The notes under the pieces: generated by a model
The model's input: the letters and a program-made list of their open reading frames with translations, nothing else
Told to the model about the DNA's origin: nothing
Databases searched by the model: none
In this document: positions 1 through 64,000 of the stretch, piece by piece
Position numbering within the stretch: the first letter of the stretch is position 1
Layout of the letters: every line of letters starts with the position of its first letter
Made by a program: the position numbers and the translations under genes
DNA from: Escherichia coli
GTDB lineage: Bacteria > Pseudomonadota > Gammaproteobacteria > Enterobacterales > Enterobacteriaceae
Reading direction: 5' to 3' (one strand)
NCBI RefSeq assembly: GCF_003019035.1
Contig: NZ_CP027447.1
DNA length: 64,000 bases

Positions 1-897
1 GATAATGCCGATATTTTCCAGGGTGTGGTAAGCCAGCAGGCGCTGGATGTTGTGTTCCATCAACGCATACAGACCACCGACGAACGCGGTGATCATACCG
101 AGCACCAGCAGCGCGATCCCCCACCACAGCGGTGCGTTACCGCCCAGCAGTGACAGGGTTAAAATGCCCAGCAGGCCAATTTTCATGACTACCGTAGAAA
201 ACAACGCGGCAGCTGGCGCAGAGGCGTTAGCATGTGCCTGCGGCACCCAGCCGTGCAGCGGAATAATCCCTGCCAGCAGACCAAAGCCAATCACACCGAG
301 CAGCCAGATATCGGAACCGAGCGGCAGCTGTTGCATACGCATATCCAGCAGGCGCAGATCCAGCGTGCCGTAACGCTGCCACAGCAGCCAGCAAGCAATC
401 GCCAGCAGCAGAGTGCCAAGACGCCCCAGCGCAAACCACAGTTTGCCCTCTTTGCTGTTGCTGGTGAGGAACACCGCACACAGGGCCATGATTTCGGCCA
501 TTACCACGAACATGCCGAGGTTGCTGGCGATGACGGCACAGACGGCGGCAGCCATCAACATATTGATCTGCAAGCCGTTGCACTTCACCTGCGCGTGGCG
601 ATGCCAGTCAATGTTGTAGAGGCTGACAAACAGACCGCACATACCGAGCGTAATCAGCCAAATCGCGTTAAGCGGAGAGATTTGCACATCGTAGCTTACC
701 AGCGACAGCGCACCGCTCACGCCAACCGCGCCAGTCAGCACAGTAAAGCCCGCGGCTGCCGTATACAGGCTACCCACCGCGCCGCCAATTCCGGCTATCC
801 AGCCACTTAGCGCTTTTTGAAAAGAAAAGAGAAATGCCAGAACAGCGGCGGCGACAAACCACGCCACGCCGCTATTGATCAGGGAAATTGCGCTCAT
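1..897 (-). CDS. hycC: Formate hydrogenlyase membrane subunit HycC (NuoL/ND5-like), N-terminal ~299 codons; gene continues beyond window start
   Basis: Minus-strand frame open from ATG at 897 to window edge; own translation MSAISLINSGVAWFVAAAVLAFLFSFQKALSGW... is hydrophobic antiporter-like; overlaps hycB stop; operon context. Confidence 0.85.
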   Translation of the reverse strand, partial: MSAISLINSGVAWFVAAAVLAFLFSFQKALSGWIAGIGGAVGSLYTAAAGFTVLTGAVGVSGALSLVSYDVQISPLNAIWLITLGMCGLFVSLYNIDWHRHAQVKCNGLQINMLMAAAVCAVIASNLGMFVVMAEIMALCAVFLTSNSKEGKLWFALGRLGTLLLAIACWLLWQRYGTLDLRLLDMRMQQLPLGSDIWLLGVIGFGLLAGIIPLHGWVPQAHANASAPAAALFSTVVMKIGLLGILTLSLLGGNAPLWWGIALLVLGMITAFVGGLYALMEHNIQRLLAYHTLENIGII

Positions 898-1505
898 TTA
901 GCCTCTCCACTTTGAGCCTGCTGAAACAAGGTGAGATCGCCAAAGTCCGTGTTAAAGGTCAGCTCACGCTTACGTTTGCTGACGCGGGCGATATCGGTGT
1001 TATCCACCAGATGCAGGGCTTTAGTCGGGCACATCCGCACGCAGGCCGGACCTTGTTCATCAAAACTGCAAAGGTCACATTTGACGGCGATCGCGCGAAT
1101 ACCTGGCACCCAGTCAAGCAATGTGCTGACACGCGCCGGAGCAGGCGGTGCCGGTGGCGCTTTCGGGGTATTGGCGTTTGCCGGAATATCCAGCGGACGG
1201 CTGCCGGAAAATTCAATTGCGCCAAACGGGCAGGCGATGCCGCACAGTTTGCAGCTTACGCACAGACTTTCATTCAACTGCACGGCCCCATCAACGCGGG
1301 TGATGGCGTTAACCGGGCAAACCACCGCACAGGGCGCATCTTCACAGTGGTGACAGAGCTGCGGCGCAGATTCTTTTTCATTGAGCATCACTCGCAGGCG
1401 CGGCATTGATTGCAGGCCGTGCTGGCGATGCGTCTCTGAACAGGCAGCCTCACAAGTGTGGCAGCCGATACAGAGCGTGGAGTCAGCAATTACAAAACGA
1501 TTCAC
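894..1505 (-). CDS. hycB: Formate hydrogenlyase Fe-S subunit HycB (4Fe-4S ferredoxin-type, 203 aa)
   Basis: ORF 203 aa with multiple CxxCxxCxxxCP motifs; position between hycA and hycC. Confidence 0.93.
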   Translation of the reverse strand: MNRFVIADSTLCIGCHTCEAACSETHRQHGLQSMPRLRVMLNEKESAPQLCHHCEDAPCAVVCPVNAITRVDGAVQLNESLCVSCKLCGIACPFGAIEFSGSRPLDIPANANTPKAPPAPPAPARVSTLLDWVPGIRAIAVKCDLCSFDEQGPACVRMCPTKALHLVDNTDIARVSKRKRELTFNTDFGDLTLFQQAQSGEAK

Positions 1506-1629
1506 CAGGCATTCCTCAGGTGATTGTCATTTTTGACGAAAACATGCCGATGAAATGTCATTTTCGACACTCATCGACACGCCCATCCCCAAACAGGCGT
1601 AACGCCTGCAAAACGGGCAAAGCCTCAGC

Positions 1630-2091
1630 TCATGCTGCCGGGCTTTGTCCCTTTACCAGTTGGCTTAAATTCACCGGCACATTGTTTTCAATGGCGGTAT
1701 ATAAGCTGTCGTAAACGCCAGCGATTTTTTCGAGATAGTGTTCCAGAACCTGTTCGCGATCGCGGATGTTGACCTTGCCATCAATCATGCCGTCAATGCT
1801 CAGTTGCGCCTGCGCAATCCGCTGTTTGTCTTCACCCTCTTTCGTTTCGACGTAATACTCGATGGTGTGGCTGTTAAAGCCATCCGCCAGGGTGACGTAA
1901 ATACGAAAATGTTCAAAAAGGACGAAACAGAGTTCTTTGTCCGGCGCGCAGCTCATGGCGTGATGCAGGCGCGCTTTCGATAACGTGATCCCCTGAACCA
2001 GCGAATTACAGTAGATGTGCCACTGGTCCTGTAGGCGACGATGCCGCTGTGCGATGTAATCGGCTTTCTCGCTTATTTCCCAAATAGTCAT
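1630..2091 (-). CDS. hycA: Formate hydrogenlyase regulatory protein HycA (153 aa)
   Basis: ORF of 153 aa, first gene of hyc operon, divergent from hypA. Confidence 0.88.
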   Translation of the reverse strand: MTIWEISEKADYIAQRHRRLQDQWHIYCNSLVQGITLSKARLHHAMSCAPDKELCFVLFEHFRIYVTLADGFNSHTIEYYVETKEGEDKQRIAQAQLSIDGMIDGKVNIRDREQVLEHYLEKIAGVYDSLYTAIENNVPVNLSQLVKGQSPAA

Positions 2092-2127
2092 TGTCAGGTT
2101 ACCCGTTTAACAGAGATGCCAGCTTTA

Positions 2128-2143
2128 AGCATTTTTTATGCCA
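2128..2143 (-). promoter_or_regulatory. Sigma-54 -24/-12 promoter element for hyc operon (TGGCAT-N-TGCT on minus strand)
   Basis: Reverse complement reads TGGCATAAAAAATGCT with GG-N10-GC spacing, ~35 nt upstream of hycA start; FhlA-dependent operon. Confidence 0.5.
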
Positions 2144-2256
2144 ACTTTTAATTCATTGTTATTAAAACGATTTTTAAGCTAAAGATGAATTTCGTCGCCG
2201 TGTCGACGTGTCATTTCGACATCATCGACATTATTTACCGCAGGGATAATCAATGC

Positions 2257-2272
2257 TGGCACAATTATTGCT
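2257..2272 (+). promoter_or_regulatory. Sigma-54 -24/-12 promoter for hyp operon (TGGCAC-N5-TTGCT)
   Basis: Exact match to TGGCAC-N5-TTGC consensus ~30 nt upstream of hypA ATG. Confidence 0.6.
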
Positions 2273-2302
2273 TGTAGCTGGCAATAGTTAATGGGAGGCG
2301 AT

Positions 2303-2653
2303 ATGCACGAAATAACCCTCTGCCAACGGGCACTGGAATTGATCGAACAGCAGGCCGCAAAACACGGCGCAAAACGCGTAACTGGGGTCTGGCTCAAAAT
2401 TGGCGCATTTTCTTGTGTCGAAACCAGCTCTCTTGCCTTTTGTTTTGATCTGGTTTGCCGCGGCAGCGTGGCGGAAGGTTGTAAACTGCACCTCGAAGAA
2501 CAAGAGGCCGAATGCTGGTGTGAAACATGCCAACAGTATGTGACGCTACTGACCCAGCGCGTCCGCCGCTGTCCACAGTGTCATGGTGACATGCTACAGA
2601 TTGTGGCAGACGACGGTTTACAGATTCGGCGGATAGAAATAGACCAGGAGTGA
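2303..2653 (+). CDS. hypA: Hydrogenase nickel incorporation protein HypA (116 aa)
   Basis: ORF with CxxC...CxxC zinc motif; start chosen at MHEITLCQ; operon context. Confidence 0.9.
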   Translation: MHEITLCQRALELIEQQAAKHGAKRVTGVWLKIGAFSCVETSSLAFCFDLVCRGSVAEGCKLHLEEQEAECWCETCQQYVTLLTQRVRRCPQCHGDMLQIVADDGLQIRRIEIDQE

Positions 2654-2656
2654 GCG

Positions 2657-3529
2657 ATGTGTACAACATGCGGTTGCGGTGAAGGCAACCTGTATATCGA
2701 GGGTGATGAACATAACCCTCATTCCGCGTTTCGTAGCGCGCCATTTGCCCCGGCGGCACGCCCGAAGATGAAAATCACCGGCATTAAAACGTCTGAATTT
2801 ACCCCCAGCCAGACTGAAGAAGGCGACCTGCATTACGGTCATGGCGAAGCGGGCACTCACGCGCCGGGCATGAGCCAGCGTCGGATGCTGGAAGTCGAAA
2901 TTGACGTGCTGGACAAAAATAACCGTCTGGCTGAACGCAACCGCGCGCGCTTTGCTGCCCGCAAGCAACTGGTGCTCAACCTGGTTTCCAGCCCTGGTTC
3001 CGGTAAAACCACCCTGCTGACGGAAACCTTAATGCGCCTGAAAGACAGCGTTCCGTGTGCAGTTATTGAAGGCGACCAGCAAACCGTGAACGATGCCGCG
3101 CGCATTCGCGCTACCGGCACACCAGCGATTCAGGTGAACACCGGTAAAGGCTGCCATCTCGACGCTCAGATGATCGCCGACGCCGCACCGCGCCTGCCAC
3201 TGGCCGATAACGGTATTCTGTTTATCGAAAACGTTGGCAACCTCGTATGTCCGGCGAGCTTCGATCTCGGTGAAAAACACAAAGTGGCGGTGCTTTCCGT
3301 TACCGAAGGTGAAGACAAACCGCTGAAATATCCACATATGTTTGCCGCCGCCTCACTGATGCTGCTCAACAAAGTTGACCTGCTACCGTATCTCAATTTC
3401 GACGTTGAGAAGTGCATCGCCTGCGCCCGTGAAGTCAATCCAGAAATTGAAATCATCCTTATTTCCGCCACCAGCGGCGAAGGGATGGACCAGTGGCTGA
3501 ACTGGCTGGAGACACAGCGATGTGCATAG
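2657..3529 (+). CDS. hypB: Hydrogenase maturation GTPase HypB (290 aa)
   Basis: His-rich N-terminus, P-loop GSGKTT, 290 aa. Confidence 0.95.
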
Positions 3530-3792
3530 GCGTTCCCGGCCAGATCCGCACCATTGACGGCAACCAGGCGAAAGTCGACGTCTGCGGTATTCAGCGCGAC
3601 GTCGACCTAACGTTAGTCGGCAGCTGCGATGAAAACGGTCAGCCACGTGTGGGCCAGTGGGTACTGGTTCACGTTGGCTTTGCCATGAGCATAATTAATG
3701 AAGCCGAAGCGCGCGACACTCTCGACGCCTTACAAAATATGTTTGACGTTGAGCCGGATGTCGGCGCGCTGTTGTATGGCGAGGAAAAATAA
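3520..3792 (+). CDS. hypC: Hydrogenase maturation factor HypC (90 aa)
   Basis: Starts MCIGVPGQI (conserved Cys2), 90 aa, overlaps hypB end. Confidence 0.9.
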
Positions 3793-4913
3793 TGCGTTTT
3801 GTTGATGAATATCGCGCGCCGGAACAGGTGATGCAGTTAATTGAGCATCTACGCGAACGTGCTTCACATCTCTCTTACACCGCTGAACGCCCTCTGCGAA
3901 TTATGGAAGTGTGCGGCGGCCATACCCACGCCATTTTTAAATTCGGCCTCGACCAGTTACTGCCGGAGAACGTTGAGTTTATCCACGGTCCGGGTTGCCC
4001 GGTATGTGTACTGCCGATGGGAAGAATCGACACCTGCGTGGAGATTGCCAGCCATCCGGAAGTCATCTTCTGTACCTTTGGCGACGCCATGCGCGTACCA
4101 GGGAAACAGGGGTCGTTGTTACAGGCAAAAGCGCGCGGTGCCGATGTGCGCATCGTTTACTCGCCAATGGATGCGTTAAAACTGGCGCAGGAGAATCCAA
4201 CCCGCAAAGTGGTGTTCTTCGGCTTAGGTTTTGAAACCACCATGCCGACCACCGCCATCACTCTGCAACAGGCAAAAGCCCGCGATGTGCAGAATTTTTA
4301 CTTCTTCTGCCAGCACATTACGCTCATCCCAACACTGCGCAGTTTGCTGGAACAGCCGGATAACGGTATCGACGCGTTCCTCGCGCCCGGCCACGTCAGT
4401 ATGGTTATCGGCACCGACGCCTATAATTTTATCGCCAGCGATTTTCATCGTCCGCTGGTGGTGGCTGGTTTCGAACCGCTTGATCTACTGCAAGGCGTGG
4501 TCATGCTGGTGGAGCAGAAAATAGCAGCCCACAGCAAGGTAGAGAATCAGTATCGTCGGGTGGTGCCGGATGCCGGTAACCTGCTGGCGCAACAGGCGAT
4601 TGCCGATGTGTTCTGTGTCAACGGCGACAGCGAATGGCGCGGCTTAGGCGTGATTGAATCTTCTGGTGTACACCTGACGCCGGATTATCAACGATTCGAT
4701 GCCGAAGCGCATTTCCGCCCGGCACCGCAGCAGGTCTGCGATGACCCGCGCGCACGTTGTGGCGAAGTATTAACGGGCAAATGTAAGCCGCATCAATGCC
4801 CGCTGTTTGGTAACACCTGTAATCCTCAAACCGCGTTTGGTGCGCTGATGGTTTCCTCCGAAGGAGCGTGCGCCGCGTGGTATCAGTATCGTCAGCAGGA
4901 GAGTGAAGCGTGA
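3792..4913 (+). CDS. hypD: Hydrogenase maturation factor HypD (373 aa)
   Basis: 373-aa ORF with CGxH and CPVC motifs, operon position. Confidence 0.95.
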   Translation: MRFVDEYRAPEQVMQLIEHLRERASHLSYTAERPLRIMEVCGGHTHAIFKFGLDQLLPENVEFIHGPGCPVCVLPMGRIDTCVEIASHPEVIFCTFGDAMRVPGKQGSLLQAKARGADVRIVYSPMDALKLAQENPTRKVVFFGLGFETTMPTTAITLQQAKARDVQNFYFFCQHITLIPTLRSLLEQPDNGIDAFLAPGHVSMVIGTDAYNFIASDFHRPLVVAGFEPLDLLQGVVMLVEQKIAAHSKVENQYRRVVPDAGNLLAQQAIADVFCVNGDSEWRGLGVIESSGVHLTPDYQRFDAEAHFRPAPQQVCDDPRARCGEVLTGKCKPHQCPLFGNTCNPQTAFGALMVSSEGACAAWYQYRQQESEA

Positions 4914-5920
4914 ATAATATCCAACTCGCCCACGGTAGCGGCGGCCAGGCGATGCAGCAATTAATCAACAGCCTGTTTATGGAAGCCTTTGCCAACCCGT
5001 GGCTGGCAGAACAGGAAGACCAGGCGCGCCTTGATCTGGCGCAACTGGTGGCGGAAGGCGACCGTCTGGCGTTCTCCACCGACAGTTACGTTATTGACCC
5101 GCTGTTCTTCCCTGGCGGTAATATCGGCAAGCTGGCGATTTGCGGCACCGCGAATGACGTTGCGGTCAGTGGCGCTATTCCGCGCTATCTCTCCTGTGGC
5201 TTTATCCTCGAAGAAGGATTGCCGATGGAGACACTGAAAGCCGTAGTGACCAGCATGGCAGAAACCGCCCGCGCGGCAGGCATTGCCATCGTTACTGGCG
5301 ATACTAAAGTGGTGCAGCGCGGCGCGGCAGATAAACTGTTTATCAACACCGCTGGCATGGGCGCAATTCCGGCGAATATTCACTGGGGCGCACAAACGCT
5401 AACCGCAGGCGATGTTCTGCTGGTGAGTGGAACTCTCGGCGACCACGGGGCGACTATCCTTAACCTGCGTGAGCAGCTGGGGCTGGATGGCGAACTGGTC
5501 AGCGACTGTGCGGTACTAACGCCGGTTATTCAGACGCTGCGTGACATTCCCGGCGTGAAAGCGCTGCGTGATGCCACCCGTGGTGGAGTGAACGCGGTAG
5601 TTCATGAGTTCGCGGCAGCCTGCGGTTGTGGTATTGAAATTTCAGAAGCGGCACTGCCGGTTAAACCTGCTGTACGCGGCGTTTGCGAACTGCTGGGACT
5701 GGACGCCCTTAATTTTGCCAACGAAGGCAAACTGGTGATCGCCGTTGAACGCAACGCAGCAGAGCAAGTGCTGGCGGCGTTACATTCCCATCCATTGGGA
5801 AAAGACGCGGCGCTGATTGGTGAAGTGGTGGAACGTAAAGGTGTTCGTCTTGCCGGTCTGTATGGCGTGAAACGAACCCTCGATTTACCACACGCCGAAC
5901 CGCTTCCGCGTATATGCTAA
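4910..5920 (+). CDS. hypE: Hydrogenase maturation factor HypE (336 aa, AIR-synthase-like)
   Basis: 336 aa ending ...PRIC, overlaps hypD stop. Confidence 0.95.
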   Translation: MNNIQLAHGSGGQAMQQLINSLFMEAFANPWLAEQEDQARLDLAQLVAEGDRLAFSTDSYVIDPLFFPGGNIGKLAICGTANDVAVSGAIPRYLSCGFILEEGLPMETLKAVVTSMAETARAAGIAIVTGDTKVVQRGAADKLFINTAGMGAIPANIHWGAQTLTAGDVLLVSGTLGDHGATILNLREQLGLDGELVSDCAVLTPVIQTLRDIPGVKALRDATRGGVNAVVHEFAAACGCGIEISEAALPVKPAVRGVCELLGLDALNFANEGKLVIAVERNAAEQVLAALHSHPLGKDAALIGEVVERKGVRLAGLYGVKRTLDLPHAEPLPRIC

Positions 5921-5993
5921 TAAAATTCTAAATCTCCTATAGTTAGTCAATGACCTTTTGCACCGCTTTGCGGTGCTTTCCTGGAAGAACAAA

Positions 5994-8072
5994 ATGTCAT
6001 ATACACCGATGAGTGATCTCGGACAACAAGGGTTGTTCGACATCACTCGGACACTATTGCAGCAGCCCGATCTGGCCTCGCTGTGTGAGGCTCTTTCGCA
6101 ACTGGTAAAGCGTTCTGCGCTCGCCGACAACGCGGCTATTGTGTTGTGGCAAGCGCAGACTCAACGTGCGTCTTATTACGCGTCGCGTGAAAAAGACACC
6201 CCCATTAAATATGAAGACGAAACTGTTCTGGCACACGGTCCGGTACGCAGCATTTTGTCGCGCCCTGATACGCTGCATTGCAGTTACGAAGAATTTTGTG
6301 AAACCTGGCCGCAGCTGGCCGCAGGTGGACTATACCCCAAATTTGGTCACTATTGCCTGATGCCACTGGCGGCGGAAGGGCATATTTTTGGTGGCTGTGA
6401 ATTTATTCGTTATGACGATCGCCCCTGGAGCGAAAAAGAGTTCAATCGTCTGCAAACATTTACGCAGATCGTTTCGGTCGTCACCGAACAAATCCAGAGC
6501 CGCGTCGTTAACAATGTCGACTATGAGTTGTTATGCCGGGAGCGCGATAACTTCCGCATCCTGGTTGCCATTACCAACGCGGTGCTTTCCCGCCTGGATA
6601 TGGACGAACTGGTCAGCGAAGTCGCCAAAGAAATCCATTACTACTTCGACATTGACGATATCAGCATCGTCTTACGCAGCCACCGTAAAAACAAACTCAA
6701 CATCTACTCCACTCACTATCTTGATAAACAGCATCCCGCCCACGAACAGAGCGAAGTCGATGAAGCCGGAACCCTCACCGAACGCGTCTTCAAAAGTAAA
6801 GAGATGCTGTTGATTAATCTCCACGAGCGGGACGATTTAGCCCCCTATGAACGCATGTTGTTCGACACCTGGGGCAACCAGATTCAAACCTTGTGCCTGT
6901 TACCGCTGATGTCTGGCGACACCATGCTGGGCGTGCTGAAACTGGCGCAATGCGAAGAGAAAGTATTTACCACTACCAATCTGAGCTTACTGCGCCAGAT
7001 TGCCGAACGTGTGGCAATCGCTGTCGATAACGCCCTCGCCTATCAGGAAATTCATCGTCTGAAAGAACGGCTGGTTGATGAAAACCTCGCCCTGACCGAG
7101 CAGCTCAACAATGTTGATAGTGAATTTGGCGAGATTATTGGCCGCAGCGAAGCCATGTACAGCGTACTTAAACAAGTTGAAATGGTGGCGCAAAGTGACA
7201 GTACCGTTCTGATCCTCGGTGAAACTGGTACAGGTAAAGAGCTGATTGCCCGCGCGATCCATAATCTCAGTGGGCGTAATAATCGCCGCATGGTCAAAAT
7301 GAACTGCGCGGCGATGCCTGCCGGATTGCTGGAGAGCGATCTATTTGGTCATGAGCGTGGGGCTTTTACCGGTGCCAGCGCTCAGCGCATTGGTCGTTTT
7401 GAACTGGCGGATAAAAGCTCACTATTCCTCGATGAAGTGGGCGATATGCCGCTGGAGTTACAGCCGAAGTTGCTGCGTGTATTACAGGAACAGGAGTTTG
7501 AACGTCTTGGCAGCAACAAAATCATTCAGACGGACGTACGTTTAATTGCCGCGACTAACCGCGATCTGAAAAAAATGGTCGCAGACCGAGAGTTCCGTAG
7601 CGATCTCTATTACCGCCTGAACGTATTCCCGATCCACCTGCCGCCACTACGCGAGCGTCCGGAAGATATTCCGCTGCTGGCGAAAGCCTTTACCTTCAAA
7701 ATTGCCCGTCGTCTGGGGCGCAATATCGACAGCATTCCTGCCGAGACGCTGCGCATCCTGAGCAACATGGAATGGCCGGGCAACGTGCGTGAGCTGGAAA
7801 ACGTCATCGAGCGCGCGGTATTGCTGACACGTGGCAACGTGCTGCAGCTGTCATTGCCTGATATTGCTTTACCAGAACCTGAAACGCCGCCTGCCGCAAC
7901 GGTTGTCGCTCAGGAGGGCGAAGATGAATATCAGTTGATTGTTCGCGTGCTGAAAGAAACTAACGGCGTGGTTGCCGGACCTAAAGGCGCTGCGCAACGT
8001 CTGGGGCTGAAACGCACGACCCTGCTGTCACGGATGAAGCGACTGGGAATTGATAAATCGGCATTGATTTAA
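5994..8072 (+). CDS. fhlA: Formate hydrogenlyase transcriptional activator FhlA (sigma-54 enhancer-binding protein, 692 aa)
   Basis: GAF domains plus AAA+ sigma-54 activator motifs (GETGTGKE, GAFTGA) and C-terminal HTH; start at MSYTPMSD. Confidence 0.95.
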   Translation: MSYTPMSDLGQQGLFDITRTLLQQPDLASLCEALSQLVKRSALADNAAIVLWQAQTQRASYYASREKDTPIKYEDETVLAHGPVRSILSRPDTLHCSYEEFCETWPQLAAGGLYPKFGHYCLMPLAAEGHIFGGCEFIRYDDRPWSEKEFNRLQTFTQIVSVVTEQIQSRVVNNVDYELLCRERDNFRILVAITNAVLSRLDMDELVSEVAKEIHYYFDIDDISIVLRSHRKNKLNIYSTHYLDKQHPAHEQSEVDEAGTLTERVFKSKEMLLINLHERDDLAPYERMLFDTWGNQIQTLCLLPLMSGDTMLGVLKLAQCEEKVFTTTNLSLLRQIAERVAIAVDNALAYQEIHRLKERLVDENLALTEQLNNVDSEFGEIIGRSEAMYSVLKQVEMVAQSDSTVLILGETGTGKELIARAIHNLSGRNNRRMVKMNCAAMPAGLLESDLFGHERGAFTGASAQRIGRFELADKSSLFLDEVGDMPLELQPKLLRVLQEQEFERLGSNKIIQTDVRLIAATNRDLKKMVADREFRSDLYYRLNVFPIHLPPLRERPEDIPLLAKAFTFKIARRLGRNIDSIPAETLRILSNMEWPGNVRELENVIERAVLLTRGNVLQLSLPDIALPEPETPPAATVVAQEGEDEYQLIVRVLKETNGVVAGPKGAAQRLGLKRTTLLSRMKRLGIDKSALI

Positions 8073-8116
8073 CAGATGTGGTTATACTCGATCAACATTC
8101 AATGAAAGGAGGCAGT

Positions 8117-8545
8117 ATGGCAGTTTCAGCAAGAAATCAATTAACCGGAACAGTTAGCGCAGTAGCAATGGGCGCTGTGAATGACGAAGTAGAACTGACG
8201 CTGGCAGGTGGTGCAAAGCTGGTGGCAATTGTGACTCACAGCAGCCAGCAAGCGCTGGGTCTGGCGAAAGGGAAAGAAGCGATTGCCCTGATTAAAGCCC
8301 CGTGGGTAACGCTGGCAACGGAAGACTGTGGACTGAAATTCTCTGCTCGCAACCAGTTTGCTGGCAGCGTGTCGACAATCACCGAAGGCGCAGTGAACGC
8401 CACTGTCCATATCAAAACGGATGCGGGTTTTGAAATTGTGGCAGTGGTAACAAATGAAAGTCAGGATGAAATGAAACTCACCACTGGCTCGCGCGTTATT
8501 GCATTGATCAAAGCATCAGCCATCCTGATTGCCACCAAAGCGTAA
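8117..8545 (+). CDS. Tandem Mop/TOBE-domain molybdate-binding protein (molbindin-like, 142 aa)
   Basis: Two repeated ~70-aa units each beginning SARNQ(L/F)xG(T/S)V; strong GGAGG RBS 5 nt upstream of ATG 8117; E. coli-like codon usage. Confidence 0.8.
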   Translation: MAVSARNQLTGTVSAVAMGAVNDEVELTLAGGAKLVAIVTHSSQQALGLAKGKEAIALIKAPWVTLATEDCGLKFSARNQFAGSVSTITEGAVNATVHIKTDAGFEIVAVVTNESQDEMKLTTGSRVIALIKASAILIATKA

Positions 8546-8556
8546 GCGCCTTATTT

Positions 8557-8579
8557 GCCGGAGAGTATGGCTCTCCGGC
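8557..8579 (+). terminator. Hairpin (9-bp stem GCCGGAGAG/CTCTCCGGC) after the Mop gene, followed by T-rich tract
   Basis: Perfect inverted repeat with 5-nt loop read directly. Confidence 0.4.
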
Positions 8580-8583
8580 AGAT

Positions 8584-8928
8584 TTATTTCTTTGGACGAT
8601 ATTTTTCTGGCAACTCCGGCACCGGACGCTTGTCATCGATGAGATGACGCACGGTTAAGATCGGATGACGCCACAGCATTCTCGGCCCGGCCCAACGCAT
8701 AATCTGTTTCATCTCTTCACGCTTTGCAGGCTGGTAACAGTGCACCGGACACTGCTTACAGGCTGGTTTCTCTTCGCCGAACACACATTTATCCAGCCGC
8801 TTTTGCGCGTAGGCAAACAGCGCGTCGTAATGCTCCGGCTCCGCTGACGCCTGCGGGCATTTCGCTTGATAAAGATCGATCATTTTTTTAATCGTCAGTT
8901 TTTCACGAGAGATACGCTTGCCGGACAT
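8584..8928 (-). CDS. ygbA: Small Cys-rich protein YgbA (114 aa)
   Basis: 114-aa ORF divergent from mutS, conserved Cys residues; matches remembered YgbA position. Confidence 0.8.
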   Translation of the reverse strand: MSGKRISREKLTIKKMIDLYQAKCPQASAEPEHYDALFAYAQKRLDKCVFGEEKPACKQCPVHCYQPAKREEMKQIMRWAGPRMLWRHPILTVRHLIDDKRPVPELPEKYRPKK

Positions 8929-9214
8929 GCTGCCTCCATACTCTTAAGGTGTATTTATATTACAACTTAATTTGAAAGGGGACTATGGCTCTGAAGGAGG
9001 AGGTTTATTCAACCGACGCAATTTTGCGTACTTGCTTCATAAGCATCACGCAAAAGCTGCAAAACAGCATCTTTCCCGGAATCACCATCAAGAACTCGCC
9101 GTTCGCTTCTTCCCCTGAAATGATTAACTCCGGTATCATGTGCGCCTTATGTGATTACAACGAAAATAAAAACCATCACACCCCATTTAATATCAGGGAA
9201 CCGGACATAACCCC

Positions 9215-11776
9215 ATGAGTGCAATAGAAAATTTTGATGCCCATACGCCCATGATGCAGCAGTATCTCAAGCTGAAAGCCCAGCATCCCGAGATCCTGCT
9301 GTTCTATCGGATGGGTGACTTTTACGAACTGTTTTATGACGACGCGAAACGCGCCTCGCAGCTGCTGGATATTTCACTGACCAAACGCGGTGCTTCCGCG
9401 GGAGAGCCGATCCCGATGGCGGGGATCCCCTACCATGCGGTGGAAAACTATCTCGCCAAACTGGTGAATCAGGGCGAGTCCGTTGCCATCTGCGAACAAA
9501 TTGGCGATCCGGCGACCAGCAAAGGTCCGGTTGAGCGCAAAGTTGTGCGTATCGTTACGCCGGGCACCATCAGCGATGAAGCGCTGTTGCAGGAGCGTCA
9601 GGATAACCTGCTGGCAGCTATCTGGCAGGACAGCAAAGGGTTCGGCTACGCGACGCTGGATATCAGTTCCGGGCGTTTTCGCCTGAGCGAACCGGCTGAC
9701 CGGGAAACGATGGCGGCAGAACTGCAACGCACTAATCCGGCGGAACTGCTGTATGCAGAAGATTTTGCTGAAATGTCGTTAATTGAAGGTCGTCGCGGTC
9801 TGCGCCGTCGTCCGCTGTGGGAGTTTGAAATCGACACCGCGCGCCAGCAGTTGAATCTGCAATTTGGCACCCGCGATCTGGTCGGTTTTGGCGTCGAGAA
9901 CGCGCCGCGCGGACTTTGTGCTGCCGGTTGTCTGTTGCAGTATGCGAAAGATACCCAACGTACGACTCTGCCGCATATTCGTTCCATCACCATGGAACGT
10001 GAGCAGGACAGCATCATTATGGATGCCGCGACGCGTCGTAATCTGGAAATCACCCAGAACCTGGCGGGCGGTGCGGAAAACACGCTGGCTTCAGTGCTCG
10101 ACTGCACCGTCACGCCGATGGGCAGCCGTATGCTGAAACGCTGGCTGCATATGCCAGTGCGCGATACCCGCGTGTTGCTTGAGCGCCAGCAAACTATTGG
10201 CGCATTGCAGGATTTCACCGCCGAGCTGCAGCCGGTACTGCGTCAGGTCGGCGACCTGGAACGTATTCTGGCGCGTCTGGCTTTACGAACTGCTCGCCCA
10301 CGCGATCTGGCCCGTATGCGTCACGCTTTCCAGCAACTGCCGGAGCTGCGTGCGCTATTAGAAAATGTCGATAGCGCTCCGGTACAGGCGTTGCGTGAAA
10401 AAATGGGCGAGTTTGCCGAGCTGCGCGATCTGCTGGAGCGAGCAATCATCGACACACCGCCAGTGCTGGTACGCGACGGTGGTGTTATCGCACCGGGCTA
10501 TAACGAAGAGCTGGATGAGTGGCGCGCGCTGGCTGACGGCGCGACCGATTATCTGGAGCGTCTGGAAGTCCGCGAGCGTGAACGTACTGGCCTGGACACG
10601 CTGAAAGTCGGCTTTAACGCGGTTCATGGTTATTACATTCAGATCAGCCGTGGACAAAGCCATCTGGCACCCATCAATTACATGCGTCGCCAGACGCTGA
10701 AAAACGCCGAGCGCTACATTATTCCAGAGCTAAAAGAGTACGAAGATAAAGTTCTCACCTCAAAAGGCAAAGCACTGGCACTGGAAAAACAGCTTTATGA
10801 AGAGCTGTTCGACCTGCTGTTGCCGCATCTGGAAGCGTTGCAACAGAGCGCAAGCGCACTGGCAGAACTTGATGTGCTGGTTAACCTGGCGGAGCGGGCC
10901 TATACCCTGAACTACACCTGCCCGACCTTTATTGATAAACCGGGTATTCGCATCACCGAAGGCCGCCATCCGGTGGTTGAACAGGTACTGAACGAGCCAT
11001 TTATCGCCAACCCGCTGAACCTGTCGCCGCAGCGCCGCATGTTGATCATCACCGGTCCGAACATGGGCGGTAAAAGTACCTATATGCGCCAGACCGCGTT
11101 GATTGCGCTGATGGCCTATATCGGCAGCTACGTACCGGCGCAAAAAGTCGAGATTGGGCCGATCGACCGTATCTTCACGCGCGTAGGAGCAGCGGACGAT
11201 CTGGCATCCGGGCGTTCAACCTTTATGGTGGAAATGACCGAAACCGCCAATATTTTACATAACGCCACCGAGTACAGTCTGGTGCTGATGGATGAGATTG
11301 GGCGCGGAACCTCCACTTACGATGGTCTGTCGCTGGCGTGGGCGTGCGCGGAAAATCTGGCGAATAAGATTAAAGCGTTGACGTTGTTTGCCACCCACTA
11401 TTTCGAGCTAACCCAGTTACCGGAGAAAATGGAAGGCGTCGCCAACGTGCATCTTGATGCACTGGAGCACGGCGACACCATTGCCTTTATGCACAGCGTG
11501 CAGGATGGCGCGGCGAGCAAAAGCTACGGCCTGGCGGTTGCTGCTCTGGCGGGCGTGCCAAAAGAGGTTATTAAGCGCGCACGGCAAAAACTGCGTGAGC
11601 TGGAAAGCATTTCGCCGAACGCCGCCGCTACGCAAGTGGATGGTACGCAAATGTCTTTGCTGTCAGTGCCAGAAGAAACGTCGCCTGCGGTCGAGGCACT
11701 GGAAAACCTGGACCCGGATTCACTCACCCCGCGTCAGGCGCTGGAATGGATTTATCGCTTGAAGAGTCTGGTGTAA
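9215..11776 (+). CDS. mutS: DNA mismatch repair protein MutS (853 aa)
   Basis: 853 aa, Walker [10 protein letters not shown], characteristic N-terminal mismatch-binding region. Confidence 0.97.
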
Positions 11777-11881
11777 TAACAATTCCCGATAGTCTTTTGC
11801 TATCGGGAATATTAACGACAACTGACGAATCAAATAAAAATACCCTGTATAATAGGAAAGCTTATTTTACAGGGTAAAACC

Positions 11882-12538
11882 ATGCCATCTACACGCTATC
11901 AAAAAATCAATGCCCATCACTATCGCCATATATGGGCCGTTGGTGATATTCATGGTGACTATCAATTATTACAATCCCGCTTACATCAACTCTCTTTTTG
12001 CCCTGAAACCGACTTACTTATTTCTGTCGGCGATAATATTGATCGTGGGCCGGAGAGTCTTAACGTACTACGCCTGTTAAACCAGCCCTGGTTTACATCG
12101 GTTAAAGGCAACCATGAAGCGATGGCGCTTGATGCATTCGAAACTGGCGATGGAAATATGTGGCTTGCCAGCGGTGGTGACTGGTTTTTCGATTTAAATG
12201 ATTCAGAGCAACAAGAGGCAATAAATCTGTTGCTGAAATTTCATCGCCTTCCACATATTATTGAAATCACTAACGACATAATAAAATATGTCATCGCACA
12301 TGCAGATTATCCGGAGAATGAATATCTCTTTGGCAAAGAAATAGCGGAGAGCGAATTACTCTGGCCTGTTGATCGTGTGCAGAAATCACTTAATAGCGAA
12401 TTACAAAAAATAAACGGTGCCGACTTCTTTATATTTGGTCATATGATGTTTGATAACACTCAGACGTTCGCTAACCAGATTTATATTGATACCGGATCGC
12501 CGAAAAGCGGGCGGCTGTCATTTTATAAAATAAAGTAG
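11882..12538 (+). CDS. pphB: Serine/threonine protein phosphatase 2 (PPP family, 218 aa)
   Basis: GDIHG and GNHE metallophosphatase motifs, 218 aa. Confidence 0.9.
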   Translation: MPSTRYQKINAHHYRHIWAVGDIHGDYQLLQSRLHQLSFCPETDLLISVGDNIDRGPESLNVLRLLNQPWFTSVKGNHEAMALDAFETGDGNMWLASGGDWFFDLNDSEQQEAINLLLKFHRLPHIIEITNDIIKYVIAHADYPENEYLFGKEIAESELLWPVDRVQKSLNSELQKINGADFFIFGHMMFDNTQTFANQIYIDTGSPKSGRLSFYKIK

Positions 12539-12563
12539 TCTCATGCTTCTTCTGTGAAGCATG
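12539..12563. terminator. Bidirectional hairpin between convergent pphB and ygbI (TCATGCTTC...GAAGCATGA)
   Basis: 9-bp inverted repeat immediately after pphB stop. Confidence 0.4.
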
Positions 12564-12588
12564 AGTAACCCGGTGTTATTGCAGGCCA

Positions 12589-13386
12589 TTATTCATTTTT
12601 CGCTACCAGCAAAGAGAGATCCTGCTTCGCCAGCGCGCGACTGGCACTCTCCGGCAAACCGTCGTCTGTAATAATCTGATCAAACTCGCTTAATGGTAAC
12701 GCCAGCCATGTCGCCACCTGACCATATTTCGTCGCATCACAGACCAAAACTCGCTGGCGGCTGGCACTGGCAATCGCCCGTTTCACCGTGACTTTATCTT
12801 CCGCTGGCGTAGAAATCCCCCGCACACTCCATGACGATGCAGAAATAAAAGCCTGATCAATCATCAGGCTGCGCAGCATGGTCGCAGCGGCTTCCCCGAC
12901 ACAGGAACGGTTTTCCCGACACACTGCACCGCCAGTGTGAATAATTGTGCAATTACTGTTGTCGAGCAAGTAGTCCGCAATAACGAAATCGTTTGTGACC
13001 ACAGTCAGTGACTCCATGTGAATCAGATGCTGTGCTATCGCTAGCGTGGTCGTTCCCGCATCCAGATAGATACAACTTCCCGGCTGAACAAGACTTGCCG
13101 CCAGCTTGCCAATAGCCGCTTTTTGCGTCATTGCCAGCGCAGTTTTTACCTGATGAGAAGGTTCATGCGCCACGCGTCCCGGAGACTGGACGCCTCCGGA
13201 CACCAGCACAACGGCTCCCTGCTGCTCCAGTTTTTGTAAATCCCGACGAATGGTCATATGTGACACATTCATTCTGTCCGTTAGTTCAGCAATACTGACA
13301 ATGCCTTTTTCAGCTACCATCTCAAGGATGATTTGGCGACGCTCTACGGGTATCAACTTTTGCTCCTTCCTTTGTCCTGCTGACAT
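12589..13386 (-). CDS. ygbI: DeoR-family transcriptional regulator of the adjacent tetronate operon
   Basis: N-terminal HTH and C-terminal DeoR sugar-binding fold; start uncertain (reference protein is ~10 aa shorter). Confidence 0.85.
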   Translation of the reverse strand: MSAGQRKEQKLIPVERRQIILEMVAEKGIVSIAELTDRMNVSHMTIRRDLQKLEQQGAVVLVSGGVQSPGRVAHEPSHQVKTALAMTQKAAIGKLAASLVQPGSCIYLDAGTTTLAIAQHLIHMESLTVVTNDFVIADYLLDNSNCTIIHTGGAVCRENRSCVGEAAATMLRSLMIDQAFISASSWSVRGISTPAEDKVTVKRAIASASRQRVLVCDATKYGQVATWLALPLSEFDQIITDDGLPESASRALAKQDLSLLVAKNE

Positions 13387-13464
13387 TCTACGCTATTTGC
13401 CTGCGAAACGTGCGCGGCGCAACTAACGCTTAGTTCACATAAAATAACACACAATGTTAATTTT

Positions 13465-13480
13465 TGTGAATCAGCTCACC
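13465..13480. promoter_or_regulatory. CRP-like site TGTGA-N6-TCACC in ygbI/ltnD divergent promoter
   Basis: Match to TGTGA-N6-TCACA half sites read in sequence. Confidence 0.35.
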
Positions 13481-13551
13481 ATATCGTTATCTTCCAGCGC
13501 TTATATTCACAATATCAAACAAAATATCACTTAAATTAACAAGGAGAACAG

Positions 13552-14460
13552 ATGAAAACGGGATCTGAGTTTCATGTCGGTATCGTTGGCTTAGGGTCAA
13601 TGGGAATGGGAGCAGCACTGTCATGTGTCCGCGCAGGTCTTTCTACCTGGGGCGCAGACCTGAACAGCAATGCCTGCGCTACGTTGAAAGAGGCAGGTGC
13701 TTGCGGGGTTTCTGATAACGCCGCGACGTTTGCCGAAAAACTGGACGCTCTGCTGGTGCTGGTGGTCAATGCGGCCCAGGTTAAACAGGTGCTGTTTGGT
13801 GAAACAGGCGTTACACAACATCTGAAACCCGGTACGGCAGTAATGGTTTCTTCCACTATCGCTAGTGCTGATGCGCAAGAAATTGCTACCGCTCTGGCTG
13901 GATTCGATCTGGAAATGCTGGATGCGCCAGTTTCTGGTGGTGCAGTAAAAGCCGCTAACGGTGAAATGACTGTCATGGCCTCCGGTAGCGATATTGCCTT
14001 TGAACGACTGGCACCCGTGCTGGAAGCCGTTGCCGGAAAAGTTTATCGCATAGGTGCAGAACCGGGACCAGGTTCGACCGTAAAAATTATTCACCAGTTG
14101 TTAGCGGGCGTACATATTGCTGCCGGAGCCGAAGCGATGGCACTTGCAGCCCGTGCGGGGATCCCGCTGGATGTGATGTATGACGTCGTGACCAATGCCG
14201 CCGGAAATTCCTGGATGTTCGAAAACCGGATGCGTCATGTGGTGGATGGCGATTACACCCCGCATTCAGCCGTCGATATTTTTGTTAAGGATCTTGGTCT
14301 GGTTGCCGATACAGCCAAAGCCCTGCACTTCCCGCTGCCATTGGCCTCAACAGCATTGAATATGTTCACCAGCGCCAGTAACGCGGGTTACGGGAAAGAA
14401 GACGATAGCGCAGTTATCAAGATTTTCTCTGGCATCACTCTACCGGGAGCGAAATCATGA
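13552..14460 (+). CDS. ltnD: L-threonate dehydrogenase (3-hydroxyisobutyrate dehydrogenase family, 302 aa)
   Basis: N-terminal Rossmann GxxGxxG (VGIVGLGSMGMG); corresponds to ygbJ. Confidence 0.88.
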   Translation: MKTGSEFHVGIVGLGSMGMGAALSCVRAGLSTWGADLNSNACATLKEAGACGVSDNAATFAEKLDALLVLVVNAAQVKQVLFGETGVTQHLKPGTAVMVSSTIASADAQEIATALAGFDLEMLDAPVSGGAVKAANGEMTVMASGSDIAFERLAPVLEAVAGKVYRIGAEPGPGSTVKIIHQLLAGVHIAAGAEAMALAARAGIPLDVMYDVVTNAAGNSWMFENRMRHVVDGDYTPHSAVDIFVKDLGLVADTAKALHFPLPLASTALNMFTSASNAGYGKEDDSAVIKIFSGITLPGAKS

Positions 14461-15719
14461 TCAAGATTGGCGTTATCGCCGATGATTTTACCGGCGCGAC
14501 GGATATCGCCAGTTTTCTGGTGGAAAACGGTCTACCAACGGTACAAATTAACGGTGTTCCAACAGGTAAAATGCCGGAAGCAATCGACGCACTGGTGATC
14601 AGCCTGAAAACGCGTTCCTGTCCGGTGGTTGAAGCCACACAGCAATCGCTGGCGGCTCTGAGCTGGTTGCAACAGCAAGGTTGCAAACAGATCTATTTCA
14701 AATACTGCTCTACTTTCGACAGTACGGCGAAAGGTAATATCGGCCCGGTTACCGATGCATTAATGGATGCTCTCGACACGCCGTTTACGGTCTTCTCTCC
14801 GGCCCTGCCGGTCAACGGACGTACGGTTTATCAGGGGTATTTGTTCGTAATGAATCAACTGCTGGCCGAATCCGGGATGCGCCATCACCCGGTAAATCCC
14901 ATGACCGACAGCTATCTTCCTCGTCTGGTTGAAGCGCAATCCACAGGGCGCTGCGGCGTCGTTTCGGCACATGTTTTCGAACAAGGTGTGGATGCCGTTC
15001 GTCAAGAGCTGGCTCGCTTACAGCAAGAGGGCTACCGCTACGCGGTGCTTGATGCGCTGACCGAATACCATCTGGAAATTCAGGGAGAAGCCTTGCGCGA
15101 TGCCCCACTGGTAACGGGCGGTTCTGGTCTGGCGATTGGCCTTGCCCGGCAGTGGGCGCAAGAAAACGGTAACCAGGCTCGCAAAGCAGGGCATCCGCTC
15201 GCTGGGCGCGGCGTAGTGCTCTCCGGTTCATGCTCTCAAATGACCAACCGCCAGGTAGCACATTACCGTCAAATTGCACCAGCCCGTGAAGTTGATGTGG
15301 CACGCTGCCTCTCAATTGAAACTCTGGCCGCTTATGCACACGAACTGGCAGAGTGGGTTCTGGGCCAGGAAAGTGTACTTGCTCCACTGGTTTTTGCCAC
15401 CGCAAGCACTGACGCATTGGCAGCAATTCAACAGCAATACGGTGCACAAAAAGCCAGTCAGGCAGTAGAAACACTGTTTTCTCAACTAGCGGCGCGGTTA
15501 GCAGCGGAAGGCGTGACACGCTTTATTGTCGCAGGCGGTGAGACCTCCGGCGTAGTCACACAGAGCCTGGGAATAAAAGGGTTTCATATTGGCCCAACCA
15601 TTTCCCCTGGCGTGCCGTGGGTAAACGCACTGGATAAGCCTGTCTCACTCGCCCTTAAATCTGGCAACTTCGGTGATGAAGCCTTTTTTTCACGAGCCCA
15701 AAGAGAGTTTTTATCATGA
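14457..15719 (+). CDS. otnK: 3-oxo-tetronate kinase (DUF1537 family, 420 aa)
   Basis: 420 aa, overlapping start/stop with neighbours; corresponds to ygbK. Confidence 0.85.
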   Translation: MIKIGVIADDFTGATDIASFLVENGLPTVQINGVPTGKMPEAIDALVISLKTRSCPVVEATQQSLAALSWLQQQGCKQIYFKYCSTFDSTAKGNIGPVTDALMDALDTPFTVFSPALPVNGRTVYQGYLFVMNQLLAESGMRHHPVNPMTDSYLPRLVEAQSTGRCGVVSAHVFEQGVDAVRQELARLQQEGYRYAVLDALTEYHLEIQGEALRDAPLVTGGSGLAIGLARQWAQENGNQARKAGHPLAGRGVVLSGSCSQMTNRQVAHYRQIAPAREVDVARCLSIETLAAYAHELAEWVLGQESVLAPLVFATASTDALAAIQQQYGAQKASQAVETLFSQLAARLAAEGVTRFIVAGGETSGVVTQSLGIKGFHIGPTISPGVPWVNALDKPVSLALKSGNFGDEAFFSRAQREFLS

Positions 15720-16354
15720 GCGATTTCGCAAAAGTAGAGCAGTCTTTGCGAGAGGAGATGACGCGGATTGCCAGTTCATTCTTTCAGCGCGGCTATGCAA
15801 CCGGTTCGGCTGGCAATCTGTCGCTGCTTTTACCTGACGGGAATTTACTGGCGACACCGACAGGTTCATGCCTGGGCAATCTCGATCCGCAGCGGCTTTC
15901 CAAAGTCGCCGCGGATGGCGAATGGTTAAGTGGTGACAAACCCTCGAAAGAGGTGCTCTTTCATCTGGCGCTGTATCGCAACAATCCGCGCTGTAAAGCG
16001 GTGGTGCATTTGCACAGCACATGGTCGACGGCGCTTTCCTGCCTGCAAGGGCTGGACAGCAGCAACGTTATTCGTCCGTTCACACCATACGTGGTGATGC
16101 GGATGGGAAATATCCCGCTGGTGCCTTATTACCGACCGGGCGATAAACGCATCGCACAGGATCTGGCGGAACTGGCAGCAGACAATCAGGCTTTTTTACT
16201 GGCAAATCATGGCCCAGTGGTTTGCGGTGAAAGCCTGCAAGAAGCCGCCAACAATATGGAAGAGCTGGAGGAAACGGCAAAGCTGATTTTTATTCTCGGT
16301 GACCGCCCGATCCGTTATCTGACCGCAGGTGAAATTGCGGAATTAAGGAGTTAA
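15716..16354 (+). CDS. otnC: 3-oxo-tetronate 4-phosphate decarboxylase (class II aldolase/adducin family, 212 aa)
   Basis: Class II aldolase-like sequence; corresponds to ygbL. Confidence 0.85.
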
Positions 16355-16358
16355 TGCA

Positions 16359-17135
16359 ATGCCTCGTTTTGCAGCTAATTTATCCATGATGTTCACCGAA
16401 GTGCCTTTTATTGAACGCTTCGCCGCAGCGCGAAAAGCCGGGTTCGATGCTGTGGAATTTCTGTTTCCCTATAACTACTCCACCCTGCAAATCCAAAAGC
16501 AACTGGAGCAAAACCATCTGACACTGGCGCTGTTCAATACCGCTCCCGGAGATATTAATGCGGGGGAATGGGGATTATCCGCCCTTCCCGGACGTGAGCA
16601 CGAAGCACACGCAGACATCGACCTGGCACTGGAATATGCATTGGCGCTCAATTGTGAACAAGTCCATGTGATGGCAGGCGTCGTGCCCGCTGGCGAAGAT
16701 GCTGAACGGTACAGGGCAGTATTTATCGATAATCTCCGCTACGCTGCCGACCGCTTTGCGCCACACGGCAAGCGAATATTAGTTGAAGCACTCAGCCCCG
16801 GCGTTAAGCCTCATTATCTCTTCTCCAGCCAGTATCAGGCACTGGCTATTGTTGAAGAAGTTGCGCGAGATAACGTGTTTATTCAACTAGATACTTTTCA
16901 TGCGCAAAAAGTAGATGGCAACCTGACGCATTTAATCCGCGACTACGCCGGGAAATATGCGCACGTACAAATTGCCGGACTACCTGATCGACATGAACCG
17001 GACGATGGAGAAATCAACTATCCGTGGCTGTTCCGCCTGTTCGATGAGGTGGGATATCAGGGCTGGATCGGTTGTGAATATAAACCTCGTGGCCTCACCG
17101 AAGAAGGGCTTGGCTGGTTTGACGCCTGGCGCTAA
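16359..17135 (+). CDS. otnI: 2-oxo-tetronate isomerase (hydroxypyruvate isomerase/TIM-barrel family, 258 aa)
   Basis: Xylose isomerase-like TIM barrel; corresponds to ygbM. Confidence 0.85.
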
Positions 17136-17223
17136 TTCGTTAAATCCCTAATTACAACGTACCCATACATCCCCCCATCTACGGATGGGGTAGGTTAACT
17201 ATAACTTTCAGACAGGGTTTCCC

Positions 17224-18588
17224 ATGTCCACAATTACATTGTTATGCATTGCGTTAACTGGCGTAATCATGCTGTTGCTGCTGGTCATCAAGGCAAAGGT
17301 ACAACCATTCGTTGCTCTGCTCCTCGTCAGCCTGTTAGTCGCACTTGCGGCGGGTATACCGGCGGGCGAAGTGGGTAAAGTGATGATCGCCGGGATGGGC
17401 GGTGTGCTTGGTTCCGTCACTATTATTATTGGTCTGGGCGCTATGCTGGGGCGTATGATCGAACACTCTGGTGGTGCAGAGTCACTGGCTAATTATTTCA
17501 GTCGCAAGTTAGGTGACAAACGAACTATCGCTGCACTGACTCTGGCAGCGTTCTTCCTCGGTATCCCCGTCTTCTTTGATGTCGGCTTTATTATTCTTGC
17601 GCCAATCATTTACGGTTTTGCCAAGGTTGCCAAAATATCGCCACTCAAATTTGGCCTGCCTGTCGCTGGGATCATGCTCACTGTTCATGTGGCGGTACCG
17701 CCGCATCCAGGCCCTGTCGCCGCAGCGGGGTTACTCCACGCAGACATCGGCTGGCTAACCATCATCGGTATTGCGATTTCTATTCCCGTAGGGATTGTTG
17801 GCTACTTTGCAGCGAAAATAATCAATAAGCGCCAATATGCAATGTCGGTGGAAGTACTGGAACAGATGCAACTGGCTCCGACCAGTGAGGAAGGCGCGAC
17901 AAAATTAAGCGATAAAATAAATCCACCGGGCGTCGCGCTGGTCACCTCGCTAATTGTTATTCCTATCGCGATTATCATGGCGGGTACGGTTTCCGCAACA
18001 CTGATGCCGCCTTCGCATCCCCTGCTTGGTACGCTACAGCTGATCGGCTCACCAATGGTAGCTCTAATGATTGCGCTGGTGCTGGCATTCTGGTTATTGG
18101 CTTTACGTCGCGGCTGGAGCTTACAACACACCAGCGACATTATGGGCTCAGCCCTTCCCACCGCGGCGGTAGTGATTTTGGTTACTGGTGCTGGAGGGGT
18201 ATTTGGCAAAGTGCTGGTGGAATCGGGCGTCGGCAAAGCCCTTGCCAACATGCTACAAATGATTGACCTGCCTCTGTTACCAGCCGCATTTATTATTTCA
18301 CTGGCGCTGCGTGCATCGCAGGGGTCAGCAACCGTAGCAATCCTGACAACCGGCGGGTTACTCTCAGAAGCGGTGATGGGATTGAATCCGATTCAGTGCG
18401 TATTGGTGACGCTGGCAGCCTGCTTTGGTGGGCTTGGCGCGTCACATATTAATGACTCAGGGTTCTGGATTGTGACCAAATATCTGGGGTTGTCGGTAGC
18501 AGACGGTCTGAAAACCTGGACAGTGTTAACGACCATTCTCGGTTTTACCGGATTCTTAATTACCTGGTGCGTATGGGCGGTAATTTGA
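17224..18588 (+). CDS. ygbN: GntP-family acid-sugar permease (454 aa)
   Basis: Highly hydrophobic 454-aa ORF with GntP-like topology. Confidence 0.88.
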   Translation: MSTITLLCIALTGVIMLLLLVIKAKVQPFVALLLVSLLVALAAGIPAGEVGKVMIAGMGGVLGSVTIIIGLGAMLGRMIEHSGGAESLANYFSRKLGDKRTIAALTLAAFFLGIPVFFDVGFIILAPIIYGFAKVAKISPLKFGLPVAGIMLTVHVAVPPHPGPVAAAGLLHADIGWLTIIGIAISIPVGIVGYFAAKIINKRQYAMSVEVLEQMQLAPTSEEGATKLSDKINPPGVALVTSLIVIPIAIIMAGTVSATLMPPSHPLLGTLQLIGSPMVALMIALVLAFWLLALRRGWSLQHTSDIMGSALPTAAVVILVTGAGGVFGKVLVESGVGKALANMLQMIDLPLLPAAFIISLALRASQGSATVAILTTGGLLSEAVMGLNPIQCVLVTLAACFGGLGASHINDSGFWIVTKYLGLSVADGLKTWTVLTTILGFTGFLITWCVWAVI

Positions 18589-18595
18589 CCTTAAT

Positions 18596-18626
18596 AAAAA
18601 GGTCCGATGGGCATCGGACCTTTTAT
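18596..18626. terminator. Bidirectional rho-independent terminator between convergent ygbN and the decarboxylase small-subunit gene
   Basis: AAAAGGTCCGATG..CATCGGACCTTTT inverted repeat flanked by A/T runs. Confidence 0.55.
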
Positions 18627-18863
18627 TTAGCGCTTACCTTCCGCCAGCAGCGGCGGGATGCTCGGCACCATCGGCGCGTCATCAATATCTTTCTGCGTCA
18701 TGCGGAACGCTTCGGGATAATGTTCGCGGCTGGTGCGGCGCAGCGGTTCGGTATCGCGCCAGGTATAGAGGCAATGCTGGCACTGGTAGACCGTCCAGAC
18801 ATCTTTTACCGGCGATTTCGCCATCACTTCAATCTGTTCATCAGCACAACGTGGACAAATCAT
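18627..18863 (-). CDS. Small subunit of UbiD/UbiX-type aromatic acid decarboxylase (EcdD/KpdD/BsdD-like, 78 aa), zinc-ribbon CPRC...CQHC
   Basis: 78-aa ORF with two Cys pairs, AAGGAG RBS, immediately downstream of UbiD-like gene. Confidence 0.75.
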   Translation of the reverse strand: MICPRCADEQIEVMAKSPVKDVWTVYQCQHCLYTWRDTEPLRRTSREHYPEAFRMTQKDIDDAPMVPSIPPLLAEGKR

Positions 18864-18873
18864 CTTGTTCTCC

Positions 18874-20325
18874 TTATTGACGTGCGGCCAGCATAGCGGT
18901 CAGTTTTTCAGCCCAGGCTTTGGTTTCCGGTAAATCCACCACCGGCTGACTGTAGTGACCGCGGTTGTCCGGGGCGACAGGCGTGGTGGCGTCGATAATC
19001 AGCTTGTCGGTGATCCCCGCCGGGCTTGAGCCTGGGTCGAGTTCCAGCACGGACATATTCGGCAACTGCACCAAATCCCCTGCCGGGTTCACTTTCGAGG
19101 AGAGCGCCCACATCACCTGCGGCAGGTTGAACGGATCAACGTCTTCATCGACCATAATCACCATCTTCACATAGCCCAGACCGTGCGGCGTGGTCATCGC
19201 ACGGAGGCCCACCGCGCGGGCAAAGCCACCGTAGCGTTTTTTGGTGGAGATAATCGCCAGCAGGCCGTGGGTGTACATGGCGTTTACCGCCTGCACTTCC
19301 GGGAACTCGGCTTTCAGTTGCTGATACAGCGGCACGCAGGTGGCTGGCCCCATCAGGTAGTCGATTTCCGTCCACGGCATCCCGAGATAGAGCGATTCAA
19401 AAATGGGTTTGCTGCGATAAGAGACGTTATCGATGCGCACCACGGTCATGTTGCGCCCGCCGGAGTAGTGCCCGGTAAACTCACCGAACGGCCCTTCGAT
19501 TTCACGTTTACGGCTTTCGATGACACCTTCGAGGATCACTTCTGAACCCCACGGCACATCAAAACCAGTCAGCGGGGCGGTGGCGATCGGGTACGGGCTT
19601 TCACGCAGCGCGCCTGCCATTTCGTACTCGGACTGATCATATTTCAGCGGCGTGGCCCCCATCAGCGTGATGATCGGATCGTTACCGAGGGTGATCGCAA
19701 TCGGCAGATCTTCACCGCGCTCTTCCGCTTTATGCAGATGCAGGGCGATATCGTGCATCGGCACCGGTTGCAGGCCGAGCTTACGTTTGCCCTTCACTTC
19801 CATGCGGTAGATACCGACGTTCTGCTTGCCGAAGTTATCCGGATCAAGCGGATCGCGGGAAACCACGCACGCTTTGTCGAGATAGAAACCGCCATCGCCA
19901 TCGTTTAAACGAAACAGCGGCAGGATATCGAACAGGTTGATCTCGTCTCCATCGACGGTGTTCTGCGCCCAGGCTGGATTGGCTCGGCGTTCCGGGGCAA
20001 TCGGGAAGTTGTCCCAGCGGCGGATAAACTCATCGATCTGTTTTTTAACCGGGGTATTTGGCGGCAGGCCGAGGGAAATCGCGTGGTTCTGCCAGGAACC
20101 GATGGTGTTCATCGCCACGCGGGCATCGGTAAAGCCGCGAATATTATCAAACCACAGCGCTGGCGCGCCGTCGCCGATACGCCCGGTGGCGTTGGCTGCG
20201 GCTGCCAGATCCGGTTCTGCGTTCACCTCTTCGCTGATTTTCAGCAATTGCCCATGGTCGTCGAGCGCCCTACCAGGCCATCGGCGTAACCGGCACGGAT
20301 ACCGGCGAGCGTTTTCATACTGCAC
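18874..20325 (-). CDS. UbiD-family (prenyl-FMN dependent) decarboxylase, EcdC/KpdC-like; N-terminal ~18 codons are non-homologous read-through from a deletion junction, start codon uncertain
   Basis: ~465 residues of UbiD-family sequence; ORF begins at GTG 20325 inside the upstream UbiX-like fragment. Confidence 0.7.
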   Translation of the reverse strand: MQYENARRYPCRLRRWPGRALDDHGQLLKISEEVNAEPDLAAAANATGRIGDGAPALWFDNIRGFTDARVAMNTIGSWQNHAISLGLPPNTPVKKQIDEFIRRWDNFPIAPERRANPAWAQNTVDGDEINLFDILPLFRLNDGDGGFYLDKACVVSRDPLDPDNFGKQNVGIYRMEVKGKRKLGLQPVPMHDIALHLHKAEERGEDLPIAITLGNDPIITLMGATPLKYDQSEYEMAGALRESPYPIATAPLTGFDVPWGSEVILEGVIESRKREIEGPFGEFTGHYSGGRNMTVVRIDNVSYRSKPIFESLYLGMPWTEIDYLMGPATCVPLYQQLKAEFPEVQAVNAMYTHGLLAIISTKKRYGGFARAVGLRAMTTPHGLGYVKMVIMVDEDVDPFNLPQVMWALSSKVNPAGDLVQLPNMSVLELDPGSSPAGITDKLIIDATTPVAPDNRGHYSQPVVDLPETKAWAEKLTAMLAARQ

Positions 20326-20579
20326 GGAATAACGATCATGCCGTCGGTACGAAAGGAACCTGAGGAGATGGTCGCCGCCTGATCCGCCGAGTTATGGCTG
20401 AAGTCTGCGAGGGCAGCAACATCGCGAGCGCTGTAAGGCGTTTCCAGTTCAATGGTGGTTTTCGCCCACGTCGACATCACCAGATGAGTCTCGACATTCG
20501 GCATCTCCCGCAGCGCTTGCAGTAATGCCACACCAAGAGGCGCACCGGTAGCCCCTGTCATCCCGACGATCAGTTTCAT
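20241..20579 (-). pseudogene. Truncated UbiX/Pad1-family flavin prenyltransferase (EcdB/KpdB-like): only N-terminal ~105 residues remain, then frameshifted tail and stop
   Basis: Translation matches UbiX through ...DGLVGR then diverges (STTMGNC*); full UbiX is ~190 aa; 3' end overlaps UbiD-like ORF. Confidence 0.75.
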
Positions 20580-20596
20580 TGCTTACTCTCTTAATT

Positions 20597-20610
20597 GTTC
20601 GTATACGAAC
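20597..20610. promoter_or_regulatory. Perfect 14-bp palindrome GTTCGTATACGAAC in divergent promoter region; candidate MarR-family operator
   Basis: Read directly; lies between divergently oriented decarboxylase genes and MarR-family gene. Confidence 0.35.
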
Positions 20611-20725
20611 GTTATTATTAACATACTCCTTCATTTCCACAGCGGCAAGGATTGAAAAGTAACAACATCTTCTTCGTCACTGAAAAACCGCTATGATAGC
20701 GACAGAGAATTAGCCCGGAGTTTAC

Positions 20726-21133
20726 ATGGCGTTACGAAATAAAGCGTTCCATCAGTTACGACAGCTTTTTCAGCAGCATACGGCCCGCTGGCAGCACGAG
20801 TTACCTGACCTGACCAAACCACAGTACGCGGTGATGCGCGCCATTGCTGATAAGCCTGGTATCGAACAGGTGGCACTGATAGAAGCAGCAGTCAGCACCA
20901 AAGCAACGCTGGCAGAAATGTTGGCAAGAATGGAAAATCGTGGCTTAGTCAGACGTGAACATGACGCCGCTGATAAGCGGCGACGCTTTGTCTGGCTGAC
21001 TGCCGAAGGAGAAAAGGTACTTGCTGCGGCGATACCGATTGGCGACAGTGTGGATGAGGAATTTTTGGGGCGTTTGAGTGGAGAAGAGCAGGAGCTGTTT
21101 ATGCAGCTGGTGCGCAAGATGATGAGCAAATAG
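20726..21133 (+). CDS. MarR/SlyA-family transcriptional regulator (135 aa)
   Basis: Winged-helix MarR-like sequence, divergent from decarboxylase genes. Confidence 0.8.
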   Translation: MALRNKAFHQLRQLFQQHTARWQHELPDLTKPQYAVMRAIADKPGIEQVALIEAAVSTKATLAEMLARMENRGLVRREHDAADKRRRFVWLTAEGEKVLAAAIPIGDSVDEEFLGRLSGEEQELFMQLVRKMMSK

Positions 21134-21207
21134 GATGTTGATTGCCGGATGGGACGCTGACGTGTCTTATCCAGGCGACAAAACACACCGACTCCCAAAT
21201 AAAAGAA

Positions 21208-21240
21208 AAAGGCCAGCCTCGCTTGAGACTGGCCTTTCTG
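21208..21240 (-). terminator. rpoS rho-independent terminator (AAAGGCCAG...CTGGCCTTT hairpin followed by T-run on minus strand)
   Basis: Inverted repeat with adjacent A-run on plus strand just downstream of rpoS stop. Confidence 0.55.
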
Positions 21241-21252
21241 ACAGATGCTTAC

Positions 21253-22245
21253 TTATTCGCGGAACAGCGCTTCGATATTCAGCCCCTGCGTTTGCAGGAT
21301 TTCGCGCAAACGGCGCAGGCCTTCAACCTGAATCTGGCGAACACGTTCACGGGTGAGGCCAATTTCACGACCTACATCTTCCAGTGTTGCCGCTTCGTAC
21401 CCCAGCAAACCGAATCGACGTGCCAGTACTTCACGCTGTTTGGCGTTCAGCTCGAACAGCCATTTGACGATGCTCTGCTTCATATCGTCATCTTGCGTGG
21501 TATCTTCCGGACCGTTCTCTTTTTCATCGGCCAGGATGTCCAGCAACGCTTTTTCGGAATCACCACCCAGCGGGGTGTCTACCGAGGTAATGCGCTCGTT
21601 AAGACGAAGCATACGGCTGACGTCATCAACTGGCTTATCCAGTTGCTCTGCGATCTCTTCCGCACTTGGTTCATGGTCCAGTTTATGGGACAACTCGCGT
21701 GCGGTTCGCAGGTAAACGTTCAGCTCCTTTACGATGTGAATCGGCAAACGAATAGTACGGGTTTGGTTCATAATCGCCCGTTCGATCGTCTGGCGAATCC
21801 ACCAGGTTGCGTATGTTGAGAAGCGGAAACCACGTTCCGGGTCAAACTTCTCTACCGCGCGGATCAGCCCCAGGTTGCCCTCTTCGATAAGATCCAGCAA
21901 AGCCAGACCACGATTGCCATAACGGCGGGCAATTTTTACCACCAGGCGCAAGTTACTCTCGATCATCCGGCGGCGAGAGGCAACATCTCCACGCAGTGCG
22001 CGACGCGCAAAATAAACTTCTTCTTCGGCCGTTAACAGTGGTGAATAACCAATCTCACCAAGGTAAAGCTGAGTCGCGTCCAGCACACGCTGTGTGGCTC
22101 CCTGCGATAACAGTTCCTCTTCGGCCAAATCGTTATCACTGGGTTCCTCTTCTACTAAGGCCTTTTCGTCAAAAACCTCAACTCCGTTCTCATCAAATTC
22201 CGCATCTTCATTTAAATCATGAACTTTCAGCGTATTCTGACTCAT
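21253..22245 (-). CDS. rpoS: RNA polymerase sigma factor RpoS (sigma-38, 330 aa)
   Basis: Sigma-70 family regions 2-4; start [14 protein letters not shown]; codon 33 is GAG (Glu), no amber. Confidence 0.97.
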
Positions 22246-22307
22246 AAGGTGGCTCCTACCCGTGATCCCTTGACGGAACATTCAAGCAAAAGCCTGGTTC
22301 CGCCGAT

Positions 22308-23447
22308 TTATCGCTGCGGCAAATAACGCAGCGGGTTTACGGATTTCCCCTTGTAACGAATTTCAAAATGCAAGCGTGTTGAACTGGTTCCGGTGCTACC
22401 CATGGTTGCTATTTTTTGCCCCGCCTTCACTTCTTGTTGTTCCCGGACCAGCATTGTGTCGTTATGGGCGTAGGCACTCAGGTAATCATCATTATGTTTG
22501 ATGATAATCAGATTACCGTAGCCGCGCAGCGCGTTACCGGCATAAACAACGCGGCCATCTGCAGTCGCGATAATTGCCTGTCCTTTGCTGCCTGCGATAT
22601 CAATCCCCTTGTTGCCCCCCTCAGAAGCGCCAAAGGTTTCGATCACTTTGCCCTCAGTCGGCCAGCGCCAGGTGGAGATAGGCGTACTGGTTGATGTACT
22701 GCTGACAGTCGGCTCGGTTGTGCTTGCTGTTGGTACCGTTACAGGCGCTGTGACCGTGGTCGCAGTTGGCTTGTTGTTCGGCAACATTTTGTTAGCACTC
22801 TGTTCACCCGAAGACTCAGAATACGTAATTGTCGGTTGCGACGCAACAGCAACGGTGGAATTTTGTGCAGGCTTGATCACAACTCCTTGCTCTGCTGCGT
22901 CGGCCTGGGTAATGGCATTTCCGCCAGTGATTGGCGTACCGGAAGCATTCCCCACCTGTAAGGTCTGACCGACGTTCAGCGCGTATGGTGCCTGAATATT
23001 GTTGCGCTGAGCAAGGTCACGGAAATCGTTGCCAGTAATCCAGGCGATATAGAAAAGTGTGTCGCCTTTTTTCACTGTATAGGTACTGCCGCTATAACTG
23101 CCTTTCGGAATGTTCCCATACTGACGGTTATAGACGATGCGTCCGTTTTCCATCTGTACCGGCTGCTGAGCTACTGGCTGCACCGGCTGGATTTGCGGTT
23201 GTTGAGTGGCCTGAATTTGTGGCTGCTGTACCGGCTGAATTTGCGGTTGCTGCGCTGTAGACGTCGTCCCCATTTTCGGCGGCGGCGTAATCAACATACC
23301 AGAATTGGTATTTGCAGGCGCATTGCCATTAACGGAGCTGACCGGGGCCGGTGGATTTGAAGTGTCAGAACAGCCTGCCAGCCATAGCGAAACCAGTGAC
23401 AAAGCCGCAATGCGGCGAACGGTGAATTTTGGGCTTCCCGCGCTCAT
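22308..23447 (-). CDS. nlpD: Murein hydrolase activator lipoprotein NlpD (LysM + LytM/M23 domains, 379 aa)
   Basis: Lipobox LAGC, LysM, C-terminal M23-like domain. Confidence 0.95.
23154..23252 (-). repeat. In-frame imperfect tandem repeat inside nlpD encoding QQPQIQ(P/A)(V/T) units
   Basis: Three ~24-27-bp repeats visible in DNA and protein. Confidence 0.6.
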
Positions 23448-23586
23448 TTATCCCCCAGGAAAAATTGGTTAATAACCAGTGACATAATTACCGTGCAAGG
23501 CACCATACTGAACACTGGAAAAGATGTTCACGATACGCTGACCTGCGGCAAAATAACCAGGAAAAATCCAGGTATTTCCTCACGTT

Positions 23587-24948
<1,362 letters not shown>

Positions 24949-24968
<20 letters not shown>

Positions 24969-25998
24969 AATCACCTGTTGTGTTGATAAGTTCCCTGACA
25001 ACGCTGGTTGCAAAACTACCCGCCGGAAGCCAGAAACGGATTTCTACGGTGACGTCATCCCACCAGTTCCAGCTTAATTGTTGCGGATACAGCAGCATCG
25101 CTCTGCGCGCGGCTTCAACTTTTTCGCGCACCAGTAAGGCTTGTAATTCAGTTTCTGCGGCGACAGCTGCTTGTTCGAATGCCAGCGCTTCACGCTGAGT
25201 TCCCCATTCGCCACTGCCCGGCAATGCGGCGGTTATCATTAGCTCTTTATCGTTGACGCGACACTGTAATTCCGCCAGTTCTTCGGTGGTTGCGACAAAC
25301 CAGCTACCACGTCCGGCTAATTGTAGCGCATCGCCGTCAACAACTTGATTAACGTCTGCTTTTTTGAGGCGCTCAGCAACAATCTGATTAAACAACGCAC
25401 TGCGGGCTGCCGACAACCAAAAACTCCGTTTATTGCGATCGCGCACCGGAGTATTGGTTTGCGCCCAGCGCAGCGCGCCCTGCAAGTTGCTACCGCCAAT
25501 CCCAAAACGTTGGGCACCGAAGTAGTTCGGTACACCTTTTACGCAAATATCGATCAGACGTTGTTCAACGTCATCGCGATTGCTCACTTCGCGTAGTACC
25601 AGGGTAAAGGCGTTACCTTTCAGCGCCCCTAAACGCAGCTTGCGCTTGTGCCGCGCATACTCCAGCACCTGGCAGCCTTCCAGTTGAAAGGCGCTCAGAT
25701 CGGGCATCTCTTTGCCCGGCACGCGAGCGCATAACCACTGTTCCGTAACAGCATGTTTGTCTTTTTGCCCAGCGAAGCTGACTTCACGGGAATGAATTTT
25801 CAGGAATTTCGCCAGTGCATCCGCCACAAAACGGGTATTGCAGCCGTTTTTGAGGATTCTAACCAGAATATGCTCACCTTCACCATCAGGCTCAAAGCCC
25901 AAATCTTCCACCACCACAAAGTCTTCCGGATTGGCTTTCAGCAGCCCGGTGCCTTGCGGTTTACCGTGGAGGTAAGTGAGATTATCAAACTCAATCAT
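24949..25998 (-). CDS. truD: tRNA pseudouridine-13 synthase TruD (349 aa)
   Basis: 349 aa, conserved context. Confidence 0.93.
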
Positions 25999-26474
25999 TT
26001 TGTTGCCTTAATGAGTAGCGCCACCGCTTCACAGGCAATCCCTTCCCCACGTCCGGTAAATCCAAGTTTTTCCGTAGTAGTGGCTTTCACGTTAACATCA
26101 TCCATATGGCAGCCGAGATCTTCGGCAATAAACACGCGCATTTGTGGAATGTGCGGCAACATCTTCGGTGCCTGAGCGATGATAGTGACATCGACGTTGC
26201 CAAGGGTATAACCCTTCGCCTGAATACGACGCCAGGCTTCGCGTAGCAGCTCGCGGCTGTCGGCACCTTTAAATGCCGGATCGGTATCCGGGAACAGCTT
26301 GCCGATATCTCCCAGCGCCGCCGCGCCAAGCAATGCATCGGTCAACGCATGGAGCGCCACATCGCCATCAGAATGCGCCAGCAATCCTTTTTCGTAAGGA
26401 ATGCGTACGCCACCAATGATAATTGGGCCTTCACCGCCAAAGGCGTGTACGTCAAAACCGTGTCCAATTCGCAT
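25995..26474 (-). CDS. ispF: 2-C-methyl-D-erythritol 2,4-cyclodiphosphate synthase IspF (159 aa)
   Basis: [12 protein letters not shown]... His/Asp zinc motif. Confidence 0.96.
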
Positions 26475-27184
26475 TATGTATTCTCCTGATGGATGGTTCG
26501 GGTGAGGTAAAACTCGGCCAGTGCCAAATCTTCCGGGCGCGTGACTTTAATGTTATCCGCGCGGCCTTCGACCAACTGCGGATGAAATCCGCAATATTCC
26601 AGCGCCGAGGCTTCGTCGGTAATGGTAGCGCCTTCATTTAGAGCGCGCGTCAGGCAGTCATGTAACAGCTCACGAGGGAAAAATTGCGGCGTCAGCGCGT
26701 GCCATAAGCCGTTGCGATCAACGGTATGAGCAATGGCATTTTTGCCCGGTTCGGCACGTTTCATCGTATCGCGCACTGGTGCGGCGAGGATCCCCCCCGT
26801 GCGGCTGGTTTCGCTCAACGCCAACAGGCGCGCGAGGTCATCCTGATGCAGACAAGGACGAGCGGCGTCATGCACCAATACCCACTGCGCGTCGCCAGCG
26901 GCTTTCAGACCTGCCAGCACGGAATCGGCACGCTCTTCACCACCATCAACAACCGTGATTTGTGGATGATTCGCCAGAGGAAGTTGTGCAAAACGGCTAT
27001 CGCCAGGACTTATGGCAATGACGACATGTTTCACCCGGGGATGCGCCAGCAGCGCATGCACCGAGTGTTCAAGAATGGTTTGATTACCGATTGAGAGATA
27101 TTGCTTAGGACATTCCGTTTGCATTCGACGGCCAAATCCGGCCGCCGGAACCACGGCGCAAACATCCAAATGAGTGGTTGCCAT
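26474..27184 (-). CDS. ispD: 2-C-methyl-D-erythritol 4-phosphate cytidylyltransferase IspD (236 aa)
   Basis: PAAGFGRRM motif, 236 aa, overlaps ispF. Confidence 0.96.
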
Positions 27185-27202
27185 GTTAATTCCTGGGCTG
27201 AT

Positions 27203-27514
27203 TTATCGATTGTTTTGCCCCGCAGACTGTGCGCGCTTCGACGCGTCAGGCACCAGACGATAAAAAGTTTCGCCCGGCCTGGTCATGCTGAGTTCATTAC
27301 GCGCACGCTCTTCGAGCGCCTCCTGGCCGCCATTGAGATCGTCAATTTCGGCAAAAAGTTGATCGTTTCGCGCTTTAAGTTTCGCGTTTGTAGCTTGCTG
27401 TGCCGCCACATCATCATTGACGCGGGTATAGTCATGTATACCGTTCTTACCGAACCACAGCGAATACTGTAGCCAGACCAGAATAGCCAGCAACAGCAGC
27501 GTTAGTTTACCCAT
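27203..27514 (-). CDS. ftsB: Cell division protein FtsB (103 aa)
   Basis: TM helix + coiled coil, 103 aa. Confidence 0.93.
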
Positions 27515-27707
27515 CCTGCCCCCTGAAAAACGGCATCATCATCCCATGCATCCGAAGACGACTCTACATCCTCTGTTGGGGATACCGCGACAACGCGGGC
27601 AAATGTACCACATTTGTCCATTGTTACGTATACCCAGGGCGTGCAGAACATAATCTCATTATTAGTTACGGTTTGAATTATGAACAGAGGAGACAAGAAA
27701 GTACAAA

Positions 27708-28031
27708 TTAGCCCAGTAGCCACATAAACAGTGCGCCAAACATAATGCCTACTGTCACCAGGGTGAAAACAATACTGTAGCGTAGCTTTCCGTCCATCAA
27801 TGAATGCAGCGCAATCCCCACCACTACCGCGACAGGCATCAGTGCCAGAAAGAAAGGCCAGGTGTAGATAAAGAAGAACAGCGTGTTAGAGCCATAAATC
27901 AACATCGGCATCGCCAGCGCAAATAACCATGAGATAAAACCGACCACGGCACCAGGCAGTGACCATGTGGTTTCTTCATCCTCAGTAAGGCTGTCGTTAT
28001 TTGTTAGTGTAATGTTATGGCTATTACGCAT
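27708..28031 (-). CDS. ygbE: Small inner-membrane protein YgbE (DUF3561-like, 107 aa)
   Basis: 107-aa hydrophobic ORF in conserved position. Confidence 0.8.
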   Translation of the reverse strand: MRNSHNITLTNNDSLTEDEETTWSLPGAVVGFISWLFALAMPMLIYGSNTLFFFIYTWPFFLALMPVAVVVGIALHSLMDGKLRYSIVFTLVTVGIMFGALFMWLLG

Positions 28032-28080
28032 ATTTGATCCTGTTACTTTGACGAACCGGGCATGGAAACCCGGTGGTGTC

Positions 28081-28686
28081 TCAGGATCTGATAATATCGT
28101 TCTGTCTCAACAGATCTAATAATTGCTGTACCAAATTTGTTACTAATTGTTCACCATTGAGATGAATTTCTGCCGATTCAGGCGCTTCGTAAACGGAATC
28201 TATTCCCGTAAAGTTGCGCAGTTCACCGGCACGCGCTTTCTTATATAAGCCTTTTGGATCGCGGGCTTCGCAAATCGCCAGCGGTGTATCGACAAACACT
28301 TCGATAAAGCGCCCTTCTCCTACGCGTTCGCGAACCATCTGGCGTTCGGCGCGGTGTGGCGAGATAAATGCGGTCAGCACCACCAGTCCGGCTTCAACCA
28401 TCAAATTCGCCACTTCACCGACGCGACGGATATTTTCTTTACGATCGGCATCGCTAAAACCGAGATCGCTGCATAATCCGTGGCGAACATTGTCGCCATC
28501 CAGCAGATACGTACTGACGCCAAGTTTATGTAACGCCTCCTCCAGCGCCCCCGCGACGGTTGATTTACCGGAACCAGAGAGGCCGGTAAACCACAGCACA
28601 ACACCACGATGACCGTGGTGCTGTTCGCGTTGTTGCGGAGTTACTGGGTGGCTATGCCAGACGACGTTTTCGTCATGCAGCGCCAT
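28081..28686 (-). CDS. cysC: Adenylylsulfate kinase CysC (201 aa)
   Basis: P-loop GLSGSGKST. Confidence 0.96.
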
Positions 28687-30113
28687 TATTTATCTCCCAG
28701 TAAATCGCGCGCACCCCAATGCGGGAAATGGCGGCGAACCAGGGCATTCAATTCCAGTTCGAATGCACTGAATTGAGATGGCGCAGCAGTTGCCTGGCTA
28801 ACTGGCTCGTGCACCATACCGGCACCTACGGTCACATTGCTCAGGCGATCGATAAAAATCAGCCCACCGGTCACCGGATTTTGCTGATAACGATCTAACA
28901 CCAGTGGCTCGTCAAAAGTGAGATCCACCAGGCCGATGCCGTTCAGCGGCAGGTTTTCAACTTCGCGTTGGGTAAGGTTATTGATATCAACCTGATAACG
29001 AATGCCATCAACACGAGCACGCGTCTTCTTACCGGCAATTTTGATGTCGTAACTCTGGCCCGGGGAAAGCGGCTGTTCCGCCATCCATACCACATCCACC
29101 GACGCGCTCTGCACAGCCGGTAACGCTTCGTCTGCCGCCAGCAGCAGATCGCCACGGCTGATGTCGATTTCATCCGTCAGCACCAGGGTGATCGCTTCTC
29201 CGGCAAAGGCTTCTTCGCGATCACCATCAAAAGTCACGATCCGCGCGACGTTTGATTCCACACCAGAGGGCAGCACTTTTACACGTTGCCCGACTTCCAC
29301 GCGACCGGATGCCAGCGTTCCGGCGTAGCCACGAAAATCGAGATTCGGACGGTTAACGTACTGCACCGGGAAGCGCATTGGCTGAGCATCCACCACTCGC
29401 TGGATCTCCACGGTTTCCAGCACTTCGAGCAGTGTCGGACCGCTGTACCACGGCATACTTTCACTTTGCGAAGCCACGTTGTCGCCTTCCAGTGCGGAGA
29501 GCGGCACAAAGCGGATATCCAGATTACCCGGCAGCTGCCCGGCAAAAGTCAGATAATCTTCACGAATACGGGTGAACGTCTCTTCACTGTAATCCACCAG
29601 ATCCATTTTGTTGATCGCCACGACCAGATGTTTGATCCCCAACAGTGTGGAGATAAAACTGTGACGACGGGTTTGATCGAGCACGCCTTTACGGGCATCG
29701 ATCAGTAAGATCGCCAGTTCACATGTCGATGCGCCAGTCGCCATATTGCGGGTGTACTGCTCGTGCCCCGGGGTGTCGGCGATAATAAATTTACGCTTCT
29801 CGGTAGAGAAATAGCGGTAGGCCACATCAATAGTGATGCCCTGTTCGCGCTCAGCTTGCAGGCCGTCCACCAGCAGTGCCAGATCCAGCTTTTCGCCCTG
29901 GGTGCCGTGACGCTTACTGTCGTTATGCAGCGATGAGAGCTGATCTTCGTAGATTTGGCGGGTATCGTGTAGCAGGCGACCAATCAGGGTACTTTTGCCG
30001 TCATCGACGCTACCACAGGTCAGAAAACGCAGCAGGCTTTTATGTTGTTGCGCAATCATCCAGGCTTCGACGCCGCCTTCATTGGCGATTTGTTGTGCAA
30101 GTGCGGTGTTCAT
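28686..30113 (-). CDS. cysN: Sulfate adenylyltransferase subunit 1 CysN (GTPase, 475 aa)
   Basis: GTP-binding motifs [18 protein letters not shown]. Confidence 0.96.
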
Positions 30114-30114
30114 C

Positions 30115-31023
30115 TTAAAAATACCCCTGACGTTTTTTCAGCTCCATAGACCCCGCCTGGTCGCGGTCAATCACGCGGCCCTGACGTTCACTGGTGGTGG
30201 AAACCAGCATCTCTTCGATGATCTCCGGCAGTGTTTGTGCATTTGACTCCACCGCACCGGTCAGCGGCCAGCAGCCCAGCGTACGGAAACGCACCATCCG
30301 TTTTTTAATCACTTCGCCCGGTTGCAGGTCGATACGGTTGTCATCAATCATCATCAACATACCGTCGCGTTCCAGAACCGGACGTTCCGCAGCGAGATAC
30401 AGCGGCACAATGTCGATATTTTCCAGCCAGATGTATTGCCAGATATCCTGCTCGGTCCAGTTAGAGAGCGGGAAGACGCGGATGCTTTCGCCTTTGTTAA
30501 TTTGCCCGTTGTAGTTGTGCCACAGCTCCGGGCGCTGATTTTTCGGATCCCAGCGATGGAAGCGGTCACGGAAAGAGTAGATTCGCTCTTTAGCGCGGGA
30601 TTTCTCTTCGTCACGACGTGCGCCACCGAAGGCGGCATCAAAACCGTATTTGTTCAGCGCCTGTTTCAGGCCTTCAGTTTTCATAATATCGGTATGTTTC
30701 GCGCTGCCGTGTACGAATGGATTAATCCCCATCGCCACGCCTTCCGGGTTTTTATGCACCAGCAGCTCGCAGCCGTAGGCTTTCGCCGTACGATCGCGGA
30801 ACTCATACATCTCGCGGAATTTCCAGCCGGTATCGACATGCAGCAACGGGAAAGGCAGCGTACCTGGATAAAACGCCTTGCGCGCCAGATGCAGCATGAC
30901 GCTGGAATCTTTACCGATAGAGTAGAGCATCACCGGATTTGAGAATTCTGCAGCCACCTCGCGAATAATGTGGATGCTTTCCGCCTCCAGTTGCCGCAGG
31001 TGAGTAAGTCGTTTTTGATCCAT
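30115..31023 (-). CDS. cysD: Sulfate adenylyltransferase subunit 2 CysD (302 aa)
   Basis: PAPS reductase-like fold, 302 aa. Confidence 0.96.
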
Positions 31024-31275
31024 AACCGTTCCTTTGCAATACCGCTATTTTCTTGCCATCAGATGTTTCGACTATAGGGAGCGCAGGAGAACGAATGAAA
31101 TTACCAATTAGAATGAGTAGTTCCTTAACGGAATAACGATTTGGCAAAGCTAATATCAAAAAGTGCTTAAGGCACCGGATTTCGGGCGTTTAGGAAGATT
31201 TGAAATTGTTTTAGCGCATCGGCAGTTTCATACTATGGCGGTAAAAAAAATTTGCATGGTATTTAAGGACTCACT

Positions 31276-32313
31276 ATGTTTTCCGCATTGCGCCACCGTA
31301 CCGCTGCCCTGGCGCTCGGCGTATGCTTTATTCTCCCCGTACACGCCTCGTCACCTAAACCTGGCGATTTTGCTAATACCCAGGCACGACATATTGCTAC
31401 TTTCTTTCCGGGACGCATGACCGGAACTCCAGCAGAAATGTTATCTGCCGATTATATTCGCCAACAGTTTCAGCAAATGGGTTATCGCAGTGATATTCGG
31501 ACATTTAATAGTCGGTATATTTATACCGCCCGCGATAATCGCAAGAGCTGGCATAACGTGACGGGAAGTACGGTGATTGCCGCTCATGAAGGCAAAGCGC
31601 CGCAGCAGATCATCATTATGGCGCATCTGGATACTTACGCCCCGCTGAGCGATGCTGACGCCGATGCCAATCTCGGCGGGCTGACGTTACAAGGAATGGA
31701 TGATAACGCCGCAGGTTTAGGTGTCATGCTGGAATTGGCAGAACGCCTGAAAAATACGCCTACCGAGTATGGTATTCGATTTGTGGCGACCAGCGGCGAA
31801 GAGGAAGGGAAATTAGGCGCTGAGAATTTACTCAAGCGGATGAGTGACTCCGAAAAGAAAAATACACTGCTGGTGATTAATCTCGATAACTTAATTGTTG
31901 GCGATAAATTGTATTTCAACAGCGGTGTAAAAACCCCTGAAGCAGTAAGGAAATTAACGCGCGACAGGGCGCTGGCAATTGCGCGTAGTCATGGAATTGC
32001 CGCAACGACCAATCCGGGTTTGAATAAAAATTATCCGAAAGGCACTGGGTGTTGTAATGACGCAGAAATATTCGACAAAGCGGGCATTGCTGTACTTTCG
32101 GTTGAAGCGACTAACTGGAATCTTGGGAATAAGGATGGTTATCAGCAACGCGCAAAAACAGCCGCATTCCCTGCAGGAAATAGCTGGCATGACGTAAGAC
32201 TGGATAATCAACAACATATTGATAAGGCACTTCCTGGAAGAATAGAACGTCGCTGCCGTGACGTTATGCGGATAATGCTACCTCTGGTGAAGGAGCTGGC
32301 GAAGGCGTCTTGA
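31276..32313 (+). CDS. iap: Alkaline phosphatase isozyme conversion aminopeptidase Iap (M28 family, 345 aa)
   Basis: Signal peptide, M28 metal ligands, position adjacent to CRISPR array. Confidence 0.9.
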   Translation: MFSALRHRTAALALGVCFILPVHASSPKPGDFANTQARHIATFFPGRMTGTPAEMLSADYIRQQFQQMGYRSDIRTFNSRYIYTARDNRKSWHNVTGSTVIAAHEGKAPQQIIIMAHLDTYAPLSDADADANLGGLTLQGMDDNAAGLGVMLELAERLKNTPTEYGIRFVATSGEEEGKLGAENLLKRMSDSEKKNTLLVINLDNLIVGDKLYFNSGVKTPEAVRKLTRDRALAIARSHGIAATTNPGLNKNYPKGTGCCNDAEIFDKAGIAVLSVEATNWNLGNKDGYQQRAKTAAFPAGNSWHDVRLDNQQHIDKALPGRIERRCRDVMRIMLPLVKELAKAS

Positions 32314-32394
32314 TGGGTTTGAAAATGGGAGCTGCGAGTTCTACCGCAGGGGCGGGGAATTCTAAGTGATATCCATCATCGCATCCAGTGCGCC

Positions 32395-33094
32395 CGGTTT
32401 ATCCCCGCTGGCGCGGGGAACACTTGCAGTAGCACTTCAGTTCTGTTTTTGTCACCGGTTTATCCCCGCTGGCGCGGGGAACACGCCTGATAGCGCCTCC
32501 AGCCTTCGCCCTGGTGCGGTTTATCCCCGCTGGCGCGGGGAACACTGCATAGCTTTGGCTTCTTCTTTAACGGACGCCGGTTTATCCCCGCTGGCGCGGG
32601 GAACACAGTACCACTGTTTTTTCTTCGGTGCCCAGCCACGGTTTATCCCCGCTGGCGCGGGGAACACGTTTACATATTTATACCTACACGCTCAATCGAC
32701 GGTTTATCCCCGCTGGCGCGGGGAACACCCGTTTTCGATTGAACAGAAAGATTTCAACACCGGTTTATCCCCGCTGGCGCGGGGAACACAATACAGACCC
32801 GTTGTACGGTTTTTGCGAGCACGGTTTATCCCCGCTGGCGCGGGGAACACTTGGAAATCACCTCCCCGATCTCCGCGCTGTCCGGTTTATCCCCGCTGGC
32901 GCGGGGAACACCCCTCGGCAAAAATGCCTTTTTCCTCGTCGGTCGGTTTATCCCCGCTGGCGCGGGGAACACCACGGGCCAGACGGTAGCAACAATTTTA
33001 CGGCCGGTTTATCCCCGCTGGCGCGGGGAACACCAAAACGGAAGTGCCAGTATTGCCAGAATCACCGGTTTATCCCCGCTGGCGCGGGGAACAC
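32395..33094 (-). CRISPR. CRISPR array 1 (type I-E): 12 identical 29-bp repeats CGGTTTATCCCCGCTGGCGCGGGGAACAC (plus-strand reading), 11 spacers of 32 bp; leader at high-coordinate end
   Basis: Repeat starts at 32395, 32456, 32517, 32578, 32639, 32700, 32761, 32822, 32883, 32944, 33005, 33066; perfect 61-bp periodicity. Confidence 0.98.
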
Positions 33095-33190
33095 ACTAAG
33101 CATACGTATCTGTTTTTAAACAATTTTATTCCACATCAACAATCTACCAACTAAATTCAAACATTTCCTTATTTTTAAAGAACGGGTAAC
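33095..33190 (-). other. CRISPR leader of array 1 (AT-rich, contains CAATCTACCAACT motif shared with array 2 leader)
   Basis: AT-rich sequence between last repeat and cas2 stop; motif recurs downstream of array 2. Confidence 0.6.
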
Positions 33191-34400
<1,210 letters not shown>

Positions 34401-34404
<4 letters not shown>

Positions 34405-35051
34405 GCCTCTGCTCCAGGTTTGATCAGCATCAGACCACAACCGAACGCCCGGCTTTTGCCATACCCCTGACTGAGACGTTGCAGAAATAACCCAGGATCG
34501 GTGACCGTAAGCATCCCCGTATAATCCACGCTACTGAACTGGATCAGTTGCCGGGAGTTTTCCCGCCGCAGTTGCTGTTGTCGGTAGGCATCAACCGAAG
34601 TATCCAGCAGTGTAAAACCGCTTCTCTCCCCCTGCGCTGCCAGCCAGTCCAGCGCCGCCTGTTGTTGATGCAACCAGACATTTCTTCCTTCCGCCTGCCC
34701 CCTCACCTGCCGTTTCGCCTCCATCAGCAGATCGTGGCGCTTACCCGCTTTACAGACTGTTGGATTCGCCCGCAGGTTGAAACAAAGGGATTGTCCGGTA
34801 TGCAGTTCAGGCGCAAATGACCGGCATTCGATGGTGAACGTTTCACTTTCCGCCGGGCGTTCCTGCGACAGGACAAAAAAGCGAAACGCGCCCTGGAGTT
34901 CTTCCCGACGATAAAGAAATTGCCTTTCTTTGCCGCCAGGAAAAAGATCCCACAGCCACTGATGCATCACATATTCACCGCGATCCACCAAATGCAGCAA
35001 CTGCGCAGGCGAAAGCTGACCGGTATGTAAGGTTATTCTTGAGAGGTACAT
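34401..35051 (-). CDS. cas6e: Cas6e (CasE/Cse3) crRNA endoribonuclease
   Basis: ~216 aa starting MYLSRITL, C-terminal G-rich loop GYGKSRAFGCGLM; position in operon. Confidence 0.85.
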
Positions 35052-35779
35052 GGTTCCTCCTTGCTGAGCCACGGCCCCTGATTGACGGTGCGTTCCCCAA
35101 ACAGCCACTGCTGACGATTTAAAGGAACATCCCGGCGGCGTAATATTTTGCTCGAGACCAGGCCATCGTGCTCCCCTTCCCACCAGCATTCATCCTGAAG
35201 TTTCGGGAGTGAGACTTTCAGTTCGTGGAAACGATCCTGATACTGTTGGTATGCGTTACGTAAGGCATCAGACGCGTTACCTTCAAGCAGTAACGGCGCA
35301 AGGGGTAATGCCAGCGGATGGCTTTTTCGCCCCAGATAAAGCGGAAAAGCCGGATGGCGTAAACCTTCCTGCAACTGTTCGAGGCTGTAAGGCGCATCAG
35401 CTGTTGTTGCCACGGCCACCATCCACCAGGCATCGGTGTAGTAGTCGCGCCGGGAGATAATCGCGCTTAGAAGATCAGGGTCGCTCAACTCTTCGCGACG
35501 GCTGAAATAACGCGCTTTACGCACCTCTTTTGGCATCTGGACCGTGTGATAATCCCGTGCCCAGCGCGGGTTACGGCTGGCGCAAACCACCAGTGAATAG
35601 TGGCGATTAAACGCGTTTAAGCATTCGGTGTCATCACGCCGTATCCCTACCCCGGCAGCCAGCAGCCCCAGCAATGCTGAACGCGAAGGCAGTTCATGGG
35701 TATGACGCACCTCACCGGGTGCATCAACGCCCCAGGATGCCATTGGCCCATGAAGCTGAAAAATCAGATATTGGCTCAT
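35033..35779 (-). CDS. cas5: Cas5e (CasD) Cascade subunit
   Basis: 248-aa ORF with Cas5 N-terminal signature LHGPMASWG; operon position. Confidence 0.85.
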   Translation of the reverse strand: MSQYLIFQLHGPMASWGVDAPGEVRHTHELPSRSALLGLLAAGVGIRRDDTECLNAFNRHYSLVVCASRNPRWARDYHTVQMPKEVRKARYFSRREELSDPDLLSAIISRRDYYTDAWWMVAVATTADAPYSLEQLQEGLRHPAFPLYLGRKSHPLALPLAPLLLEGNASDALRNAYQQYQDRFHELKVSLPKLQDECWWEGEHDGLVSSKILRRRDVPLNRQQWLFGERTVNQGPWLSKEEPCTSQE

Positions 35780-35789
35780 AAGCCGCCCC

Positions 35790-36845
35790 TTACGCGCAGA
35801 TAAAGTCCAGCACGTCCTTCATGCTTCCCTGTTTGTTCATCACGTCAAAACTTGCGCATTCGGTCTTCTGTTCGTAAACCGTATTCATGTTTTCGCGAAG
35901 CGTTGTAATACGCTGCACCGCCACATCTAACTGACGTGTGCCATTAATGGGTTCATAGAAAGCCGCCGCCAGAGAACGCGGTTGTTCGGTGCCTTTTTCT
36001 GCCAGCGCCCAGGAGGCGTAGGCACGGCTGGCAAAGCTGTTTTGTTTACCGGTTGGGGAAACTTTAAACGCTGCTTCCGTAAAGGCGCGCAGGGTCTGAT
36101 TAGCTAATGCTTCGTCACCGCCGAGGTTTTCGACCAGCAGATCTTTATCAATGCAGATATAGGTGTAGAACAGCGCAGAACCAAATCCAGTTTCACCAAG
36201 ATGCCCTGCACCAGCATCTTCAGAGGCCTGGCGCAAATCATCAACGGCGGTGAAAAAATCATCTTCGACAATCGTTTCACTGACACCAAATGCATGCGCG
36301 ACCTGGCAGGCGGCTTCAACATTAAATTCGGGTTTATTCGCCAGCATACGACCAAACATAGCGATATCTACCGCCATGCGATCTTTACGTAACAAAGCGA
36401 GATCTTCCTCTTTTGGCGCGCGCTTTTCTTCGGCCAGTTGATGGGCCAGCGCTTTTACGGCGTCAAATTCTGCCGGGCTGATATGGACGAGCTGTTCAGT
36501 TTCGGCGTTAGTGAGCGGATCTTTTGGTTTTTTGTCGTTTTTAGCTTTCCCAAGATAATCCGCAATTTTTGCCGCCCATTCGATGGCTTTTTTCTCTTCG
36601 ATGCCTTTCTCAATCAGGATAGTTGCCGCCTCACGCGCAATACGCCCACTGCGAATACCAATATGGCCCGCCAGTGCCTGTTCAAAAAGTGCAGAAGTGC
36701 GCCACGCACGTTTCAGACTTTGCGAGGAAACGCGCAGACGCGTTGCTCCACCCAGCACCACGGTTTTCGGCGCACCGGTGTCATCACGGTTAAGGTTGGC
36801 TGCAGGGTAAGCGGTTAACAAATGAAGCTGAATAAATGTCGTCAT
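35790..36845 (-). CDS. cas7: Cas7e (CasC/Cse4) Cascade backbone subunit
   Basis: 351 aa, operon position between cse2 and cas5. Confidence 0.85.
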   Translation of the reverse strand: MTTFIQLHLLTAYPAANLNRDDTGAPKTVVLGGATRLRVSSQSLKRAWRTSALFEQALAGHIGIRSGRIAREAATILIEKGIEEKKAIEWAAKIADYLGKAKNDKKPKDPLTNAETEQLVHISPAEFDAVKALAHQLAEEKRAPKEEDLALLRKDRMAVDIAMFGRMLANKPEFNVEAACQVAHAFGVSETIVEDDFFTAVDDLRQASEDAGAGHLGETGFGSALFYTYICIDKDLLVENLGGDEALANQTLRAFTEAAFKVSPTGKQNSFASRAYASWALAEKGTEQPRSLAAAFYEPINGTRQLDVAVQRITTLRENMNTVYEQKTECASFDVMNKQGSMKDVLDFICA

Positions 36846-36859
36846 GAGATAGTCCTTTA

Positions 36860-37396
36860 TTAATTTTGTTCGTTATCGGCGTCGCCAGCCTGGTAATATT
36901 CCAGCGCCCAGCGGATACGGATAAATTCTGTTGGCCGCTGCTGACGGCGGTGATGGTTGAGCAGGTCGTCACTCTCCTGGCACCAGCGGAAAATATCGTC
37001 TGCCAAAGAGATAAGATTGACGGAACCGTTTAATAATTTGACCGCGCGACGTAACTGGCGCAGTAAATCATCCGGCGTTTTGACTGCCGACAGGCGAGTA
37101 AAACGCCCCTCAGACATTACCGCCGCCAACTGCGCGGCAAAAGGCTGCCGTTCATCAATGGCTTTTACATTGGCGGCAACGGCGGCAACCAGCGCCAGTG
37201 CGGTAAAACGCCACTCCTGTGATTCAATTTTCCACAACGTGTGGGTCTGCATCAGCAGAGAACGAAAACCTTCTGACAGACAAACATCATTAACCGTTGT
37301 GCTACGCCGCAGACTGGCACGATTGCCGCGTTTTTCCTGCAACTCTTCGAGCCATTTACGCAGCGTGGCTTTGTGCTCCTCTTTTACAATACTCAT
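36860..37396 (-). CDS. cse2: Cse2 (CasB) Cascade small subunit
   Basis: 178-aa helical ORF, operon position. Confidence 0.82.
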   Translation of the reverse strand: MSIVKEEHKATLRKWLEELQEKRGNRASLRRSTTVNDVCLSEGFRSLLMQTHTLWKIESQEWRFTALALVAAVAANVKAIDERQPFAAQLAAVMSEGRFTRLSAVKTPDDLLRQLRRAVKLLNGSVNLISLADDIFRWCQESDDLLNHHRRQQRPTEFIRIRWALEYYQAGDADNEQN

Positions 37397-38961
37397 TCAG
37401 CAGCCTCCTGCTTTTTCTCCCTGGCGGCTTTAGCACTTTGCTTCTCCGCCGATGTTGTAAAATATTTCTTGCGCGCGGTCATGACGCGTTTCAAATCAAC
37501 GGGCTCATAAGGATTGGTGAATACCCGCTCGTCAAAATCCTGACGCGCGAATAACCACATTTCCTTTTGCCATTTGCTGAGTAATTCATCCGGCTCCTGA
37601 CCTTCTTCAATTTGACGCACTAACCTCAGGAAGCGATGCTGAGTTTTGTTCCAAAAGTCGATATCCACAAAACTGAAATCACCCCGTGCACCTTTTGGAT
37701 CGGAGAACCATGCTTCTTTCAATGCACTCCGTAACAGACTTAGAATCCGTGAAGCCGTTTGCGCAGCCAGCCGCAGCTTTGGTATCTGGCCTTCTTTTTT
37801 ATTGAGCAGCAGCGGGAAATGGTGTTCGTACCAACAGCGCGCTTTCATGTTGTCAAAATCATAACCAAATCCCCATAGGCCCACTTTTGCCTGTTTCAGA
37901 CTGCTGGCATTAAAGAGTTTCACCACCAGCGCGGGAAGTTCCGTATTGTTTTCTGATTTACCCGTTTCGATAAGGCCTAACCAGTCGCGCCAGATTAAAC
38001 CGCCCGGTTGTGGTTTAACGGAGTAAAACTCGCCACCCTCTTTAAGTGGTACACGGTAAGGCGTTAAGGGATGCTGCCACATGGCATAATTGGCACCATA
38101 ATTTTTGGTCGTCATCAGGCTCAGGAGCGCGTCGTTCTGCTCGTCGCAAATATCGCAGTTGCCGACTGTCGTGGTATTAAAATCAATACGTATACGCCGC
38201 GGCATTCCCCAGTACGCCTGGAGTTTATTGACCTGATCATGGGTTACCACCGCACCGGCCAGTTCGCTGGTACGCGTCGGGCCTAGCCAGGGGAAAATCA
38301 GATCGTCAAATTTTTTGGGTAGCGGTAAGTCGGCTTCATCCTGCGGCATCACGTTGAGCCACAGTTTGCGCCACAAGGGTGTTTGTTGATTGCCCTGATA
38401 TTCCTGTAATTCAATGAGAGTCGTCATCGGCCCACCGCCGCGTAAACCGGTGCGATAGCCTTTGCCGCCCGCGGGTGCATTCAACTGTAAAGAGAACAAG
38501 GCCAATGCTAAGCAATGGGGGCACAGATATTCCGTTACACCCCGCTTGATAAAATGGTCTTTATTAAACTTCGTCGTTTGAAAGCCGGGAATCTCAGGCA
38601 GTAGCGAAGCGACCGGAACTTTATCTCCCGTGAGCGCCTCAAAATCCTGCATAAATGAAGATGAATCAGGCCCAAACTGGAAAGCATGTTCTAAAGACAG
38701 CAATGCTTCTCGTAGCTTTTCAGCTTCCAGTCCGTCTTCCCAGATATCATCCCAACGACGATGATCTTTTGGCGCGAAGCTGGTTTGTAGTAGTCCCAGC
38801 AAAAACTGCCAGGCCGCACCTTGTAAATCTGCTCGCGGTGCGGCGATATCGACAACATTCTCATCAGCCAGATCGACTGATGCCAGCTTGCCTGTCGTTC
38901 CGTCTTTGAAACGAACAGGCAACCACGGGGTTGTCAGAAGTGAAAACGAGTTCATACGCAT
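37393..38961 (-). CDS. cse1: Cse1 (CasA) Cascade large subunit
   Basis: 522 aa, operon position directly after cas3; called from size and position (not the K-12 sequence variant as recalled). Confidence 0.82.
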   Translation of the reverse strand: MRMNSFSLLTTPWLPVRFKDGTTGKLASVDLADENVVDIAAPRADLQGAAWQFLLGLLQTSFAPKDHRRWDDIWEDGLEAEKLREALLSLEHAFQFGPDSSSFMQDFEALTGDKVPVASLLPEIPGFQTTKFNKDHFIKRGVTEYLCPHCLALALFSLQLNAPAGGKGYRTGLRGGGPMTTLIELQEYQGNQQTPLWRKLWLNVMPQDEADLPLPKKFDDLIFPWLGPTRTSELAGAVVTHDQVNKLQAYWGMPRRIRIDFNTTTVGNCDICDEQNDALLSLMTTKNYGANYAMWQHPLTPYRVPLKEGGEFYSVKPQPGGLIWRDWLGLIETGKSENNTELPALVVKLFNASSLKQAKVGLWGFGYDFDNMKARCWYEHHFPLLLNKKEGQIPKLRLAAQTASRILSLLRSALKEAWFSDPKGARGDFSFVDIDFWNKTQHRFLRLVRQIEEGQEPDELLSKWQKEMWLFARQDFDERVFTNPYEPVDLKRVMTARKKYFTTSAEKQSAKAAREKKQEAAE

Positions 38962-39044
38962 CCTCTCGTAAAAAAGACCATCCCTGGTCGGTTGTCCATC
39001 CTTTTTTGTGTATCAACTATTCAGAGAATCCTGTCGCAGACATC

Positions 39045-41744
39045 TCAACCAACCTTGCCAATCAATCCCTCCGTAGCCGAATACCCACAACTTTCGTCAT
39101 CGGTGACTAAAATCACGTTTGCCATCTCCGGATCATGCCGCTGTTCAACGCACCACTGCCTGAACGCATCCCCTTCCAGTAAAGAAAACTCATCCCGATG
39201 TTTTTTCCACCAGCTTCGGCGCACTCTGACAACGCTCATTTCCCATGCGTGTGCACCTGTGGCATAAGGCTTCACCACACCGTCAATACAGGTAGCCAGC
39301 CACAGGGAAACAGACTCTTCAGCCAGACGTGTCGACAGTTTTTCCGGGAGGTAATCGTTGATATTGGCGGCATAGCCGGGCCTGAAGTTCAGTACAAACT
39401 TTTTAGCCATTGCGCGATCGCAGTAATATTTGCCCACTTGCTCCTGCTCGCTGCGGGCAAACCCTTCCGGCATTACTACGTCCTCACCGTAGACTGATTC
39501 AATCAGAAGCCGGGCTGAGTGTGGCATCTGAATAGCACCTTGCTCACGCAGCACACGCTGCGTCAGCCAGATTCGCCCATGATCGGGATAGACAAATGCA
39601 CTGTTACGCATGGCACTGCCAAACCATTCGTCACCCGGAGAGTCGTCCCAGACGGGGGCCAGAATCAGCAATTCAGGAGGGTGACGCTCGTCTTTACCGT
39701 CACGCTTTAACTGGCCATTCATATCGCGGATATGTCGCTGTAATCGCCCTGCTCGCTGGATCAGTAAATCAACAGGGGCAAAGTCGGAAATCATTTCGTC
39801 CAGGTCGCAGTCAACGCTCTGCTCCAGGACTTGAGTACAAATGAGGACTTTTCCGGCACGCTGTGAACAGTCTTCTTTACCAAAGCGTGCCAGCGTCTCC
39901 GTTTCAATTCGCTGGCGATCGCTAAAAGCAAAGCGGCTATGAAAAAGTGAAAGGCTGGAAGCAGGAATGACGCCGCGGGCAAGTAACTGACGATGAACCT
40001 GGATGGCGTCATCGACAGAATTTCGGATCCAGGCGATACATTTCCCCTGACTTACCGCCGATTCGATACGCGCAATACACTCTTGTTCGCTATGAAGCCA
40101 ACCCACACTCACGCTGCGCTCAACGTCTTTGCGCGTCGCTACCCGGTGTGAATGCACATCGGATTTCGTAACGTGCGTCAGCCAGGGGTAATCATCCTTT
40201 TCCAGGAACGGAGCTTCTTGCTGGCCCTCTATACCACGCGCAAAGGCAGCAACGAGTTTGTCGCGCTGCTGTTGAGATAACGTGGCAGAAAGCAAAATGA
40301 CGCTGTTTCCGCCACGCGCCTGCCGCTCGATCAGCCCTTCAAGAATGCATGACATGTAAGCGTCACAGGCATGGATCTCATCAGCCAGCAGGATTTTGTT
40401 ACTCAGTCCCAGAAGCCGCAGATTATTATGTTTGAACGGCATCACAGCCATCATCGCCTGATCCAGCGTGCCGACGCCAATTTCAGCCAGTAGCGCCTTC
40501 TTGTTACTGTCGGCAAACCAGGCCGCACATCCCTGACTGCACGTTTGTTCATCCGGTTCTTCTGACCCGACTAAATCACCGGACCAGAGTGATTCATTAA
40601 AGCGGTCCATTAATGTTCGGGCACTGTGTGCCAGCACCAGGCTGGGGCGGGACTCTGGCGAATAGAAAGCAAGCCAGGTTTTGACCAGTCGATCGTACAT
40701 GGCATTGGCCGTTGCCATTGTTGGCAGGCCAAAAAACAAACCCTGCGCTTTCCCCGCAGCCATCAACCTGTGCGCCAGGATAAGCGCCGCTTCTGTTTTA
40801 CCTGCGCCGGTTACATCCTCCAGAATAAATAACTGTGGTCCCGGCTGGCTGATATCCAGATCCAGCACCTTTTGCTGTAGCGGTGTCGGATTCTCAATAA
40901 AAGGAAACAGCGTATTAATTCCGGTGAAAGGCGCGCTTTCTGCTTTTGGAGGAAAGACGGTTAAGGCGTTTTGAGCCTGAACTAAAGTTTTCTGCCAGTA
41001 ATCTTCAATATCCATTGTCTGTGCGACGCGTGGAAAATATCGCGTTGACGATCCCGTCCAGTCTGCAAGTACGACGGTTGCAGAGATATACCAGGAAAGT
41101 TGTTTTATAAGTTCAACGCCCTCGTCATCATCCCAGAATGTGGGGATCTCTATGAGCGGAAACAGTACCTTGATTGCAAGGAGAAAATCTCGTGCGGCAC
41201 CTTTGTCTTCAGGCAGAAAATTATCCAGTTCATCCATACGCTCAGGGGGTCGACCATGATGCCCGGTAGTCATGGGCATCCACATCTCCATCACCCGTTT
41301 AAGTTTGCGCGGAGAGAGTGAAGATGAAGGAAGCAACTCCTGACATTCACTTAAATAATGGTTCCACAACCAGTAGCCCAGCGTTGAATGAGAGATCTTT
41401 TCGTAATTCTTTCTTGCGCCTTCCGGAACCTTGAGTTGTGGGTGCAGGTAAAGTTGCTGAAAAGAGCGGGCAAATTTTCCAATATCGTGCCAGCACAGCA
41501 GCCAGGCGAAAAATTGTGCTGCCAGCTCCGTGTCAGCGAAACCTAATTGACGAAAATAGTCAGCCAGTCCGAAGCAATTGCTTTTAACCATTAAATAGCC
41601 CATCGCGGCTACATCCAGCGAATGCCAGCAAAGAAGGTGATAGTCGTCACCACCCTCTTTCTCGCCGCGTCGGGTTTTTCCCCAGAAATCAAAAAAAGTC
41701 ACAATATTTTTATCCTTCAGTAAACTTAAAGGATATTTACGCAT
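39045..41744 (-). CDS. cas3: Cas3 HD nuclease/SF2 helicase (type I signature, 899 aa)
   Basis: N-terminal HD domain, DEAD-box helicase motifs (GAGKTE, DEIH). Confidence 0.92.
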   Translation of the reverse strand: MRKYPLSLLKDKNIVTFFDFWGKTRRGEKEGGDDYHLLCWHSLDVAAMGYLMVKSNCFGLADYFRQLGFADTELAAQFFAWLLCWHDIGKFARSFQQLYLHPQLKVPEGARKNYEKISHSTLGYWLWNHYLSECQELLPSSSLSPRKLKRVMEMWMPMTTGHHGRPPERMDELDNFLPEDKGAARDFLLAIKVLFPLIEIPTFWDDDEGVELIKQLSWYISATVVLADWTGSSTRYFPRVAQTMDIEDYWQKTLVQAQNALTVFPPKAESAPFTGINTLFPFIENPTPLQQKVLDLDISQPGPQLFILEDVTGAGKTEAALILAHRLMAAGKAQGLFFGLPTMATANAMYDRLVKTWLAFYSPESRPSLVLAHSARTLMDRFNESLWSGDLVGSEEPDEQTCSQGCAAWFADSNKKALLAEIGVGTLDQAMMAVMPFKHNNLRLLGLSNKILLADEIHACDAYMSCILEGLIERQARGGNSVILLSATLSQQQRDKLVAAFARGIEGQQEAPFLEKDDYPWLTHVTKSDVHSHRVATRKDVERSVSVGWLHSEQECIARIESAVSQGKCIAWIRNSVDDAIQVHRQLLARGVIPASSLSLFHSRFAFSDRQRIETETLARFGKEDCSQRAGKVLICTQVLEQSVDCDLDEMISDFAPVDLLIQRAGRLQRHIRDMNGQLKRDGKDERHPPELLILAPVWDDSPGDEWFGSAMRNSAFVYPDHGRIWLTQRVLREQGAIQMPHSARLLIESVYGEDVVMPEGFARSEQEQVGKYYCDRAMAKKFVLNFRPGYAANINDYLPEKLSTRLAEESVSLWLATCIDGVVKPYATGAHAWEMSVVRVRRSWWKKHRDEFSLLEGDAFRQWCVEQRHDPEMANVILVTDDESCGYSATEGLIGKVG

Positions 41745-41912
41745 ATATTAAAAATTATCTGTGATATATATCGTTCAATAAAATATTTACATTATGAATA
41801 ATCAAATAATTTTCATCCGTAATATATATGAATAATAAACATAGGCATAATATTCACATAAACAATATAAATTAAAAAAGGGTGCAGGAGACCAAACCAT
41901 CACAATTCAGTA

Positions 41913-41932
41913 CGCGGGGTTTTACCCCCGCG
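41913..41932 (-). terminator. Hairpin CGCGGGG-TTTTA-CCCCGCG just downstream of hok-like ORF stop
   Basis: 7-bp GC-rich inverted repeat read directly. Confidence 0.45.
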
Positions 41933-41938
41933 TGGTGG

Positions 41939-42091
41939 CTACTTCTTCGATTCGTAAGCGAGAACCGCCTTAAACTCCATACCACGTTCTCTGATACTCA
42001 ACTCACACAACGAGTCGCCTACCATCAGCGTGAATCCCAGTACTGTAAAACACAGCACTATGATTGCCACAAGGGCATATTTTGTCAGCAT
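41939..42091 (-). CDS. hokX: Hok/Gef-family type I toxin (50 aa), likely hokX of the hokX-sokX locus
   Basis: Own translation [52 protein letters not shown] helix + conserved LCE...AYES Hok signature; GGAGG RBS; below 60-aa cutoff so absent from ORF track. Confidence 0.8.
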
Positions 42092-42355
42092 GTCTTGCCT
42101 CCCTGCAAAGAAGAGACTAACATTCGAATTGTTTGGGTTCGAACGCTGGCCTCAGGTTGATAGAAATATCGCCTGGGGCTTTTGTCCATCTGGAACCTCG
42201 CGAATGCTTAACGCCAGACAGCCTCAAGCACCCAACGCCATTCTATACCTGTTAATTCTTCCAACGACGTTCACGTTTAAAATCAGGAATGCTGCTCGCA
42301 AAATAAAAACGCCCCCATCATTTCTGACAGAGGCGTTTAATTTATCCGGCAATAT

Positions 42356-43090
42356 TTACCCTTCGTGTAATCCACATTCCCTTTTTAAGCCAAAGAAACG
42401 CGTTTCTTCTTCCGCCATGCCGGGTTCCCATTTACGGGTTGTATGGGTATCGCCCACCGATAAATATCCTTCATCCCATAATGGGTGATATTTCAGGCCA
42501 TGTTTTTGCAGGTACTGATAAATAGTTCGGTTATCCCAGTCGATAATCGGCAACACTTTAAATACACCACGCTGGATAGCCAGCACCGGTAAATTAGCAC
42601 GGCTGCCGGATTGTTCACGGCGCAGGCCAGCAAACCAGGTTTGCGCATTCAGTTCTTTCAGCGCCCGGTTCATCGGTTCGACTTTGTTGATGTCATTGTA
42701 CTTTTCAATGCCTTCAACGCCCTGCTCCCACAGTTTGCCGTAGCGTGCTTCCTGCCAGGCGGCGCTTTCAGTAGCACGGTACACTTTCAGGTTGAGCTTG
42801 AGTTTATCCGTTAACTCGTCAATAAAGCGGTAGGTTTCCGGGAACAGATAACCGGTATCGGTGAGGATCACCGGAATATCCGGGTGAATCTGATTCACCA
42901 GATGCAGGCTCACCGCCGCCTGAATGCCGAAGCTGGAAGAAAGCACATATTCACCGGGCAGATTATCCAGCGCCCAGGCAACGCGGCCTTCAGCGTCCAG
43001 TTTTTCCAGTTCGGCGTTAGTTTCCGCCAGCGCCAGAATGCGATCTACCTTCGGCAGTTCGTTCAGGGCGTTTAGATCGAGTTTGGACAT
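42356..43090 (-). CDS. cysH: Phosphoadenosine phosphosulfate reductase CysH (244 aa)
   Basis: Starts [15 protein letters not shown]-terminal ECGLH motif. Confidence 0.96.
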
Positions 43091-43111
43091 AGATTCCTCA
43101 CTGTTTGCCTT

Positions 43112-43150
43112 GCCTGATGCGACGCTCACGCGTCTTATCAGGCCTACAAG
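43112..43150. repeat. REP (repetitive extragenic palindromic) element between cysI and cysH
   Basis: GCCTGATGCGACGC...GCGTCTTATCAGGCCTACAAG, typical REP palindrome. Confidence 0.6.
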
Positions 43151-43163
43151 ACCGGGCTGATGG

Positions 43164-44876
43164 TTAATCCCACAAATCGCGCGCCGGATCGAGCACCGGG
43201 CGAATGATGCCCGCACGCACCGTAAAGTCGCCGAAGCCTTCACCCGCTTCGCGCTCTTTCGCCCAGCGCCCTATCAGTTCATCAAGCGACGCCAGGATTT
43301 CCGGTTCGGTGATGTTTTCTTTATACATCCGTGGGATACGTGTCCCAATGCGGTTGCCGCCAAGATGCAGGTTGTAGCGACCCGGCGCTTTACCCACCAG
43401 GCCCACTTCCGCCAGCATCGCGCGACCACAACCGTTCGGGCAGCCTGTTACACGCATCACGATATGCTCATCGCTGACACCATGTTTCGCCATTAAATTA
43501 TCGATGTTGTCGATAAAAGACGGCAGGAAACGCTCCGCTTCCGCCATCGCCAGCGGGCAAGTCGGGAATGACACGCAGGCCATTGAGTTTTCACGCTGCG
43601 GCGTGACGGCATTCATTAACCCGCTTTCTTTGGCGATCTTCTCGATCTTCGCTTTCTCGCTTTCCGGCACGCCGGCGATGATCAGATTCTGGTTCGCCGT
43701 AATGCGGAAATCACCTTTGTGGATCTTCGCGATCTCCAGCAAGCCGGTTTTCAGCGGACGCCCCGGATAATCAAGGATGCGACCATTTTCGATAAACAGC
43801 GTCAGGTGCCAGTTATCATCAATGCCCTTAACCCAGCCAATACGATCGCCGCGTCCGGTAAACTCATACGGGCGAATCGGCTCGAATTTGATCCCCGCGC
43901 GACGCTCAACTTCCGCTTTAAACGTCTCAACCCCTACGCGCTCCAGCGTGTATTTGGTTTTGGCATTTTTACGATCGGTTCGGTTACCCCAGTCACGCTG
44001 AGTTGTCACGACGGCTTCCGCCACCGCCAGCGTATGCTCCAGCGGCAGATAGCCAAACTCACTCGCCGTGCGGGCGTAGGTTTTCTTGTTGCCATGTTCG
44101 ATGGAAAGCCCACCGCCCACCAGCAGGTTAAAGCCCACCAGCTTGCCGTTTTCGGCGATCGCCACGAAGTTCATGTCGTTGGCGTGCAGATCGATATCGT
44201 TCTGCGGCGGGATCACTACCGTGGTTTTGAATTTACGCGGCAAATAAGTCTGACCGAGGATCGGTTCTTCATCGGTGGTGGCGACTTTTTCCTGATCGAG
44301 CCAGATCTCCGCATACGCGCGGGTACGCGGCAGCAGATGTTCAGATATTTTCTTAGCCCATTCATAGGCTTCCGCGTGCAGCTGCGACTCGTAAGGGTTC
44401 GAGGTGCAGAGTACGTTACGGTTCATGTCGTTAGCAGTCGCCAGCGCATCAAGACCGACCGAGTGCAGCATCTGGTGCACCGGTTTGACGTTCTTTTTCA
44501 GAATGCCGTGGAACTGAAACGTCTGGCGGTTGGTCAGGCGAATGCTGCCATAGATGGTGTTTTCACCGGCAAATTTGTCTATCGCCTGCCACTGTTTGGT
44601 GGTGATCACGCCACCCGGCAGACGGCAGCGCAACAGCATCGCGTGGCGCGGCTCCAGCTTCTGTTCAGCACGTTCGGCGCGGATGTCGCGGTCATCCTGC
44701 TGATACATGCCGTGGAAGCGGATCAGCAGGAAGTTGTCGCCCTTAAAGCCGCCGGTCAGACCGTCGTTTAAATCTTCCGCAATGGTGCCGCGCAGGTAGT
44801 TGCTTTCAAGCTTCATGCGCTCGGCGTCTGTCAGTTTTCCTTCGACCACTAAAGGCCCTGGATGCTTTTCGTTCAT
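43164..44876 (-). CDS. cysI: Sulfite reductase hemoprotein beta subunit CysI (570 aa)
   Basis: 570 aa, siroheme/4Fe-4S Cys cluster. Confidence 0.96.
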
Positions 44877-46675
44877 TAGTAGACATCTCGCTGATAACGG
44901 CGCTCTACGCGCAGCTCACTTAAAAATTCATCCGCCGCTTCGGTGTCCATGCCACCAAATTCGGCAATCACTTCCAGAAGTGCCTGTTCAACGTCTTTCG
45001 CCATGCGATTAGCGTCGCCGCAGACATAAATGTGGGCACCGTCATTGATCCAGCGCCACAGCTCTGCGCCCTGTTCGCGCAGTTTGTCTTGTACGTAAAC
45101 TTTTTCTTTTTGATCGCGCGACCAGGCAAGATCGATGCGGCTCAATACGCCTTCTTTCACGTAGCGCTGCCACTCCACCTGGTAGAGGAAATCTTCCGTA
45201 AAGTGCGGGTTGCCAAAGAACAACCAGTTTTTACCCGGCGCTTCGTCAGCAGCACGTTGCTGCATAAAGGCGCGGAACGGCGCAATACCGGTGCCTGGGC
45301 CAATCATAATCACCGGGGTTTCCGGGTTGGCTGGCAGGCGGAAGTTGTCGTTATGTTCGATAAAGACGCGAACTTCGCCCTCTTCTTCCACACGATCCGC
45401 GAGGAAACTAGAGGCACCACCGGCACGGGCGCGGCCTTCCACGTCGTAACGCACCACACCAACGGTGACGTGTACTTCGTTCTCGACTTCCGCCTGCGAG
45501 GAGGCGATGGAATACAGGCGCGGCGTCAGCGGGCGCAGCAAGTTAATGAGGGCTTCAGCGTCAAGCTGTGCCGGAGAGAAACGCACCATGTCAACAATCG
45601 GCGTCGTCGCGGCGTAATGCTGCAACTTCGCTTTATCGCCCACCAGCGGCAGCAGCGTTTCGCTGCGGGTAAGCGTGGCATAGTTCTCAACAATGTTGGC
45701 GGTGTTGACGGTCAGTTCGAAGTGCCACTGTAGCGCTTCGTTCAGAGGCAACGTTTTGCCCTCAACGGTGACAGGTTCATCGCCTTTCAGCCACAGCAGT
45801 TCGACAAGTTCTTTCACCAGTGCCGGATCGTTCTGATACCAGACGCCCAGCGCGTCACCCGGCTGGTAACGCAGGCCCGAGTCACCTAAGTCAATTTCGA
45901 TATGGCGAACGTCTTTTTCAGAGTTACGCCCGGTAATTTTCTGGTTAACAGAGAGGCTCGCCACCAGCGGCGCGTCTTTGCTATACGGGCTGGTGTGGAT
46001 TTCATTTACCGTGCCAGTAGCGACGGATTGCGAAGGTGCCGCGACAGGCGCACGCGATTTAAGCGCATCAACCACGCGGGCGCGCCACTCGCTGGCAGCG
46101 GCCTGATATTCAACATCGGCATCGACACGGTCGAGCAGGCGTTCACCGCCCAGTTCCGCCAGCTTGCTGTCAAAATCTTTCCCGGACTGGCAGAAAAATT
46201 CATAAGAGCTATCGCCGAGGCTAAACACGGCAAATGCGGTGTTTTCCAGCTTCGGCGCTTTTTTGGAGAACAGGAACTTATGCAGCGCGACGGCTTCTTC
46301 CGGCGGTTCCCCTTCCCCTTGCGTTGACGTCACCACGATAAGCAGTTTTTCGCTGGCGATTTGTTTGAATTTATAGTCGCCCGCGTTCACCAGCTTAACG
46401 TTTAGTTTTGCCGCTAATAAGTCATCGCGTAACGCTTCAGCAACCCGGCGCGCATTGCCGGTTTGCGAGGCGGAGATAATAGTTATACCCGGCATTTCTG
46501 CGGCGGGCGCTGGCGTCGCTGCAAGCGCAGCAGGCTGCTGGTTGAGCACGCCCCAGAAATAGCCAGAAACCCAGGCAAGCTGGGTGGGAGTTAAATCGGT
46601 CGTGGCCGCCTGAAGGCGTGCCAGTTGCTCCGGGTTCAACGGAAGCAACGCGGAAGGTGAGACCTGTGTCGTCAT
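44876..46675 (-). CDS. cysJ: Sulfite reductase flavoprotein alpha subunit CysJ (599 aa)
   Basis: Flavodoxin + FAD/NADPH reductase domains, 599 aa. Confidence 0.96.
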
Positions 46676-46990
46676 GCGTCGTTATGTTCCAGTAAGCAAA
46701 GCTGTTTCTGCGCCCTGTCAGCGCCCATAAAACAGAAGAGAAGGTAAGGTTAACGGGGTGAACGGTGTGGATTAAAGACGGGATAGCGATAACTAATAAC
46801 CAAATCGACTAACCTGTTTTAGCAATAGTCTTTAACAACAAAATAGATTACTCAACCCAATGAAAAACAAGTGAATTTAGCCAATCATTAAGATAAATCA
46901 GCGATTTTGCGCAACAAAGTCGTTTTAGATAATGCGAAAAAACAGCCTTTCCGGTACTCTACGGCGGTTTTATCGTCCTGTAGAGAAATT

Positions 46991-47356
46991 ATGATGTCCA
47001 CCACGTTATTTAAAGATTTCACCTTCGAAGCCGCTCACCGCTTACCACACGTCCCGGAAGGACATAAATGTGGTCGCCTGCACGGGCATTCCTTTATGGT
47101 GCGACTGGAAATTACCGGGGAAGTCGATCCGCATACGGGCTGGATTATCGATTTCGCTGAACTGAAAGCAGCGTTTAAACCAACCTATGATCGCCTCGAT
47201 CACTATTATCTCAATGATATTCCTGGCCTGGAAAACCCGACCAGCGAGGTTTTAGCAAAATGGATTTGGGATCAGGTTAAACCGGTTGTTCCGCTGTTAA
47301 GTGCGGTGATGGTGAAAGAAACCTGCACCGCAGGTTGCATCTATCGCGGCGAATGA
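46991..47356 (+). CDS. queD: 6-carboxy-5,6,7,8-tetrahydropterin synthase QueD (121 aa)
   Basis: Starts [18 protein letters not shown], conserved CxxxHGH motif. Confidence 0.92.
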
Positions 47357-47433
47357 TAAGAGTGTGTCGGCGGTCAATTTCCCTTAAGTAACGCTATGTT
47401 AGGGTGTTGCGCTCTGGATATCTGGGGCATGAC

Positions 47434-48705
47434 ATGGAAGACGACTGCGACATTATTATTATTGGTGCCGGTATAGCAGGCACCGCTTGTGCTTTACGCT
47501 GCGCGCGGGCAGGTTTATCCGTTCTGTTACTGGAACGCGCTGAAATTCCCGGCAGTAAAAACCTTTCCGGCGGGCGTTTATATACCCAGGCGCTCGCGGA
47601 ACTCCTCCCTCAGTTTCACCTGACCGCGCCTCTTGAACGACGCATCACTCACGAAAGTCTTTCTCTGCTAACGCCGGATGGCGCAACGACGTTTTCCAGC
47701 TTACAGCCCGGCGGTGAATCCTGGAGCGTATTACGTGCACGGTTCGATCCGTGGCTGGTTGCCGAAGCCGAAAAAGAAGGTGTCGAATGCATCCCTGGTG
47801 CGACGGTAGATGCGCTGTATGAAGAAAACGGCAGGGTGTGTGGTGTCATTTGTGGTGACGATATTCTCCGCGCCCGTTATGTGGTGCTGGCAGAAGGTGC
47901 CAACAGCGTCCTGGCTGAGCGTCACGGGTTAGTGACTCGTCCTGCTGGCGAAGCGATGGCGTTGGGGATCAAAGAAGTGCTGTCGCTGGAAACATCCGCT
48001 ATTGAAGAACGTTTTCATCTGGAGAATAACGAAGGCGCAGCGTTGCTGTTCAGCGGCGGGATCTGTGATGACTTACCCGGCGGCGCATTTCTTTATACTA
48101 ATCAACAAACGCTCTCGTTAGGGATTGTTTGCCCGCTCTCTTCCCTTACGCAAAGTCGTGTTCCGGCAAGCGAGCTGCTGGCTCGCTTTAAAACGCATCC
48201 GGCAGTGCGCCCGCTTATCAAAAACACGGAATCACTGGAGTATGGTGCGCATCTGGTGCCAGAAGGTGGCTTGCACAGTATGCCGGTGCAATACGCCGGT
48301 AACGGCTGGCTGCTGGTGGGCGATGCGTTGCGCAGTTGCGTCAATACCGGAATTTCCGTGCGCGGCATGGATATGGCGCTGACTGGCGCGCAGGCGGCGG
48401 CACAAACGCTGATAAGCGCCTGCCAGCACCGCGAGCCGCAAAATCTGTTTGCGCTTTATCATCACAACGTAGAGCGCAGCCTGCTATGGGATGTTCTACA
48501 ACGTTATCAGCATGTTCCGGCGCTTTTGCAACGCCCTGGATGGTACCGTGCGTGGCCTGCGTTAATGCAGGATATTTCCCGCGATTTATGGGATCAGGGT
48601 GATAAACCTGTTCCACCGCTGCGCCAGTTATTCTGGCGTCATTTACGTCGTCATGGCCTGTGGCATCTGGCGGGCGATGTTATCAGGAGTCTGCGATGTC
48701 TGTAG
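47434..48705 (+). CDS. ygcN: FixC-like FAD-dependent oxidoreductase (ETF-quinone oxidoreductase family, 423 aa)
   Basis: N-terminal dinucleotide-binding motif DIIIIGAGIAG; start chosen at MEDDCD. Confidence 0.85.
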   Translation: MEDDCDIIIIGAGIAGTACALRCARAGLSVLLLERAEIPGSKNLSGGRLYTQALAELLPQFHLTAPLERRITHESLSLLTPDGATTFSSLQPGGESWSVLRARFDPWLVAEAEKEGVECIPGATVDALYEENGRVCGVICGDDILRARYVVLAEGANSVLAERHGLVTRPAGEAMALGIKEVLSLETSAIEERFHLENNEGAALLFSGGICDDLPGGAFLYTNQQTLSLGIVCPLSSLTQSRVPASELLARFKTHPAVRPLIKNTESLEYGAHLVPEGGLHSMPVQYAGNGWLLVGDALRSCVNTGISVRGMDMALTGAQAAAQTLISACQHREPQNLFALYHHNVERSLLWDVLQRYQHVPALLQRPGWYRAWPALMQDISRDLWDQGDKPVPPLRQLFWRHLRRHGLWHLAGDVIRSLRCL

Positions 48706-48956
48706 CCCGTAATCTCTGGCGCGTTGCCGATGCGCCGCACATTGTTCCGGCTGACTCCGTTGAGCGTCAGACGGTACAACGGTTGATTAACGCCTGTCCG
48801 GCTGGTCTTTTTTCGCTCACACCAGAAGGTGACTTACGTATTGACTATCGCAGTTGCCTGGAGTGTGGCACCTGCCGTTTGCTGTGCGACGAAAAAACAC
48901 TACAACAGTGGCGCTATCCACCTTCCGGATTCGGCATCACCTACCGCTTTGGATAA
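48696..48956 (+). CDS. ygcO: FixX-like ferredoxin (86 aa)
   Basis: Cys cluster CLECGTCRLLCD; overlaps ygcN end. Confidence 0.82.
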   Translation: MSVARNLWRVADAPHIVPADSVERQTVQRLINACPAGLFSLTPEGDLRIDYRSCLECGTCRLLCDEKTLQQWRYPPSGFGITYRFG

Positions 48957-48972
48957 ATAACAAGGATAATTT

Positions 48973-49548
48973 ATGTCCCTCTTACACCTGCTCCGCCAGA
49001 ATCCGGTGATTGCTGCCGTTAAAGATAATGCCAGCCTGCAACTGGCAATCGATTCTGAATGCCAGTTTATTTCCGTGCTATACGGCAATATCTGCACCAT
49101 CAGTCAAATCGTCAAAAAGATTAAAAACGCCGGGAAATATGCCTTTATTCATGTCGATTTGCTGGAAGGCGCGTCAAATAAAGAAGTGGTGATTCAGTTT
49201 TTGAAACTGGTGACTGAGGCGGACGGCATTATCAGTACCAAAGCCTCAATGTTGAAAGCGGCAAGAGCGGAAGGTTTTTTCTGTATTCATCGCCTGTTTA
49301 TTGTTGATTCAATTTCGTTTCACAACATTGATAAGCAAGTTGCGCAATCGAATCCGGATTGTATTGAGATCCTGCCAGGCTGTATGCCCAAAGTGCTGGG
49401 CTGGGTGACGGAGAAAATCCGCCAACCGCTGATTGCTGGCGGGCTGGTGTGCGATGAAGAAGATGCGCGTAATGCGATTAACGCGGGTGTTGTGGCGCTT
49501 TCCACCACGAATACTGGGGTCTGGACGTTAGCGAAAAAATTGCTTTGA
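48973..49548 (+). CDS. ygcP: GlpP-family glycerol-3-phosphate-responsive antiterminator-like regulator (191 aa)
   Basis: 191-aa ORF of GlpP/G3P-antiterminator family length and architecture. Confidence 0.8.
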   Translation: MSLLHLLRQNPVIAAVKDNASLQLAIDSECQFISVLYGNICTISQIVKKIKNAGKYAFIHVDLLEGASNKEVVIQFLKLVTEADGIISTKASMLKAARAEGFFCIHRLFIVDSISFHNIDKQVAQSNPDCIEILPGCMPKVLGWVTEKIRQPLIAGGLVCDEEDARNAINAGVVALSTTNTGVWTLAKKLL

Positions 49549-49583
49549 CGGGATAATCGTAACAAGTTGAATTTGGTGTGATT

Positions 49584-49656
49584 TGTAGGCTGCACGCCAC
49601 ATCCGACATTCAGCGCCTGATGCGACGCTTGACGCGTCTTATCAGGCCTACAAGTC
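49584..49656. repeat. REP/BIME element between convergent ygcP and ygcQ
   Basis: GCCTGATGCGACGCTTGACGCGTCTTATCAGGCCTACAAG plus inverted partial copy upstream. Confidence 0.6.
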
Positions 49657-49695
49657 CCCAGGCCAGAACCGTAGGCAGGATCATCCGGCAACACG

Positions 49696-50556
49696 TTATT
49701 GGCAATCTGCGTGAATGTTTGTCACCAGTGCCTCCAGCACCACTTTCCAGTCATCAACCACGCCAACATCTGCCTGTGAAAATACCGCTGCGCTGGCGTC
49801 ATGATTAATCGCCACCACAAACTTGCTATTGCATACGCCCGCCATTAACGCTGCTGCGCCAGAAGCGCCAACAACAATACACACCTCAGGTGCCAGCAGA
49901 TGTCCGGAAATACCAATCACTTTTTCAGCATCAACGCCACCGTTCATCACTCGCGCCCGACTGTAGCCCACTTCGGCTCCCAGCTTTTCTGCCAGCATAG
50001 CGATTTCCTGGTTATCTGCCTCTCCGCCCTGCCCCACCACCAGCACCCGTCTGGCCTCAGCTAATGGGTCACGGGTAACATTTTTCAGATCCTCTGTGCT
50101 AACCAGCCAGTCGGGAAGCGCGCCGGGGACAATGTTCAGTTGCTGCATACCAGAGGGCAATGTGGCGTTTTTCACTGCTCCCGCCTGGCGGGCAAGGGAA
50201 AGGCATAGCGGGCGTTTTTCTGTTTGCAGCGTCGCCGTTAGCGCATTTCCCCAGTGGGATTTGCGCACGCTTACGGTTGAAATATCTAACGAAGTCACCT
50301 GGCAGATGCTTGCACCATGTAAACGCCAGGCCAGCCGTGTCGACAGTTCATCACCAAACGTTCCCGGCGGAAAGAGAACAACGTCCGCTGGCGTTCGCTG
50401 CCACTGTTCCACCAGCGCATCCAGCACCTGTTCCGCCACTACGGGCTGAGGTTCAATCTGCCAGTGTGCCAGGGTACAACCGCTGAAATCCTGTTCTGCC
50501 AGACAGCTCGCTATTGCGGCATTCTCCTGATTTATTGTCACAATTGCGATATTCAT
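49696..50556 (-). CDS. ygcQ: Electron transfer flavoprotein alpha subunit-like (FixB family, 286 aa)
   Basis: ETF alpha C-terminal FAD-binding region; start at MNIAIVTIN. Confidence 0.85.
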   Translation of the reverse strand: MNIAIVTINQENAAIASCLAEQDFSGCTLAHWQIEPQPVVAEQVLDALVEQWQRTPADVVLFPPGTFGDELSTRLAWRLHGASICQVTSLDISTVSVRKSHWGNALTATLQTEKRPLCLSLARQAGAVKNATLPSGMQQLNIVPGALPDWLVSTEDLKNVTRDPLAEARRVLVVGQGGEADNQEIAMLAEKLGAEVGYSRARVMNGGVDAEKVIGISGHLLAPEVCIVVGASGAAALMAGVCNSKFVVAINHDASAAVFSQADVGVVDDWKVVLEALVTNIHADCQ

Positions 50557-51338
50557 GGCTGCATCCTTTGGCGTAAATAGTCCTGCCATAGCTTTTGCGC
50601 TTTTTCTGCTACCGTTTGCCCATCAATCAGCGTCGCTCCGCGTTGTTGCTCTGCTCTTGCCAGTTGCAGACACAGCATCGCTGGCGATTCGGCAGCAACA
50701 GTTTTACGGATAATTTCTGCTTTCCCCGCCGCCATTCGCTGACGCATTCCCGGTACTGGCAAGGCCACTTCACCACACTGACGCACGGCAATCACCGCAG
50801 GCAAGCGAACCCGGCAACAGCGCAGCCCGTTTTCAGTACGCTGTTCAAGGGTGATAAACGGCGCGTCGAGAGTAAAACGCTCCACCTGGGTGAAGCAGGG
50901 CCAGCCCAGCATTTCCGCCAGCAAAAATGGCGTTTGCCCATTCTGCCCTTCGCTGCTTTGGCAGCCGGTAATGATCAGATCCAGCGGATTCTGACGCTGC
51001 CATTCGGCAATATGGCGAGCGACAAATTCCGGCGCAAAGCGCAGATCTGCCACCGTCTCCAGCAATACAGCGTCCTCAAACCCAAGAGCCATGAGATAGC
51101 GCAGCCAGTGCAACGCCCGTTCATCCCCCATGCTCAACGCGGTTAAAGACATCGGCGTACCGTTTTTTCTCTGCGCTAACAGAAGCGCGGCAGCCGCCTG
51201 TTCATCAGCACCGAGTAAACTTCGCAGCAGCGAAACATCCGGTCCGCAATTACCCTGAGCCGCCACCTGCCACTCTTTTTCTGCCAGCATTCCGGCATCC
51301 GGTTCGGCTTTAAACGCTAACAGAATGTTCATTCGCAC
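50553..51338 (-). CDS. ygcR: Electron transfer flavoprotein beta subunit-like (FixA family)
   Basis: ETF beta-like ORF overlapping ygcQ start; exact start uncertain. Confidence 0.83.
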   Translation of the reverse strand: MRMNILLAFKAEPDAGMLAEKEWQVAAQGNCGPDVSLLRSLLGADEQAAAALLLAQRKNGTPMSLTALSMGDERALHWLRYLMALGFEDAVLLETVADLRFAPEFVARHIAEWQRQNPLDLIITGCQSSEGQNGQTPFLLAEMLGWPCFTQVERFTLDAPFITLEQRTENGLRCCRVRLPAVIAVRQCGEVALPVPGMRQRMAAGKAEIIRKTVAAESPAMLCLQLARAEQQRGATLIDGQTVAEKAQKLWQDYLRQRMQP

Positions 51339-52647
51339 CTCCTACATTTCCCGCCGCCACCAGCGGGAGTGCTTTGGTTTCTGGCGCCCATAACCAGGTA
51401 ACAACAAAACCAACCAACAACACTGCCGCCAGAAGCAATAAAGTGACCGGCATCCCCCACTGCGCCAGCACCCACGGCAGCAGGCCAGTACTTACCGCCG
51501 CCCCCAACCGACTCATGGCGGTGGCAAAACCGACGCCCAGCGAGCGAATGTCAGTAGGAAAACTTTCCGCAGGCAAAATGCCCACCAGATTACTGACTGC
51601 AGAAATGGTGGTGCTGAAGAGAACAAAAAGCAGCAGCGTTAATGAACTGCCGGAAGGCAAACAGGCCATCACTACCAGCGTTGCCGCCAGCAGCAAAAAA
51701 CTTCCCAGCAAAAACTTGCGATGTGCCAGCAGGTGCGTCAGAACTAATCCCAGCAGCGCGCCCACAATTAACAACGCATTAAGCATCAGGCTGGCGGTCA
51801 GCGCATCCTCCAGACCAATAGTCTGGGCGATGGTCGGCAGCCAGGTATAAATCACAAACCATGGGATTACGAGGCAGACAAAGAAGACGCTGTTAAACGC
51901 CGTGCGTCGCCAGTAGCGCGAAGAGAACAAGGTTTTGATGTGTTTATGGGTCGCCGCTGCCACTTCATCGCCCAGTAAAACATGTGGCCCCAAATAGCGA
52001 TGCACAATAGCGTGAGCTTCAGCAAAACGTCCCTGACGCATCAGCCAGCGTGGCGATTCTGGCGTTCCCCAGCGTAATAACGTAATCAACAATGCGGGCA
52101 GAGCTGCCGATGCCAACAGCCAGCGCCAGGCCTCCGGGTTTTCGGAAATAAAGTGATGTCCAGCAATACTTGCCAGCACATAGCCTACGGTCCACACCAC
52201 GCTGAATGCGCCCAGCAAAATACCGCGATGGCGGCGCGGGGAAAATTCAGCCAGCAAGGTGTGACCGACTGAGTAATCGCCTCCCAGACCAATGCCGATC
52301 AAAATGCGCAATCCAATAAGATGCTCTGGCGTGGTGGCAAAAAATTGCAAGAACGAAGCGAGCGTAATCAGCATAAAACTGAAGGTGAAAATTTTTTGCC
52401 GCCCGATATGGTCGGAGATCCACCCCAAAACCAGGCTGCCAAGAAACAAACCAAGTAACGCCGAGCCGCCGATCATTCCCGCCATAAACGGCGTCAGTTG
52501 CATGGCTGGAGTAAGCTGAATAATGGCGTAACCAATGACGCCGAGGACATAACCGTCGGTCAGGTGCGCACCGAAAGTGAGCGCAGCAATTCGACAGTGA
52601 AAACGGTTAAGCGGTAAATCATCCATTCGCACCGGTGAAGTGTTCAT
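51310..52647 (-). CDS. ygcS: MFS transporter (445 aa)
   Basis: 12-TM MFS topology; start at MNTSPVRMDDLPLNRFH. Confidence 0.83.
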   Translation of the reverse strand: MNTSPVRMDDLPLNRFHCRIAALTFGAHLTDGYVLGVIGYAIIQLTPAMQLTPFMAGMIGGSALLGLFLGSLVLGWISDHIGRQKIFTFSFMLITLASFLQFFATTPEHLIGLRILIGIGLGGDYSVGHTLLAEFSPRRHRGILLGAFSVVWTVGYVLASIAGHHFISENPEAWRWLLASAALPALLITLLRWGTPESPRWLMRQGRFAEAHAIVHRYLGPHVLLGDEVAAATHKHIKTLFSSRYWRRTAFNSVFFVCLVIPWFVIYTWLPTIAQTIGLEDALTASLMLNALLIVGALLGLVLTHLLAHRKFLLGSFLLLAATLVVMACLPSGSSLTLLLFVLFSTTISAVSNLVGILPAESFPTDIRSLGVGFATAMSRLGAAVSTGLLPWVLAQWGMPVTLLLLAAVLLVGFVVTWLWAPETKALPLVAAGNVGGANEHSVSV

Positions 52648-52740
52648 CTTTACCCCTTCATTGTCCGGTAATAAGAACGGCTTCTCGCCTGAGAAGCCGA
52701 AAAGGCAACGCCCCGACATCACGGGACGCTGCCTGACACA

Positions 52741-54195
52741 TTATTTTTCAATCGGATAGATAGTACCCGTATTCATAATGCCGTTAGGATCGAACTGCTT
52801 TTTCAGCCCTTCCAGCAACGCCCACGCGCTGCCGTGTTCCAGTTTGCTCCAGTGAACGCGATGTTTACCGATACCGTGGTGGTGCACCATCGAACCGCCG
52901 AGGCGAATGGTTTCTTCGCAGATGATTTTGTTGAGCGGATTGTGGTACTTGTCGATTTCCTCTTCCGGCTTACAGTCAACGACGTTGTAGTCGTAGACGA
53001 AGTACATGTTGGTGCCGTTCTGATAGCTATGAGAGGAGTGACCGCCCAGCATGGTGATGTCGTCGGCGTGCGCGAACTCGGTACGAATACGGTTAATAAC
53101 GCTTTCGTAGATTTCGTGGATGCAGCTCCAGCAGCCGGACACTTCGGTGGTAAAGCCCATGTTGCCGGTTTTGAGGATCTGCACACGTTCAGCGGCCACT
53201 TTATCCGGCCCCCAGTTCAGGTGATTAAACCAGGTTTCGATCAGCTTGCTGTCCACGCGCTGGCATTGCGGGTAACGTGCCACGATTTCAGCAATCCCTT
53301 CGCCCGTCGCCTTCGCAATGCGAGGGTTACCTTCAGCCATAAAGATCAGCACACATTTACCATCGGCAAAATGGGTGAAGTGTTGGGTGCCATCTTCAGC
53401 GTCATACAAACGAGCGATCGACGGACGATACCCTTCCACCATGATTTCACGCAGGATGTTGAAGCCGGTTTTCATGTCTTCCAGGATATAGCCGTAGAAG
53501 AGGTTGTTTTCCGGGGTGAACTTAAAGATTTTCACTGTTACTTCAGTGATATAGCACAATGCACCTTCGTTGCCGATGATAATGTGACGAATGTCCGGGC
53601 CTGCCGCGCGGCGTGGTACGTTTTTAATACGTGTGACGGTGCCATCAGCCAATACTGCTTCCAGACCAACGACCATATCTTCGATTGCGCCGTAGAGTGT
53701 GGAGAACTGCCCGATACTGCGGGTTGCTACCAGGCCGCCCATCTGCGCCAGCGGTTTTGATTGCGGTGAATGCCCCGTGGTGTAACCTTTTTCACGCAAC
53801 GTGTTTTCCAGCACCTCCAGCGGAACACCACATTGCGCCGTGGCCTGCATATTCTCAATATCAATATTAATGATTTGATTCATGGCAGAGCCGTCGAGCA
53901 CCACCGAGTTTTCCACAACGGTTTCCAGCCCACCTTCGGTAGCGGAAGCACCGGTACGCGGCACACCGTTAATTTTGTGCGCATTCATAAAATTCAGCAC
54001 ACGGGATACTTGTTCTGTGGAACCGAGTTTTACGACCGATGCCGGAATCGGCAAAGTATAAATGCCATGAATATCCGGAAATTTGCGAAAACGGTCAATA
54101 CTGTTTTTCTTTAATACTGTTTCATCGGTAATTACGCGATCTGCACCAACAATTTCCTTTAGCTGGTCGACAATCGCTGCGCGGGATAAAGACAT
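52741..54195 (-). CDS. ygcU: FAD-linked oxidase (PCMH/GlcD-like, alkyl-DHAP synthase family, 484 aa)
   Basis: FAD-binding PCMH-type domain sequence, 484 aa. Confidence 0.88.
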   Translation of the reverse strand: MSLSRAAIVDQLKEIVGADRVITDETVLKKNSIDRFRKFPDIHGIYTLPIPASVVKLGSTEQVSRVLNFMNAHKINGVPRTGASATEGGLETVVENSVVLDGSAMNQIINIDIENMQATAQCGVPLEVLENTLREKGYTTGHSPQSKPLAQMGGLVATRSIGQFSTLYGAIEDMVVGLEAVLADGTVTRIKNVPRRAAGPDIRHIIIGNEGALCYITEVTVKIFKFTPENNLFYGYILEDMKTGFNILREIMVEGYRPSIARLYDAEDGTQHFTHFADGKCVLIFMAEGNPRIAKATGEGIAEIVARYPQCQRVDSKLIETWFNHLNWGPDKVAAERVQILKTGNMGFTTEVSGCWSCIHEIYESVINRIRTEFAHADDITMLGGHSSHSYQNGTNMYFVYDYNVVDCKPEEEIDKYHNPLNKIICEETIRLGGSMVHHHGIGKHRVHWSKLEHGSAWALLEGLKKQFDPNGIMNTGTIYPIEK

Positions 54196-54264
54196 AGTAA
54201 TTCCTTCCTGATAATAAAAATGGAATAGTCATTAATAAGAGAAAACAGAAACCACCGTTATGGA

Positions 54265-55050
54265 TTAGCGCACTAAATAACCGCCATCGACCACTAATAA
54301 ATGCCCGTTAACATAATTTGAAGCCGGACTTGCGAGGAATACGGCTGCGCCCATTAAATCCTGAGTATCACCCCAACGGTTTGCCGGTATATGATCAAGA
54401 ACGCGCTGATTGGTTTCTGGATTACTGCGTGTTGCCAGCGTAATATCGGTTGCATAATATCCCGGGGCAATACCATTCACCTGAATATTATATTGACCTA
54501 ATTCATCGCAATAGGCTTTGGTGAATCCAGCAAGAGCATGTTTAGTGGCAGAATAAGCAGGTGACCATTGTCCACCTAAGTAAGAGAACAATGAACAGAT
54601 ATTAATGATTTTACCGCTTTTCTGCGGGATCATAATTTTTGCTGCTTCGTAGCTTAACTCGAATGCGGCGGTCAGGTTCACATCAATCATCGGGTCCCAG
54701 TCGGCACGACCGAAGTCCAGCACCTTATTCAGCTTACAAATACCGGCATTGTTAACCAGAATATCTACGGTACCGAAGCGCTCACAGCAGGCAGCGATAA
54801 TCTTCTGCGGCGCGCCTTCTGCGGTGATATCCACCTGCATAAAATCAACTTCGACACCCTGTTTTTCAATCATTTCCTTTGTTTCGCCGTTATCTTTGAC
54901 GAAGCTAGGGATAAAGACATTTGCGCCAGCTTTGGCCAACGCCATGGCAAATGCCTGGCCTAAACCGCTATTCCCGCCGGTAACAATTGCTGTTTTACCT
55001 TTCAGGGAGAAAAAATCCATTGAGAACGCATTGAGAGATTCGATTGACAT
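54265..55050 (-). CDS. ygcW: Short-chain dehydrogenase/reductase (KduD/gluconate 5-dehydrogenase-like, 261 aa)
   Basis: TGGNSGLG cofactor motif and YxxxK catalytic motif. Confidence 0.9.
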   Translation of the reverse strand: MSIESLNAFSMDFFSLKGKTAIVTGGNSGLGQAFAMALAKAGANVFIPSFVKDNGETKEMIEKQGVEVDFMQVDITAEGAPQKIIAACCERFGTVDILVNNAGICKLNKVLDFGRADWDPMIDVNLTAAFELSYEAAKIMIPQKSGKIINICSLFSYLGGQWSPAYSATKHALAGFTKAYCDELGQYNIQVNGIAPGYYATDITLATRSNPETNQRVLDHIPANRWGDTQDLMGAAVFLASPASNYVNGHLLVVDGGYLVR

Positions 55051-55074
55051 AGTTAGCTCCAATTTCCGTAAGGC

Positions 55075-55120
55075 AAAAAAAAGAAAGGTAACTTCCCCCG
55101 CGAGAGGGAAGTTACCTTTC
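55075..55120 (-). terminator. Strong intrinsic terminator-like hairpin (15-bp perfect stem GAAAGGTAACTTCCC / GGGAAGTTACCTTTC, 8-nt loop) followed by U8 on minus strand, located in the 5' leader ~25 nt upstream of ygcW start; candidate attenuator
   Basis: Inverted repeat 55083-55097 / 55106-55120 and A8 run 55075-55082 on plus strand read directly. Confidence 0.6.
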
Positions 55121-55366
55121 TCATTATCTCTGGTAACTGGATATAATTTTTAGCATAAGGGCATAAGCGCTAATGTGATCGTAATCACAGTGTGATATTC
55201 GTATTATCAAATAATTTTAAAAAGCAGAAGCGTGACTACTCTCACACAACACCACTGCTTTCCATGTTATTTCTTATTGCAATTACTAGAGACCTGAGAA
55301 AAGTAATCCACCTGAAAGGGCGGCTTACTTTTCTCTTTTTTTGTCTATTACAAATGGGAATACGAT

Positions 55367-56644
55367 ATGCAACACAACTCATATCGCCGTTGGATAACCC
55401 TCGCGATAATTAGTTTTAGCGGCGGCGTTAGTTTCGACCTGGCTTATTTACGTTATATTTATCAAATTCCCATGGCGAAATTTATGGGATTCAGCAATAC
55501 CGAGATAGGTTTAATAATGAGTACCTTTGGTATTGCAGCTATTATTCTTTATGCGCCCAGTGGCGTTATTGCCGATAAATTCTCACATCGCAAAATGATT
55601 ACTTCCGCGATGATCATTACCGGATTACTGGGTCTGTTAATGGCAACTTATCCACCGCTGTGGGTAATGCTCTGTATTCAGGTTGCCTTTGCGATAACGA
55701 CGATTTTAATGCTGTGGTCGGTGTCGATTAAAGCCGCATCGTTGCTGGGCGATCATAGCGAGCAAGGGAAAATTATGGGCTGGATGGAAGGGCTGCGCGG
55801 CGTCGGTGTAATGTCGCTGGCGGTGTTTACCATGTGGGTCTTTTCTCGCTTTGCACCGGATGACAGCGCCAGCCTGAAAACGGTCATTATCATCTACAGT
55901 GTGGTCTACATTTTATTGGGGATTCTGTGCTGGTTTTTTGTTAGCGATAACAACAACCTGCGCAATACCAATAACAAAGAAAAACAGTCATTCCAGCTTA
56001 GCGACATCCTGGCCGTTTTGCGCATCAGCACCACCTGGTATTGCAGCATGGTGATTTTTGGTGTCTTCACCATCTACGCCATTCTGAGTTACTCCACCAA
56101 CTATCTCACCGAAATGTACGGCATGTCGCTGGTGGCGGCGAGCTACATGGGGATTGTGATCAACAAAATATTCCGCGCGCTGTGTGGTCCACTTGGCGGC
56201 ATTATCACCACCTACAGTAAAGTGAAATCCCCTACCCGCGTGATCCAAATCCTTTCCGTACTCGGCTTGCTGGCGTTAACTGCCCTGCTCGTCACGAACT
56301 CTAACCCGCAATCGGTCGCGATGGGGATTGGCCTGATTTTACTGCTGGGATTCACCTGTTACGCCTCACGCGGGCTGTACTGGGCCTGCCCTGGCGAAGC
56401 GAGAACACCGTCTTACATTATGGGCACCACGGTAGGTATTTGTTCGGTGATTGGATTCCTGCCGGATGTCTTCGTTTACCCGATTATCGGCTACTGGCAA
56501 GACACCCTGCCCGCTGCAGAAGCCTACCGCAATATGTGGCTGATGGGCATGGCGGCGCTTGCCATGGTGATCGTCTTTACCTTTTTGCTGTTCCAAAAAA
56601 TTCGTACTGCTGATAGCGCCCCTGCTATGGCTAGCAGCAAGTAA
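55367..56644 (+). CDS. yqcE: MFS transporter (425 aa)
   Basis: Hydrophobic 12-TM ORF. Confidence 0.85.
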   Translation: MQHNSYRRWITLAIISFSGGVSFDLAYLRYIYQIPMAKFMGFSNTEIGLIMSTFGIAAIILYAPSGVIADKFSHRKMITSAMIITGLLGLLMATYPPLWVMLCIQVAFAITTILMLWSVSIKAASLLGDHSEQGKIMGWMEGLRGVGVMSLAVFTMWVFSRFAPDDSASLKTVIIIYSVVYILLGILCWFFVSDNNNLRNTNNKEKQSFQLSDILAVLRISTTWYCSMVIFGVFTIYAILSYSTNYLTEMYGMSLVAASYMGIVINKIFRALCGPLGGIITTYSKVKSPTRVIQILSVLGLLALTALLVTNSNPQSVAMGIGLILLLGFTCYASRGLYWACPGEARTPSYIMGTTVGICSVIGFLPDVFVYPIIGYWQDTLPAAEAYRNMWLMGMAALAMVIVFTFLLFQKIRTADSAPAMASSK

Positions 56645-56670
56645 GTCCAGAAAATTACAGGAGAAAAATC

Positions 56671-58149
56671 ATGTCGAAAAAATACATCATAGGGATTGAT
56701 GGCGGAAGTCAGAGCACAAAAGTGGTGATGTATGATCTGGAAGGTAATGTGGTTTGCGAAGGCAAAGGCTTATTGCAGCCGATGCACACGCCAGATGCCG
56801 ATACCGCAGAACATCCTGACGACGATTTATGGGCATCATTATGTTTTGCCGGTCACGATTTGATGAGTCAGTTTGCCGGAAATAAAGAAGATATTGTCGG
56901 CATTGGTCTGGGATCCATCCGTTGCTGCCGTGCGTTATTGAAAGCCGATGGCACACCAGCTGCGCCGTTGATTAGCTGGCAGGATGCACGCGTTACACGC
57001 CCTTACGAACATACGAATCCTGACGTGGCATATGTCACCTCTTTTTCGGGTTATCTGACGCATCGCTTAACCGGCGAGTTTAAAGACAATATCGCCAACT
57101 ATTTTGGTCAGTGGCCGGTGGATTATAAGACCTGGGCATGGAGCGAAGATACCGCGGTAATGGAGAAGTTTAATATTCCCCGACAGATGCTTTTTGATGT
57201 GCAAATGCCGGGCACTGTTCTTGGGCATATCACTCGTCAAGCCGCGCTGGCGACACATTTCCCGGCTGGGCTGCCGGTTGTTTGTACCACCAGTGATAAA
57301 CCGGTAGAAGCTCTGGGAGCCGGATTACTGGATGATGAAACGGCGGTGATTTCTCTTGGCACCTACATCGCGCTGATGATGAACGGTAAAGCACTGCCGA
57401 AAGATCCGGTAGCGTACTGGCCGATTATGTCTTCTATTCCGCAAACCTTGCTGTATGAAGGTTACGGTATCCGCAAAGGCATGTGGACGGTGAGCTGGCT
57501 ACGCGACATGCTAGGCGAGTCGTTAATTCAGGATGCCAAAGCACAGGATCTTTCACCGGAAGATTTGCTCAACAAAAAAGCGTCTTGTGTGCCGCCTGGC
57601 TGTAATGGTCTGATGACGGTGCTGGACTGGCTGACCAATCCGTGGGAACCATACAAACGCGGGATTATGATCGGCTTTGATTCCAGCATGGATTACGCAT
57701 GGATATATCGTTCGATACTGGAAAGCGTGGCGCTGACGCTGAAGAACAATTACGACAATATGTGTAATGAAATGAATCACTTTGCAAAGCATGTGATCAT
57801 TACTGGCGGCGGTTCGAACAGCGATCTGTTTATGCAGATTTTTGCCGACGTGTTCAACCTTCCGGCACGCCGTAACGCCATTAATGGTTGTGCAAGTCTG
57901 GGGGCAGCGATCAATACGGCGGTAGGTCTGGGGCTATACCCGGATTACGCAACGGCTGTCGACAAAATGGTTCGCGTGAAAGATATCTTTATGCCTGTTG
58001 AGAGCAACGCCAAACGCTACGACGCGATGAATAAAGGCATTTTCAAAGACCTAACCAAACACACTGATGTGATCCTGAAAAAATCGTATGAAGTGATGCA
58101 TGGTGAGCTGGGGAATGAAGATTCGATCCAGAGCTGGTCGAATGCGTAA
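56671..58149 (+). CDS. ygcE: FGGY-family carbohydrate kinase (492 aa)
   Basis: FGGY kinase N-terminal motif IGIDGGSQSTK, 492 aa. Confidence 0.9.
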   Translation: MSKKYIIGIDGGSQSTKVVMYDLEGNVVCEGKGLLQPMHTPDADTAEHPDDDLWASLCFAGHDLMSQFAGNKEDIVGIGLGSIRCCRALLKADGTPAAPLISWQDARVTRPYEHTNPDVAYVTSFSGYLTHRLTGEFKDNIANYFGQWPVDYKTWAWSEDTAVMEKFNIPRQMLFDVQMPGTVLGHITRQAALATHFPAGLPVVCTTSDKPVEALGAGLLDDETAVISLGTYIALMMNGKALPKDPVAYWPIMSSIPQTLLYEGYGIRKGMWTVSWLRDMLGESLIQDAKAQDLSPEDLLNKKASCVPPGCNGLMTVLDWLTNPWEPYKRGIMIGFDSSMDYAWIYRSILESVALTLKNNYDNMCNEMNHFAKHVIITGGGSNSDLFMQIFADVFNLPARRNAINGCASLGAAINTAVGLGLYPDYATAVDKMVRVKDIFMPVESNAKRYDAMNKGIFKDLTKHTDVILKKSYEVMHGELGNEDSIQSWSNA

Positions 58150-58196
58150 GTGAGGAAGACCGGGCGGGAAACTGCCCGGCCTGAACATACCTGAAT

Positions 58197-58334
58197 GGTT
58201 ATCCCCGCTGACGCGGGGAACATAAGTTCGACAACTTAAAAAATGATAACAAGTCCGGTTTATCCCCGCTGATGCAGGGAACATAATAAAAACTTTAACT
58301 AGTTCGGTTTATCCCTGTTTTTACAAGGAATATT
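58197..58334 (-). CRISPR. Degenerate CRISPR remnant: three decayed repeats (…GGGGAACAT, …GCAGGGAACAT, …CAAGGAATAT) with one 32-bp and one 20-bp spacer
   Basis: Repeat-like units at 58197-58224, 58257-58285, 58306-58334 with accumulating mismatches. Confidence 0.7.
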
Positions 58335-58786
58335 AACTACACTCGATGTCTTTAGAATAAAAGACAATACGAATCGCACTTTATCAATTTTCACTTAAAG
58401 TATGAACTGGATATCTTTATTCATAAGAACTATTCATCAACAGCCTATAGAGGCGGTTATGTAAAACCACTCATTAGCCTCAAAACAAAGACAAATTTCC
58501 AGATTTATTACTTAATCAATGAATAACAAGCTTAAAAAATACACTGTTATTCTAAAGAAAAAATTAACAGGCATTAATTAATATTAAAAAAATAATAGAT
58601 TAAAATTTCTTAACGGTTTAAGGATTATACAAATAACACTTTGATTAAATTTGATTTTTTGTATCGATAATTGTGAACTTATCTGGCATGGAGAACTATT
58701 TTGAACATGAGGTGTTATGTGGATATGTTGCTTATTACAAGTACAGCTAATATAAAAACTTGAGAAAGAGATAACGGGTTATATGG

Positions 58787-59059
58787 TGGTTTATCCCCGC
58801 TGGTGCGGGGAACTCTTGGCATAGGCGCTATAGCGGCGCTCTGTGTCCGGTTTATCCCCGCTGGCACGGGGAACTCGTTGGTGCCGTTGTTGTAACCGTA
58901 GAAACCGACGGTTTATCCCCGCTGACGTGGGGAACTCGCAGGTCAACACGGGCGATAAACCCGGCTGACCGGTTTATCCCCGCTGACGTGGGGAACTCGA
59001 TAAGCAGATTGCAGAACTACAGGCGAAGGACGGTTTATCCCCGCTGACGTGGGGAACTC
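58787..59059 (-). CRISPR. CRISPR array 2 (type I-E repeats, 5 repeats / 4 spacers of 32 bp); repeat variants ending AACTC; leader at high-coordinate end
   Basis: Repeats at 58787, 58848, 58909, 58970, 59031; R1 TGG…GCTGGTGCGGGG, R2 …GCTGGCACGGGG, R3-R5 …GCTGACGTGGGG. Confidence 0.93.
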
Positions 59060-59250
59060 TCTAAACATAACCTATTATTAATTAATGATTTTTTAAGCCA
59101 GTCACAATCTACCAACTTTACAGGATCACACAAACAACACATCCATTATGTTAAAGAACACTTAATCCATTGATTAAAAAAGTAAATATTTAAAATAACT
59201 CTATACCCACTAAAATCTACCAAACTTTACCGCAATAATTTTCACTCCAA
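59060..59250 (-). other. Putative leader of CRISPR array 2 (AT-rich, shares CAATCTACCAACT motif with array 1 leader)
   Basis: Motif at the same distance (~60 nt) from the last repeat in both arrays. Confidence 0.5.
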
Positions 59251-59397
59251 CGAAAAATTAACGCCACAGAATTTGTAGAGAATGATAATGATTAGCCCAG
59301 AATGGGCAAAATGGAGTTTTTTCAGAGGCGACAAAGAATATAAATAAGTGGAAGTCTTTACAGGTTCCACCCATTTATAACGCTTATAAATGTTTAA

Positions 59398-60069
59398 TCA
59401 GGCAATATTCAAATATTTATGTGTCTGCATCGACAAACGCCAGTTGCGCGCTATGCAGGTATCGATACATAAACGCGTAGCATCTTCCTTCTGGCTAATT
59501 GGCTGAAGTGCAATGACTCGCGGTTTATCATCGGTCAGCGTCGCAAGCAATTCATCCAGTGCTTCGATATCACGTACGCGTCCCACTGGATGCTTGATTT
59601 CGTTGGCTCGCTCCAGTGCCTGTGACAACACTTCATAGCCGCCGCGCATATTCAGCTTTGGCGATACGGTAACCCAGGTATTCGGTGTGCAGCGTACTTC
59701 ATGAGTACCACTGGTTTCGATCTGGCAGCTAAAACCGTTCTTTTCGAGCTGGTCAGTCAGTGGCAGCAAATCATGAATGCAAGGCTCACCACCCGTAATC
59801 ACCACATGCCGTGCGGTGTATCCCTGGCGACCAATGACAGCCAGCAAATCTTCACTGCTCGCAGCCCCCCACTTATCACTCTCTTTGGTCTTCGCCAGAA
59901 TGCTGAAAAGGGAAACTTCCCGATCCTCAAGCTTTTCCCAGGTGTGTTTGGTGTCGCACCAGGCACAGCCAACCGGGCATCCCTGTAAACGAATAAAAAT
60001 GGCGGGGACGCCGGTAAAGTAACCCTCACCTTGCAGGGTCTGGAACATCTCGTTAATCGGGTACTGCAT
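59398..60069 (-). CDS. queE: 7-carboxy-7-deazaguanine synthase QueE (radical SAM, 223 aa)
   Basis: Starts MQYPINEMFQTLQGEG, radical SAM Cys motif CPVGCAWCDT. Confidence 0.95.
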   Translation of the reverse strand: MQYPINEMFQTLQGEGYFTGVPAIFIRLQGCPVGCAWCDTKHTWEKLEDREVSLFSILAKTKESDKWGAASSEDLLAVIGRQGYTARHVVITGGEPCIHDLLPLTDQLEKNGFSCQIETSGTHEVRCTPNTWVTVSPKLNMRGGYEVLSQALERANEIKHPVGRVRDIEALDELLATLTDDKPRVIALQPISQKEDATRLCIDTCIARNWRLSMQTHKYLNIA

Positions 60070-60241
60070 AGCATTCTCTGTGAAGTGGATAATTGTTAAT
60101 TATTGCAGATCCTGCCACAACAATCATGTCTTATTAACATTCTGTTACAGGCAGGTTTAAGGCAAAAAGTGGATGAGATCATAAAGAATAAAATGAAGCG
60201 GCGTATTATGTTTTAAGGAATTAATTAAAAGGGACATAGAC

Positions 60242-60844
60242 ATGCTCAGGATATTCATCGTAATTATATTTATTGTCAATTTATCAGGCTGTGGATATAA
60301 CGATATTCAAACCTATGATGAGCAGGTTAACGCCTCCTGGTCTGAGGTATTGAATCAATATCAACGTCGCGCCGATCTTATTCCTAATCTTGTCGCCAGT
60401 ATTAAAGGTTATTCCAGCCATGAACAAGAGGTACTGGAAGCCGTAACATTGGCACGTAGCCAGGCTAATCGCGCCAGTAGCGATCTTCAGCAAGCTCCGG
60501 GAGATGCGCAAAAATTACAAGCCTGGCAACAAGCCCAGGCGCAGGTGTCTCGCACTCTCGGTCAGTTAACGATAATTAGTGAACGTTACCCTGAGTTAAA
60601 AGCTCAGGAACTCTATCAAAACTTAATGGTACAGCTCGAAGGAAGTGAAAATAGAATTGCCGTTGCGCGAGGAAGATATATTAAAGCCATTGAACAATAT
60701 AATGTCACTATCCGCAAATTCCCCGCTGTATTAACCGCAAAGGTCATGGATTACACACCAAAGAAAAATTATTTGCCGGATGATGTCACCGCAGTAAGTA
60801 AAGCCCCAACAATAGATTTTAGCCAGAATGCTAATGCGCATTAA
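60242..60844 (+). CDS. LemA-family lipoprotein (200 aa)
   Basis: Lipobox LSGC, LemA-like helical region; RBS present; AT-rich. Confidence 0.85.
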   Translation: MLRIFIVIIFIVNLSGCGYNDIQTYDEQVNASWSEVLNQYQRRADLIPNLVASIKGYSSHEQEVLEAVTLARSQANRASSDLQQAPGDAQKLQAWQQAQAQVSRTLGQLTIISERYPELKAQELYQNLMVQLEGSENRIAVARGRYIKAIEQYNVTIRKFPAVLTAKVMDYTPKKNYLPDDVTAVSKAPTIDFSQNANAH

Positions 60845-60857
60845 GCGGGGAAGTTCT

Positions 60858-61751
60858 ATGCGAAATTTTATCTTCCTTATGGCTTTCTTCTGTTCATCTG
60901 TGTTTGCCACACAAATTCCAGTACCTGAATCCCCCAAGTATGTGAATGACTTAACCGGCACATTAACAAACAGCGAAGTAAACACCCTGACCAACCAGAT
61001 TAAAGCCCTGACGCAAAAAAACCACGCACAGTTGGTCGTGTTAGTGGTTGATACAACAGGCGATGAAACCATCGAGCAGTACGCAACGCGGGTATTCGAT
61101 AGCTGGAAACCGGGTGATAAAGACCGCGATGATGGCGTTCTACTGTTAGTCGCCTGGCAGGATCATACCGTGCGTATTGAAATCGGTTACGGACTGGAAG
61201 GTATTATTACGGATGCACAGTCCGGGAAAATTATTCGCAACAGTATTATTCCGGCATTTAAAAAAGGCGACCTGGCTGGTGGTTTACAAAAGGGGATCAA
61301 CGATATTGAAAGTCGCCTGACGGGGAATAATTCAGCAACGATAACACCGACCGATCACCCTTTGCCCTTTAGCGGTTGGTGGGCTTTGTTAGTCTGGGCG
61401 ATAATACTGACGTTTATTTCTGCCAGAGGATATATCAAAACGCTGGGACTGATTTGCTTCGCAGCTATTGTACTGGCCTTTGTTTTACCTATAGCAGGTT
61501 TCAGCGGAAGCTGGGGAGTGCTCGCAACATTACTCTGCTTCGCCACACCGTTCCTGGCTGTCGCCATCGCTTTTACTCCCTTCGGCAAAAAGGTTCGGGA
61601 TTCGATGCGTAATACCAACCAGCCATCACGCCATACAAGAAGTAATTCTTCCTCCCACTATTCGTCATCGTCATCCTCTTCATTCGACAATGACAATTTC
61701 CGCGGTGGTGGCGGTTCATCTGGTGGCGGTGGCGCTTCCGGACGCTGGTAA
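60858..61751 (+). CDS. TPM-domain (YgcG-like) membrane protein paralog 1 with Gly-rich C-terminal tail ...[16 protein letters not shown]
   Basis: Signal peptide, TPM domain, TM segment, Gly-rich tail; start at MRNFIFL. Confidence 0.8.
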   Translation: MRNFIFLMAFFCSSVFATQIPVPESPKYVNDLTGTLTNSEVNTLTNQIKALTQKNHAQLVVLVVDTTGDETIEQYATRVFDSWKPGDKDRDDGVLLLVAWQDHTVRIEIGYGLEGIITDAQSGKIIRNSIIPAFKKGDLAGGLQKGINDIESRLTGNNSATITPTDHPLPFSGWWALLVWAIILTFISARGYIKTLGLICFAAIVLAFVLPIAGFSGSWGVLATLLCFATPFLAVAIAFTPFGKKVRDSMRNTNQPSRHTRSNSSSHYSSSSSSSFDNDNFRGGGGSSGGGGASGRW

Positions 61752-61765
61752 CAAAAGGAATTGAT

Positions 61766-62914
61766 ATGCGTATTTTTCTCTTACTTCTGATGCTATGCGG
61801 TTTTCAGGTATTCGCTGAACAATTGCCTTCAGTAACTGACTTAACCGGGACATTAACGACAGAAGAACAAACTGCTTTAAATCAACAATTACAGACTCTC
61901 GAGCAGCAAAACCACTTCCAGGTGGCCGTGTTGGTTACGCCGACTACAGGGGGCAAAAACATTAAACTTGCAGCCTCGCAGAGATACGGGTTATATCACT
62001 GGAAACCCGTTGGAGAGAAGCGATATGGCGAAGGTATCTTAATTCTCGTCGTATGGCCGGAAGGGCTGGCGTCAATGAAGATTGGACATGGACTGGAACA
62101 GATGTTGCCGCCAGAACAAGCTGCGCAAATTGTTCGTTACCATATGCAGCCAGAATTCGAAAAAAGCAATCTCTTTGCTGGATTAACGGGCGGAATTGAA
62201 AGCATCGCACAGTTTACCCATATCAAAGCGAACCTTAGCCCTTTGGATGCTTTAGCCAATCATCTGTTTGCTAATCCACAACGTTCGCTGCCATGTCTTG
62301 CCTGGACACTGCTGATGATCGTTGCCATCGTTGTCCTCTGGCGATTTACCAGCCGTCCTGGGCCTGGCATATGGATGATATCGATGATTACCCCTATGGT
62401 CTGGTTTTTCTTCTTTCAGGATGATGTCATCATTCGGCGGGTGTCGATCGTTTGTTTTAGTTTATTGTTAGCAACAACCTGCTGGCAGCGTCTCGCGGTA
62501 GTTTTTAATATGTGCCGCGCATTTCCTATGATGCTGGCCCCCAAAAATAAAAACACTAAAGTGAAAAAACAAAAGAAGACCCAGCAATTTCCTGAATCAG
62601 GACGAAATTCATTGTTTGTCGTGATGCTGATAATTGTTGTGGGATGGTGCCTGGTGTTCGCCAGTAATAAAGATATTGCATTCATCTCAACAATTATTGG
62701 GTTAATTGATCATTTTATCGGCCCAATAACCATTGCTGGCATCGTTCTGCTGATCATTGTGGCCAAATTTACTGGCAATCTTAAACTGGGGTCAGGAGAA
62801 AAAAGCAACAGGAAAACGGGGAATCGTAATGCTCATTCTCGCTCTTCGTCGAAAAATTCTTTCCGCGGTGGCGGCGGTTCTTCAGGAGGCGGCGGTTCAT
62901 CCGACCGTTGGTGA
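61766..62914 (+). CDS. TPM-domain membrane protein paralog 2 with extended multi-TM C-terminal region and Gly-rich tail ...[15 protein letters not shown]
   Basis: ATG with AAGGAA RBS; TPM N-terminal domain similar to neighbours. Confidence 0.8.
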
Positions 62915-62919
62915 TCGTT

Positions 62920-63792
62920 ATGCGTATAATCCTTTTTCTACTCACTTTATGGTGCCTTCCTGTGCTTGCCCAGCAAATTGCTGTGCCGGAGCTGCGCCAA
63001 CAGGTGACCGATATTACTGGTACCTTAAGCACGTCTGAACAACAATCACTAACACAACAGCTGCAGGATATTACACAAAAAACACGGGCACAGGTCGCTG
63101 TATTAATAGTGCCATCCACCGGAGACGATTCTATTGAACAATATGCTACAAGAGTTTTTGACAATTGGCGTTTAGGAGATGCCAAACGTAATGATGGGAT
63201 ACTGATCATTGTTGCCTGGTCGGATCGTACTGTCCGCATCCAGGTAGGTTATGGGCTGGAAGAAAAGGTAACCGATGCTCTGGCTGGCAATATCATCCGT
63301 AGCATCATGATACCCGCCTTTAAAAAACAAAAATTAGCTAAGGGATTAGAATTAGCTATAATCGCTTTGAATAACCAACTCACTTCACAACACCAATATT
63401 CGTCTAATCCTTCAGAAAGTGAATCAGCGTCTTCCAGTGATCATTACTACTTTGCTATTTTTTGGGTATTTGCAGTGATGTTCTTCCCTTTCTGGTTTTT
63501 TCATCAAGGCAATAATTTTTGTCGGGCATTTAAAAGCAGTGTTTGTATTTCAACAGTCTATCTTATAGATTTATTCCTGTTCTCCGATCAAACTTTTTCC
63601 ATTGCTGTATTTTCCTTCTTTTTTACTTTCACCACCATTATGGTCTTTACCTGTTTATGTGTACTTCAGAAAAAAGCATCTGGTAGAAGTTATCATTCAG
63701 ACAACAGCGGTTCCGGTGGCGGCTCAAGTGGCGGCGGATTTAGCGGCGGGGGCGGTTCTTCTGGCGGTGGCGGCGCGTCCGGTCGCTGGTAA
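62920..63792 (+). CDS. ygcG: TPM-domain membrane protein (290 aa), likely the YgcG ortholog adjacent to eno
   Basis: 290 aa from ATG 62920, TPM domain, tail [15 protein letters not shown]; position immediately upstream of eno. Confidence 0.75.
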
Positions 63793-63851
63793 CTCAACCA
63801 TAAAAAATGCCAGCCCGAAGGCTGGCATTTTTAAATCAGATAAAGTCAGAC

Positions 63852-64000
<149 letters not shown>

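Follow-up and report, generated by a model that had tools for sequence, protein, structure and literature searches.

The stretch of Escherichia coli DNA that was analysed (64,000 nucleotides, hereafter the window) carried a CRISPR locus in the gene order cysN and cysD (minus strand), iap (plus strand), the array, the leader, cas2-cas1-cas6e-cas5e-cas7e-cse2-cse1-cas3 (minus strand), hok/sok, cysH and cysI. The CRISPR array proper was located at positions 32395 to 33094 on the minus strand and contained 12 identical 29-nt repeats and 11 spacers. The repeat, which reads CGGTTTATCCCCGCTGGCGCGGGGAACAC on the plus strand and GTGTTCCCCGCGCCAGCGGGGATAAACCG in its minus-strand (transcript) form, was present in 12 copies without a single mismatch, with one start per 61 nt from 32395, and it had no match in 100 dinucleotide-preserving shuffles of the window. 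The 11 spacers were each unique and each 32 nt long, and every spacer-repeat unit measured 61 nt. These results agreed with the original prediction, made from the sequence alone, in its coordinates, its 61-bp periodicity and the uniformity of its repeats, and all 11 spacer sequences that it listed were exact. The order in which it gave them, leader-distal to leader-proximal on the plus strand, was also right, since the AT-rich leader and cas2 lie on the 33095 side.

Folded as RNA, the repeat formed a 7-bp hairpin (-15.2 kcal/mol, z = -3.2), the form expected of Cas6e substrates. Three plus-strand open reading frames across the array (32366-32989, 32628-33119 and 32851-33099) were rejected as genes, as they are mechanical products of the repeat sequence. 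Rfam was uninformative for the repeat, because no CRISPR repeat family was among its matches in either the gathering search of the whole window or the E-value search of 32250-33250. The only returns were sok and two sub-threshold 'Chlorobi-1' chance matches.

The stop codon of iap was found at 32313, and 81 nt lie between it and the first perfect repeat. This stretch aligned nearly end to end with its 82-nt counterpart in K-12, with four substitutions and one single-base gap. In K-12 the counterpart includes the final spacer of the array and its well-known degenerate final repeat. A degenerate terminal ('anchor') repeat of 28 nt, CGAGTTCTACCGCAGGGGCGGGGAATTC, was located in the window at 32335-32362 (minus strand), with its start 60 nt upstream of the first perfect repeat. 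Aligned with one gap, it agreed with the repeat consensus at 20 of 29 positions, and it was homologous to the iap-proximal degenerate repeat of K-12. Next to it, at 32363-32394 (minus strand), was an anchor spacer of 32 nt, TAAGTGATATCCATCATCGCATCCAGTGCGCC, which is kept across E. coli CRISPR-I loci; it was identical at 31 of 32 positions to the terminal spacer of K-12 (CAAGTGATATCC...) and had a 100% match in another E. coli chromosome filed among plasmid records. Almendros et al. 2014 (PMC3903273) gave the name 'anchor repeat' to the degenerated iap-proximal repeat, and reported that most strains with part of the CRISPR-I locus keep it together with one specific spacer, irrespective of the cas-E variant.

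The claim that the array has no degenerate terminal repeat was thus wrong, and with the anchor repeat and spacer directly upstream of the first perfect repeat, the sequence places the true start of the array at about 32335. As RNA, the degenerate repeat formed a stem of only 4 bp (-7.0 kcal/mol, against -15.2 kcal/mol for the perfect repeat), from which we infer that no normal crRNA is made from the anchor spacer. The unit at 32335-32394 would be an ancient terminus of the array that probably cannot be processed.

The anchor unit also bears on the spacer count. In K-12, 12 spacers lie between recognisable repeats, and the usual count of 13 is reached by including the anchor unit. Counted like for like, the window and K-12 have 12 and 13 spacers with the anchor included, or 11 and 12 with the anchor left out. 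The earlier comparison of 11 spacers with 13 had therefore counted the two arrays differently, while its statement that the spacer set differs from that of K-12 was upheld: no window spacer resembled any K-12 spacer, and the best pair agreed at 13 of 32 positions.

The leader (33095-33190, minus strand) was of the L1 type, with a length of 96 nt and a GC content of 28%. Its conserved blocks aligned with the leaders of the iap arrays of K-12 and strain 2EC1, and by its sequence it is clearly a different allele from the K-12 leader. A consensus scan gave a promoter-like site, TTGGTA-16-TAAAAT, at 33123-33150 (minus strand), directed into the array and inside one of the blocks aligned to the K-12 leader; it is a putative promoter, identified by consensus match only.

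Eight cas genes followed, all on the minus strand. These were cas2e (33191-33484; TIGR01873, 133 bits), cas1e (33481-34404; TIGR03638, 380.6 bits), cas6e or casE (34401-35051; TIGR01907, 288 bits), cas5e or casD (35033-35779; TIGR01868, 158 bits), cas7e or casC (35790-36845; TIGR01869, 448 bits), cse2 or casB (36860-37396; TIGR02548, 105 bits), cse1 or casA (37393-38955; TIGR02547, 605 bits) and cas3 (39045-41744; HD and helicase domain models above their cut-offs). All eight were full length and each scored above the NCBIfam type I-E cut-offs, in agreement with the annotation of the near-identical genome of strain SCU-301. Cas2 was 86% identical to K-12 Cas2. The K-12-specific models PRK09693 (cse1) and PRK09694 (cas3) both stayed below cut-off. 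Rfam placed a sok RNA at 42076-42233, and the Hok gene is annotated in SCU-301, so that hok/sok lies between cas3 and cysH. The position of hok/sok and the sub-threshold scores of the two K-12-specific models indicate that the cas genes belong to the non-K-12 cas-E1 variant; the locus combined non-E2 cas-E genes and a leader unlike that of K-12 with hok/sok beside cas3.

Comparison with 5,426 complete E. coli genomes showed that the cysN-cysD-iap segment was 100% identical to SCU-301 (NZ_CP051751.1) and at most 98.9% identical to any other genome. SCU-301 is a commensal isolated from a healthy student and belongs to phylogroup F, ST967 (PMC11251922). The features described above identify the system as type I-E: the repeat is K-12-like (28/29) and forms the 7-bp hairpin with 61-nt spacing, the leader is AT-rich and homologous to that of K-12, the cas operon is complete with eight intact genes, and the locus occupies the iap-cas2 position with its anchor unit. 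The reading adopted here, with a probability of about 0.95, is that the locus is the E. coli CRISPR-I (CRISPR2.1) array, type I-E, cas-E1 variant, of a strain of the SCU-301 lineage (phylogroup F, ST967).

For the targets of the spacers, whole-array BLAST against phages and plasmids was swamped by repeat-repeat matches to arrays in mis-filed records, and thus spacer-only queries were used, in which the repeats were removed and the spacers concatenated. The collections searched were a phage collection of 2.3 Gb, a plasmid collection of 7.3 Gb and the complete E. coli genomes (28 Gb). At E<=1, no credible match to any window spacer was obtained in the phage collection, and none was obtained in the plasmid collection at the same threshold. 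Protospacers beside an AAG-type PAM in a mobile element were found for two of the 11 spacers, both in the complete E. coli genomes. A CTT flank on the plus strand corresponds to AAG on the crRNA-sense strand, and AAG is the canonical type I-E PAM.

Spacer 3 (32546-32577, minus strand) matched at 30 of 32 positions a 'phage baseplate protein' gene in myovirus-type prophages of strains STEC384 and STEC379 (BLAST E = 7e-4). The protospacer was followed by CTT, that is, an AAG PAM, its two mismatches fell at crRNA positions 15 and 27 with the seed intact, and the target protein matched PHROG tail families. Spacer 10 (32973-33004, minus strand) matched at 29 of 32 positions a gene in the tail module of a prophage of strain JNE151685 (BLAST E = 3e-2). 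Here the protospacer was followed by CAT, corresponding to an ATG PAM, the three mismatches were at crRNA positions 13, 24 and 30, outside the seed, and the target protein matched PHROG 2048 'tail protein' at E = 6e-67. Both accepted targets were therefore imperfect, with two mismatches for spacer 3 and three for spacer 10. Because each match combines a functional PAM with a site in a prophage structural gene, in addition to its E-value, it is unlikely that these prophage matches arose by chance.

The remaining nine spacers had no protospacer in the phage, plasmid and complete E. coli genome collections. In the complete genomes, spacers 1, 2, 5, 6, 7 and 9 had no match outside the array of SCU-301 itself. 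Exact 23-26-mers of spacers 3, 6, 7, 8, 9, 10 and 11 gave no match in IMG/VR; as a positive control, the scan recovered an additional spacer of SCU-301, described below, in three viral contigs. Exact 23-26-mers of spacers 8 and 11 had no match among the GTDB species-representative genomes, and a metagenome scan with spacer 11 returned CRISPR arrays only and no protospacer. Two candidate plasmid targets were discarded. Spacer 4 resembled a DnaJ-domain gene of MobP1 plasmids from E. coli and Pantoea (25-26 of 32 positions, E 0.4-3), with the four PAM-proximal bases mismatched and a flank of CAA or CAG, and this resemblance at most hints at a related plasmid gene. A match to a Martelella plasmid straddled the point where spacers 9 and 10 had been joined in the query and was an artefact of the concatenation.

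The original prediction had left the targets of all spacers unassigned and proposed a BLAST search with a check for PAMs. After that search, its position no longer applied to spacers 3 and 10, nor fully to spacer 8, for which an ATG PAM was inferred as described below. It stood for the other eight of the 11 spacers, which had no target in any collection searched and no inferred PAM. Dion et al. 2024 (PMC10910852) reported that E. coli CRISPR1 spacers match prophages in bacterial genomes and not phage isolates, and that 41% of spacers were unassigned; the pattern found here, with matches to prophages and not to isolates, agrees with that report.

The earlier failure to see a convincing self-target in the window was borne out, as the best off-array match reached 24 of 32 positions, with a mismatched seed and no PAM. 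This match, of spacer 10 to 50679-50710 within a ygcR homologue, had its PAM-proximal base mismatched and a TAA flank and was attributed to chance; random 32-mers reached 19-22 of 32 positions. In the near-clonal SCU-301 chromosome, two complete-genome searches at E<=10 with the 11 spacers returned no match but the array itself.

Identical, near-identical or overlapping counterparts of spacers 3, 8, 10 and 11 were found in the arrays of other strains. Spacer 11 (33034-33065, minus strand), which as the leader-proximal spacer is the newest in the array, recurred with 100% identity in strains SCU-172 and MS 21-1, where it is part of CRISPR2.3, the second I-E array, located at ygcE-queE. It also fell within an annotated CRISPR of four further complete genomes and within arrays on six metagenome contigs, five of which had the same neighbouring spacers as SCU-172. 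A variant of spacer 10 (30 of 32 positions) is the leader-proximal CRISPR2.3 spacer of strain EC42405. For spacer 3, a variant (29 of 32 positions) was present in CRISPR2.3 of BL21(DE3), REL606, strain C and many others, and the 90-95% identity band of the search of complete E. coli genomes held 190 records. The BL21 version matched the STEC384 prophage protospacer at 31 of 32 positions. Spacer 8 (32851-32882, minus strand) shared a 23-nt overlap, at a 9-nt offset, with spacer 16 of the iap array of strain 2EC1, and the composite of the two continues with CAT, which gave the inferred ATG PAM of spacer 8. Judged from these sequences, different strains appear to have sampled the same or overlapping protospacers, sometimes into another array. 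We read the counterparts as a probable sign that a limited number of temperate elements has been met repeatedly.

The window and SCU-301 were compared over the full 64 kb and differed by only one SNP (at 13813), two small indels and one 61-nt spacer-repeat unit. The indels were a deletion of 315 bp from the window near position 20269 and one extra copy of the 8-bp TCCATCCT in SCU-301 at 38994, between cas3 and cse1. The SCU-301 array carried the same 11 spacers in the same order, with identical anchor, leader and cas genes, and it differed in having a 12th spacer, TGATGTCGCTGGCGCTCCGTATGGGGCGCACA, in the leader-proximal position between spacer 11 and the leader. This extra spacer was present as a spacer in no other complete genome, and SCU-301 had no second copy of it and hence no self-target. 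It matched the tail-assembly-chaperone (gpG/gpT frameshift) region of phage HK97 at 29 of 32 positions, with matches of similar strength in HK75, mEp234 and many other HK97-family phages. Prophages in 894 E. coli genomes gave similar matches, located in the gene 'tail assembly protein T'. Its best protospacer, in an IMG/VR viral contig, matched at 31 of 32 positions and was followed by CTT (AAG PAM).

Short reads are easily mis-assembled where identical repeats follow one another in an array, and differences in spacer number could in principle reflect collapse or expansion of 61-nt units. The spacers are unique, however, and the units would be distinguishable in reads longer than about 90 nt; moreover, the SCU-301 genome is complete and closed. 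An independent assembly, the NCBI draft GCA_032174115.2, was 100% identical to window positions 28276-35313 (about 7 kb), the 11-spacer array included, which makes the 11-spacer allele reproducible. The assembly collection had the exact Iap protein indexed in 271 blocks. An assembly artefact is thus considered highly improbable as the source of the differences.

A third allele was found on metagenome contig OKOL01002220.1 (locus L020), a contig of the kind that might itself be mis-assembled. Its array ran from the anchor through spacers 4-11 and the extra spacer to the same leader. Since spacers 1-3 have been lost from this allele, which has the extra spacer, deletion does occur in this array lineage, and a loss of the extra spacer in the lineage of the window, by recombination between the two leader-proximal repeats, stays a live alternative. 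Such a deletion would be made easy by the identity of the repeats, and the extra-spacer allele comes from two independent sources (SCU-301 and L020), whereas the other allele comes from the window and one assembly, possibly of the same strain. Acquisition, on the other hand, is always leader-proximal, while a random deletion of a single unit would fall at that position only about once in 12, and the best protospacer of the extra spacer has an AAG PAM, as that of a genuine new acquisition would. Loss is therefore regarded as rather unlikely, though less so than misassembly.

As to the direction of the difference, a recent spacer gain in the SCU-301 branch is favoured, with odds between a little above even and fairly good. 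The fuller reading, that the window and SCU-301 form a near-clonal before-and-after pair recording one recent, polarised acquisition by a native cas-E1 system against an HK97-like temperate phage, is held with somewhat better than even confidence. Adaptation would then have been active very recently in the SCU-301 lineage, with the window most likely representing the state before the extra spacer was acquired.

Following the pathway established for type I-E systems, minus-strand transcription through the array would start from a promoter within the leader (33095-33190), and Cas6e would cut the transcript at the base of each repeat hairpin to release 61-nt crRNAs. In each crRNA the 32-nt spacer would be flanked by an 8-nt handle at the 5' end (AUAAACCG) and by a 21-nt hairpin handle at the 3' end. 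Cascade (Cse1, Cse2, Cas7, Cas5 and Cas6e) loaded with a crRNA would recognise a matching protospacer beside an AAG-type PAM, and Cas3 would degrade the Cascade-bound target DNA. Cas1-Cas2 would insert new spacers where the leader meets the first repeat. On this view the 11 spacers would record earlier encounters, for the most part with temperate phages, and two of them match prophage tail or baseplate genes.

Whether such a pathway operates in the host bears on a further explanation, in which the array and cas genes are intact but transcriptionally repressed by H-NS, as in K-12, the array confers no immunity at present, and the spacers are old memories without a live role. The I-E system of K-12 is silenced by H-NS under laboratory conditions, and E. 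coli I-E systems are reported to be repressed in the laboratory, with arrays that stay stable for years (PMC3903273, PMC10910852). By analogy, H-NS may also silence the system of the window. The leader and the cas3-cse1 region were AT-rich, and with nine of 11 spacers lacking a detectable target and none having a perfect one, the spacer content fits this explanation. Against it, the eight intact cas genes and 12 identical repeats gave no sign of decay, and conclusions drawn from K-12, an E2 system, may not apply to E1 systems (PMC3903273). The near-clonal relative (one SNP in 64 kb) differs by a single leader-proximal spacer whose phage target has an AAG PAM, which is the signature of recent Cas1-Cas2 activity. 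The intact genes, the uniform repeats and the one-spacer difference from the clone-mate together argue against a decayed relic. A silent relic is accordingly a real but minority possibility, and the reading of a recently adapting system is preferred.

The existence of the array teaches nothing new, as this is a textbook locus. The near-clonal pair that differs by an anti-HK97 leader-proximal spacer is the only point of some note, and a mild one: a difference of one leader-proximal spacer offers a small piece of natural evidence on whether E. coli I-E systems still acquire spacers in the wild. If the before-and-after reading is true, a supposedly silent E. coli I-E system would be adapting within the human gut over the time in which clones diversify. 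A recent view sees temperate phages as the main targets of E. coli CRISPR, and the prophage tail genes matched here, with their correct PAMs, are consistent with it. The spacer set is also a precise lineage marker, as spacers 1, 2, 4, 5, 6, 7 and 9 were found only in SCU-301 among the 5,426 complete E. coli genomes.

With respect to known systems, the locus shares with the cas-E1/L1 CRISPR-I arrangement of Almendros et al. 2014 (PMC3903273) its non-K-12 cas-E genes, non-K-12 leader, hok/sok and anchor repeat with spacer; no difference was detected between the locus and the description in that paper. With the CRISPR-I (CRISPR2.1) array of K-12 MG1655 it has in common the chromosomal position (cysD, iap, array, leader, cas2, cas1 ... 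cas3, cysH), the 29-nt repeat family (28 of 29 positions identical), the 32-nt spacers, the anchor repeat and spacer, and a homologous leader. The two arrays differ in the start of the transcript repeat, which is GTG in the window and GAG in K-12, and in repeat uniformity, all 12 repeats being identical in the window whereas K-12 has three variant distal repeats. Only the anchor spacer is common to both, and the window carries E1 cas genes with hok/sok beside cas3. The array is thus an already known system, the textbook E. coli CRISPR-I locus.

Comparison of the main array (type I-E, CRISPR-I/CRISPR2.1, 32395-33094, minus strand) with related loci showed two sister alleles, one in the near-clonal Escherichia coli strain SCU-301 (NZ_CP051751.1) and the other on the metagenome contig OKOL01002220.1. 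With spacers numbered from the leader-distal end, the SCU-301 array contained spacers 1-11 and one additional leader-proximal spacer (record positions 1190288-1190319), whose target in HK97-like phages was the tail assembly chaperone gene, and the metagenome array carried spacers 4-11 followed by an extra spacer identical to that of SCU-301. The E. coli assembly GCA_016684935.1 encoded an identical Iap protein, yet its 14-spacer array was wholly different; the repeat was that of the window array and the leader was nearly identical. The content of the array is therefore not coupled to the allele of the flanking gene. Three plus-strand ORFs of 82-207 aa crossed the array (32366-32989, 32628-33119, and 32851-33099; region 32366-33119); these are mechanical by-products of the array's repeats, and their annotation as genes is unwarranted.

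Further differences from SCU-301 were found outside the array. The 8-bp motif TCCATCCT in the cas3-cse1 intergenic region (38987-38994) was present as a single copy in the window and as a tandem pair in SCU-301. It lies upstream of cse1, where the promoter of the Cascade operon is expected, and could influence cas expression. A stretch of 315 bp of SCU-301, bordered by GCGCC microhomology, was absent from the window at about 20259-20269. Two hydroxyarylic acid decarboxylase genes are cut short by its absence, that for subunit B at the 3' end and that for subunit C at the 5' end; the gap is either a true deletion or an assembly difference. At 14526-14572 and 23177-23252, Tandem Repeats Finder called short tandem repeats, both with a period of 24 nt.

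A hok/sok toxin-antitoxin module was located between cas3 and cysH (41939-42233), with an Rfam sok score of 111 bits and Hok annotated in SCU-301. This module occurs in every CRISPR-I arrangement except those with K-12-type cas-E2 genes (PMC3903273).

A second type I-E array, CRISPR2.3, was found at the queE-ygcE locus (58787-59059), with 5 repeats and 4 spacers. All five repeats were mutated, and the three leader-proximal copies had two substitutions in common, G to A in the hairpin stem and C to T in the loop. The hairpin carrying these changes was predicted to be weaker (-9.7 kcal/mol) than that of the perfect repeat of the main array (-15.2 kcal/mol). The CRISPR2.3 leader was conserved between the window and BL21.

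Follow-up and report, generated by a model that had tools for sequence, protein, structure and literature searches.

The DNA analysed here, hereafter the window, is a 64,000-nucleotide stretch of the Escherichia coli contig NZ_CP027447.1, numbered from its first letter. The interval 41745-42355 within it is exactly the spacer between two minus-strand genes, cysH, whose stop codon lies at 42356, and cas3, which starts at 41744. These 611 nucleotides are 100% identical to Escherichia coli SMS-3-5 (NC_010498.1). On the minus strand the spacer carries a short gene of the Hok/Gef toxin family, hokX, with its leader, while the plus strand encodes a small antisense RNA, SokX, inside that leader. The cysH terminator bounds this arrangement on one side and an AT-rich stretch lies between it and cas3 on the other; in strains that do not have this cas3, other sequence takes the place of the AT-rich stretch. 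The positions of all features are collected in Table 1. Two further Rfam matches at 42298-42398 on the minus strand, ctRNA_p42d (24.9 bits) and Spot_42 (19.7 bits), correspond to the cysH terminator, fall below the gathering scores and were taken as chance.

Table 1. Features of the cas3-cysH spacer, ordered by window position
Feature	Position	Strand	Remarks
AT-rich spacer upstream of cas3	41745-41873	none	GC 0.18-0.23; outside the hok module
Inferred full-length hok mRNA, about 355-360 nt	41874-42233	-	From Rfam position 1, the conserved boxes and the U-run
fbi-like 3′ box GGUCUCCUGCACCC	41880-41893	-	Complementary to the mRNA 5′ end; U6 follows at 41874-41879
GC hairpin, 8 bp, ACGCGGGG/CCCCGCGU	41912-41933	-	Just after the hok stop codon
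hokX CDS, 50-aa Hok/Gef toxin	41939-42091	-	ORF list, Pfam PF01848, RefSeq WP_000956460.1
12-codon leader ORF	42085-42123	-	TGA overlaps the hok ATG (ATGCTGA); start 8 nt from the Sok 5′ end
34-codon leader ORF	42085-42189	-	GAGG 6 nt before ATG; covers the Sok target completely; stops on the hok ATG
Putative Sok promoter	42095-42123	+	TTGCCT 42095-42100, 17 nt, TAACAT 42118-42123; start G42131 about 7 nt on
hok Shine-Dalgarno sequence GGAGG	42098-42102	-	6 nt before ATG; overlaps the complement of the Sok -35 box
Sok target hairpin GAGGC...GUCUC, loop CCCAAACAA	42113-42153	-	From the Rfam structure and folds
SokX antisense RNA	42131-42189	+	K-12 ncRNA sokX b4701 (2887353-2887411) maps here
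SokX hairpin	about 42148-42180	+	The 5′ tail GUUUGGG, which can pair with the target loop, precedes it; a U-tract follows
Local partner of the 5′ box, UUAAGCAUUC	42202-42211	-	Forms the 5′ hairpin after removal of the 3′ box
5′ box GGGUGCUUGAGGCU, tac-like	42220-42233	-	Two mutually exclusive partners: the 3′ box or mRNA nt 23-32
Putative hok promoter, -10 box TAGAAT	42240-42245	-	Inferred transcript start G42233
cysH intrinsic terminator	42307-42338	-	14-bp stem and T-run; insulates the hok locus from the cysJIH operon

The hokX coding sequence

An initial annotation, drawn from the nucleotide letters and a list of open reading frames, had described a 50-codon minus-strand frame in this spacer as an unlisted, hokX-like type I toxin gene. 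We recovered the same frame with the same translation. The word unlisted applies to the open reading frame track, from which this real toxin gene was missing solely through a 60-aa cut-off, but not to RefSeq, which lists it as ECSMS35_RS14600 / WP_000956460.1, a "Hok/Gef family protein". Profile searches with Pfam, NCBIfam and Rfam models gave positive results for the Hok family. The Pfam HOK_GEF profile (PF01848) was matched over model positions 1-42 of 42 (E 3.5e-11), and the best NCBIfam model was the HokA equivalog, at 57.7 bits (E 9e-16) against a curated cut-off of 89; the NCBIfam Hok subfamily model scored 41 against a curated cut-off of 73. The score below the HokA cut-off indicates that HokX is a distinct paralog at a different locus. 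The single transmembrane helix and the C-terminal Hok signature that had been read from the protein were likewise borne out. Kyte-Doolittle hydropathy over a 19-residue window reaches a maximum of 2.78 at residues 6-24, consistent with a single N-terminal transmembrane helix, and the motifs TKYAL, LCEL and LAYE are common to HokX and an IncF-plasmid Hok-family protein and are conserved in the 56 relatives.

These relatives come from a scan of one genome per species, which yielded 56 Hok loci from Escherichia, Citrobacter, Kluyvera, Klebsiella, Enterobacter and other genera. For the alignment (A2), copies at contig edges were dropped and second copies within a locus were added, giving 55 copies plus the window, again 56. 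Across these copies the hok coding sequence shows 0 indels and is intact in 55 of 56, and its summed entropy at codon positions 1, 2 and 3 is 18.5, 7.7 and 39.9, respectively, so that the third position is the most variable. This pattern points to coding-type constraint on hok across genera. No disrupting mutation was found in the hok coding sequence of the window. The locus of Kosakonia sp. S29 (L047) has TCG in place of the TAG hok stop codon, and its frame continues past the usual end.

The GGAGG ribosome-binding site named in the initial annotation is present 6 nt before the ATG. The stretch that contains it, GGAGGCAA, is near-invariant in the 56 loci, with AGGCAA found without exception and the Kosakonia locus alone reading GCAGGCAA. 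We also weighed whether the frame might be open by chance and resemble Hok superficially. It is short (50 codons) and lay below the earlier cut-off; the full-length Pfam match, the Rfam match described below, the RefSeq annotation and the codon-position bias across genera refute this explanation, to which we assign practically no probability.

The hok leader and the SokX antisense RNA

The leader at 42076-42233 on the minus strand matches the Rfam sok family (RF01794) over positions 1-157 of 157 with 111.1 bits (gathering score 59, E 4e-26), and no other Rfam family attains its gathering score anywhere else in the 64-kb window. As the match lies on the hok-sense strand, the model describes the hok leader. 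A TAnnAT hexamer stands 6-7 nt upstream of the 5′ box in nearly all of the 56 loci, and its conservation at a fixed distance suggests that transcription begins at about G42233. The TAGAAT at 42240-42245 is not accompanied by a good -35 box. A scan for consensus promoters picked up neither the hok promoter nor that of Sok; both are proposed from conservation across loci.

The predicted full-length hok mRNA folds with a z-score of -3.6, and its minimum free energy (MFE) structure closes the 5′ and 3′ ends on each other, with nt 1-14 of the window RNA pairing with the 3′ box. Both fold-back elements (fbi and tac), which the initial annotation had named as a point to check, are present and conserved across loci. 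The 5′ box, GGGTGC.TGA (GGGTGCYTGA), is invariant in 56/56 loci, all of which also carry a 3′ box complementary to the 5′ end, located 34-57 nt, mostly 44-51 nt, past the stop codon. On the alignment, 87.4% of the cells in this helix are paired, compared to 31-56% for partners slid 1-3 columns along, and six cells show double-sided changes. The six innermost fbi pairs (columns 1-6 with 377-382) show no double-sided change and are hence uninformative either way. The duplex of the window has an energy of -21.8 kcal/mol, which was equalled by 37 of 2000 random window segments and is therefore moderately unusual, so the argument for the fbi pairing rests on the conserved position and on the slid-partner comparison.

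The 5′ box has a second, local partner. When the mRNA is truncated at nt 317, i.e. with its last 39 nt removed, the MFE fold forms the alternative 5′ hairpin. The core helix of this hairpin is 98.2% paired in the alignment; one of its pairs shows 21 double-sided changes from C-G to U-A. This switch between 5′ hairpin and 3′ box is the fbi/tac refolding logic of plasmid R1 hok. The Sok target hairpin shows 26 double-sided changes at one inner pair in the 56-locus alignment, and the GC hairpin behind the stop codon shows a double-sided change at one pair in 17 sequences of the 56-locus consensus fold.

The GC hairpin had been noted in the initial annotation as lying downstream of the gene, and it is indeed there, but the end of the transcript is elsewhere. 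We considered it as the hok terminator and rejected this assignment: it has no U-run after it, and the conserved transcript is about 50 nt longer, reaching the fbi box and TTTTTT. The hairpin is the probable stop point for 3′ trimming. No intrinsic terminator after hok was called in a terminator scan.

An antisense Sok RNA had been expected in the leader at about 42100-42250, and the K-12 sokX sequence sits within this range, on the plus strand. In the annotation of K-12 MG1655, sokX (b4701) lies on the plus strand between cas3 and cysH, and between the mRNA 5′ box and the hok ATG, sokX included, the K-12 sequence shows no difference from that of the window. SokX folds at -28.2 kcal/mol (z -3.5). 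The Sok consensus hairpin reaches -15.1 kcal/mol on the antisense strand but only -8.0 kcal/mol on the sense strand, the reason being a U-G pair of the antisense RNA that turns into a C-A mismatch in the sense RNA. Upstream of SokX, the -35 box is invariant and the spacing fixed across the 56 loci, and in the -10 box variation is confined to positions 3-4, with T1, A2, A5 and T6 the same in all. Published data show that SokX RNA is made in other strains: it was seen under all conditions tested in a K-12 transcriptome (bioRxiv 10.1101/2024.06.20.599902) and was also detected in EHEC (PMC5331693).

Thus, the cysH-cas3 intergenic region is, with high confidence, a chromosomal hokX/sokX type I toxin-antitoxin module, and from its sequence the SMS-3-5 copy is apparently intact. 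The presence of hokX/sokX at cysH is previously known; a RefSeq annotation and a name in the literature exist.

Distribution and linkage to cysH

At least 80% of the 356-nt hok mRNA region is present in 4,146 of 5,426 complete E. coli genomes. The initial annotation had considered the position of the gene beside the cas3 promoter region notable. Comparison of loci does not sustain this emphasis, as the hok locus tracks cysH, including where cas3 is missing or a different cas3 is present. In LF82 the order is cysH-hok-iap with no cas genes. In ET358, IS421 directly follows hok at mRNA nt 317 and a CRISPR array alone remains. This cas3 lies downstream in only 3 of the 12 cysH-linked loci examined, and K-12 has cas genes and is missing hok. 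Orthologs in Kluyvera, Lelliottia and the unclassified Enterobacteriaceae isolate RIT691 likewise follow cysH. Judged by the loci compared, hokX is linked to cysH and not to cas3, and its position by the cas3 promoter is incidental; hokX marks the constant cysH-side edge of a variable CRISPR-Cas region.

These data also bear on the idea that the module is tied to its CRISPR-Cas neighbour, either by guarding the cas island as an addiction cassette or by sending read-through transcripts into cas3. Indeed, hok, the AT-rich spacer and cas3 are co-directional, the terminator scan called nothing between hok and cas3, and the truncated hok leader of K-12 stops 91 nt short of the cas3 start codon in that strain. 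Against such a tie stand the loci just described, with hokX by cysH in strains that lack cas genes (LF82) or hold a CRISPR array alone (ET358), the low share of loci with this cas3, and K-12, with cas and no hok. In a survey of UPEC strains, hok together with sokX was found at cysH in 90%, the rest having sokX alone in the K-12 manner, compared to 46% with type I-E cas genes (PMC12736100). We regard a functional tie to cas as very improbable. We also looked in the literature for a cas3 promoter or start site mapped to the hok-cas3 spacer, and this search returned nothing usable.

The cas genes of this region are themselves of two kinds. The Cas3 of the window (39045-41744) is about 29% identical to K-12 Cas3, which occupies the same chromosomal position, and is 88-94% identical to the Cas3 of some other Escherichia loci, indicating two very different type I-E cas variants at one site. 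Two such variants at one chromosomal site are also described in PMC12736100. RefSeq annotates a CRISPR array at 31777-33086 of the window, beside cas2; in a scan of the whole window every Rfam CRISPR-DR family stayed below its gathering score.

Several loci depart from the arrangement of the window. In K-12 MG1655 (L003, 3220-3579) the hok promoter, leader and sokX are kept, and the sequence diverges completely right after the hok ATG (window 42089), so that an orphan sokX was kept and hok was lost. Alleles of the B type (ET358, L061 2817-4095; H56-H60) match mRNA nt 1-317 only. The IS421 behind hok in ET358 is frameshifted and removes the fbi box, with the CRISPR array remaining before iap, while in Rosetta2(DE3) chaA adjoins hok, suggesting a rearrangement. 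Three loci labelled Pseudocitrobacter (L005, L006 and L007) have a HokX 100% and a CysH 97-99% identical to those of the window, and the Cas3 of L007 is 93% identical; this likeness, which equals that among Escherichia loci, suggests recent transfer, contamination or mislabelling. Five loci (L026, L029, L030, L040 and L046) contain two tandem hok copies, each preceded by a leader of its own, at a distance of about 500-1200 nt.

Leader reading frames, proposed control and related systems

An element of a hok/sok module that we did not recover in its classical form is the overlapping mok frame, which the initial annotation had expected. At the classical mok start, which lies 7 nt past the GAGG in the target hairpin, there is no ATG, GTG or TTG; the codon is TCG in the window and in all Escherichia orthologs. 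An ATG is found at this site in 9/56 related loci. In six loci of Kluyvera and Klebsiella (L024, L026, L034, L035, L037 and L038) the ATG 7 nt after GAGG is in the hok frame, predicting a 67-aa, N-terminally extended, MokC-like Hok. In L014 and L018 it begins an ORF of 18 codons that is out of frame with hok and terminates at the hok ATG.

The leader of the window contains non-canonical reading frames only. The shorter, of 12 codons, is present in roughly half of the relatives. Its ATG falls on the complement of the Sok -10 box, and one clade has ATA there instead. That the ATG at 42123 is conserved as a start codon is doubtful, since its invariance matches the opposite-strand Sok -10 box (T1, A2, A5, T6) and the G of the ATG varies. 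The longer frame, of 34 codons, has its ATG (42189) and GAGG inside the Sok-complementary stretch. Among the 56 loci compared it is open in the window only, as it is in the identical K-12 leader, and the loop allele that carries the open frame is common. We rejected it as a conserved mok because in other Escherichia orthologs it is disrupted by a TAA in frame or by a 1-nt loop deletion. The same loop differs in a second respect. The YUNR U-turn motif is absent from the target loop CCCAAACAA of the window and K-12, whereas some other Escherichia orthologs have the loop CCUAAG, which contains CUAA.

The missing mok start leads to the main rival of a working module, namely that the locus is a hok relic whose structure is preserved but which is translationally silent, with no functional mok start and no measurable effect of SokX or hokX, resembling the inactivated hok loci of K-12. 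We consider this unlikely, yet clearly the most probable of the rival explanations. In its favour, the canonical start is missing not only from the window but from every Escherichia ortholog, and the ATG of the 12-codon ORF, with its ATA variant, may be conserved merely as part of the Sok promoter. Loss of the gene is evidently tolerated, as K-12 has deleted hok from the start codon and IS421 has removed the fbi box in B-type strains. Moreover, according to Pedersen and Gerdes 1999, as cited in PMC7232551, none of the five hok loci of K-12 is functional. A silent relic is, however, hard to reconcile with the coding-type constraint on hok, with 0 indels and 55/56 intact copies across genera, with the retention of the mRNA region by most complete E. 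coli genomes (counts above), and with a strong Shine-Dalgarno sequence, GGAGG 6 nt before the ATG, that is almost invariant. In addition, all elements that restrain translation are conserved, which would make little sense if translation never happened.

On the reading of the locus as a working module, Escherichia hokX may have lost the classical mok start and could instead be translated by termination-reinitiation from a leader ORF that stops at AUGCUGA. The 34-codon frame of the SMS-3-5/K-12 allele, in which the change from CCUAAG to CCCAAA removes the in-frame UAA and in which a Shine-Dalgarno sequence and AUG lie inside the SokX-complementary region, would then be a variant form of Sok control. 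We offer this proposal as speculation of low probability. A weaker addition to it is that unterminated hok transcription may feed cas3.

For the sequence of events at a working hokX/sokX module we rely on the R1 paradigm, from which hok mRNA processing, RNase III cleavage, translational coupling and toxicity are carried over by analogy. A weak constitutive promoter (-10 TAGAAT) would produce a hok mRNA of about 355 nt from G42233. In the full-length mRNA the 5′ box and the 3′ fbi box would pair, keeping the RNA closed, untranslated and unreactive to Sok. Slow 3′ trimming to the GC hairpin would take away the fbi box, allowing the 5′ end to flip into its local hairpin, and the trimmed leader would expose the hok ribosome-binding region together with the hairpin targeted by Sok. 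SokX, about 59 nt long and made from its own promoter within the leader, would meet the target loop first with its 5′ tail and then pair along mRNA nt 45-103. This pairing would block translation of a leader ORF, and hence of hok, and mark the duplex for RNase III. Once SokX is exhausted, the 50-aa HokX would be made, enter the inner membrane and collapse the membrane potential. A search of the literature found no published toxicity test of HokX.

Beyond correct annotation the significance of the locus is slight, as it is a hok/sok module of the textbook type. Two points are mildly useful to specialists: hokX represents a subfamily that lacks the classical mok start, and the locus is a fixed border of the variable CRISPR-Cas region on the cysH side, to which region it is not tied.

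The closest known counterpart is the hokX/sokX pair of E. coli, named in E. coli B and represented in K-12 MG1655 by sokX (b4701), which likewise lies directly downstream of cysH. K-12 sokX is identical to the window in leader and SokX sequence, and B-type strains have the same Hok protein, WP_000956460.1. The three differ in what remains of the module: K-12 is missing everything from the hok ATG on, and B-type strains are cut after mRNA nt 317 by IS421 or rearrangement with loss of the fbi box, whereas the SMS-3-5 copy is complete. An intact homolog of "hokX", described as first identified in E. coli B, has been reported from the cysH-iap region of AIEC (PMC7232551), and hokX/sokX is listed in another strain (PMC11598369).

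With hok/sok (parB) of plasmid R1 and the srnB/pnd-type systems of IncF plasmids, hokX/sokX shares a Hok peptide of about 50 aa, the GG..C.UGAG 5′ box and 3′ fbi box, the GAGGC target hairpin, an antisense RNA with an internal promoter, and the GC hairpin after the stop codon. In contrast, the plasmid Hok proteins are just about 40-43% identical to HokX. An IncF plasmid copy also has an ATG 6 nt after the target-hairpin GAGG and a mok-like extended frame, where hokX has TCG, and hokX/sokX, being chromosomal, has no plasmid to stabilise. In a tblastn search of a plasmid collection, the only match of about 100% to HokX was NZ_CP134663.1; we discarded it, as this 4.9-Mb record is evidently a chromosome filed as a plasmid.

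Finally, hokX belongs to the same chromosomal Hok family as hokA and as hokB to hokE of K-12, with HokA providing its nearest NCBIfam model. Escherichia paralogs whose proteins are 76-80% identical to HokX have the leader architecture in common with it. The leaders differ in the frame of an early ATG: in putative hokA-like paralogs an ATG at about nt 111 is in the hok frame, while in hokX it is out of frame and its ORF stops on the hok ATG.

Follow-up and report, generated by a model that had tools for sequence, protein, structure and literature searches.

The window analyzed here is a stretch of 64,000 nucleotides of Escherichia coli DNA, of which positions 42300-50300 are 100% identical to strain SCU-301. 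Two palindromic elements lie within it. REP1 is found within the cysJIH transcript, between cysI (43164-44876, minus strand) and cysH (42356-43090, minus strand), while REP2 lies between the 3′ ends of the convergent genes ygcP (48973-49548, plus strand) and ygcQ (49696-50556, minus strand), in a spacer of 147 nt. The original prediction had placed REP palindromes in intergenic DNA at these two junctions; a motif search together with the flanking annotation confirms that both are real, and the annotation puts them in the cysI-cysH and ygcP-ygcQ spacers, respectively. The elements are as follows.

43091-43163, minus strand: cysI-cysH spacer of 73 nt, from sequence, annotation and fold
43112-43147, minus strand: REP1, a single z2 REP; mRNA strand GTAGGCCTGATAAGACGCGTGAGCGTCGCATCAGGC
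49585-49608, plus strand: left y-type REP remnant, GTAGGCTGCACGCCACATCCGACA, with GTAG on the plus strand
49615-49651, minus strand: REP2, a z2 REP; minus strand GTAGGCCTGATAAGACGCGTCAAGCGTCGCATCAGGC
49671-49690, plus strand: right y-type REP remnant, GTAGGCAGGATCATCCGGCA, with GTAG on the plus strand

In the motif search of the window two exact copies of GCCTGATGCGACGC were found, at 43112 and 49615. The inverted partner, which is imperfect, reads GCCTGATAAGACGC and lies on the minus strand at 43130-43143 and 49634-49647. Allowing up to two mismatches the motif is matched six times, against 0.76 expected, and none of 100 shuffles gave six. The two REPs had been described as near-identical. 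The description fits the arms and the CTACAAG tail but not the loop. The left arm is the same 15 nt in each (43112-43126 and 49615-49629), and the right arm with its tail is alike at 25 of 26 positions (96%; 43128-43153 and 49632-49657), whereas the loop is TCAC in REP1 and TTGAC in REP2.

Class and structure of the REPs

A z2 REP, or palindromic unit (PU), is an imperfect palindrome of ~37 nt tagged by GTAG and dispersed in intergenic DNA. The spread of REPs is credited to RayT (TnpA_REP), a single-copy tyrosine transposase. We compared both elements with the published classes, which have lengths of 37 nt (z2), 35 nt (y) and 29 nt (z1), using as z2 query GCCTGATGCGACGCTGGCGCGTCTTATCAGGCCTACG from the methods of PMC11208160. 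REP1 is identical to z2 at 34 of 37 positions and REP2 at 35 of 37; z1 and y can be aligned only with large gaps, at a score of 46 compared with 65 for z2. The E. coli REP is defined in PMC8266576 by its GTAG tag and by a stem with an AA/GC bulge. In both elements GTAG lies on the minus strand directly 5′ of the palindrome (43147-43144 in REP1 and 49651-49648 in REP2), and both adopt the predicted fold (((((((..(((((....)))))..))))))) with AA facing GC. Thus similarity to the REP consensus, the absence of which would have counted against the assignment, is found both in the GTAG and palindrome grammar and in the z2 sequence. Relative to the z2 consensus there is no difference of substance; the loop is TCAC or TTGAC in place of TGG.

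The RNA hairpin of REP1 has a calculated stability of -21.9 kcal/mol (z = -5.35). That of REP2 is -22.7 kcal/mol on the minus strand (z = -4.85) and -22.4 kcal/mol on the plus strand (z = -4.35). Both palindromes are ordinary and already known E. coli REP copies of class z2.

How are the REPs set in their spacers? The stop codon of cysI occupies 43164-43166; the GTAG of REP1 begins 16 nt past it and the stem 20 nt past it, and a further 12 nt separate the end of the stem from the Shine-Dalgarno sequence of cysH. REP1 stands alone here, with no partner REP in E. coli, while in other Escherichia the same spacer holds an intact three-REP mosaic, either z2-y-z2 or z1-y-z2. The second site differs in this respect. 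The left remnant is inverted with respect to REP2 and head to head with it across a 6-nt linker; y is the best of the three published classes for it, with 22 of 35 positions matched by way of internal gaps, and ~11 nt have been deleted internally. The right remnant is tail to tail with REP2 across a 19-nt linker, 5 nt separating its end from the stop codon of ygcQ; it matches the published y at 19 of 35 positions, both ends agreeing while the central 15 nt are missing. The locus is a y remnant (plus), z2 (minus) and y remnant (plus), in which the alternation is correct and both y units are internally deleted. It shares with BIME-2, an alternation of y and z2, a z2 unit between two opposite y-like units with short linkers; it differs in that the y units lack 11-15 central nt, so that a full REP hairpin can no longer form from them. 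In this y-z2-y mosaic, which appears to have decayed, the central REP2 is the unit left intact. The term BIME, which had been applied to both junctions together with REP, is consequently unfit for the first site, since more than one REP-like unit is present only at the second; REP itself holds for both.

The decay of the y partners of REP2 fits neutral erosion as well as it fits function. BIME-1, the IHF-binding RIP/RIB element composed of y and z1 with an L motif, was considered and rejected for this locus. The REPs are z2 rather than z1, and the 6-nt head-to-head linker is too short, the L motif being longer than this. It is BIME-1 that binds IHF, and z2 elements are not known to do so.

Copy number and conservation

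A 43-nt REP query finds matches in 5425 of 5426 complete E. coli genomes, with the z2 repeat present at a median of at least 40 places per genome; at least 40 are found in 5108 records. Intact copies are kept at the REP1 site in 5423 of the 5426 genomes and at the REP2 site in 4813. Both REPs occupy the same sites in K-12. The K-12 copy between cysI and cysH is of the same z2 class, with one inserted T relative to REP1, while REP2 has no differences there. Of its two neighbors in K-12, the left remnant is conserved and the right one identical. In the supplementary table of a 2026 preprint, K-12 REP201 (2894809-2894875) corresponds to 49586-49652 of the window and contains REP2.

In nine diverse E. 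coli the outer stem of REP1 is invariant. The changes in the inner stem are C to U on the mRNA strand, keeping the pairing as G-U. These wobble-preserving polymorphisms fall at only three sites, and transition bias could account for them.

In Salmonella, Citrobacter and other Escherichia this position also carries a REP, with conserved CATCAGGCAAGGCAAACAGTGAGGAA and then the ATG of cysH after it. Across 80 species of Enterobacteriaceae the length of the cysI-cysH spacer varies between 15 and 203 nt, and its content is unrelated. Several other genera have a different palindromic repeat in the spacer instead of nothing, while about nine of the 80 species have a bare spacer of 15 nt, showing that a hairpin at this position is dispensable.

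Insertion sequences and the REP transposase

The elements had been suggested to be transposase targets, and in other genomes each has been used as one. The sites are these.

43137-43147, plus strand: IS621 target ATCAGGCCTAC in REP1, exact match
49641-49651, plus strand: IS621 target ATCAGGCCTAC in REP2, exact match
49629-49632: loop TTGA of REP2, point of IS1397 insertion with a 4-bp target duplication in other E. coli

The natural target of IS621 is this 11-nt sequence with a CT core (PMC11208160), and these two are its only exact matches in the window. In one genome, E. coli 7.1994/NIST0056, IS621 is inserted into REP1 at GGCCT^AC. The junctions are ...ATCAGGCCT|TGTATTATCC... and ...ACAGTATCT|ACAAGACCGGG, each of them containing the CT core, as published for this bridge-RNA recombinase of the IS110 family. 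IS1397, of the IS3 family, is specific for REPs and inserts into the REP/PU loop (PMC1525189). In strain 32-4 a 1432-bp copy interrupts REP2 at its TTGA loop, and TTGA is duplicated (GACGC TTGA|TGAACTGCACCCC...GGGGTTCAGTTCA|TTGA CGCGTC), again with no difference from the published behavior. The REP2-IS1397 junction, covered over at least 80%, is found in 308 of 5426 genomes. These insertions are further natural examples of known target specificities. Whatever role the two REPs have for the host, insertion sequences specific for REPs land in both, IS621 having used REP1 and IS1397 REP2. This explains the spacers as insertion hot spots that are polymorphic in length between Escherichia species. 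For bridge recombinase tools based on IS621, the two REPs can be expected to act as off-target or ‘wild-type’ sites in E. coli.

A search for a REP-associated transposase nearby gave none. A tblastn search of the window with K-12 RayT reached a best E of only 0.28, and in K-12 rayT lies at 0.248 Mb and the locus at 2.888 Mb, ~2 Mb apart. The gene is present in single copy in 3575 of 5426 genomes and about one E. coli genome in three lacks it, so that many lineages cannot currently mobilize their REPs.

Possible roles of the REPs

Taken together, it is highly probable that these are z2 REPs, REP1 alone in cysJIH and REP2 amid a decayed y-z2-y BIME, that serve as landing pads for insertion sequences and whose mode of action we infer. 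Their likely role is that of a hairpin barrier at the 3′ end of mRNA, or of a partial attenuator. On transcription each REP would form a stable hairpin of ~-22 kcal/mol lacking a U tract. Placed just past cysI, such a hairpin could block 3′-to-5′ exonucleases and partly attenuate read-through in the cysJIH mRNA, so that cysJI would be favored over cysH while read-through into cysH is still allowed. This read-through is needed by cysH, because its spacer contains no promoter-like site. At the ygcP-ygcQ junction the palindrome folds on both strands and can therefore serve both transcripts as a shared 3′-end hairpin. The role of mRNA stabilizer that had been proposed is plausible for these REPs from the literature.

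REP1 resembles both REP325 of the yjdMN operon and the malE-malF REP in lying between two co-transcribed genes, immediately past the upstream stop codon, and in forming a comparable hairpin that lacks a U tract. The malE-malF REP is a within-operon element acting as mRNA stabilizer or partial terminator. In the 2026 preprint REP325 is reported to stabilize mRNA and also to act as a partial Rho-dependent terminator; it is a multi-REP with experimental evidence, whereas REP1 is a single REP known here from sequence. The same work reports that tandem gene pairs containing a REP have an expression ratio biased to the upstream gene, and that convergent pairs containing a REP are more highly expressed. 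The effect on half-life was not uniform, with wide variance, and the effects of REPs in general are described as depending strongly on context.

Such context dependence is in keeping with a different view, that both REPs are neutral relics of selfish DNA. They would have been spread by RayT or by recombination and then become fixed through drift, without selected effect on the expression of cysJIH or of ygcP and ygcQ. The empty 15-nt spacer of about nine species, the internal deletion of the y units beside REP2 and the absence of rayT in about one E. coli genome in three all point the same way. Yet REP1 is kept in almost every genome with an invariant outer stem, a REP persists beside the ribosome-binding region of cysH in Escherichia, Salmonella and Citrobacter, and several other genera hold a different palindromic repeat in the same spacer. 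On balance we regard neutrality as rather doubtful. The opposite proposal, that REP1 has been selected as an RNA element, an exonuclease barrier and partial attenuator 12 nt before the cysH ribosome-binding site that sets the ratio of cysJI to cysH, draws on the occupation of the site from Salmonella to Escherichia, on the unrelated palindromic repeats in this spacer of other genera and on G-U pairing in the mRNA strand only; selection of this kind we consider a little more doubtful still.

Could the REPs act mainly as DNA, organizing the chromosome or local supercoiling through the binding of DNA gyrase, Pol I, HU or IHF? Such binding has been reported for REP/BIMEs in general (background in PMC1525189), but IHF binding belongs to BIME-1 while the REPs here are z2, and the 2026 preprint found neither REP-dependent nucleoid compaction nor REP-REP contacts. 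In addition, the inner-stem polymorphisms keep pairing only in the sense-strand RNA, although this is weak evidence. A role at the level of DNA is thus improbable.

It is very improbable that REP1 is an intrinsic, Rho-independent terminator of the cysJI transcript, with cysH having a promoter of its own. A strong GC-rich hairpin does lie directly past cysI, but there is no U tract after the stem; neither REP has one, the sequences past the stems being AAGGCAAAC, GCUGAAUG and CUACAAGU, and neither is among the 15 terminator-like sites called. Scanning of the cysI-cysH spacer found no sigma-70-like promoter, whether between REP1 and cysH or elsewhere, and no U-tract terminator. The stem lies just 12 nt from the Shine-Dalgarno sequence of cysH, and downstream of that gene a terminator-like site is called only at 42338-42307.

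The hairpin barrier or partial attenuator remains our preferred reading. The two loci could provide convenient natural test cases for the current debate on REP function, since REP1 is canonical and stands alone within a biosynthetic operon that is essential, while REP2 is the one intact REP between two genes that converge. Beyond this the identification matters little except for correct annotation.

The start of cysH

It had been cautioned that the open reading frame of cysH passes through the first REP and that its start would be misplaced as a result. This is correct. The mechanical open reading frame (42356..43243) starts at GTG, takes in REP1 and overlaps the 3′ end of cysI, giving 295 aa against 244 aa for the annotated cysH. 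The two starts are these.

43091-43243, minus strand: spurious 5′ extension of cysH, 51 codons from the GTG at 43243, overlapping the 3′ end of cysI
43088-43099, minus strand: true cysH start, with the Shine-Dalgarno sequence GAGGA at 43095-43099 and ATG at 43088-43090, from the PGAP annotation of the identical sequence

That REP1 is coding, and cysH truly begins at GTG 43243 with an N-terminal extension of 51 residues, can be dismissed: the frame is indeed open over 295 aa, but the extension overlaps cysI, has no ribosome-binding site and crosses a repeat found at least 40 times per genome, while GAGGA sits just upstream of ATG 43090, at 5 nt (four intervening bases). Moreover, in nearly every one of the 80 species the CysH alignment begins at residue 1 despite their unrelated spacers, and in the species with a 15-nt spacer there is no room for an extension. 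Recognition of REP1 thus averts a false extension of the gene.

Identification of two z2 REP elements

The cysI–cysH and ygcP–ygcQ spacers were predicted to hold near-identical palindromes, and the positions of the shared motif bear this out. There are exact copies of GCCTGATGCGACGC at 43112 and 49615, each with an imperfect inverted partner after it on the minus strand (43130-43143 and 49634-49647, respectively). When up to two mismatches are allowed there are six matches to GCCTGATGCGACGC, compared with 0.76 expected, and none of the shuffles reached six. The left arms of the two elements (REP1 and REP2) are the same over 15 nt, and 25 of 26 positions are shared by the right arms plus the CTACAAG tail. 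The loop is TCAC in REP1 but TTGAC in REP2. Both elements are intergenic, REP1 between two genes of the same strand and REP2 between a convergent pair.

REP elements and remnants in the two spacers (window coordinates)
43112-43147 (minus): REP1, z2 class; in the 73-nt spacer from the cysI stop codon (43164-43166) to the cysH ATG (43090-43088)
49585-49608 (GTAG on the plus strand): left remnant, best class y, GTAGGCTGCACGCCACATCCGACA
49615-49651 (minus): REP2, z2 class; in the 147-nt spacer from the ygcP stop codon (49546-49548) to the ygcQ stop codon (49696-49698)
49671-49690 (GTAG on the plus strand): right remnant, best class y, GTAGGCAGGATCATCCGGCA

Three classes of REP are described in E. 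coli, y of 35 nt, z1 of 29 nt and z2 of 37 nt, each an imperfect palindrome with GTAG in front and a conserved AA/GC mismatch (PMC8266576). Compared with one printed query sequence per class (PMC11208160), REP1 is identical to z2 at 34 of 37 positions and REP2 at 35 of 37; fits to z1 and y require large gaps. Each has its GTAG on the minus strand and folds so that the AA/GC internal loop separates an outer stem of 7 bp from an inner stem of 5 bp, which is capped by a loop of four or five nucleotides. The calculated stability of the REP1 hairpin on the mRNA strand is –21.9 kcal/mol (z = –5.35), and that of REP2 is –22.7 and –22.4 kcal/mol on its two strands (z = –4.85 and –4.35). A 43-nt query spanning REP2 matches at least 40 places in 5108 records, with matches in 5425 of 5426 genomes. 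Thus REP1 and REP2 have every testable defining feature of a z2 REP, and their predicted identity as REPs is upheld by class match, GTAG, fold and copy number alike. A scan of the window for GTAG followed by a palindrome gave these two copies as the only convincing matches, and full y-type REPs were absent from the rest of the window at up to six edits. An Rfam scan of the whole window returned no REP family, its sole match being the sok RNA.

Are these elements parts of larger BIME mosaics, as was proposed for both junctions? REP1 is a lone element with no partner REP, and there the proposal fails. REP2 comes closer, lying between two remnants that each miss 11–15 central nucleotides when aligned to class y. 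Because the GTAG of the remnants is on the plus strand, they are in alternate orientation to REP2. By its sequence the region is a y–z2–y mosaic in architecture, with decayed y units.

The same decayed y–z2–y state is found between ygcP and ygcQ in K-12. There, a preprint supplement (10.64898/2026.03.23.713779) lists 2894809-2894875 as the convergent element REP201, located between these genes. That interval maps to 49586-49652 of the window, corresponding to the left remnant plus the z2 unit. The K-12 RefSeq feature table has no REP features, and a full-text literature search for cysJIH plus REP found nothing. The 1989 cysJIH sequence paper of Ostrowski et al. reportedly noted a REP in cysJIH. 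REP1 and REP2 belong to a known family and occupy sites that K-12 also has, and one of the two has been catalogued as REP201. There is no departure from the family in the sequence, structure or context of either.

The start of cysH

The original prediction warned that the cysH frame is carried through REP1, and this is so. A mechanical open reading frame (42356..43243) of 295 aa from a GTG runs through REP1 into the end of cysI, compared with 244 aa for the annotated gene, which starts at ATG 43090 and has GAGGA at 43095-43099 as its Shine-Dalgarno sequence. In nearly all of 80 other Enterobacteriaceae species the CysH match starts at residue 1, despite cysI–cysH spacers of 15 to 203 nt with unrelated content. 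The N-terminal extension is therefore spurious.

Conservation and variation of the REP sites

Of 5426 complete E. coli genomes, 5423 cover the REP1 site without a break and 4813 cover the REP2 site to at least 80%. Among nine diverse E. coli the outer stem, GTAG and flanks of REP1 are invariant; an additional A is present on the mRNA strand in K-12 and one further genome. The sole substitutions are three C-to-U changes in the inner stem of the mRNA strand (43120-43136 compared with the loci L088, L089 and L090 of other genomes). Each converts a G–C to a G–U pair, so that the bases still pair in the sense RNA and no longer do so in the antisense strand. These substitutions hint at constraint at the RNA level, three sites being too few for a test.

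How general is the occupation of the cysI–cysH spacer? In about nine species, including Enterobacter cloacae, Leclercia, a Lelliottia species, Silvania and Huaxiibacter, there is a bare 15-nt spacer that comprises the ribosome-binding site alone. Most others have genus-specific REPs, either one, two inverted or three. Some have one or two copies of a GC-rich palindromic repeat that is not a REP, CCCTCTCCC...GGGAGAGGG...GGGTGAGGG (loci L007, L012, L025, L026, L036, L038 and L085), which we take to resemble 'box C' of E. coli. The REP that adjoins cysH in Salmonella, Citrobacter, Kluyvera and all Escherichia has a conserved CATCAGGCAAGGCAAACAGTGAGGAA..ATG after it, and its position is therefore orthologous and old.

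Three-unit mosaics of 154–179 nt occupy the spacer in E. albertii, E. whittamii and the divergent Escherichia genome of locus L008. The last is z2–y–z2, and E. coli REP1 shares its left flank with the distal z2 and its right flank with the proximal z2. The two spacer states differ by exactly 100 nt. From the sequences, this would be the outcome expected of unequal recombination between two direct z2 copies, by collapse in E. coli or expansion elsewhere.

Insertion sequences at both REPs in other isolates

REPs were also predicted to be targets of transposases, and this is confirmed at both copies in other isolates. In strain 32-4 the match ends at 49632, within the REP2 loop, where there is a 1432-bp IS1397 (IS3 family) flanked by a duplicated TTGA that is the loop itself. 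A junction-specific query found the same IS1397 junction in 308 genomes. In E. coli 7.1994/NIST0056 an IS621 (IS110 family) lies between cysI and cysH (L006:4206-5486), with its transposase annotated as frameshifted. Its junctions, ...ATCAGGCCT/TGTATTATCC... and ...ACAGTATCT/ACAAGACC... (slash, junction), place the insertion at the CT core of ATCAGGCCTAC, the natural target of IS621 in REPs (PMC11208160). The window has two exact matches to this 11-mer, one per REP. A search of the supplements of the IS621 paper for genes at these loci found nothing. The E. coli insertion sequences for which experiments have demonstrated a specificity for REPs are these two, IS1397 and IS621 (PMC1525189). Their insertion into REP1 and REP2 in other isolates, the polymorphism between mosaic and single states in Escherichia and the recurrent occupation of the spacer across genera are all consistent with published REP and insertion-sequence behaviour.

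Proposed role of the hairpins

The effect of REP1 is most likely that described for REPs inside operons (preprint 10.64898/2026.03.23.713779), by analogy with which we infer that its hairpin would block 3′-to-5′ exonucleases and possibly add partial Rho-dependent attenuation, together raising the ratio of upstream to downstream expression. The alternative of an intrinsic terminator with an internal cysH promoter can be rejected, since a consensus scan found no sigma-70-like site between REP1 and cysH. With no promoter-like site in the spacer, and cysH being needed for sulfate assimilation, REP1 must pass a good share of transcription. Neither REP has a U tract or was called as an intrinsic terminator, and downstream of cysH there is a single terminator-like site (42338-42307).

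REPs beginning no more than 15 nt past a stop codon can reportedly stall terminating ribosomes (Liang, Rudd and Deutscher, 2015). REP1 is borderline in this respect, because its GTAG is 16 nt and its stem 20 nt past the cysI stop codon, and a predicted 5-bp extension helix begins at 11 nt.

For convergent gene pairs with a REP, both genes are expressed at a higher level, and the REPs often overlap bidirectional terminators (preprint 10.64898/2026.03.23.713779). The supplement to that preprint also has, 85 nt from REP201, a region of NusG-dependent termination within the ygcQ 3′ end.

Gene neighbourhood

The region 42300-50300 is 100% identical to E. coli SCU-301 (NZ_CP051751.1) and ∼98% identical to other E. 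coli, and its gene order in SCU-301 matches that of K-12 MG1655.

Gene order in 42300-50300, left to right (SCU-301 annotation)
Left part: cas3 (–), hok/sok (–), cysH (–), cysI (–), cysJ (–)
Right part: queD (+), ygcN (+), ygcO (+), ygcP (+), ygcQ (–), ygcR (–), ygcS (–)

Relative to NZ_CP051751.1 the window is offset by 384 nt over 385-20269 and by 69 nt over 20259-33094. From 32394 to 64000 the identity is 99.3% with 57 gap openings, none of them within 42300-50300. Because a few indels separate the two sequences elsewhere, the SCU-301 annotation was applied to 42300-50300 only, and statements on the whole window come from direct tests.

A nearby REP-associated transposase gene, raised in the original prediction, can be rejected. 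The best tblastn match of K-12 RayT (b0228, 165 aa) to the window has E = 0.28, and the SCU-301 annotation of the region has no transposase. The K-12 positions of rayT and cysH are 0.248 and 2.888 Mb, respectively. By megablast (query L087:1138-1635, a locus of another genome) rayT is present in 3575 of the 5426 complete genomes of E. coli, with one or two copies in each, compared with 5425 for z2 REPs. About one third of the genomes therefore lack a closely similar RayT gene while retaining REPs.

Other features of the neighbourhood include a type I-E cas operon and two CRISPR arrays (SCU-301 annotation). A full-length sok antitoxin RNA (42076-42233, minus; Rfam RF01794, 111 bits) lies between cysH and cas3 with an intact Hok/Gef coding sequence annotated beside it; in K-12 the small RNA sokX is the sole annotated feature at this position. 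Near rpoS, at approximately 19600-22800 by approximate mapping of the SCU-301 annotation, there are genes for a MarR-family regulator and three hydroxyarylic acid decarboxylase subunits. A degenerate REP-like palindrome without GTAG, TGCCGGATGGGACGCTGACGTGTCTTATCCAGGCGAC, is found at 21141-21176, starting 8 nt past the stop codon (21131-21133) of an open reading frame that we take to be the MarR-family gene, in a spacer shared with the convergent rpoS (mapping corrected for the 69-nt offset).

Follow-up and report, generated by a model that had tools for sequence, protein, structure and literature searches.

What does the ygcN–ygcE cluster of Escherichia coli degrade, and what switches it on? 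In the literature searched, no growth phenotype or inducer was reported for the cluster, nor, in agreement with the earlier note on this DNA, any substrate assignment. The cluster is best explained, with a rough probability of 0.6, as a catabolic regulon for a small glycerol-like hydroxylated compound, controlled by CRP and YgcP through protein-gated antitermination. Its most concrete new feature is a pair of previously unannotated leader RNA switches in the ygcW/yqcE control region, which also contains a CRP site. These switches should let the GlpP-like YgcP turn the cluster on, and they offer a practical route to finding what the cluster degrades. The genes, and one repeat element between them, occupy the following positions in the window (the whole 64,000-nucleotide stretch of DNA analysed):

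47434–48705, + strand: ygcN, FixC-like FAD-dependent oxidoreductase, candidate ETF:quinone oxidoreductase (PGAP; NCBIfam PRK10015 380 bits and FixC PRK10157 363 bits, both under cut-off)
48696–48956, + strand: ygcO, FixX-like ferredoxin (PGAP; NCBIfam FixX 80 bits against a cut-off of 166)
48973–49548, + strand: ygcP, GlpP-family putative RNA-binding antiterminator (PF04309 G3P_antiterm, E 1.6e-62, full model covered)
49565–49648, + strand: REP-like element in the gap separating the convergent ygcP and ygcQ (weak Rfam naRNA4 match, 39 bits, under the gathering score; sequence read)
49696–50556, − strand: ygcQ, divergent ETF alpha subunit (PGAP and family match)
50553–51332, − strand: ygcR, divergent ETF beta subunit (PGAP and family match)
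51310–52719, − strand: ygcS, MFS transporter (matches sugar-porter, aromatic-acid and organic-cation subfamilies)
52741–54195, − strand: ygcU, FAD_binding_4 flavoenzyme of the alkyl-DHAP-synthase-like subgroup (PDB 4bby, AGPS, E 3e-40)
54265–55050, − strand: ygcW, KduD/gluconate-5-dehydrogenase-like SDR (NCBIfam PRK06935 350 bits against a cut-off of 369; PDB 4z9y, E 2.5e-58)
55367–56644, + strand: yqcE, MFS transporter (PGAP and family match)
56671–58149, + strand: ygcE, FGGY-family kinase (among solved relatives, AI-2 kinase LsrK is nearest, followed by glycerol kinases)

An ORF check of the window placed all ten ORFs, uninterrupted, exactly at 47434–58149. The interval is 100% identical to that of E. 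coli SCU-301 (NZ_CP051751), where PGAP names ygcN, ygcO and ygcP on the plus strand, ygcQ, ygcR, ygcS, ygcU and ygcW on the minus strand and yqcE and ygcE on the plus strand, and flags none of the ten as a pseudogene. The ten-gene cluster described earlier is confirmed by these names and whole reading frames, the frameshifted pseudogenes then considered are not found, and its placement between queD upstream and the CRISPR region downstream is also correct. Of 5426 complete E. coli genomes, 5060 contain 80% or more of the cluster. The two convergent units of the earlier note are in fact three; ygcNOP does converge on ygcWUSRQ, but the latter diverges from yqcE-ygcE. Nor is the cluster flanked by REP elements: the sole REP-like element lies inside it, and the 78-nt queD–ygcN gap contains none.

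None of the ten proteins reaches an NCBIfam curated cut-off, and therefore no specific name can be given to any of them. At the family level (FixC/FixX, ETF alpha/beta, two MFS, FAD_binding_4, SDR, FGGY and PF04309), the earlier assignments hold. YgcS has been described as a NiaP homologue, the overexpression of which increases NMN production (PMC8601175).

On sequence comparison, YgcU is closer to alkyl-DHAP synthase (AGPS, EC 2.5.1.26; PDB 4bby, 2uuu), its nearest solved relative, than to GlcD, glycolate oxidase being matched at E 1e-25. The HHHG loop and the catalytic residues Tyr398 and Arg262 of YgcU align with H615-617, Y578 and R419 of AGPS and are invariant in the family alignment A1; the two proteins also have the FAD_binding_4 fold in common. 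HHHG is kept in 82 of the 84 YgcU orthologues, as compared to AEHG at this position in 3pm9, the one GlcD-type homologue compared. The AlphaFold model of YgcU is of poor quality (pLDDT 64). The earlier description as a GlcD-type oxidase needs amendment, YgcU being no typical 2-hydroxyacid oxidase of that type. It differs from AGPS in its length of 484 amino acids, in having no counterpart of the AGPS N-terminal region (approximately the first 140-215 residues), and in its location in a catabolic, CRP-controlled operon, often with ETF genes behind it; no lipid-metabolism genes were found near ygcU. The N-terminal region of AGPS helps to form the lipid-binding site.

In the proposed pathway, the compound would be imported by YqcE and/or YgcS, YgcE would phosphorylate its primary hydroxyl, the NAD-linked SDR YgcW would oxidise the adjacent secondary alcohol, and YgcU would act on the DHAP-like keto-phosphate made by YgcW. 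In E. coli, electrons would then pass from the YgcU flavin via the ETF YgcQR and the FixCX-like YgcNO to the quinone pool, and the flow could also run the opposite way. The same logic is followed by the GlpK/GlpD and Brucella EryA/EryB pathways, in which phosphorylation comes first and a flavoprotein linked to respiration then oxidises the phosphate ester. The ygc cluster differs from these in its VAO/AGPS-type flavoenzyme, as against the GlpD/DAO type, and in its extra SDR; no isomerases or aldolases were found in it. ETF alpha and beta subunits with FixC- and FixX-like proteins also lie beside a substrate-specific flavoenzyme in E. coli fixABCX (cai-linked), ydiQRST and Acetobacterium woodii Ldh-EtfAB, the LctD of the last being a distant YgcU homologue. 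The ygc module differs from these in that ygcRQ lies on one strand and ygcNO on the other, in that each of its four proteins scores well under the curated Fix cut-offs, and in that it is dispensable in many orthologous clusters.

The core of SDR, kinase and YgcU is conserved across phyla, with YgcU identities of 65-73%. ETF genes follow ygcU directly at 64 of 84 loci and are wholly absent at the other 20, while FixC/X is confined among these loci to Enterobacterales, a second FAD oxidase taking its place in anaerobes. The link between ETF and YgcU is therefore not universal, and of the ETF-coupled oxidation proposed earlier, the presence of the module in E. coli stands but its place in the conserved core does not. 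These counts also bear on a possible though doubtful explanation along the lines of the earlier note, in which YgcU is a GlcD/LctD-type dehydrogenase of a hydroxy-acid or polyol that passes electrons through YgcQR and YgcNO to quinone, like lactate dehydrogenase-EtfAB, with the kinase and SDR acting upstream in a plain sugar-alcohol or sugar-acid pathway. The match of YgcU to the glcD HMM (144 bits) and to LctD (7qh2_C, E 8e-22), the ETF genes behind ygcU, the FixCX-like genes of Enterobacterales and the closeness of YgcW to sugar-acid dehydrogenases are all consistent with such a role, whereas the loci devoid of ETF, the difference between HHHG and AEHG, and the greater closeness of AGPS to YgcU than of any solved 2-hydroxyacid dehydrogenase argue against it, as do the transporters and methyltransferases of the regulon elsewhere, which serve quaternary amines and not sugars.

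Outside Enterobacterales, the regulon often lacks ETF and carries BCCT or OpuA-type (betaine-type) transporters and MttB-family methyltransferases. The latter are co-regulated or adjacent, as are corrinoid proteins, an aldehyde dehydrogenase resembling SSADH, an ADH or AKR and an aspartase-like lyase; marine or halophilic organisms are common among the hosts. The transporters and MttB methyltransferases of these relatives point to a quaternary-amine-linked compound, and favour it over a plain polyol or sugar acid. The E. coli substrate may differ from that of the relatives, since E. coli has MFS carriers where they have BCCT or OpuA-type ones.

An unlikely variant of the preferred pathway, identical to it except that YgcU has another role and a substrate is named, takes YgcU as an alkyl-DHAP synthase run as a hydrolase, the flavin mediating a redox-neutral exchange at C1 of a 1-substituted DHAP. 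As substrate, this variant would have a glycerol with an ether-linked (or N-linked) quaternary-amine group, such as deacylated betaine-lipid head groups (glyceryl-trimethylhomoserine); YgcE would give the 3-phosphate and YgcW the 2-ketone, YgcU would release DHAP and a betaine alcohol, and ETF would merely re-oxidise flavin left reduced. The AGPS residues retained in YgcU, the likeness of YgcE to glycerol kinase and LsrK, the sensing of glycerol-3-phosphate by the regulator family in B. subtilis, the functioning of the core without ETF in aerobes, the leader element on BCCT and OpuA-type transporters and the many marine or halophilic hosts all fit this variant, and the enzymes encoded alongside MttB would suit hydroxy-betaine breakdown. 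Nevertheless, the literature searched describes no pathway of this kind, the AGPS N-terminal region is missing from YgcU, and E. coli and its relatives have MFS carriers and a dedicated ETF with FixCX, and seldom meet betaine lipids.

The control of the proposed regulon can be followed in the region between ygcW and yqcE, which contains:

55075–55141, − strand: ygcW leader RNA element (terminator scan, fold, covariance model, covariation)
55174–55189, no strand assigned: CRP site TGTGATCGTAATCACA, approximately 41-43 bp upstream of the ygcW transcription start inferred from the conserved TGCTAAAAAT motif (sequence read)
55278–55342, + strand: yqcE leader RNA element (fold, covariance model, pattern search)

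CRP would activate both divergent promoters, ygcWUSRQ and yqcE-ygcE. In ETEC, a CRP ChIP-seq peak covers the same site at ygcW/yqcE (PMC4287617), and yqcE-ygcE is listed among the Crp-activated genes (PMC8085971). The earlier view of a catabolic system is supported.

Both leaders are approximately 65 nt long; in each, a weak antiterminator hairpin, RTTACY-AGAGA-N-GAGAAA-RGTRAY, overlaps a strong intrinsic terminator. In the ygcW leader, GUUACC (55137-55132) pairs with GGUAAC (55116-55111) to close the loop AGAGAUAAUGAGAAA, and the terminator, a 19-bp stem running from 55122 to 55081 and followed by a U8 run, is the strongest found by the terminator scan within 12.6 kb; the leader folds at -40 kcal/mol (z -5.5 against shuffles) and scores 80 bits (E 1.8e-12) with covariance model R1. 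In the yqcE leader (z -3.6 against shuffles; R1 73 bits, E 4e-11), AUUACU (55282-55287) pairs with AGUAAU (55302-55307), and terminator arms at 55296-55306 and 55325-55335 precede a U7 run. The common motif TTACY-AGAGA-N2-5-GAGAAA-RGTAAY has two matches in the window against none expected, and no element was found 5' of ygcNOP. As both flanking genes are transcribed away from this region, the terminators cannot end an upstream gene. The antiterminator hairpins alone have energies of -6.7 and -1.4 kcal/mol, as compared to approximately -30 to -40 for the whole, terminator-dominated leaders, a weakness which fits the requirement for a protein. By default, each leader would fold as a terminator 15-30 nt 5' of the start codon, and YgcP, made from the convergent ygcNOP unit, would bind the purine-rich loop AGAGA..GAGAAA of the alternative hairpin, whose 3' half is the terminator 5' arm, allowing read-through. 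If YgcP behaves like GlpP, which depends on glycerol-3-phosphate, it would act only while carrying the phosphorylated compound made by YgcE.

The covariance model matched 114 copies (E<3e-4) from 84 sources and reached taxa outside its seed, namely Halobacillus, Virgibacillus, Geosporobacter, Sporomusa and Saccharopolyspora (61% GC). The antiterminator stem is 90% paired, with 5 of 6 pairs changed on both sides (slid controls, 17-60%), and the terminator 90.6% paired, with 9 of 17 pairs so changed; independent covariation events are fewer than these counts suggest, because most of the aligned leaders belong to related Enterobacterales and a large part of the covariation distinguishes the two paralogous leader classes. 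The genes downstream of the copies are ygcW (59), yqcE (45), BCCT (6), ygcU (5) and ygcE (2), besides an ABC permease and one gene each from two unlabelled families. The element is present, without exception, at all 56 fetched loci encoding a YgcP homologue, which come from Proteobacteria, Bacillota and one actinomycete.

The layout is the same as that of the B. subtilis glpD 5'UTR, which is antiterminated by GlpP (PMC9604022). GlpP, likewise a PF04309 regulator, acts on the glpD, glpFK and glpTQ leaders in a glycerol-3-phosphate-dependent manner; in both systems the regulon includes the kinase expected to produce the inducer, and the glpD leader also has a short stem that closes a purine loop in which GAGA occurs twice, the 3' half of this hairpin serving as the terminator 5' arm. 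The sequences differ, the ygc loop being AGAGA-N3-5-GAGAAA on a stem RTTACY/RGTRAY and the glpD loop UGAGAUGAGGAGA on GGUC/GACC. YgcP matches the nearest solved structure, the Listeria glycerol-operon antiterminator 3kts, only at E 7e-28 (101 bits), as against approximately 59-60% identity to cluster-linked homologues of other phyla, and unlike the GlpP system, that of YgcP extends beyond Bacillota. Moreover, the ygc pathway is not that for glycerol, and glpF, glpK and glpD, which E. coli has elsewhere, are not involved. The earlier naming of YgcP as a GlpP-like regulator was right as to family, but missed its proposed targets, the two leader elements.

That the leaders act independently of YgcP, as ligand-binding riboswitches or plain attenuators, is highly improbable. 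Their conserved, structured and mutually exclusive folds would suit such a role, but the conserved part, an approximately 30-nt hairpin whose purine loop is open, is too small to be a typical aptamer, there is no evident leader peptide, no Rfam family matches, and both the strict co-occurrence with ygcP and the glpD-like layout speak for a protein partner. When metagenomes were scanned independently with only the RNA pattern, 177 matches were obtained; 166 of them lay directly 5' of homologues of yqcE, ygcW or betaine-ABC genes, and another 3 lay upstream of MttB-family genes.

The stretch 47434-58149 is packed with ORFs whose sizes and strands are as expected, and it is 100% identical to E. 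coli SCU-301, in whose record the ten genes are annotated by PGAP as follows:

ygcN, ygcO, ygcP: plus strand
ygcQ, ygcR, ygcS, ygcU, ygcW: minus strand
yqcE, ygcE: plus strand

These form three transcription units, ygcNOP converging on ygcWUSRQ and the latter being divergent from yqcE-ygcE, rather than the two convergent units described in an earlier note on this DNA. Frameshifted pseudogenes, a possibility considered there, are not indicated, as ORFs fill the stretch and pseudogene flags among the ten genes in the SCU-301 record are zero. The gene families named in that note were all recovered with NCBIfam and Pfam; none of the ten proteins attains a curated name-giving cut-off in these collections. 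The cluster is at least 80% covered in 5060 of 5426 complete E. coli genomes. In the literature searched on all ten names, no substrate or pathway has been assigned to it, in agreement with the earlier note; the mentions are incidental, and subscription journals were mostly outside the scope of the search, so that this absence is no proof. YgcS has been described as a NiaP homologue (26.5% identity), overexpression of which gives more NMN from nicotinamide (PMC8601175), and D-serine induces ygcU 1.69-fold in EHEC, the ygcU deletion being without phenotype (PMC13012123). The best-studied bacterium thus has a block of ten neighbouring genes, present in >90% of E. coli genomes, that is still without a function. 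What is already known of the cluster is a set of uncharacterised genes; new are two unannotated leader elements, their cross-phylum family and association with YgcP, the grouping of YgcU with alkyl-DHAP synthase (AGPS), and a quaternary-amine context.

The ygcW-yqcE intergenic region of 316 bp (55051-55366) carries a CRP site, a perfect palindrome, at 55174-55189. In ETEC, ChIP-seq places a CRP peak at ygcW/yqcE, with the site TGTGATTACGATCACA (PMC4287617), and a list of Crp-activated genes includes yqcE-ygcE (PMC8085971). The ygcW leader contains the strongest terminator-like site of the 12.6 kb scanned, a 19-bp stem (55122 to 55081, minus strand) followed by U8 about 30 nt 5' of the start codon, and the yqcE leader contains a second such hairpin followed by U7 about 25 nt 5' of the start codon; both terminators lie 15-30 nt 5' of the start codons. 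The leaders fold more stably than shuffled sequences (z of -5.5 for ygcW and -3.6 for yqcE). Since ygcW and yqcE both point outward from the region, both terminators sit in 5' leaders, and their explanation as ordinary 3' ends of upstream genes was rejected on the same ground. 

Each leader also has a hairpin 5' of its terminator, GUUACC-AGAGAUAAUGAGAAA-GGUAAC in ygcW and AUUACU-AGAGACCUGAGAAA-AGUAAU in yqcE, the 3' half of which is the 5' arm of the terminator; the two folds are therefore mutually exclusive. The pattern TTACY-AGAGA-N2-5-GAGAAA-RGTAAY has 2 matches in the 64-kb window and 0 in 100 shuffles. By themselves these hairpins have little stability (-6.7 and -1.4 kcal/mol), the whole leaders giving terminator-dominated folds of about -30 to -40 kcal/mol. 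Conserved extended -10-like motifs, TGCTAAAAAT for ygcW and CATGTTATTTC for yqcE, occur just 5' of the elements; judged by them, transcription would begin with the first base of each element, and the CRP site would fall at roughly -41 to -43 in the putative ygcW promoter. A weak second CRP-like half-palindrome, TGTGATATTCGTATTA (55192-55207), adjoins the perfect site about 81 bp upstream of the predicted yqcE start and is a candidate site for the yqcE promoter, with which the main CRP site is out of phase.

YgcP matches Pfam PF04309 (G3P_antiterm) over model positions 1-173 of 173 (E 1.6e-62), and among solved structures it comes closest to a glycerol-operon antiterminator from Listeria (PDB 3kts, E 7e-28). 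In B. subtilis, GlpP with glycerol-3-phosphate disrupts the leader terminators of glpD, glpFK and glpTQ (PMC9604022). The glpD 5'UTR, compared as printed in the supplement of that paper, has the same layout as the ygcW and yqcE leaders: a GGUC/GACC stem surrounds the loop UGAGAUGAGGAGA, and GAGACC... opens the 5' arm of the terminator.

The distribution of the element was followed in 80 loci around YgcU relatives, one genome per species, and in three further loci obtained by exact-protein look-up. A regular expression located the motif 5' of ygcW and yqcE across the whole of the Enterobacterales and, outside that order, in Photobacterium, Clostridia and Syntrophomonadaceae. A covariance model seeded with 44 copies detected 114 copies at E<3e-4, and two sites only in the window. 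Its matches extend to taxa outside the seed, namely Erwinia/Pantoea, Halobacillus, Thalassobacillus, Virgibacillus, Geosporobacter, Dethiosulfatibacter, Sporomusa and Saccharopolyspora, the element of the last (61% GC) having the stem GGUCGC/GCGACC. In the model-fitted alignment, which was fitted to the terminator rather than the antiterminator stem, the antiterminator stem is 90.2% paired with both-side changes in 5 of 6 pairs (slid controls 17-60%), and the terminator is 90.6% paired with both-side changes in 9 of 17 pairs; many of the sequences are related, and much of this signal divides the two leader paralogues. No Rfam covariance model matches 55051-55366 at E<=1, and RefSeq carries no annotation at the leader sites in any of the 5047 genomes with the region; the elements define an RNA family absent from Rfam. 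The element is present in every one of the 56 loci that encode a YgcP homologue, so that YgcP without the element was found in none; 19 loci have neither, and in 9 the element is present but the stretch examined contains no YgcP.

Metagenome contigs scanned by the RNA pattern alone gave 177 matches on 103 contigs, 166 of them within 700 nt 5' of a yqcE, ygcW or betaine-ABC homologue. The remainder comprise 6 at contig ends, 3 upstream of MttB-family methyltransferase genes and 2 that are chance-like; contigs L093 and L162, with neither a U-run nor a cluster gene nearby, were rejected as carriers of true elements and attributed to chance, a handful being expected by a rough estimate. The pattern has 0 matches in viral contigs, and the element is therefore not phage-borne. 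On three contigs of uncultured Bacillota (L129:6235-7824, L155:392-2017 and L072:12425-14031) the element lies directly 5' of a non-Pyl MttB-family methyltransferase gene; in L072 a PanB-like gene, an ABC transporter of betaine type and a proline-racemase-like gene come after it. Quaternary-amine demethylation therefore belongs to the YgcP-type regulon in these contigs.

The cluster thus combines a PF04309 regulator, intrinsic terminators in the 5' leaders of both operons, a conserved alternative hairpin shared by both and overlapping the terminator, and co-occurrence of the regulator with its RNA target. These features suggest, with a probability of roughly 0.8, GlpP-type control in which CRP would activate both promoters, the leader terminators would halt transcription by default, and YgcP would stabilise the antiterminator hairpins. 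Regulation is the best-supported part of the interpretation. On the model of GlpP and its ligand glycerol-3-phosphate, the compound made by YgcE would act as inducer. Such control would extend GlpP-type antitermination, known from the Bacillus glycerol regulon, to Proteobacteria and to another pathway. The leader elements also offer a handle on cluster function, making an orphan pathway directly testable: a fusion of either 65-nt leader to a reporter is predicted to be on solely with the true inducer, YgcP and YgcE, and this inducer-specific response would therefore allow direct screening of compound libraries.

YgcU is unusually conserved, the E. coli protein being 65-73% identical to those of Sporomusa, Bacilli, Desulfobacterales and an actinomycete. 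R419, Y578 and H615-617 are catalytic in AGPS, which is the nearest solved structure (E 3e-40), ahead of glycolate oxidase (1e-25) and LctD (8e-22). R262, Y398 and H438-440 of YgcU align with these residues and are invariant in the family alignment; the Tyr position is Phe in PDB entry 4bca. HHHG is present in 82 of 84 YgcU orthologues, whereas the GlcD-type homologue 3pm9 has AEHG there. YgcU resembles AGPS in its FAD_binding_4 and FAD-oxidase_C domains, HHH loop, Tyr and Arg, but lacks the N-terminal region that forms part of the lipid tunnel of AGPS, the alignment starting at AGPS residue 139 (2uuu) or 216 (4bby) and the lengths being 484 aa against 584 and 658. The comparison was confined to sequence because the AlphaFold2 model, built from the 13-sequence family alignment (mean pLDDT 63.8, pTM 0.50), was too poor for a fold search. 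Against the glcD equivalog TIGR00387, YgcU scores 144 bits with a cut-off of 568, and the E-H-G motif is absent; the GlcD-type assignment of the earlier note is not sustained by this score or by HHHG in place of the AEHG of 3pm9. That YgcU is a plain ETF-linked dehydrogenase, as modelled in that note, is rather improbable.

The remaining enzymes are assigned at family level. YgcE clearly belongs to the FGGY family, with AI-2 kinase and glycerol kinases nearest, and reaches no equivalog cut-off among XylB, LsrK, GlpK, GntK and others (best, XylB 142 against 380 and LsrK 142 against 528); KduD and gluconate-5-dehydrogenases are nearest to YgcW. All four FixABCX-type components are family-level matches far below the curated cut-offs: YgcN has 363 bits against 610 for FixC, YgcO 80 against 166 for FixX, YgcQ 63-76 against 240-549 for ETF alpha, and YgcR 34-43 against 219-445 for ETF beta. 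Unlike FixABCX, the genes are split, ygcRQ lying on the minus strand in ygcWUSRQ and ygcNO on the plus strand with ygcP.

Over 84 loci, homologues were counted for YgcU (84), YgcW (78), YgcE (72), YgcQ (64), YgcR (62), YgcP (57), yqcE (49), YgcS (43) and YgcN (37). SDR, kinase and YgcU occur without any ETF in 20 of these loci, from Halobacillus, Virgibacillus, Thalassobacillus, Alkalihalobacillus, SAR324 and the Erwinia/Pantoea type. ETF with FixC is found in 36 loci, exclusively Enterobacterales, and ETF with a second FAD oxidase in 18, from anaerobes and Photobacterium; no locus has both arrangements. The second FAD_binding_4 oxidase lies 3' of the ETF genes in comparison loci L002, L004, L051-L055, L063-L065, L069, L077 and L084, and two ETF pairs occur in Photobacterium, Geosporobacter and a few others. 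A second enterobacterial form, in Erwinia, Pantoea, Serratia proteamaculans and relatives (L034, L035, L039, L044, L046, L048, L049), lacks both ETF and FixCX. In their place are genes for an SSADH-like aldehyde dehydrogenase, an aldo-keto reductase, a Fae-like protein of the formaldehyde-activating-enzyme family and a LysR regulator resembling GcvA; both leader elements are retained.

Beyond Enterobacterales, the transporters are BCCT or OsmF/ProW-type ABC systems, several of which carry the leader element themselves. Neighbouring genes encode MttB-family methyltransferases, an MtgC-like corrinoid protein, methyl-THF methyltransferase, SSADH-like aldehyde dehydrogenase, aldo-keto reductase or Zn-ADH, aspartase-like lyase and Fae-like protein. 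What is seen in relatives speaks for a quaternary amine bearing a hydroxyl group as the substrate; across phyla the regulon unites transporters of betaine type with MttB-family methyltransferases and an AGPS-like flavoenzyme, which suggests an undescribed route for such compounds, relevant to methylamine and osmolyte turnover in gut and marine settings. From family membership and gene order, the compound would be imported, phosphorylated and oxidised in an NAD-linked step before YgcU acts on a keto-phosphate resembling DHAP, a step that in E. coli would be coupled through ETF and FixCX. 

Betaine lipids are abundant in algae and the ocean. The most specific guess that accommodates every part takes the substrate to be a betaine linked to glycerol, for example the head group of a betaine lipid after deacylation, whose ether bond YgcU would cleave by AGPS-type chemistry; this is quite unlikely as it stands. 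Equally speculative, and of low probability, is the broader proposal that YgcU and its orthologues may be a new bacterial flavoenzyme class that runs alkyl-DHAP-synthase chemistry backwards and so breaks the otherwise inert ether or C-N bond at C1 in derivatives of DHAP. In that case the SDR-kinase-YgcU core, under riboregulation by YgcP, would be the missing catabolic route for glycerol-linked quaternary amines, e.g. betaine-lipid head groups, and E. coli an ETF-coupled, MFS-fed variant of it. Neither an FGGY and BCCT pathway nor one combining betaine-lipid catabolism and BCCT is described in the literature searched. Glycerol-3-phosphate as the YgcP ligand, the cluster being a second glycerol pathway, is unlikely, given that glpFK, glpD and glpABC already serve E. 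coli, that YgcE scores 103 bits against a GlpK model cut-off of 590, and that co-regulated transporters elsewhere are betaine-type.

The cluster allele matches at 100% a single genome, SCU-301, most of the others (about 5400) being 95-99% identical; the window is therefore from an uncommon lineage, or the segment is divergent here. In the SCU-301 record the cluster has queD and cysJIH upstream and a CRISPR array, queE and eno downstream. The earlier note had placed REP elements at its flanks; the sole REP-like element (49565-49648) is inside the cluster, in the ygcP/ygcQ gap. Directly 3' of the ygcE stop codon, a GC-rich hairpin, CCGGGC-gggaaact-GCCCGG (58160-58179), has no U-run and is absent from the terminator-scan list. 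Just after ygcE, three degenerate CRISPR-type repeats (GGTTTATCCCCGCTG..GGGAACA-like) at 58197-58335 look like a decayed remnant array, about 450 bp 5' of the annotated array (58787-59059) with an AT-rich stretch between; Tandem Repeats Finder reported no repeats in 58100-59450, and the CRISPR repeats there were identified by eye. Further downstream, the queE-eno interval holds a LemA-family gene followed by three TPM-domain genes (60242-63792); homologues occur in just 3-4 other fetched loci, and the block is therefore variable among Enterobacteriaceae.

Follow-up and report, generated by a model that had tools for sequence, protein, structure and literature searches.

The 316-bp intergenic region between the divergent genes ygcW and yqcE of Escherichia coli contains, shortly before the ygcW start codon, a hairpin followed by a run of U residues, and this raises the question of what an intrinsic terminator does in front of a gene. 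We examined it within a stretch of 64,000 nt from E. coli (GCF_003019035.1, NZ_CP027447.1), hereafter the window, to which coordinates refer unless K-12 is named; the gene map is the transferred RefSeq annotation. Genes ygcN (47434-48705), ygcO (48696-48956) and ygcP (48973-49548), the last one coding for a protein of the GlpP family (PF04309) and proposed antiterminator, are on the plus strand, and are followed on the minus strand by ygcQ (49696-50556), ygcR, ygcS, ygcU (52741-54195) and ygcW (54265-55050, with its ATG at 55050). On the other side of the intergenic region, yqcE (55367-56644) and ygcE (56671-58149) lie on the plus strand, and beyond ygcE there are a CRISPR array, which was not detected by TRF, and queE (59398-60069, minus strand).

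The ygc cluster comprises ten genes and is carried by approximately 93 % of complete E. coli genomes. Its products include a KduD-like SDR (YgcW), a GlcD-like FAD oxidase with ETF proteins (YgcU), an FGGY kinase (YgcE) and MFS transporters. Gaps of at most 69 nt or overlaps between the genes, with a leader only before the first one, suggest a regulated operon ygcW-ygcU-ygcS-ygcR-ygcQ (49696..55050, minus strand), and the gene map and leader placement suggest another one, yqcE-ygcE (55367..58149, plus strand). According to the gene map, no minus-strand gene ends upstream of the ygcW hairpin, in agreement with an earlier note on this sequence, the next one being queE.

Terminators and alternative hairpins of the two leaders

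The minus-strand sequence GAGAAAGGUAACUUCCCUC-UCGC-GGGGGAAGUUACCUUUCUU (55122..55081) forms 19 pairs closed by a 4-nt loop; if only perfect arms are counted, the same hairpin has 16 bp, one more than the earlier note had counted, with an 8-nt loop, and it is followed by T8 at 55082..55075. This intrinsic terminator (19-bp hairpin plus U8, 55075..55122, minus strand) has a predicted folding energy of −30.6 kcal/mol (z = −7.8 versus shuffled sequences). On the plus strand the hairpin is not followed by a U-run; it is therefore unidirectional, and a bidirectional terminator was ruled out. From the end of the U-tract to the ygcW ATG there are 24 nt, close to the 25 nt of the earlier note, and this interval contains a Shine-Dalgarno sequence (GGAG, 55060..55057) situated 6 nt ahead of the ATG (both within 55048..55060, minus strand).

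The earlier note also pointed to the sequence GGTAACT at 55132-55138 as a possible alternative antiterminator. In the minus-strand RNA it reads AGUUACC and is complementary to GGUAACU (55116..55110), at the start of the inner terminator 5′ arm, with a pairing of 7 bp and a predicted energy of −6.4 kcal/mol. The resulting RAT-like hairpin, AGUUACC, loop AGAGAUAAUGAGAAA, GGUAACU (55110..55138, minus strand), is backed by this fold, by covariation and by invariant boxes in its loop, and the terminator 5′ arm overlaps both its 3′ strand and the GAGAAA box.

We found a second, paralogous leader before yqcE on the plus strand, not contemplated in the earlier note, that can be aligned with the ygcW leader. 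Its terminator, GAGAAAAGUAA...UUACUUUUCUC followed by U7 (55296..55342, plus strand), folds with −20.5 kcal/mol (z = −5.5) and is backed by Term-seq, whereas its antiterminator hairpin, AUUACU, AGAGACCUGAGAAA, AGUAAU (55282..55307, plus strand), supported by covariation, has a very weak stem (−1.4 kcal/mol); in four leaders the closing pair of the antiterminator is a C.A mismatch. Both terminators end 24–25 nt ahead of the ygcW and yqcE start codons. The window contains, in its 64 kb, two occurrences of the composite box TTACYAGAGA-N-GAGAAARGTAA, versus 0.00 expected, and the stems of both leaders differ in a compensatory manner, GUUACC/GGUAAC for ygcW and AUUACU/AGUAAU for yqcE.

The folding comparison proposed in the earlier note thus gave −30.6 kcal/mol for the ygcW terminator versus −6.4 kcal/mol for the antiterminator, and the corresponding values for yqcE were −20.5 and −1.4 kcal/mol. 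These differences indicate that the antiterminators do not compete unaided with the terminators and that a factor is needed.

Promoters and published ends of the leader RNAs

Two CRP sites, the second one CRP-like, are situated in the intergenic region; neither they nor the published RNA ends were part of the earlier note. Site 1, TGTGATCGTAATCACA (55174..55189), is supported by its conserved position and by CRP binding both in vivo, by ChIP in ETEC (PMC4287617), and in vitro, by a footprint with a Kd of 1.7 nM at K-12 2900412 (PMC12871828). It is centred at around −40 to −41.5 from the start of the ygcW leader and is accompanied by a putative extended −10 element, TG-C-TAAAAA (55147..55155, minus strand), deduced from conservation and spacing. 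CRP-like site 2, CGTGACTACTCTCACA (55231..55246), also conserved in position, is centred at around −41.5 to −42.5 from the start of the yqcE leader, whose putative extended −10 element, TG-T-TATTTC (55265..55273, plus strand), is deduced from a conserved TGnTA. CRP site, extended −10 element and leader start are arranged here as in class II CRP promoters. Additionally, yqcE-ygcE have been reported to be activated by CRP (PMC8085971). A CRP-like site, TGnTA and the leader start occur with fixed spacing before almost every enterobacterial leader, with TGnTAnnnn kept 7–8 nt upstream of the leader start. A further plus-strand promoter-like sequence, TTCTCA-18-TATAAT (55118-55147), was discarded, as the 5′ end mapped for the yqcE leader does not support it.

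Both leaders correspond to RNAs already detected in K-12. In Term-seq of cultures in LB at OD 0.4, one 3′ end was mapped 38 nt ahead of the ygcW ATG, at K-12 2900311(−), with an intrinsic-terminator score of 15.8 and a Rho score of 0.50, outside Rho regions, and another one at K-12 2900556(+), 36 nt upstream of yqcE, with a score of 11.4 and not Rho-dependent; these ends of the ygc leaders were classed as ‘orphan’ (Adams et al., 2021, PMC7815308). The first one lies at around 55087 in the window; the earlier note had proposed to look for premature 3′ ends at around 55075. From RNA-seq, Romero et al. (2014, PMC4681348) described ecr2774 (minus strand, 2898315-2898388, 73 nt) and ecr2775 (plus strand, 2898527-2898590, 63 nt), in U00096.2 coordinates, as ‘potential novel sRNAs’, with a ‘single extended stem-loop; perhaps REP-like’.

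The 5′ ends of ecr2774 and ecr2775 are 139 nt apart, a distance identical to that between the predicted starts. This supports internally the offset between U00096.2 and U00096.3 at the ygcW-yqcE position, which we take to be 1978. After conversion, the 5′ ends fall at around 55142 (ecr2774) and 55281 (ecr2775), 1–4 nt ahead of the RUUACY boxes (around 4 nt ahead of AGUUACC in the ygcW leader), and the 3′ ends at or slightly beyond the U-tracts. The ygcW leader RNA (ecr2774, 73 nt) therefore spans 55070..55142 on the minus strand, with its main Term-seq 3′ end at around 55087, and the yqcE leader RNA (ecr2775, 63 nt) spans 55281..55343 on the plus strand, with its Term-seq 3′ end at around 55332. 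The presence of mapped short RNAs running from the predicted starts to the hairpins indicates that the leaders are real, short, terminated RNAs in uninduced cells. The Term-seq 3′ ends are 4–10 nt within the 3′ arm (after ...GUUACC and ...ACUUUU) and not in the U-tract, whereas the coverage-based ends of Romero et al. reach the U-tract; our guess is that the former reflect 3′ exonucleolytic trimming through the A-U-rich base of the stem. The Cappable-seq supplement lists nothing near the ygcW-yqcE leaders, RefSeq has no annotation at either leader, and an Rfam scan of positions 46000-60000 produced no match with E ≤ 1 within the intergenic region. The ygc leaders are the same RNA molecules as ecr2774, ecr2775 and the ‘orphan’ 5′-UTR ends, which were listed in their source papers without a function; we read them here as the terminated leaders of an attenuator that is probably controlled by YgcP.

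The same data could be read otherwise, with ecr2774 and ecr2775 as stand-alone, trans-acting sRNAs ended by constitutive terminators, and with ygcW and yqcE controlled elsewhere. Both RNAs were, after all, catalogued as potential sRNAs with 5′ and 3′ ends of their own and fall in the ‘orphan’ class of Term-seq, and both leaders have their own promoter elements and terminator. Moreover, the terminated leaders of other attenuators can act in trans. Nevertheless, no promoter-like element was found between terminator and start codon at either ygcW or yqcE, and the 24 nt between the U-tract and the ygcW ATG leave no room for another promoter. The earlier note had listed an sRNA ending at the hairpin among the results that would speak against its model; in form, ecr2774 is such an RNA, although it does not refute the model because an attenuator in its off-state produces precisely this. 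The claim that the hairpin is a leader terminator or attenuator, and not one at the 3′ end of a gene, is on the contrary reinforced by the CRP site and extended −10 element upstream, the mapped short RNAs and the 24-nt gap.

Conservation and pairing across species

We fetched 65 loci around relatives of YgcP, with one genome per species, and located the leaders first by a regular expression and then with a covariance model (CM) built from 57 leaders, which identified 89 leaders at E < 1e-4. Its matches in the window were limited to the two sites described, 55066-55139 for ygcW (82 bits) and 55280-55350 for yqcE (80 bits). Leaders were found in Escherichia, Citrobacter, Klebsiella, Enterobacter, Yokenella, Mixta, Pluralibacter, Buttiauxella, Serratia, Rahnella, Ewingella, Budvicia, Limnobaculum, Pantoea, Erwinia and Izhakiella. 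By placing the E. coli proteins on the loci and inspecting the upstream regions, we found that, among the loci from Enterobacterales, representing around 50 species, a leader precedes ygcW in 51 out of 52 and yqcE in 50 out of 51, but never the internal gene ygcU; in the single exception, both leaders are fused as one hairpin (locus L033). Outside this order, the CM matched a leader of Thalassobacillus with 52.9 bits and, more weakly but in consistent positions, those of five Listeria species and one Bacillus. In the single operons of these Firmicutes only the first gene has a leader, the order being leader-ygcU-ygcP-transporter-ygcW-ygcE in Listeria and leader-ygcW-ygcE-ygcU, with a divergent ygcP, in Thalassobacillus. 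This placement indicates that the conserved module is composed of ygcP, the leader, ygcU/ygcW/ygcE and a transporter. A PF04309 gene is present at every leader locus, a co-occurrence that is partly by design as the loci were fetched via ygcP.

In a motif-first scan of metagenomes with the pattern TAGAGA-N2-6-GAGAWAAGYRAC, which returned at least 120 stretches in which chance matches dominate, one operon was found without selection on the protein, and the motif was again before ygcU-ygcP-... Ten of the stretches listed were flagged for a terminator-like continuation, and only two of them, L099 and L159, were true leaders; no CM match with E ≤ 0.01 was obtained among the first 80 stretches listed.

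Conservation also bears on the possibility that ecr2774 and ecr2775 are independent sRNAs. The order promoter-leader-gene is kept in around 50 species, the start codon is at most 25 nt downstream in all species, and the leader accompanies only the first gene in the single operons of Firmicutes; besides, a role in trans would supplement the attenuator function and not replace it. We thus regard independent sRNAs as unlikely.

In the terminator, 92–93 % of the cells of the alignment are paired, compared to 50–71 % in slid controls, and 7–8 pairs are changed on both sides. G-U pairs are numerous and occur only on the transcribed strand, for instance with UG in 48, GU in 22 and GU in 13 sequences at three pairs; in the opposite strand these would become A.C mismatches, which indicates that the selected object is the RNA and not a DNA palindrome. 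The palindromes might still be elements acting at the DNA level, either a transcription factor operator or a REP-like sequence, in view of the perfect inverted repeat and of the ‘perhaps REP-like’ of Romero et al. (PMC4681348). However, besides the strand-specific G-U pairs, the tips of the hairpins vary with their pairing kept, and the U-tract is always next to them; additionally, they occur at a median of two places per E. coli genome, both fitting this locus, and none was found on plasmids. Given the low copy number and the strand-specific pairs, we rejected REP/BIME sequences or a DNA operator as very improbable.

The antiterminator is equally maintained, as 93.9 % of the cells are paired in 87 distinct leaders, compared to 20–46 % in slid controls. 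These leaders were aligned to the terminator model and hence not fitted to the antiterminator, so that the pairing inferred in the earlier note from a single sequence is now sustained by comparative data. Pair 3-37 is GC in 64 and AU in 21 leaders, and pair 8-31 is UA in 61 and CG in 22, although most of this covariation distinguishes a small number of paralogue or lineage classes and represents few independent events. In either of the alternative helices column 31 is paired with a Y, and its changes keep pace with those of the two partners; a three-way compensatory change was found in one locus (L025, GUUGCC / GGCGAC / GUCGCC), and the stem of Listeria is GUUGCU/AGCGAC. No variation is seen in the alignments at the GAGA and GAGAAA boxes of the loop or in the lower part of the terminator stem, which points to recognition by a factor. 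From all of the above, it is very likely that the ygcW hairpin, and its twin before yqcE, is a leader attenuator.

YgcP and its comparison with GlpP

Which factor could act on these attenuators? YgcP is the only regulator-like protein encoded in the cluster, from a gene at around 5.5 kb from the leaders, and no other conserved regulator gene was found in the gene map and the mapped loci. The earlier note assigned YgcP to the GlpP family, and the protein indeed matches Pfam PF04309 (G3P_antiterm) over the full model (E = 1.6e-62, positions 1-173 of 173). It shows no other Pfam domain, and the CAT and PRD domains of the BglG/SacY type are absent; solved homologues are PDB 3KTS (E = 7e-28) and 1VKF. 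Our literature searches did not find read-through data from a ygcP deletion or from leader fusions.

GlpP of B. subtilis, together with glycerol-3-phosphate, acts as an antiterminator at the leader terminators of glpD, glpFK and glpTQ (PMC9604022, PMC10573289); the glpD leader genetically requires GlpP, and the glpD 5′ UTR alone transfers GlpP control to foreign promoters (PMC9604022). This 5′ UTR reads ...ACGGUC-CUGAGAUGAGGAGA-GACC-ACAGC...GCUGUUGUGGUCUC-UUUUU and contains a small hairpin with a GAGAU-N3-GAGA loop, whose 3′ strand and last GAGA start the terminator 5′ arm. Layout and loop core are shared by the ygcW leader, which reads GUUACC-AGAGAUAAUGAGAAA-GGUAAC-UUCCC... and has GAGAU-N3-GAGAAA as its loop. 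At glycerol loci, in which glpP is beside glpK and G3P oxidase genes, the three best matches of the ygc CM are in leader position before the G3P oxidase genes (E = 0.0014–0.015), and the leaders inspected have tandem GAGA boxes abutting terminators; this likeness to GlpP targets is based on one experimentally anchored comparator, glpD, and on weak CM matches with modest scores.

The parallel extends to the organization of both systems, as in each of them the pathway genes are accompanied by one for a PF04309 protein, an intrinsic terminator is located in a short 5′ leader, the promoter is under catabolite control, and the pathway includes an FGGY kinase and an FAD dehydrogenase. Thus, YgcE would be the counterpart of GlpK, and YgcU, with its ETF partners, that of GlpD, to which the ygc pathway adds the KduD-like SDR and the MFS transporters. 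In contrast, the ygc host is Gram-negative and uses CRP instead of CcpA, the leaders are two divergent twins, the regulon is not that of glycerol (YgcW SDR, YgcU with ETF, YgcE kinase, MFS transporters), and the closing stem has 6–7 bp instead of the 4 bp of glpD. Other antitermination systems are more distant. The RAT of BglG/SacY, as in the bgl operon of E. coli, is, as we propose for ygc, a protein-stabilised hairpin of around 30 nt that overlaps the terminator 5′ arm and allows conditional read-through into a catabolic operon, although the proposed ygc regulator differs in fold, as it belongs to PF04309 and not to the CAT-PRD type, there is no PTS/PRD phosphorylation logic and the leaders show no sequence similarity to RAT. 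By analogy with TRAP and HutP of B. subtilis, which read repeated GAG/UAG triplets of leaders, the conserved single-stranded purine boxes GAGA ... GAGAAA would suit a multimeric protein; nevertheless, these proteins are unrelated to YgcP, TRAP promotes termination, and the ygc leaders have only two boxes, in a hairpin loop.

The leaders could alternatively respond to a factor other than YgcP, be it another RNA-binding protein or ribosomes translating a 23-codon uORF that, in this strain, spans from an AUG at 55124 to a UAA at 55053 in the ygcW leader. The AUG is missing, however, in the yqcE leader and in many orthologous leaders, and the frame is broken in K-12 by a T8/T9 length difference; leader-peptide attenuation was consequently rejected as the uORF is not conserved. 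With no further conserved regulator gene in the cluster, we have little expectation of a different factor. A metabolite might also dispense with proteins and stabilise the 30-nt antiterminator hairpin directly, as in a riboswitch, for which the terminator/antiterminator expression platform is typical and which would agree with loop nucleotides that are invariant across phyla. But Rfam gave no match, the candidate aptamer is merely a 6-bp stem with a loop of 14–15 nt, the homologous glpD leader genetically needs GlpP (PMC9604022) and a PF04309 gene accompanies every locus, so that a riboswitch seems to us slightly less credible still. The participation of YgcP is supported, at the level of sequence comparison, by the leader travelling with ygcP across two phyla and by its glpD-like loop and layout.

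The terminators, promoter elements, short RNAs, covarying alternative helices and nearby ygcP gene are established features of the locus, and the model that we consider probable combines them with CRP promoters, terminating leaders and YgcP as the antitermination factor. Two back-to-back CRP-dependent promoters in the ygcW-yqcE region would each direct a leader of around 60–70 nt, on the minus strand towards ygcW and on the plus strand towards yqcE, that ends in an intrinsic terminator just ahead of the ribosome binding site. By default, the strong terminator would fold and only the short leader RNA would be made, as in LB cultures. Alternatively, the first 30 nt may fold as a small hairpin with a 6–7 bp RUUACY/RGUAAY stem and a GAGA-N-GAGAAA loop; since its 3′ strand and the GAGAAA box are the start of the terminator 5′ arm, both structures would exclude each other. 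We propose that YgcP loaded with a pathway intermediate binds this hairpin and its loop, which would block the terminator and let RNA polymerase read into ygcWUSRQ and yqcE-ygcE. The parallel with the glycerol pathway makes a phosphorylated intermediate a reasonable effector, probably the product of the FGGY kinase YgcE, in the manner of glycerol-3-phosphate for GlpP.

Absent from Rfam and unannotated, the ygc leaders are best filed as an uncurated addition to GlpP-type antitermination, serving a non-glycerol regulon in Enterobacterales. Protein-mediated antitermination switches are very few in E. coli K-12, bgl being the textbook case. More speculatively, and we hold this as a possibility rather on the doubtful side, proteins of the PF04309/GlpP family in general might recognise RNA through the element seen in the ygc leaders and their Firmicute relatives, a hairpin loop with two GAGA boxes next to the terminator arm. 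In that case YgcP would join BglG as a second dedicated RNA-binding antiterminator in E. coli K-12, and its signal would be a phosphorylated polyol or sugar, so far unrecognised, that arises as an intermediate of the YgcE/YgcU/YgcW pathway; the abundant terminated leaders ecr2774 and ecr2775 might also act in trans or titrate YgcP. With this analysis, what had been two anonymous short RNAs and an ‘orphan’ terminator become a defined module, with a CRP promoter, a RAT-like hairpin, a terminator and a candidate trans factor, and the comparative data give a sequence and structure consensus for the RNA targets of the GlpP family, a kind of consensus for which Rfam has no curated entry. The uncharacterised, sugar-type ygc cluster thereby gains a concrete control model, in which read-through of a 70-nt leader would be a simple reporter to screen for inducers of the pathway.

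The yqcE promoter side

A CRP-like site (CGTGACTACTCTCACA) occupies positions 55231-55246, at a class II distance from the start of the yqcE leader, and this position is kept across genera. The ChIP and in vitro footprint studies of CRP that were consulted reported a single site in the ygcW-yqcE intergenic region, 55174-55189, upstream of the ygcW leader start, and not the one at 55231-55246. The region also contains a near-consensus sigma-70 match on the plus strand (TTCTCA-18-TATAAT, 55118-55147), overlapping the ygcW terminator and directed at yqcE, that was predicted as the yqcE promoter in the SELEX paper by Ishihama. Nevertheless, the role of this match is doubtful, because the mapped 5′ end of the yqcE leader lies ca. 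130 nt downstream of it.

On the minus strand, the ygcW leader contains an upstream open reading frame of 23 codons (55124..55053; MRKVTSLSRGKLPFFFLPYGNWS before its stop codon), which begins in the loop of the antiterminator hairpin and ends 2 nt before the ygcW ATG. Its AUG (55124) is absent from many orthologous leaders, and its frame is altered by a T8/T9 difference between the window strain and K-12.

Atypical loci among the relatives

Two of the loci fetched around YgcP relatives were unusual. In Limnobaculum eriocheiris (L033), where the ygcW-yqcE spacer is just ca. 130 nt, both leaders are merged into one bidirectional hairpin with runs of A and T on its flanks (L033:13882-13955). The 5′ boxes and the promoters have been lost there, and the locus appears to have decayed or been rewired. 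The second, L029, comes from a record titled Chryseobacterium sp. 18061 and contains the whole enterobacterial ygc locus, its ygcP, ygcU and ygcW products showing 88-93 % identity to those of E. coli; contamination or a wrong label is the probable explanation for this record.

Repeats and the ygcNOP operon

REP/BIME-like palindromes (gcctgatgcgacgc...gcgtcttatcaggcc) are situated between ygcP and ygcQ on the plus strand (49565-49648), with a sub-threshold match to the Rfam family naRNA4, which scores 39.3 bits where the gathering score is 59.5. Additionally, the identical RefSeq record annotates a CRISPR repeat region between ygcE and queE (ca. 58787-59059); Tandem Repeats Finder found no repeat there, as expected, because spacers interrupt CRISPR repeats.

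Gene ygcN is the first of the operon encoding YgcP. The Term-seq data of Adams et al. place an ORF-internal 3′ end early in this gene (K-12 position 2892741, plus strand; ca. 47510 in the window), which might reflect premature termination within ygcNOP.
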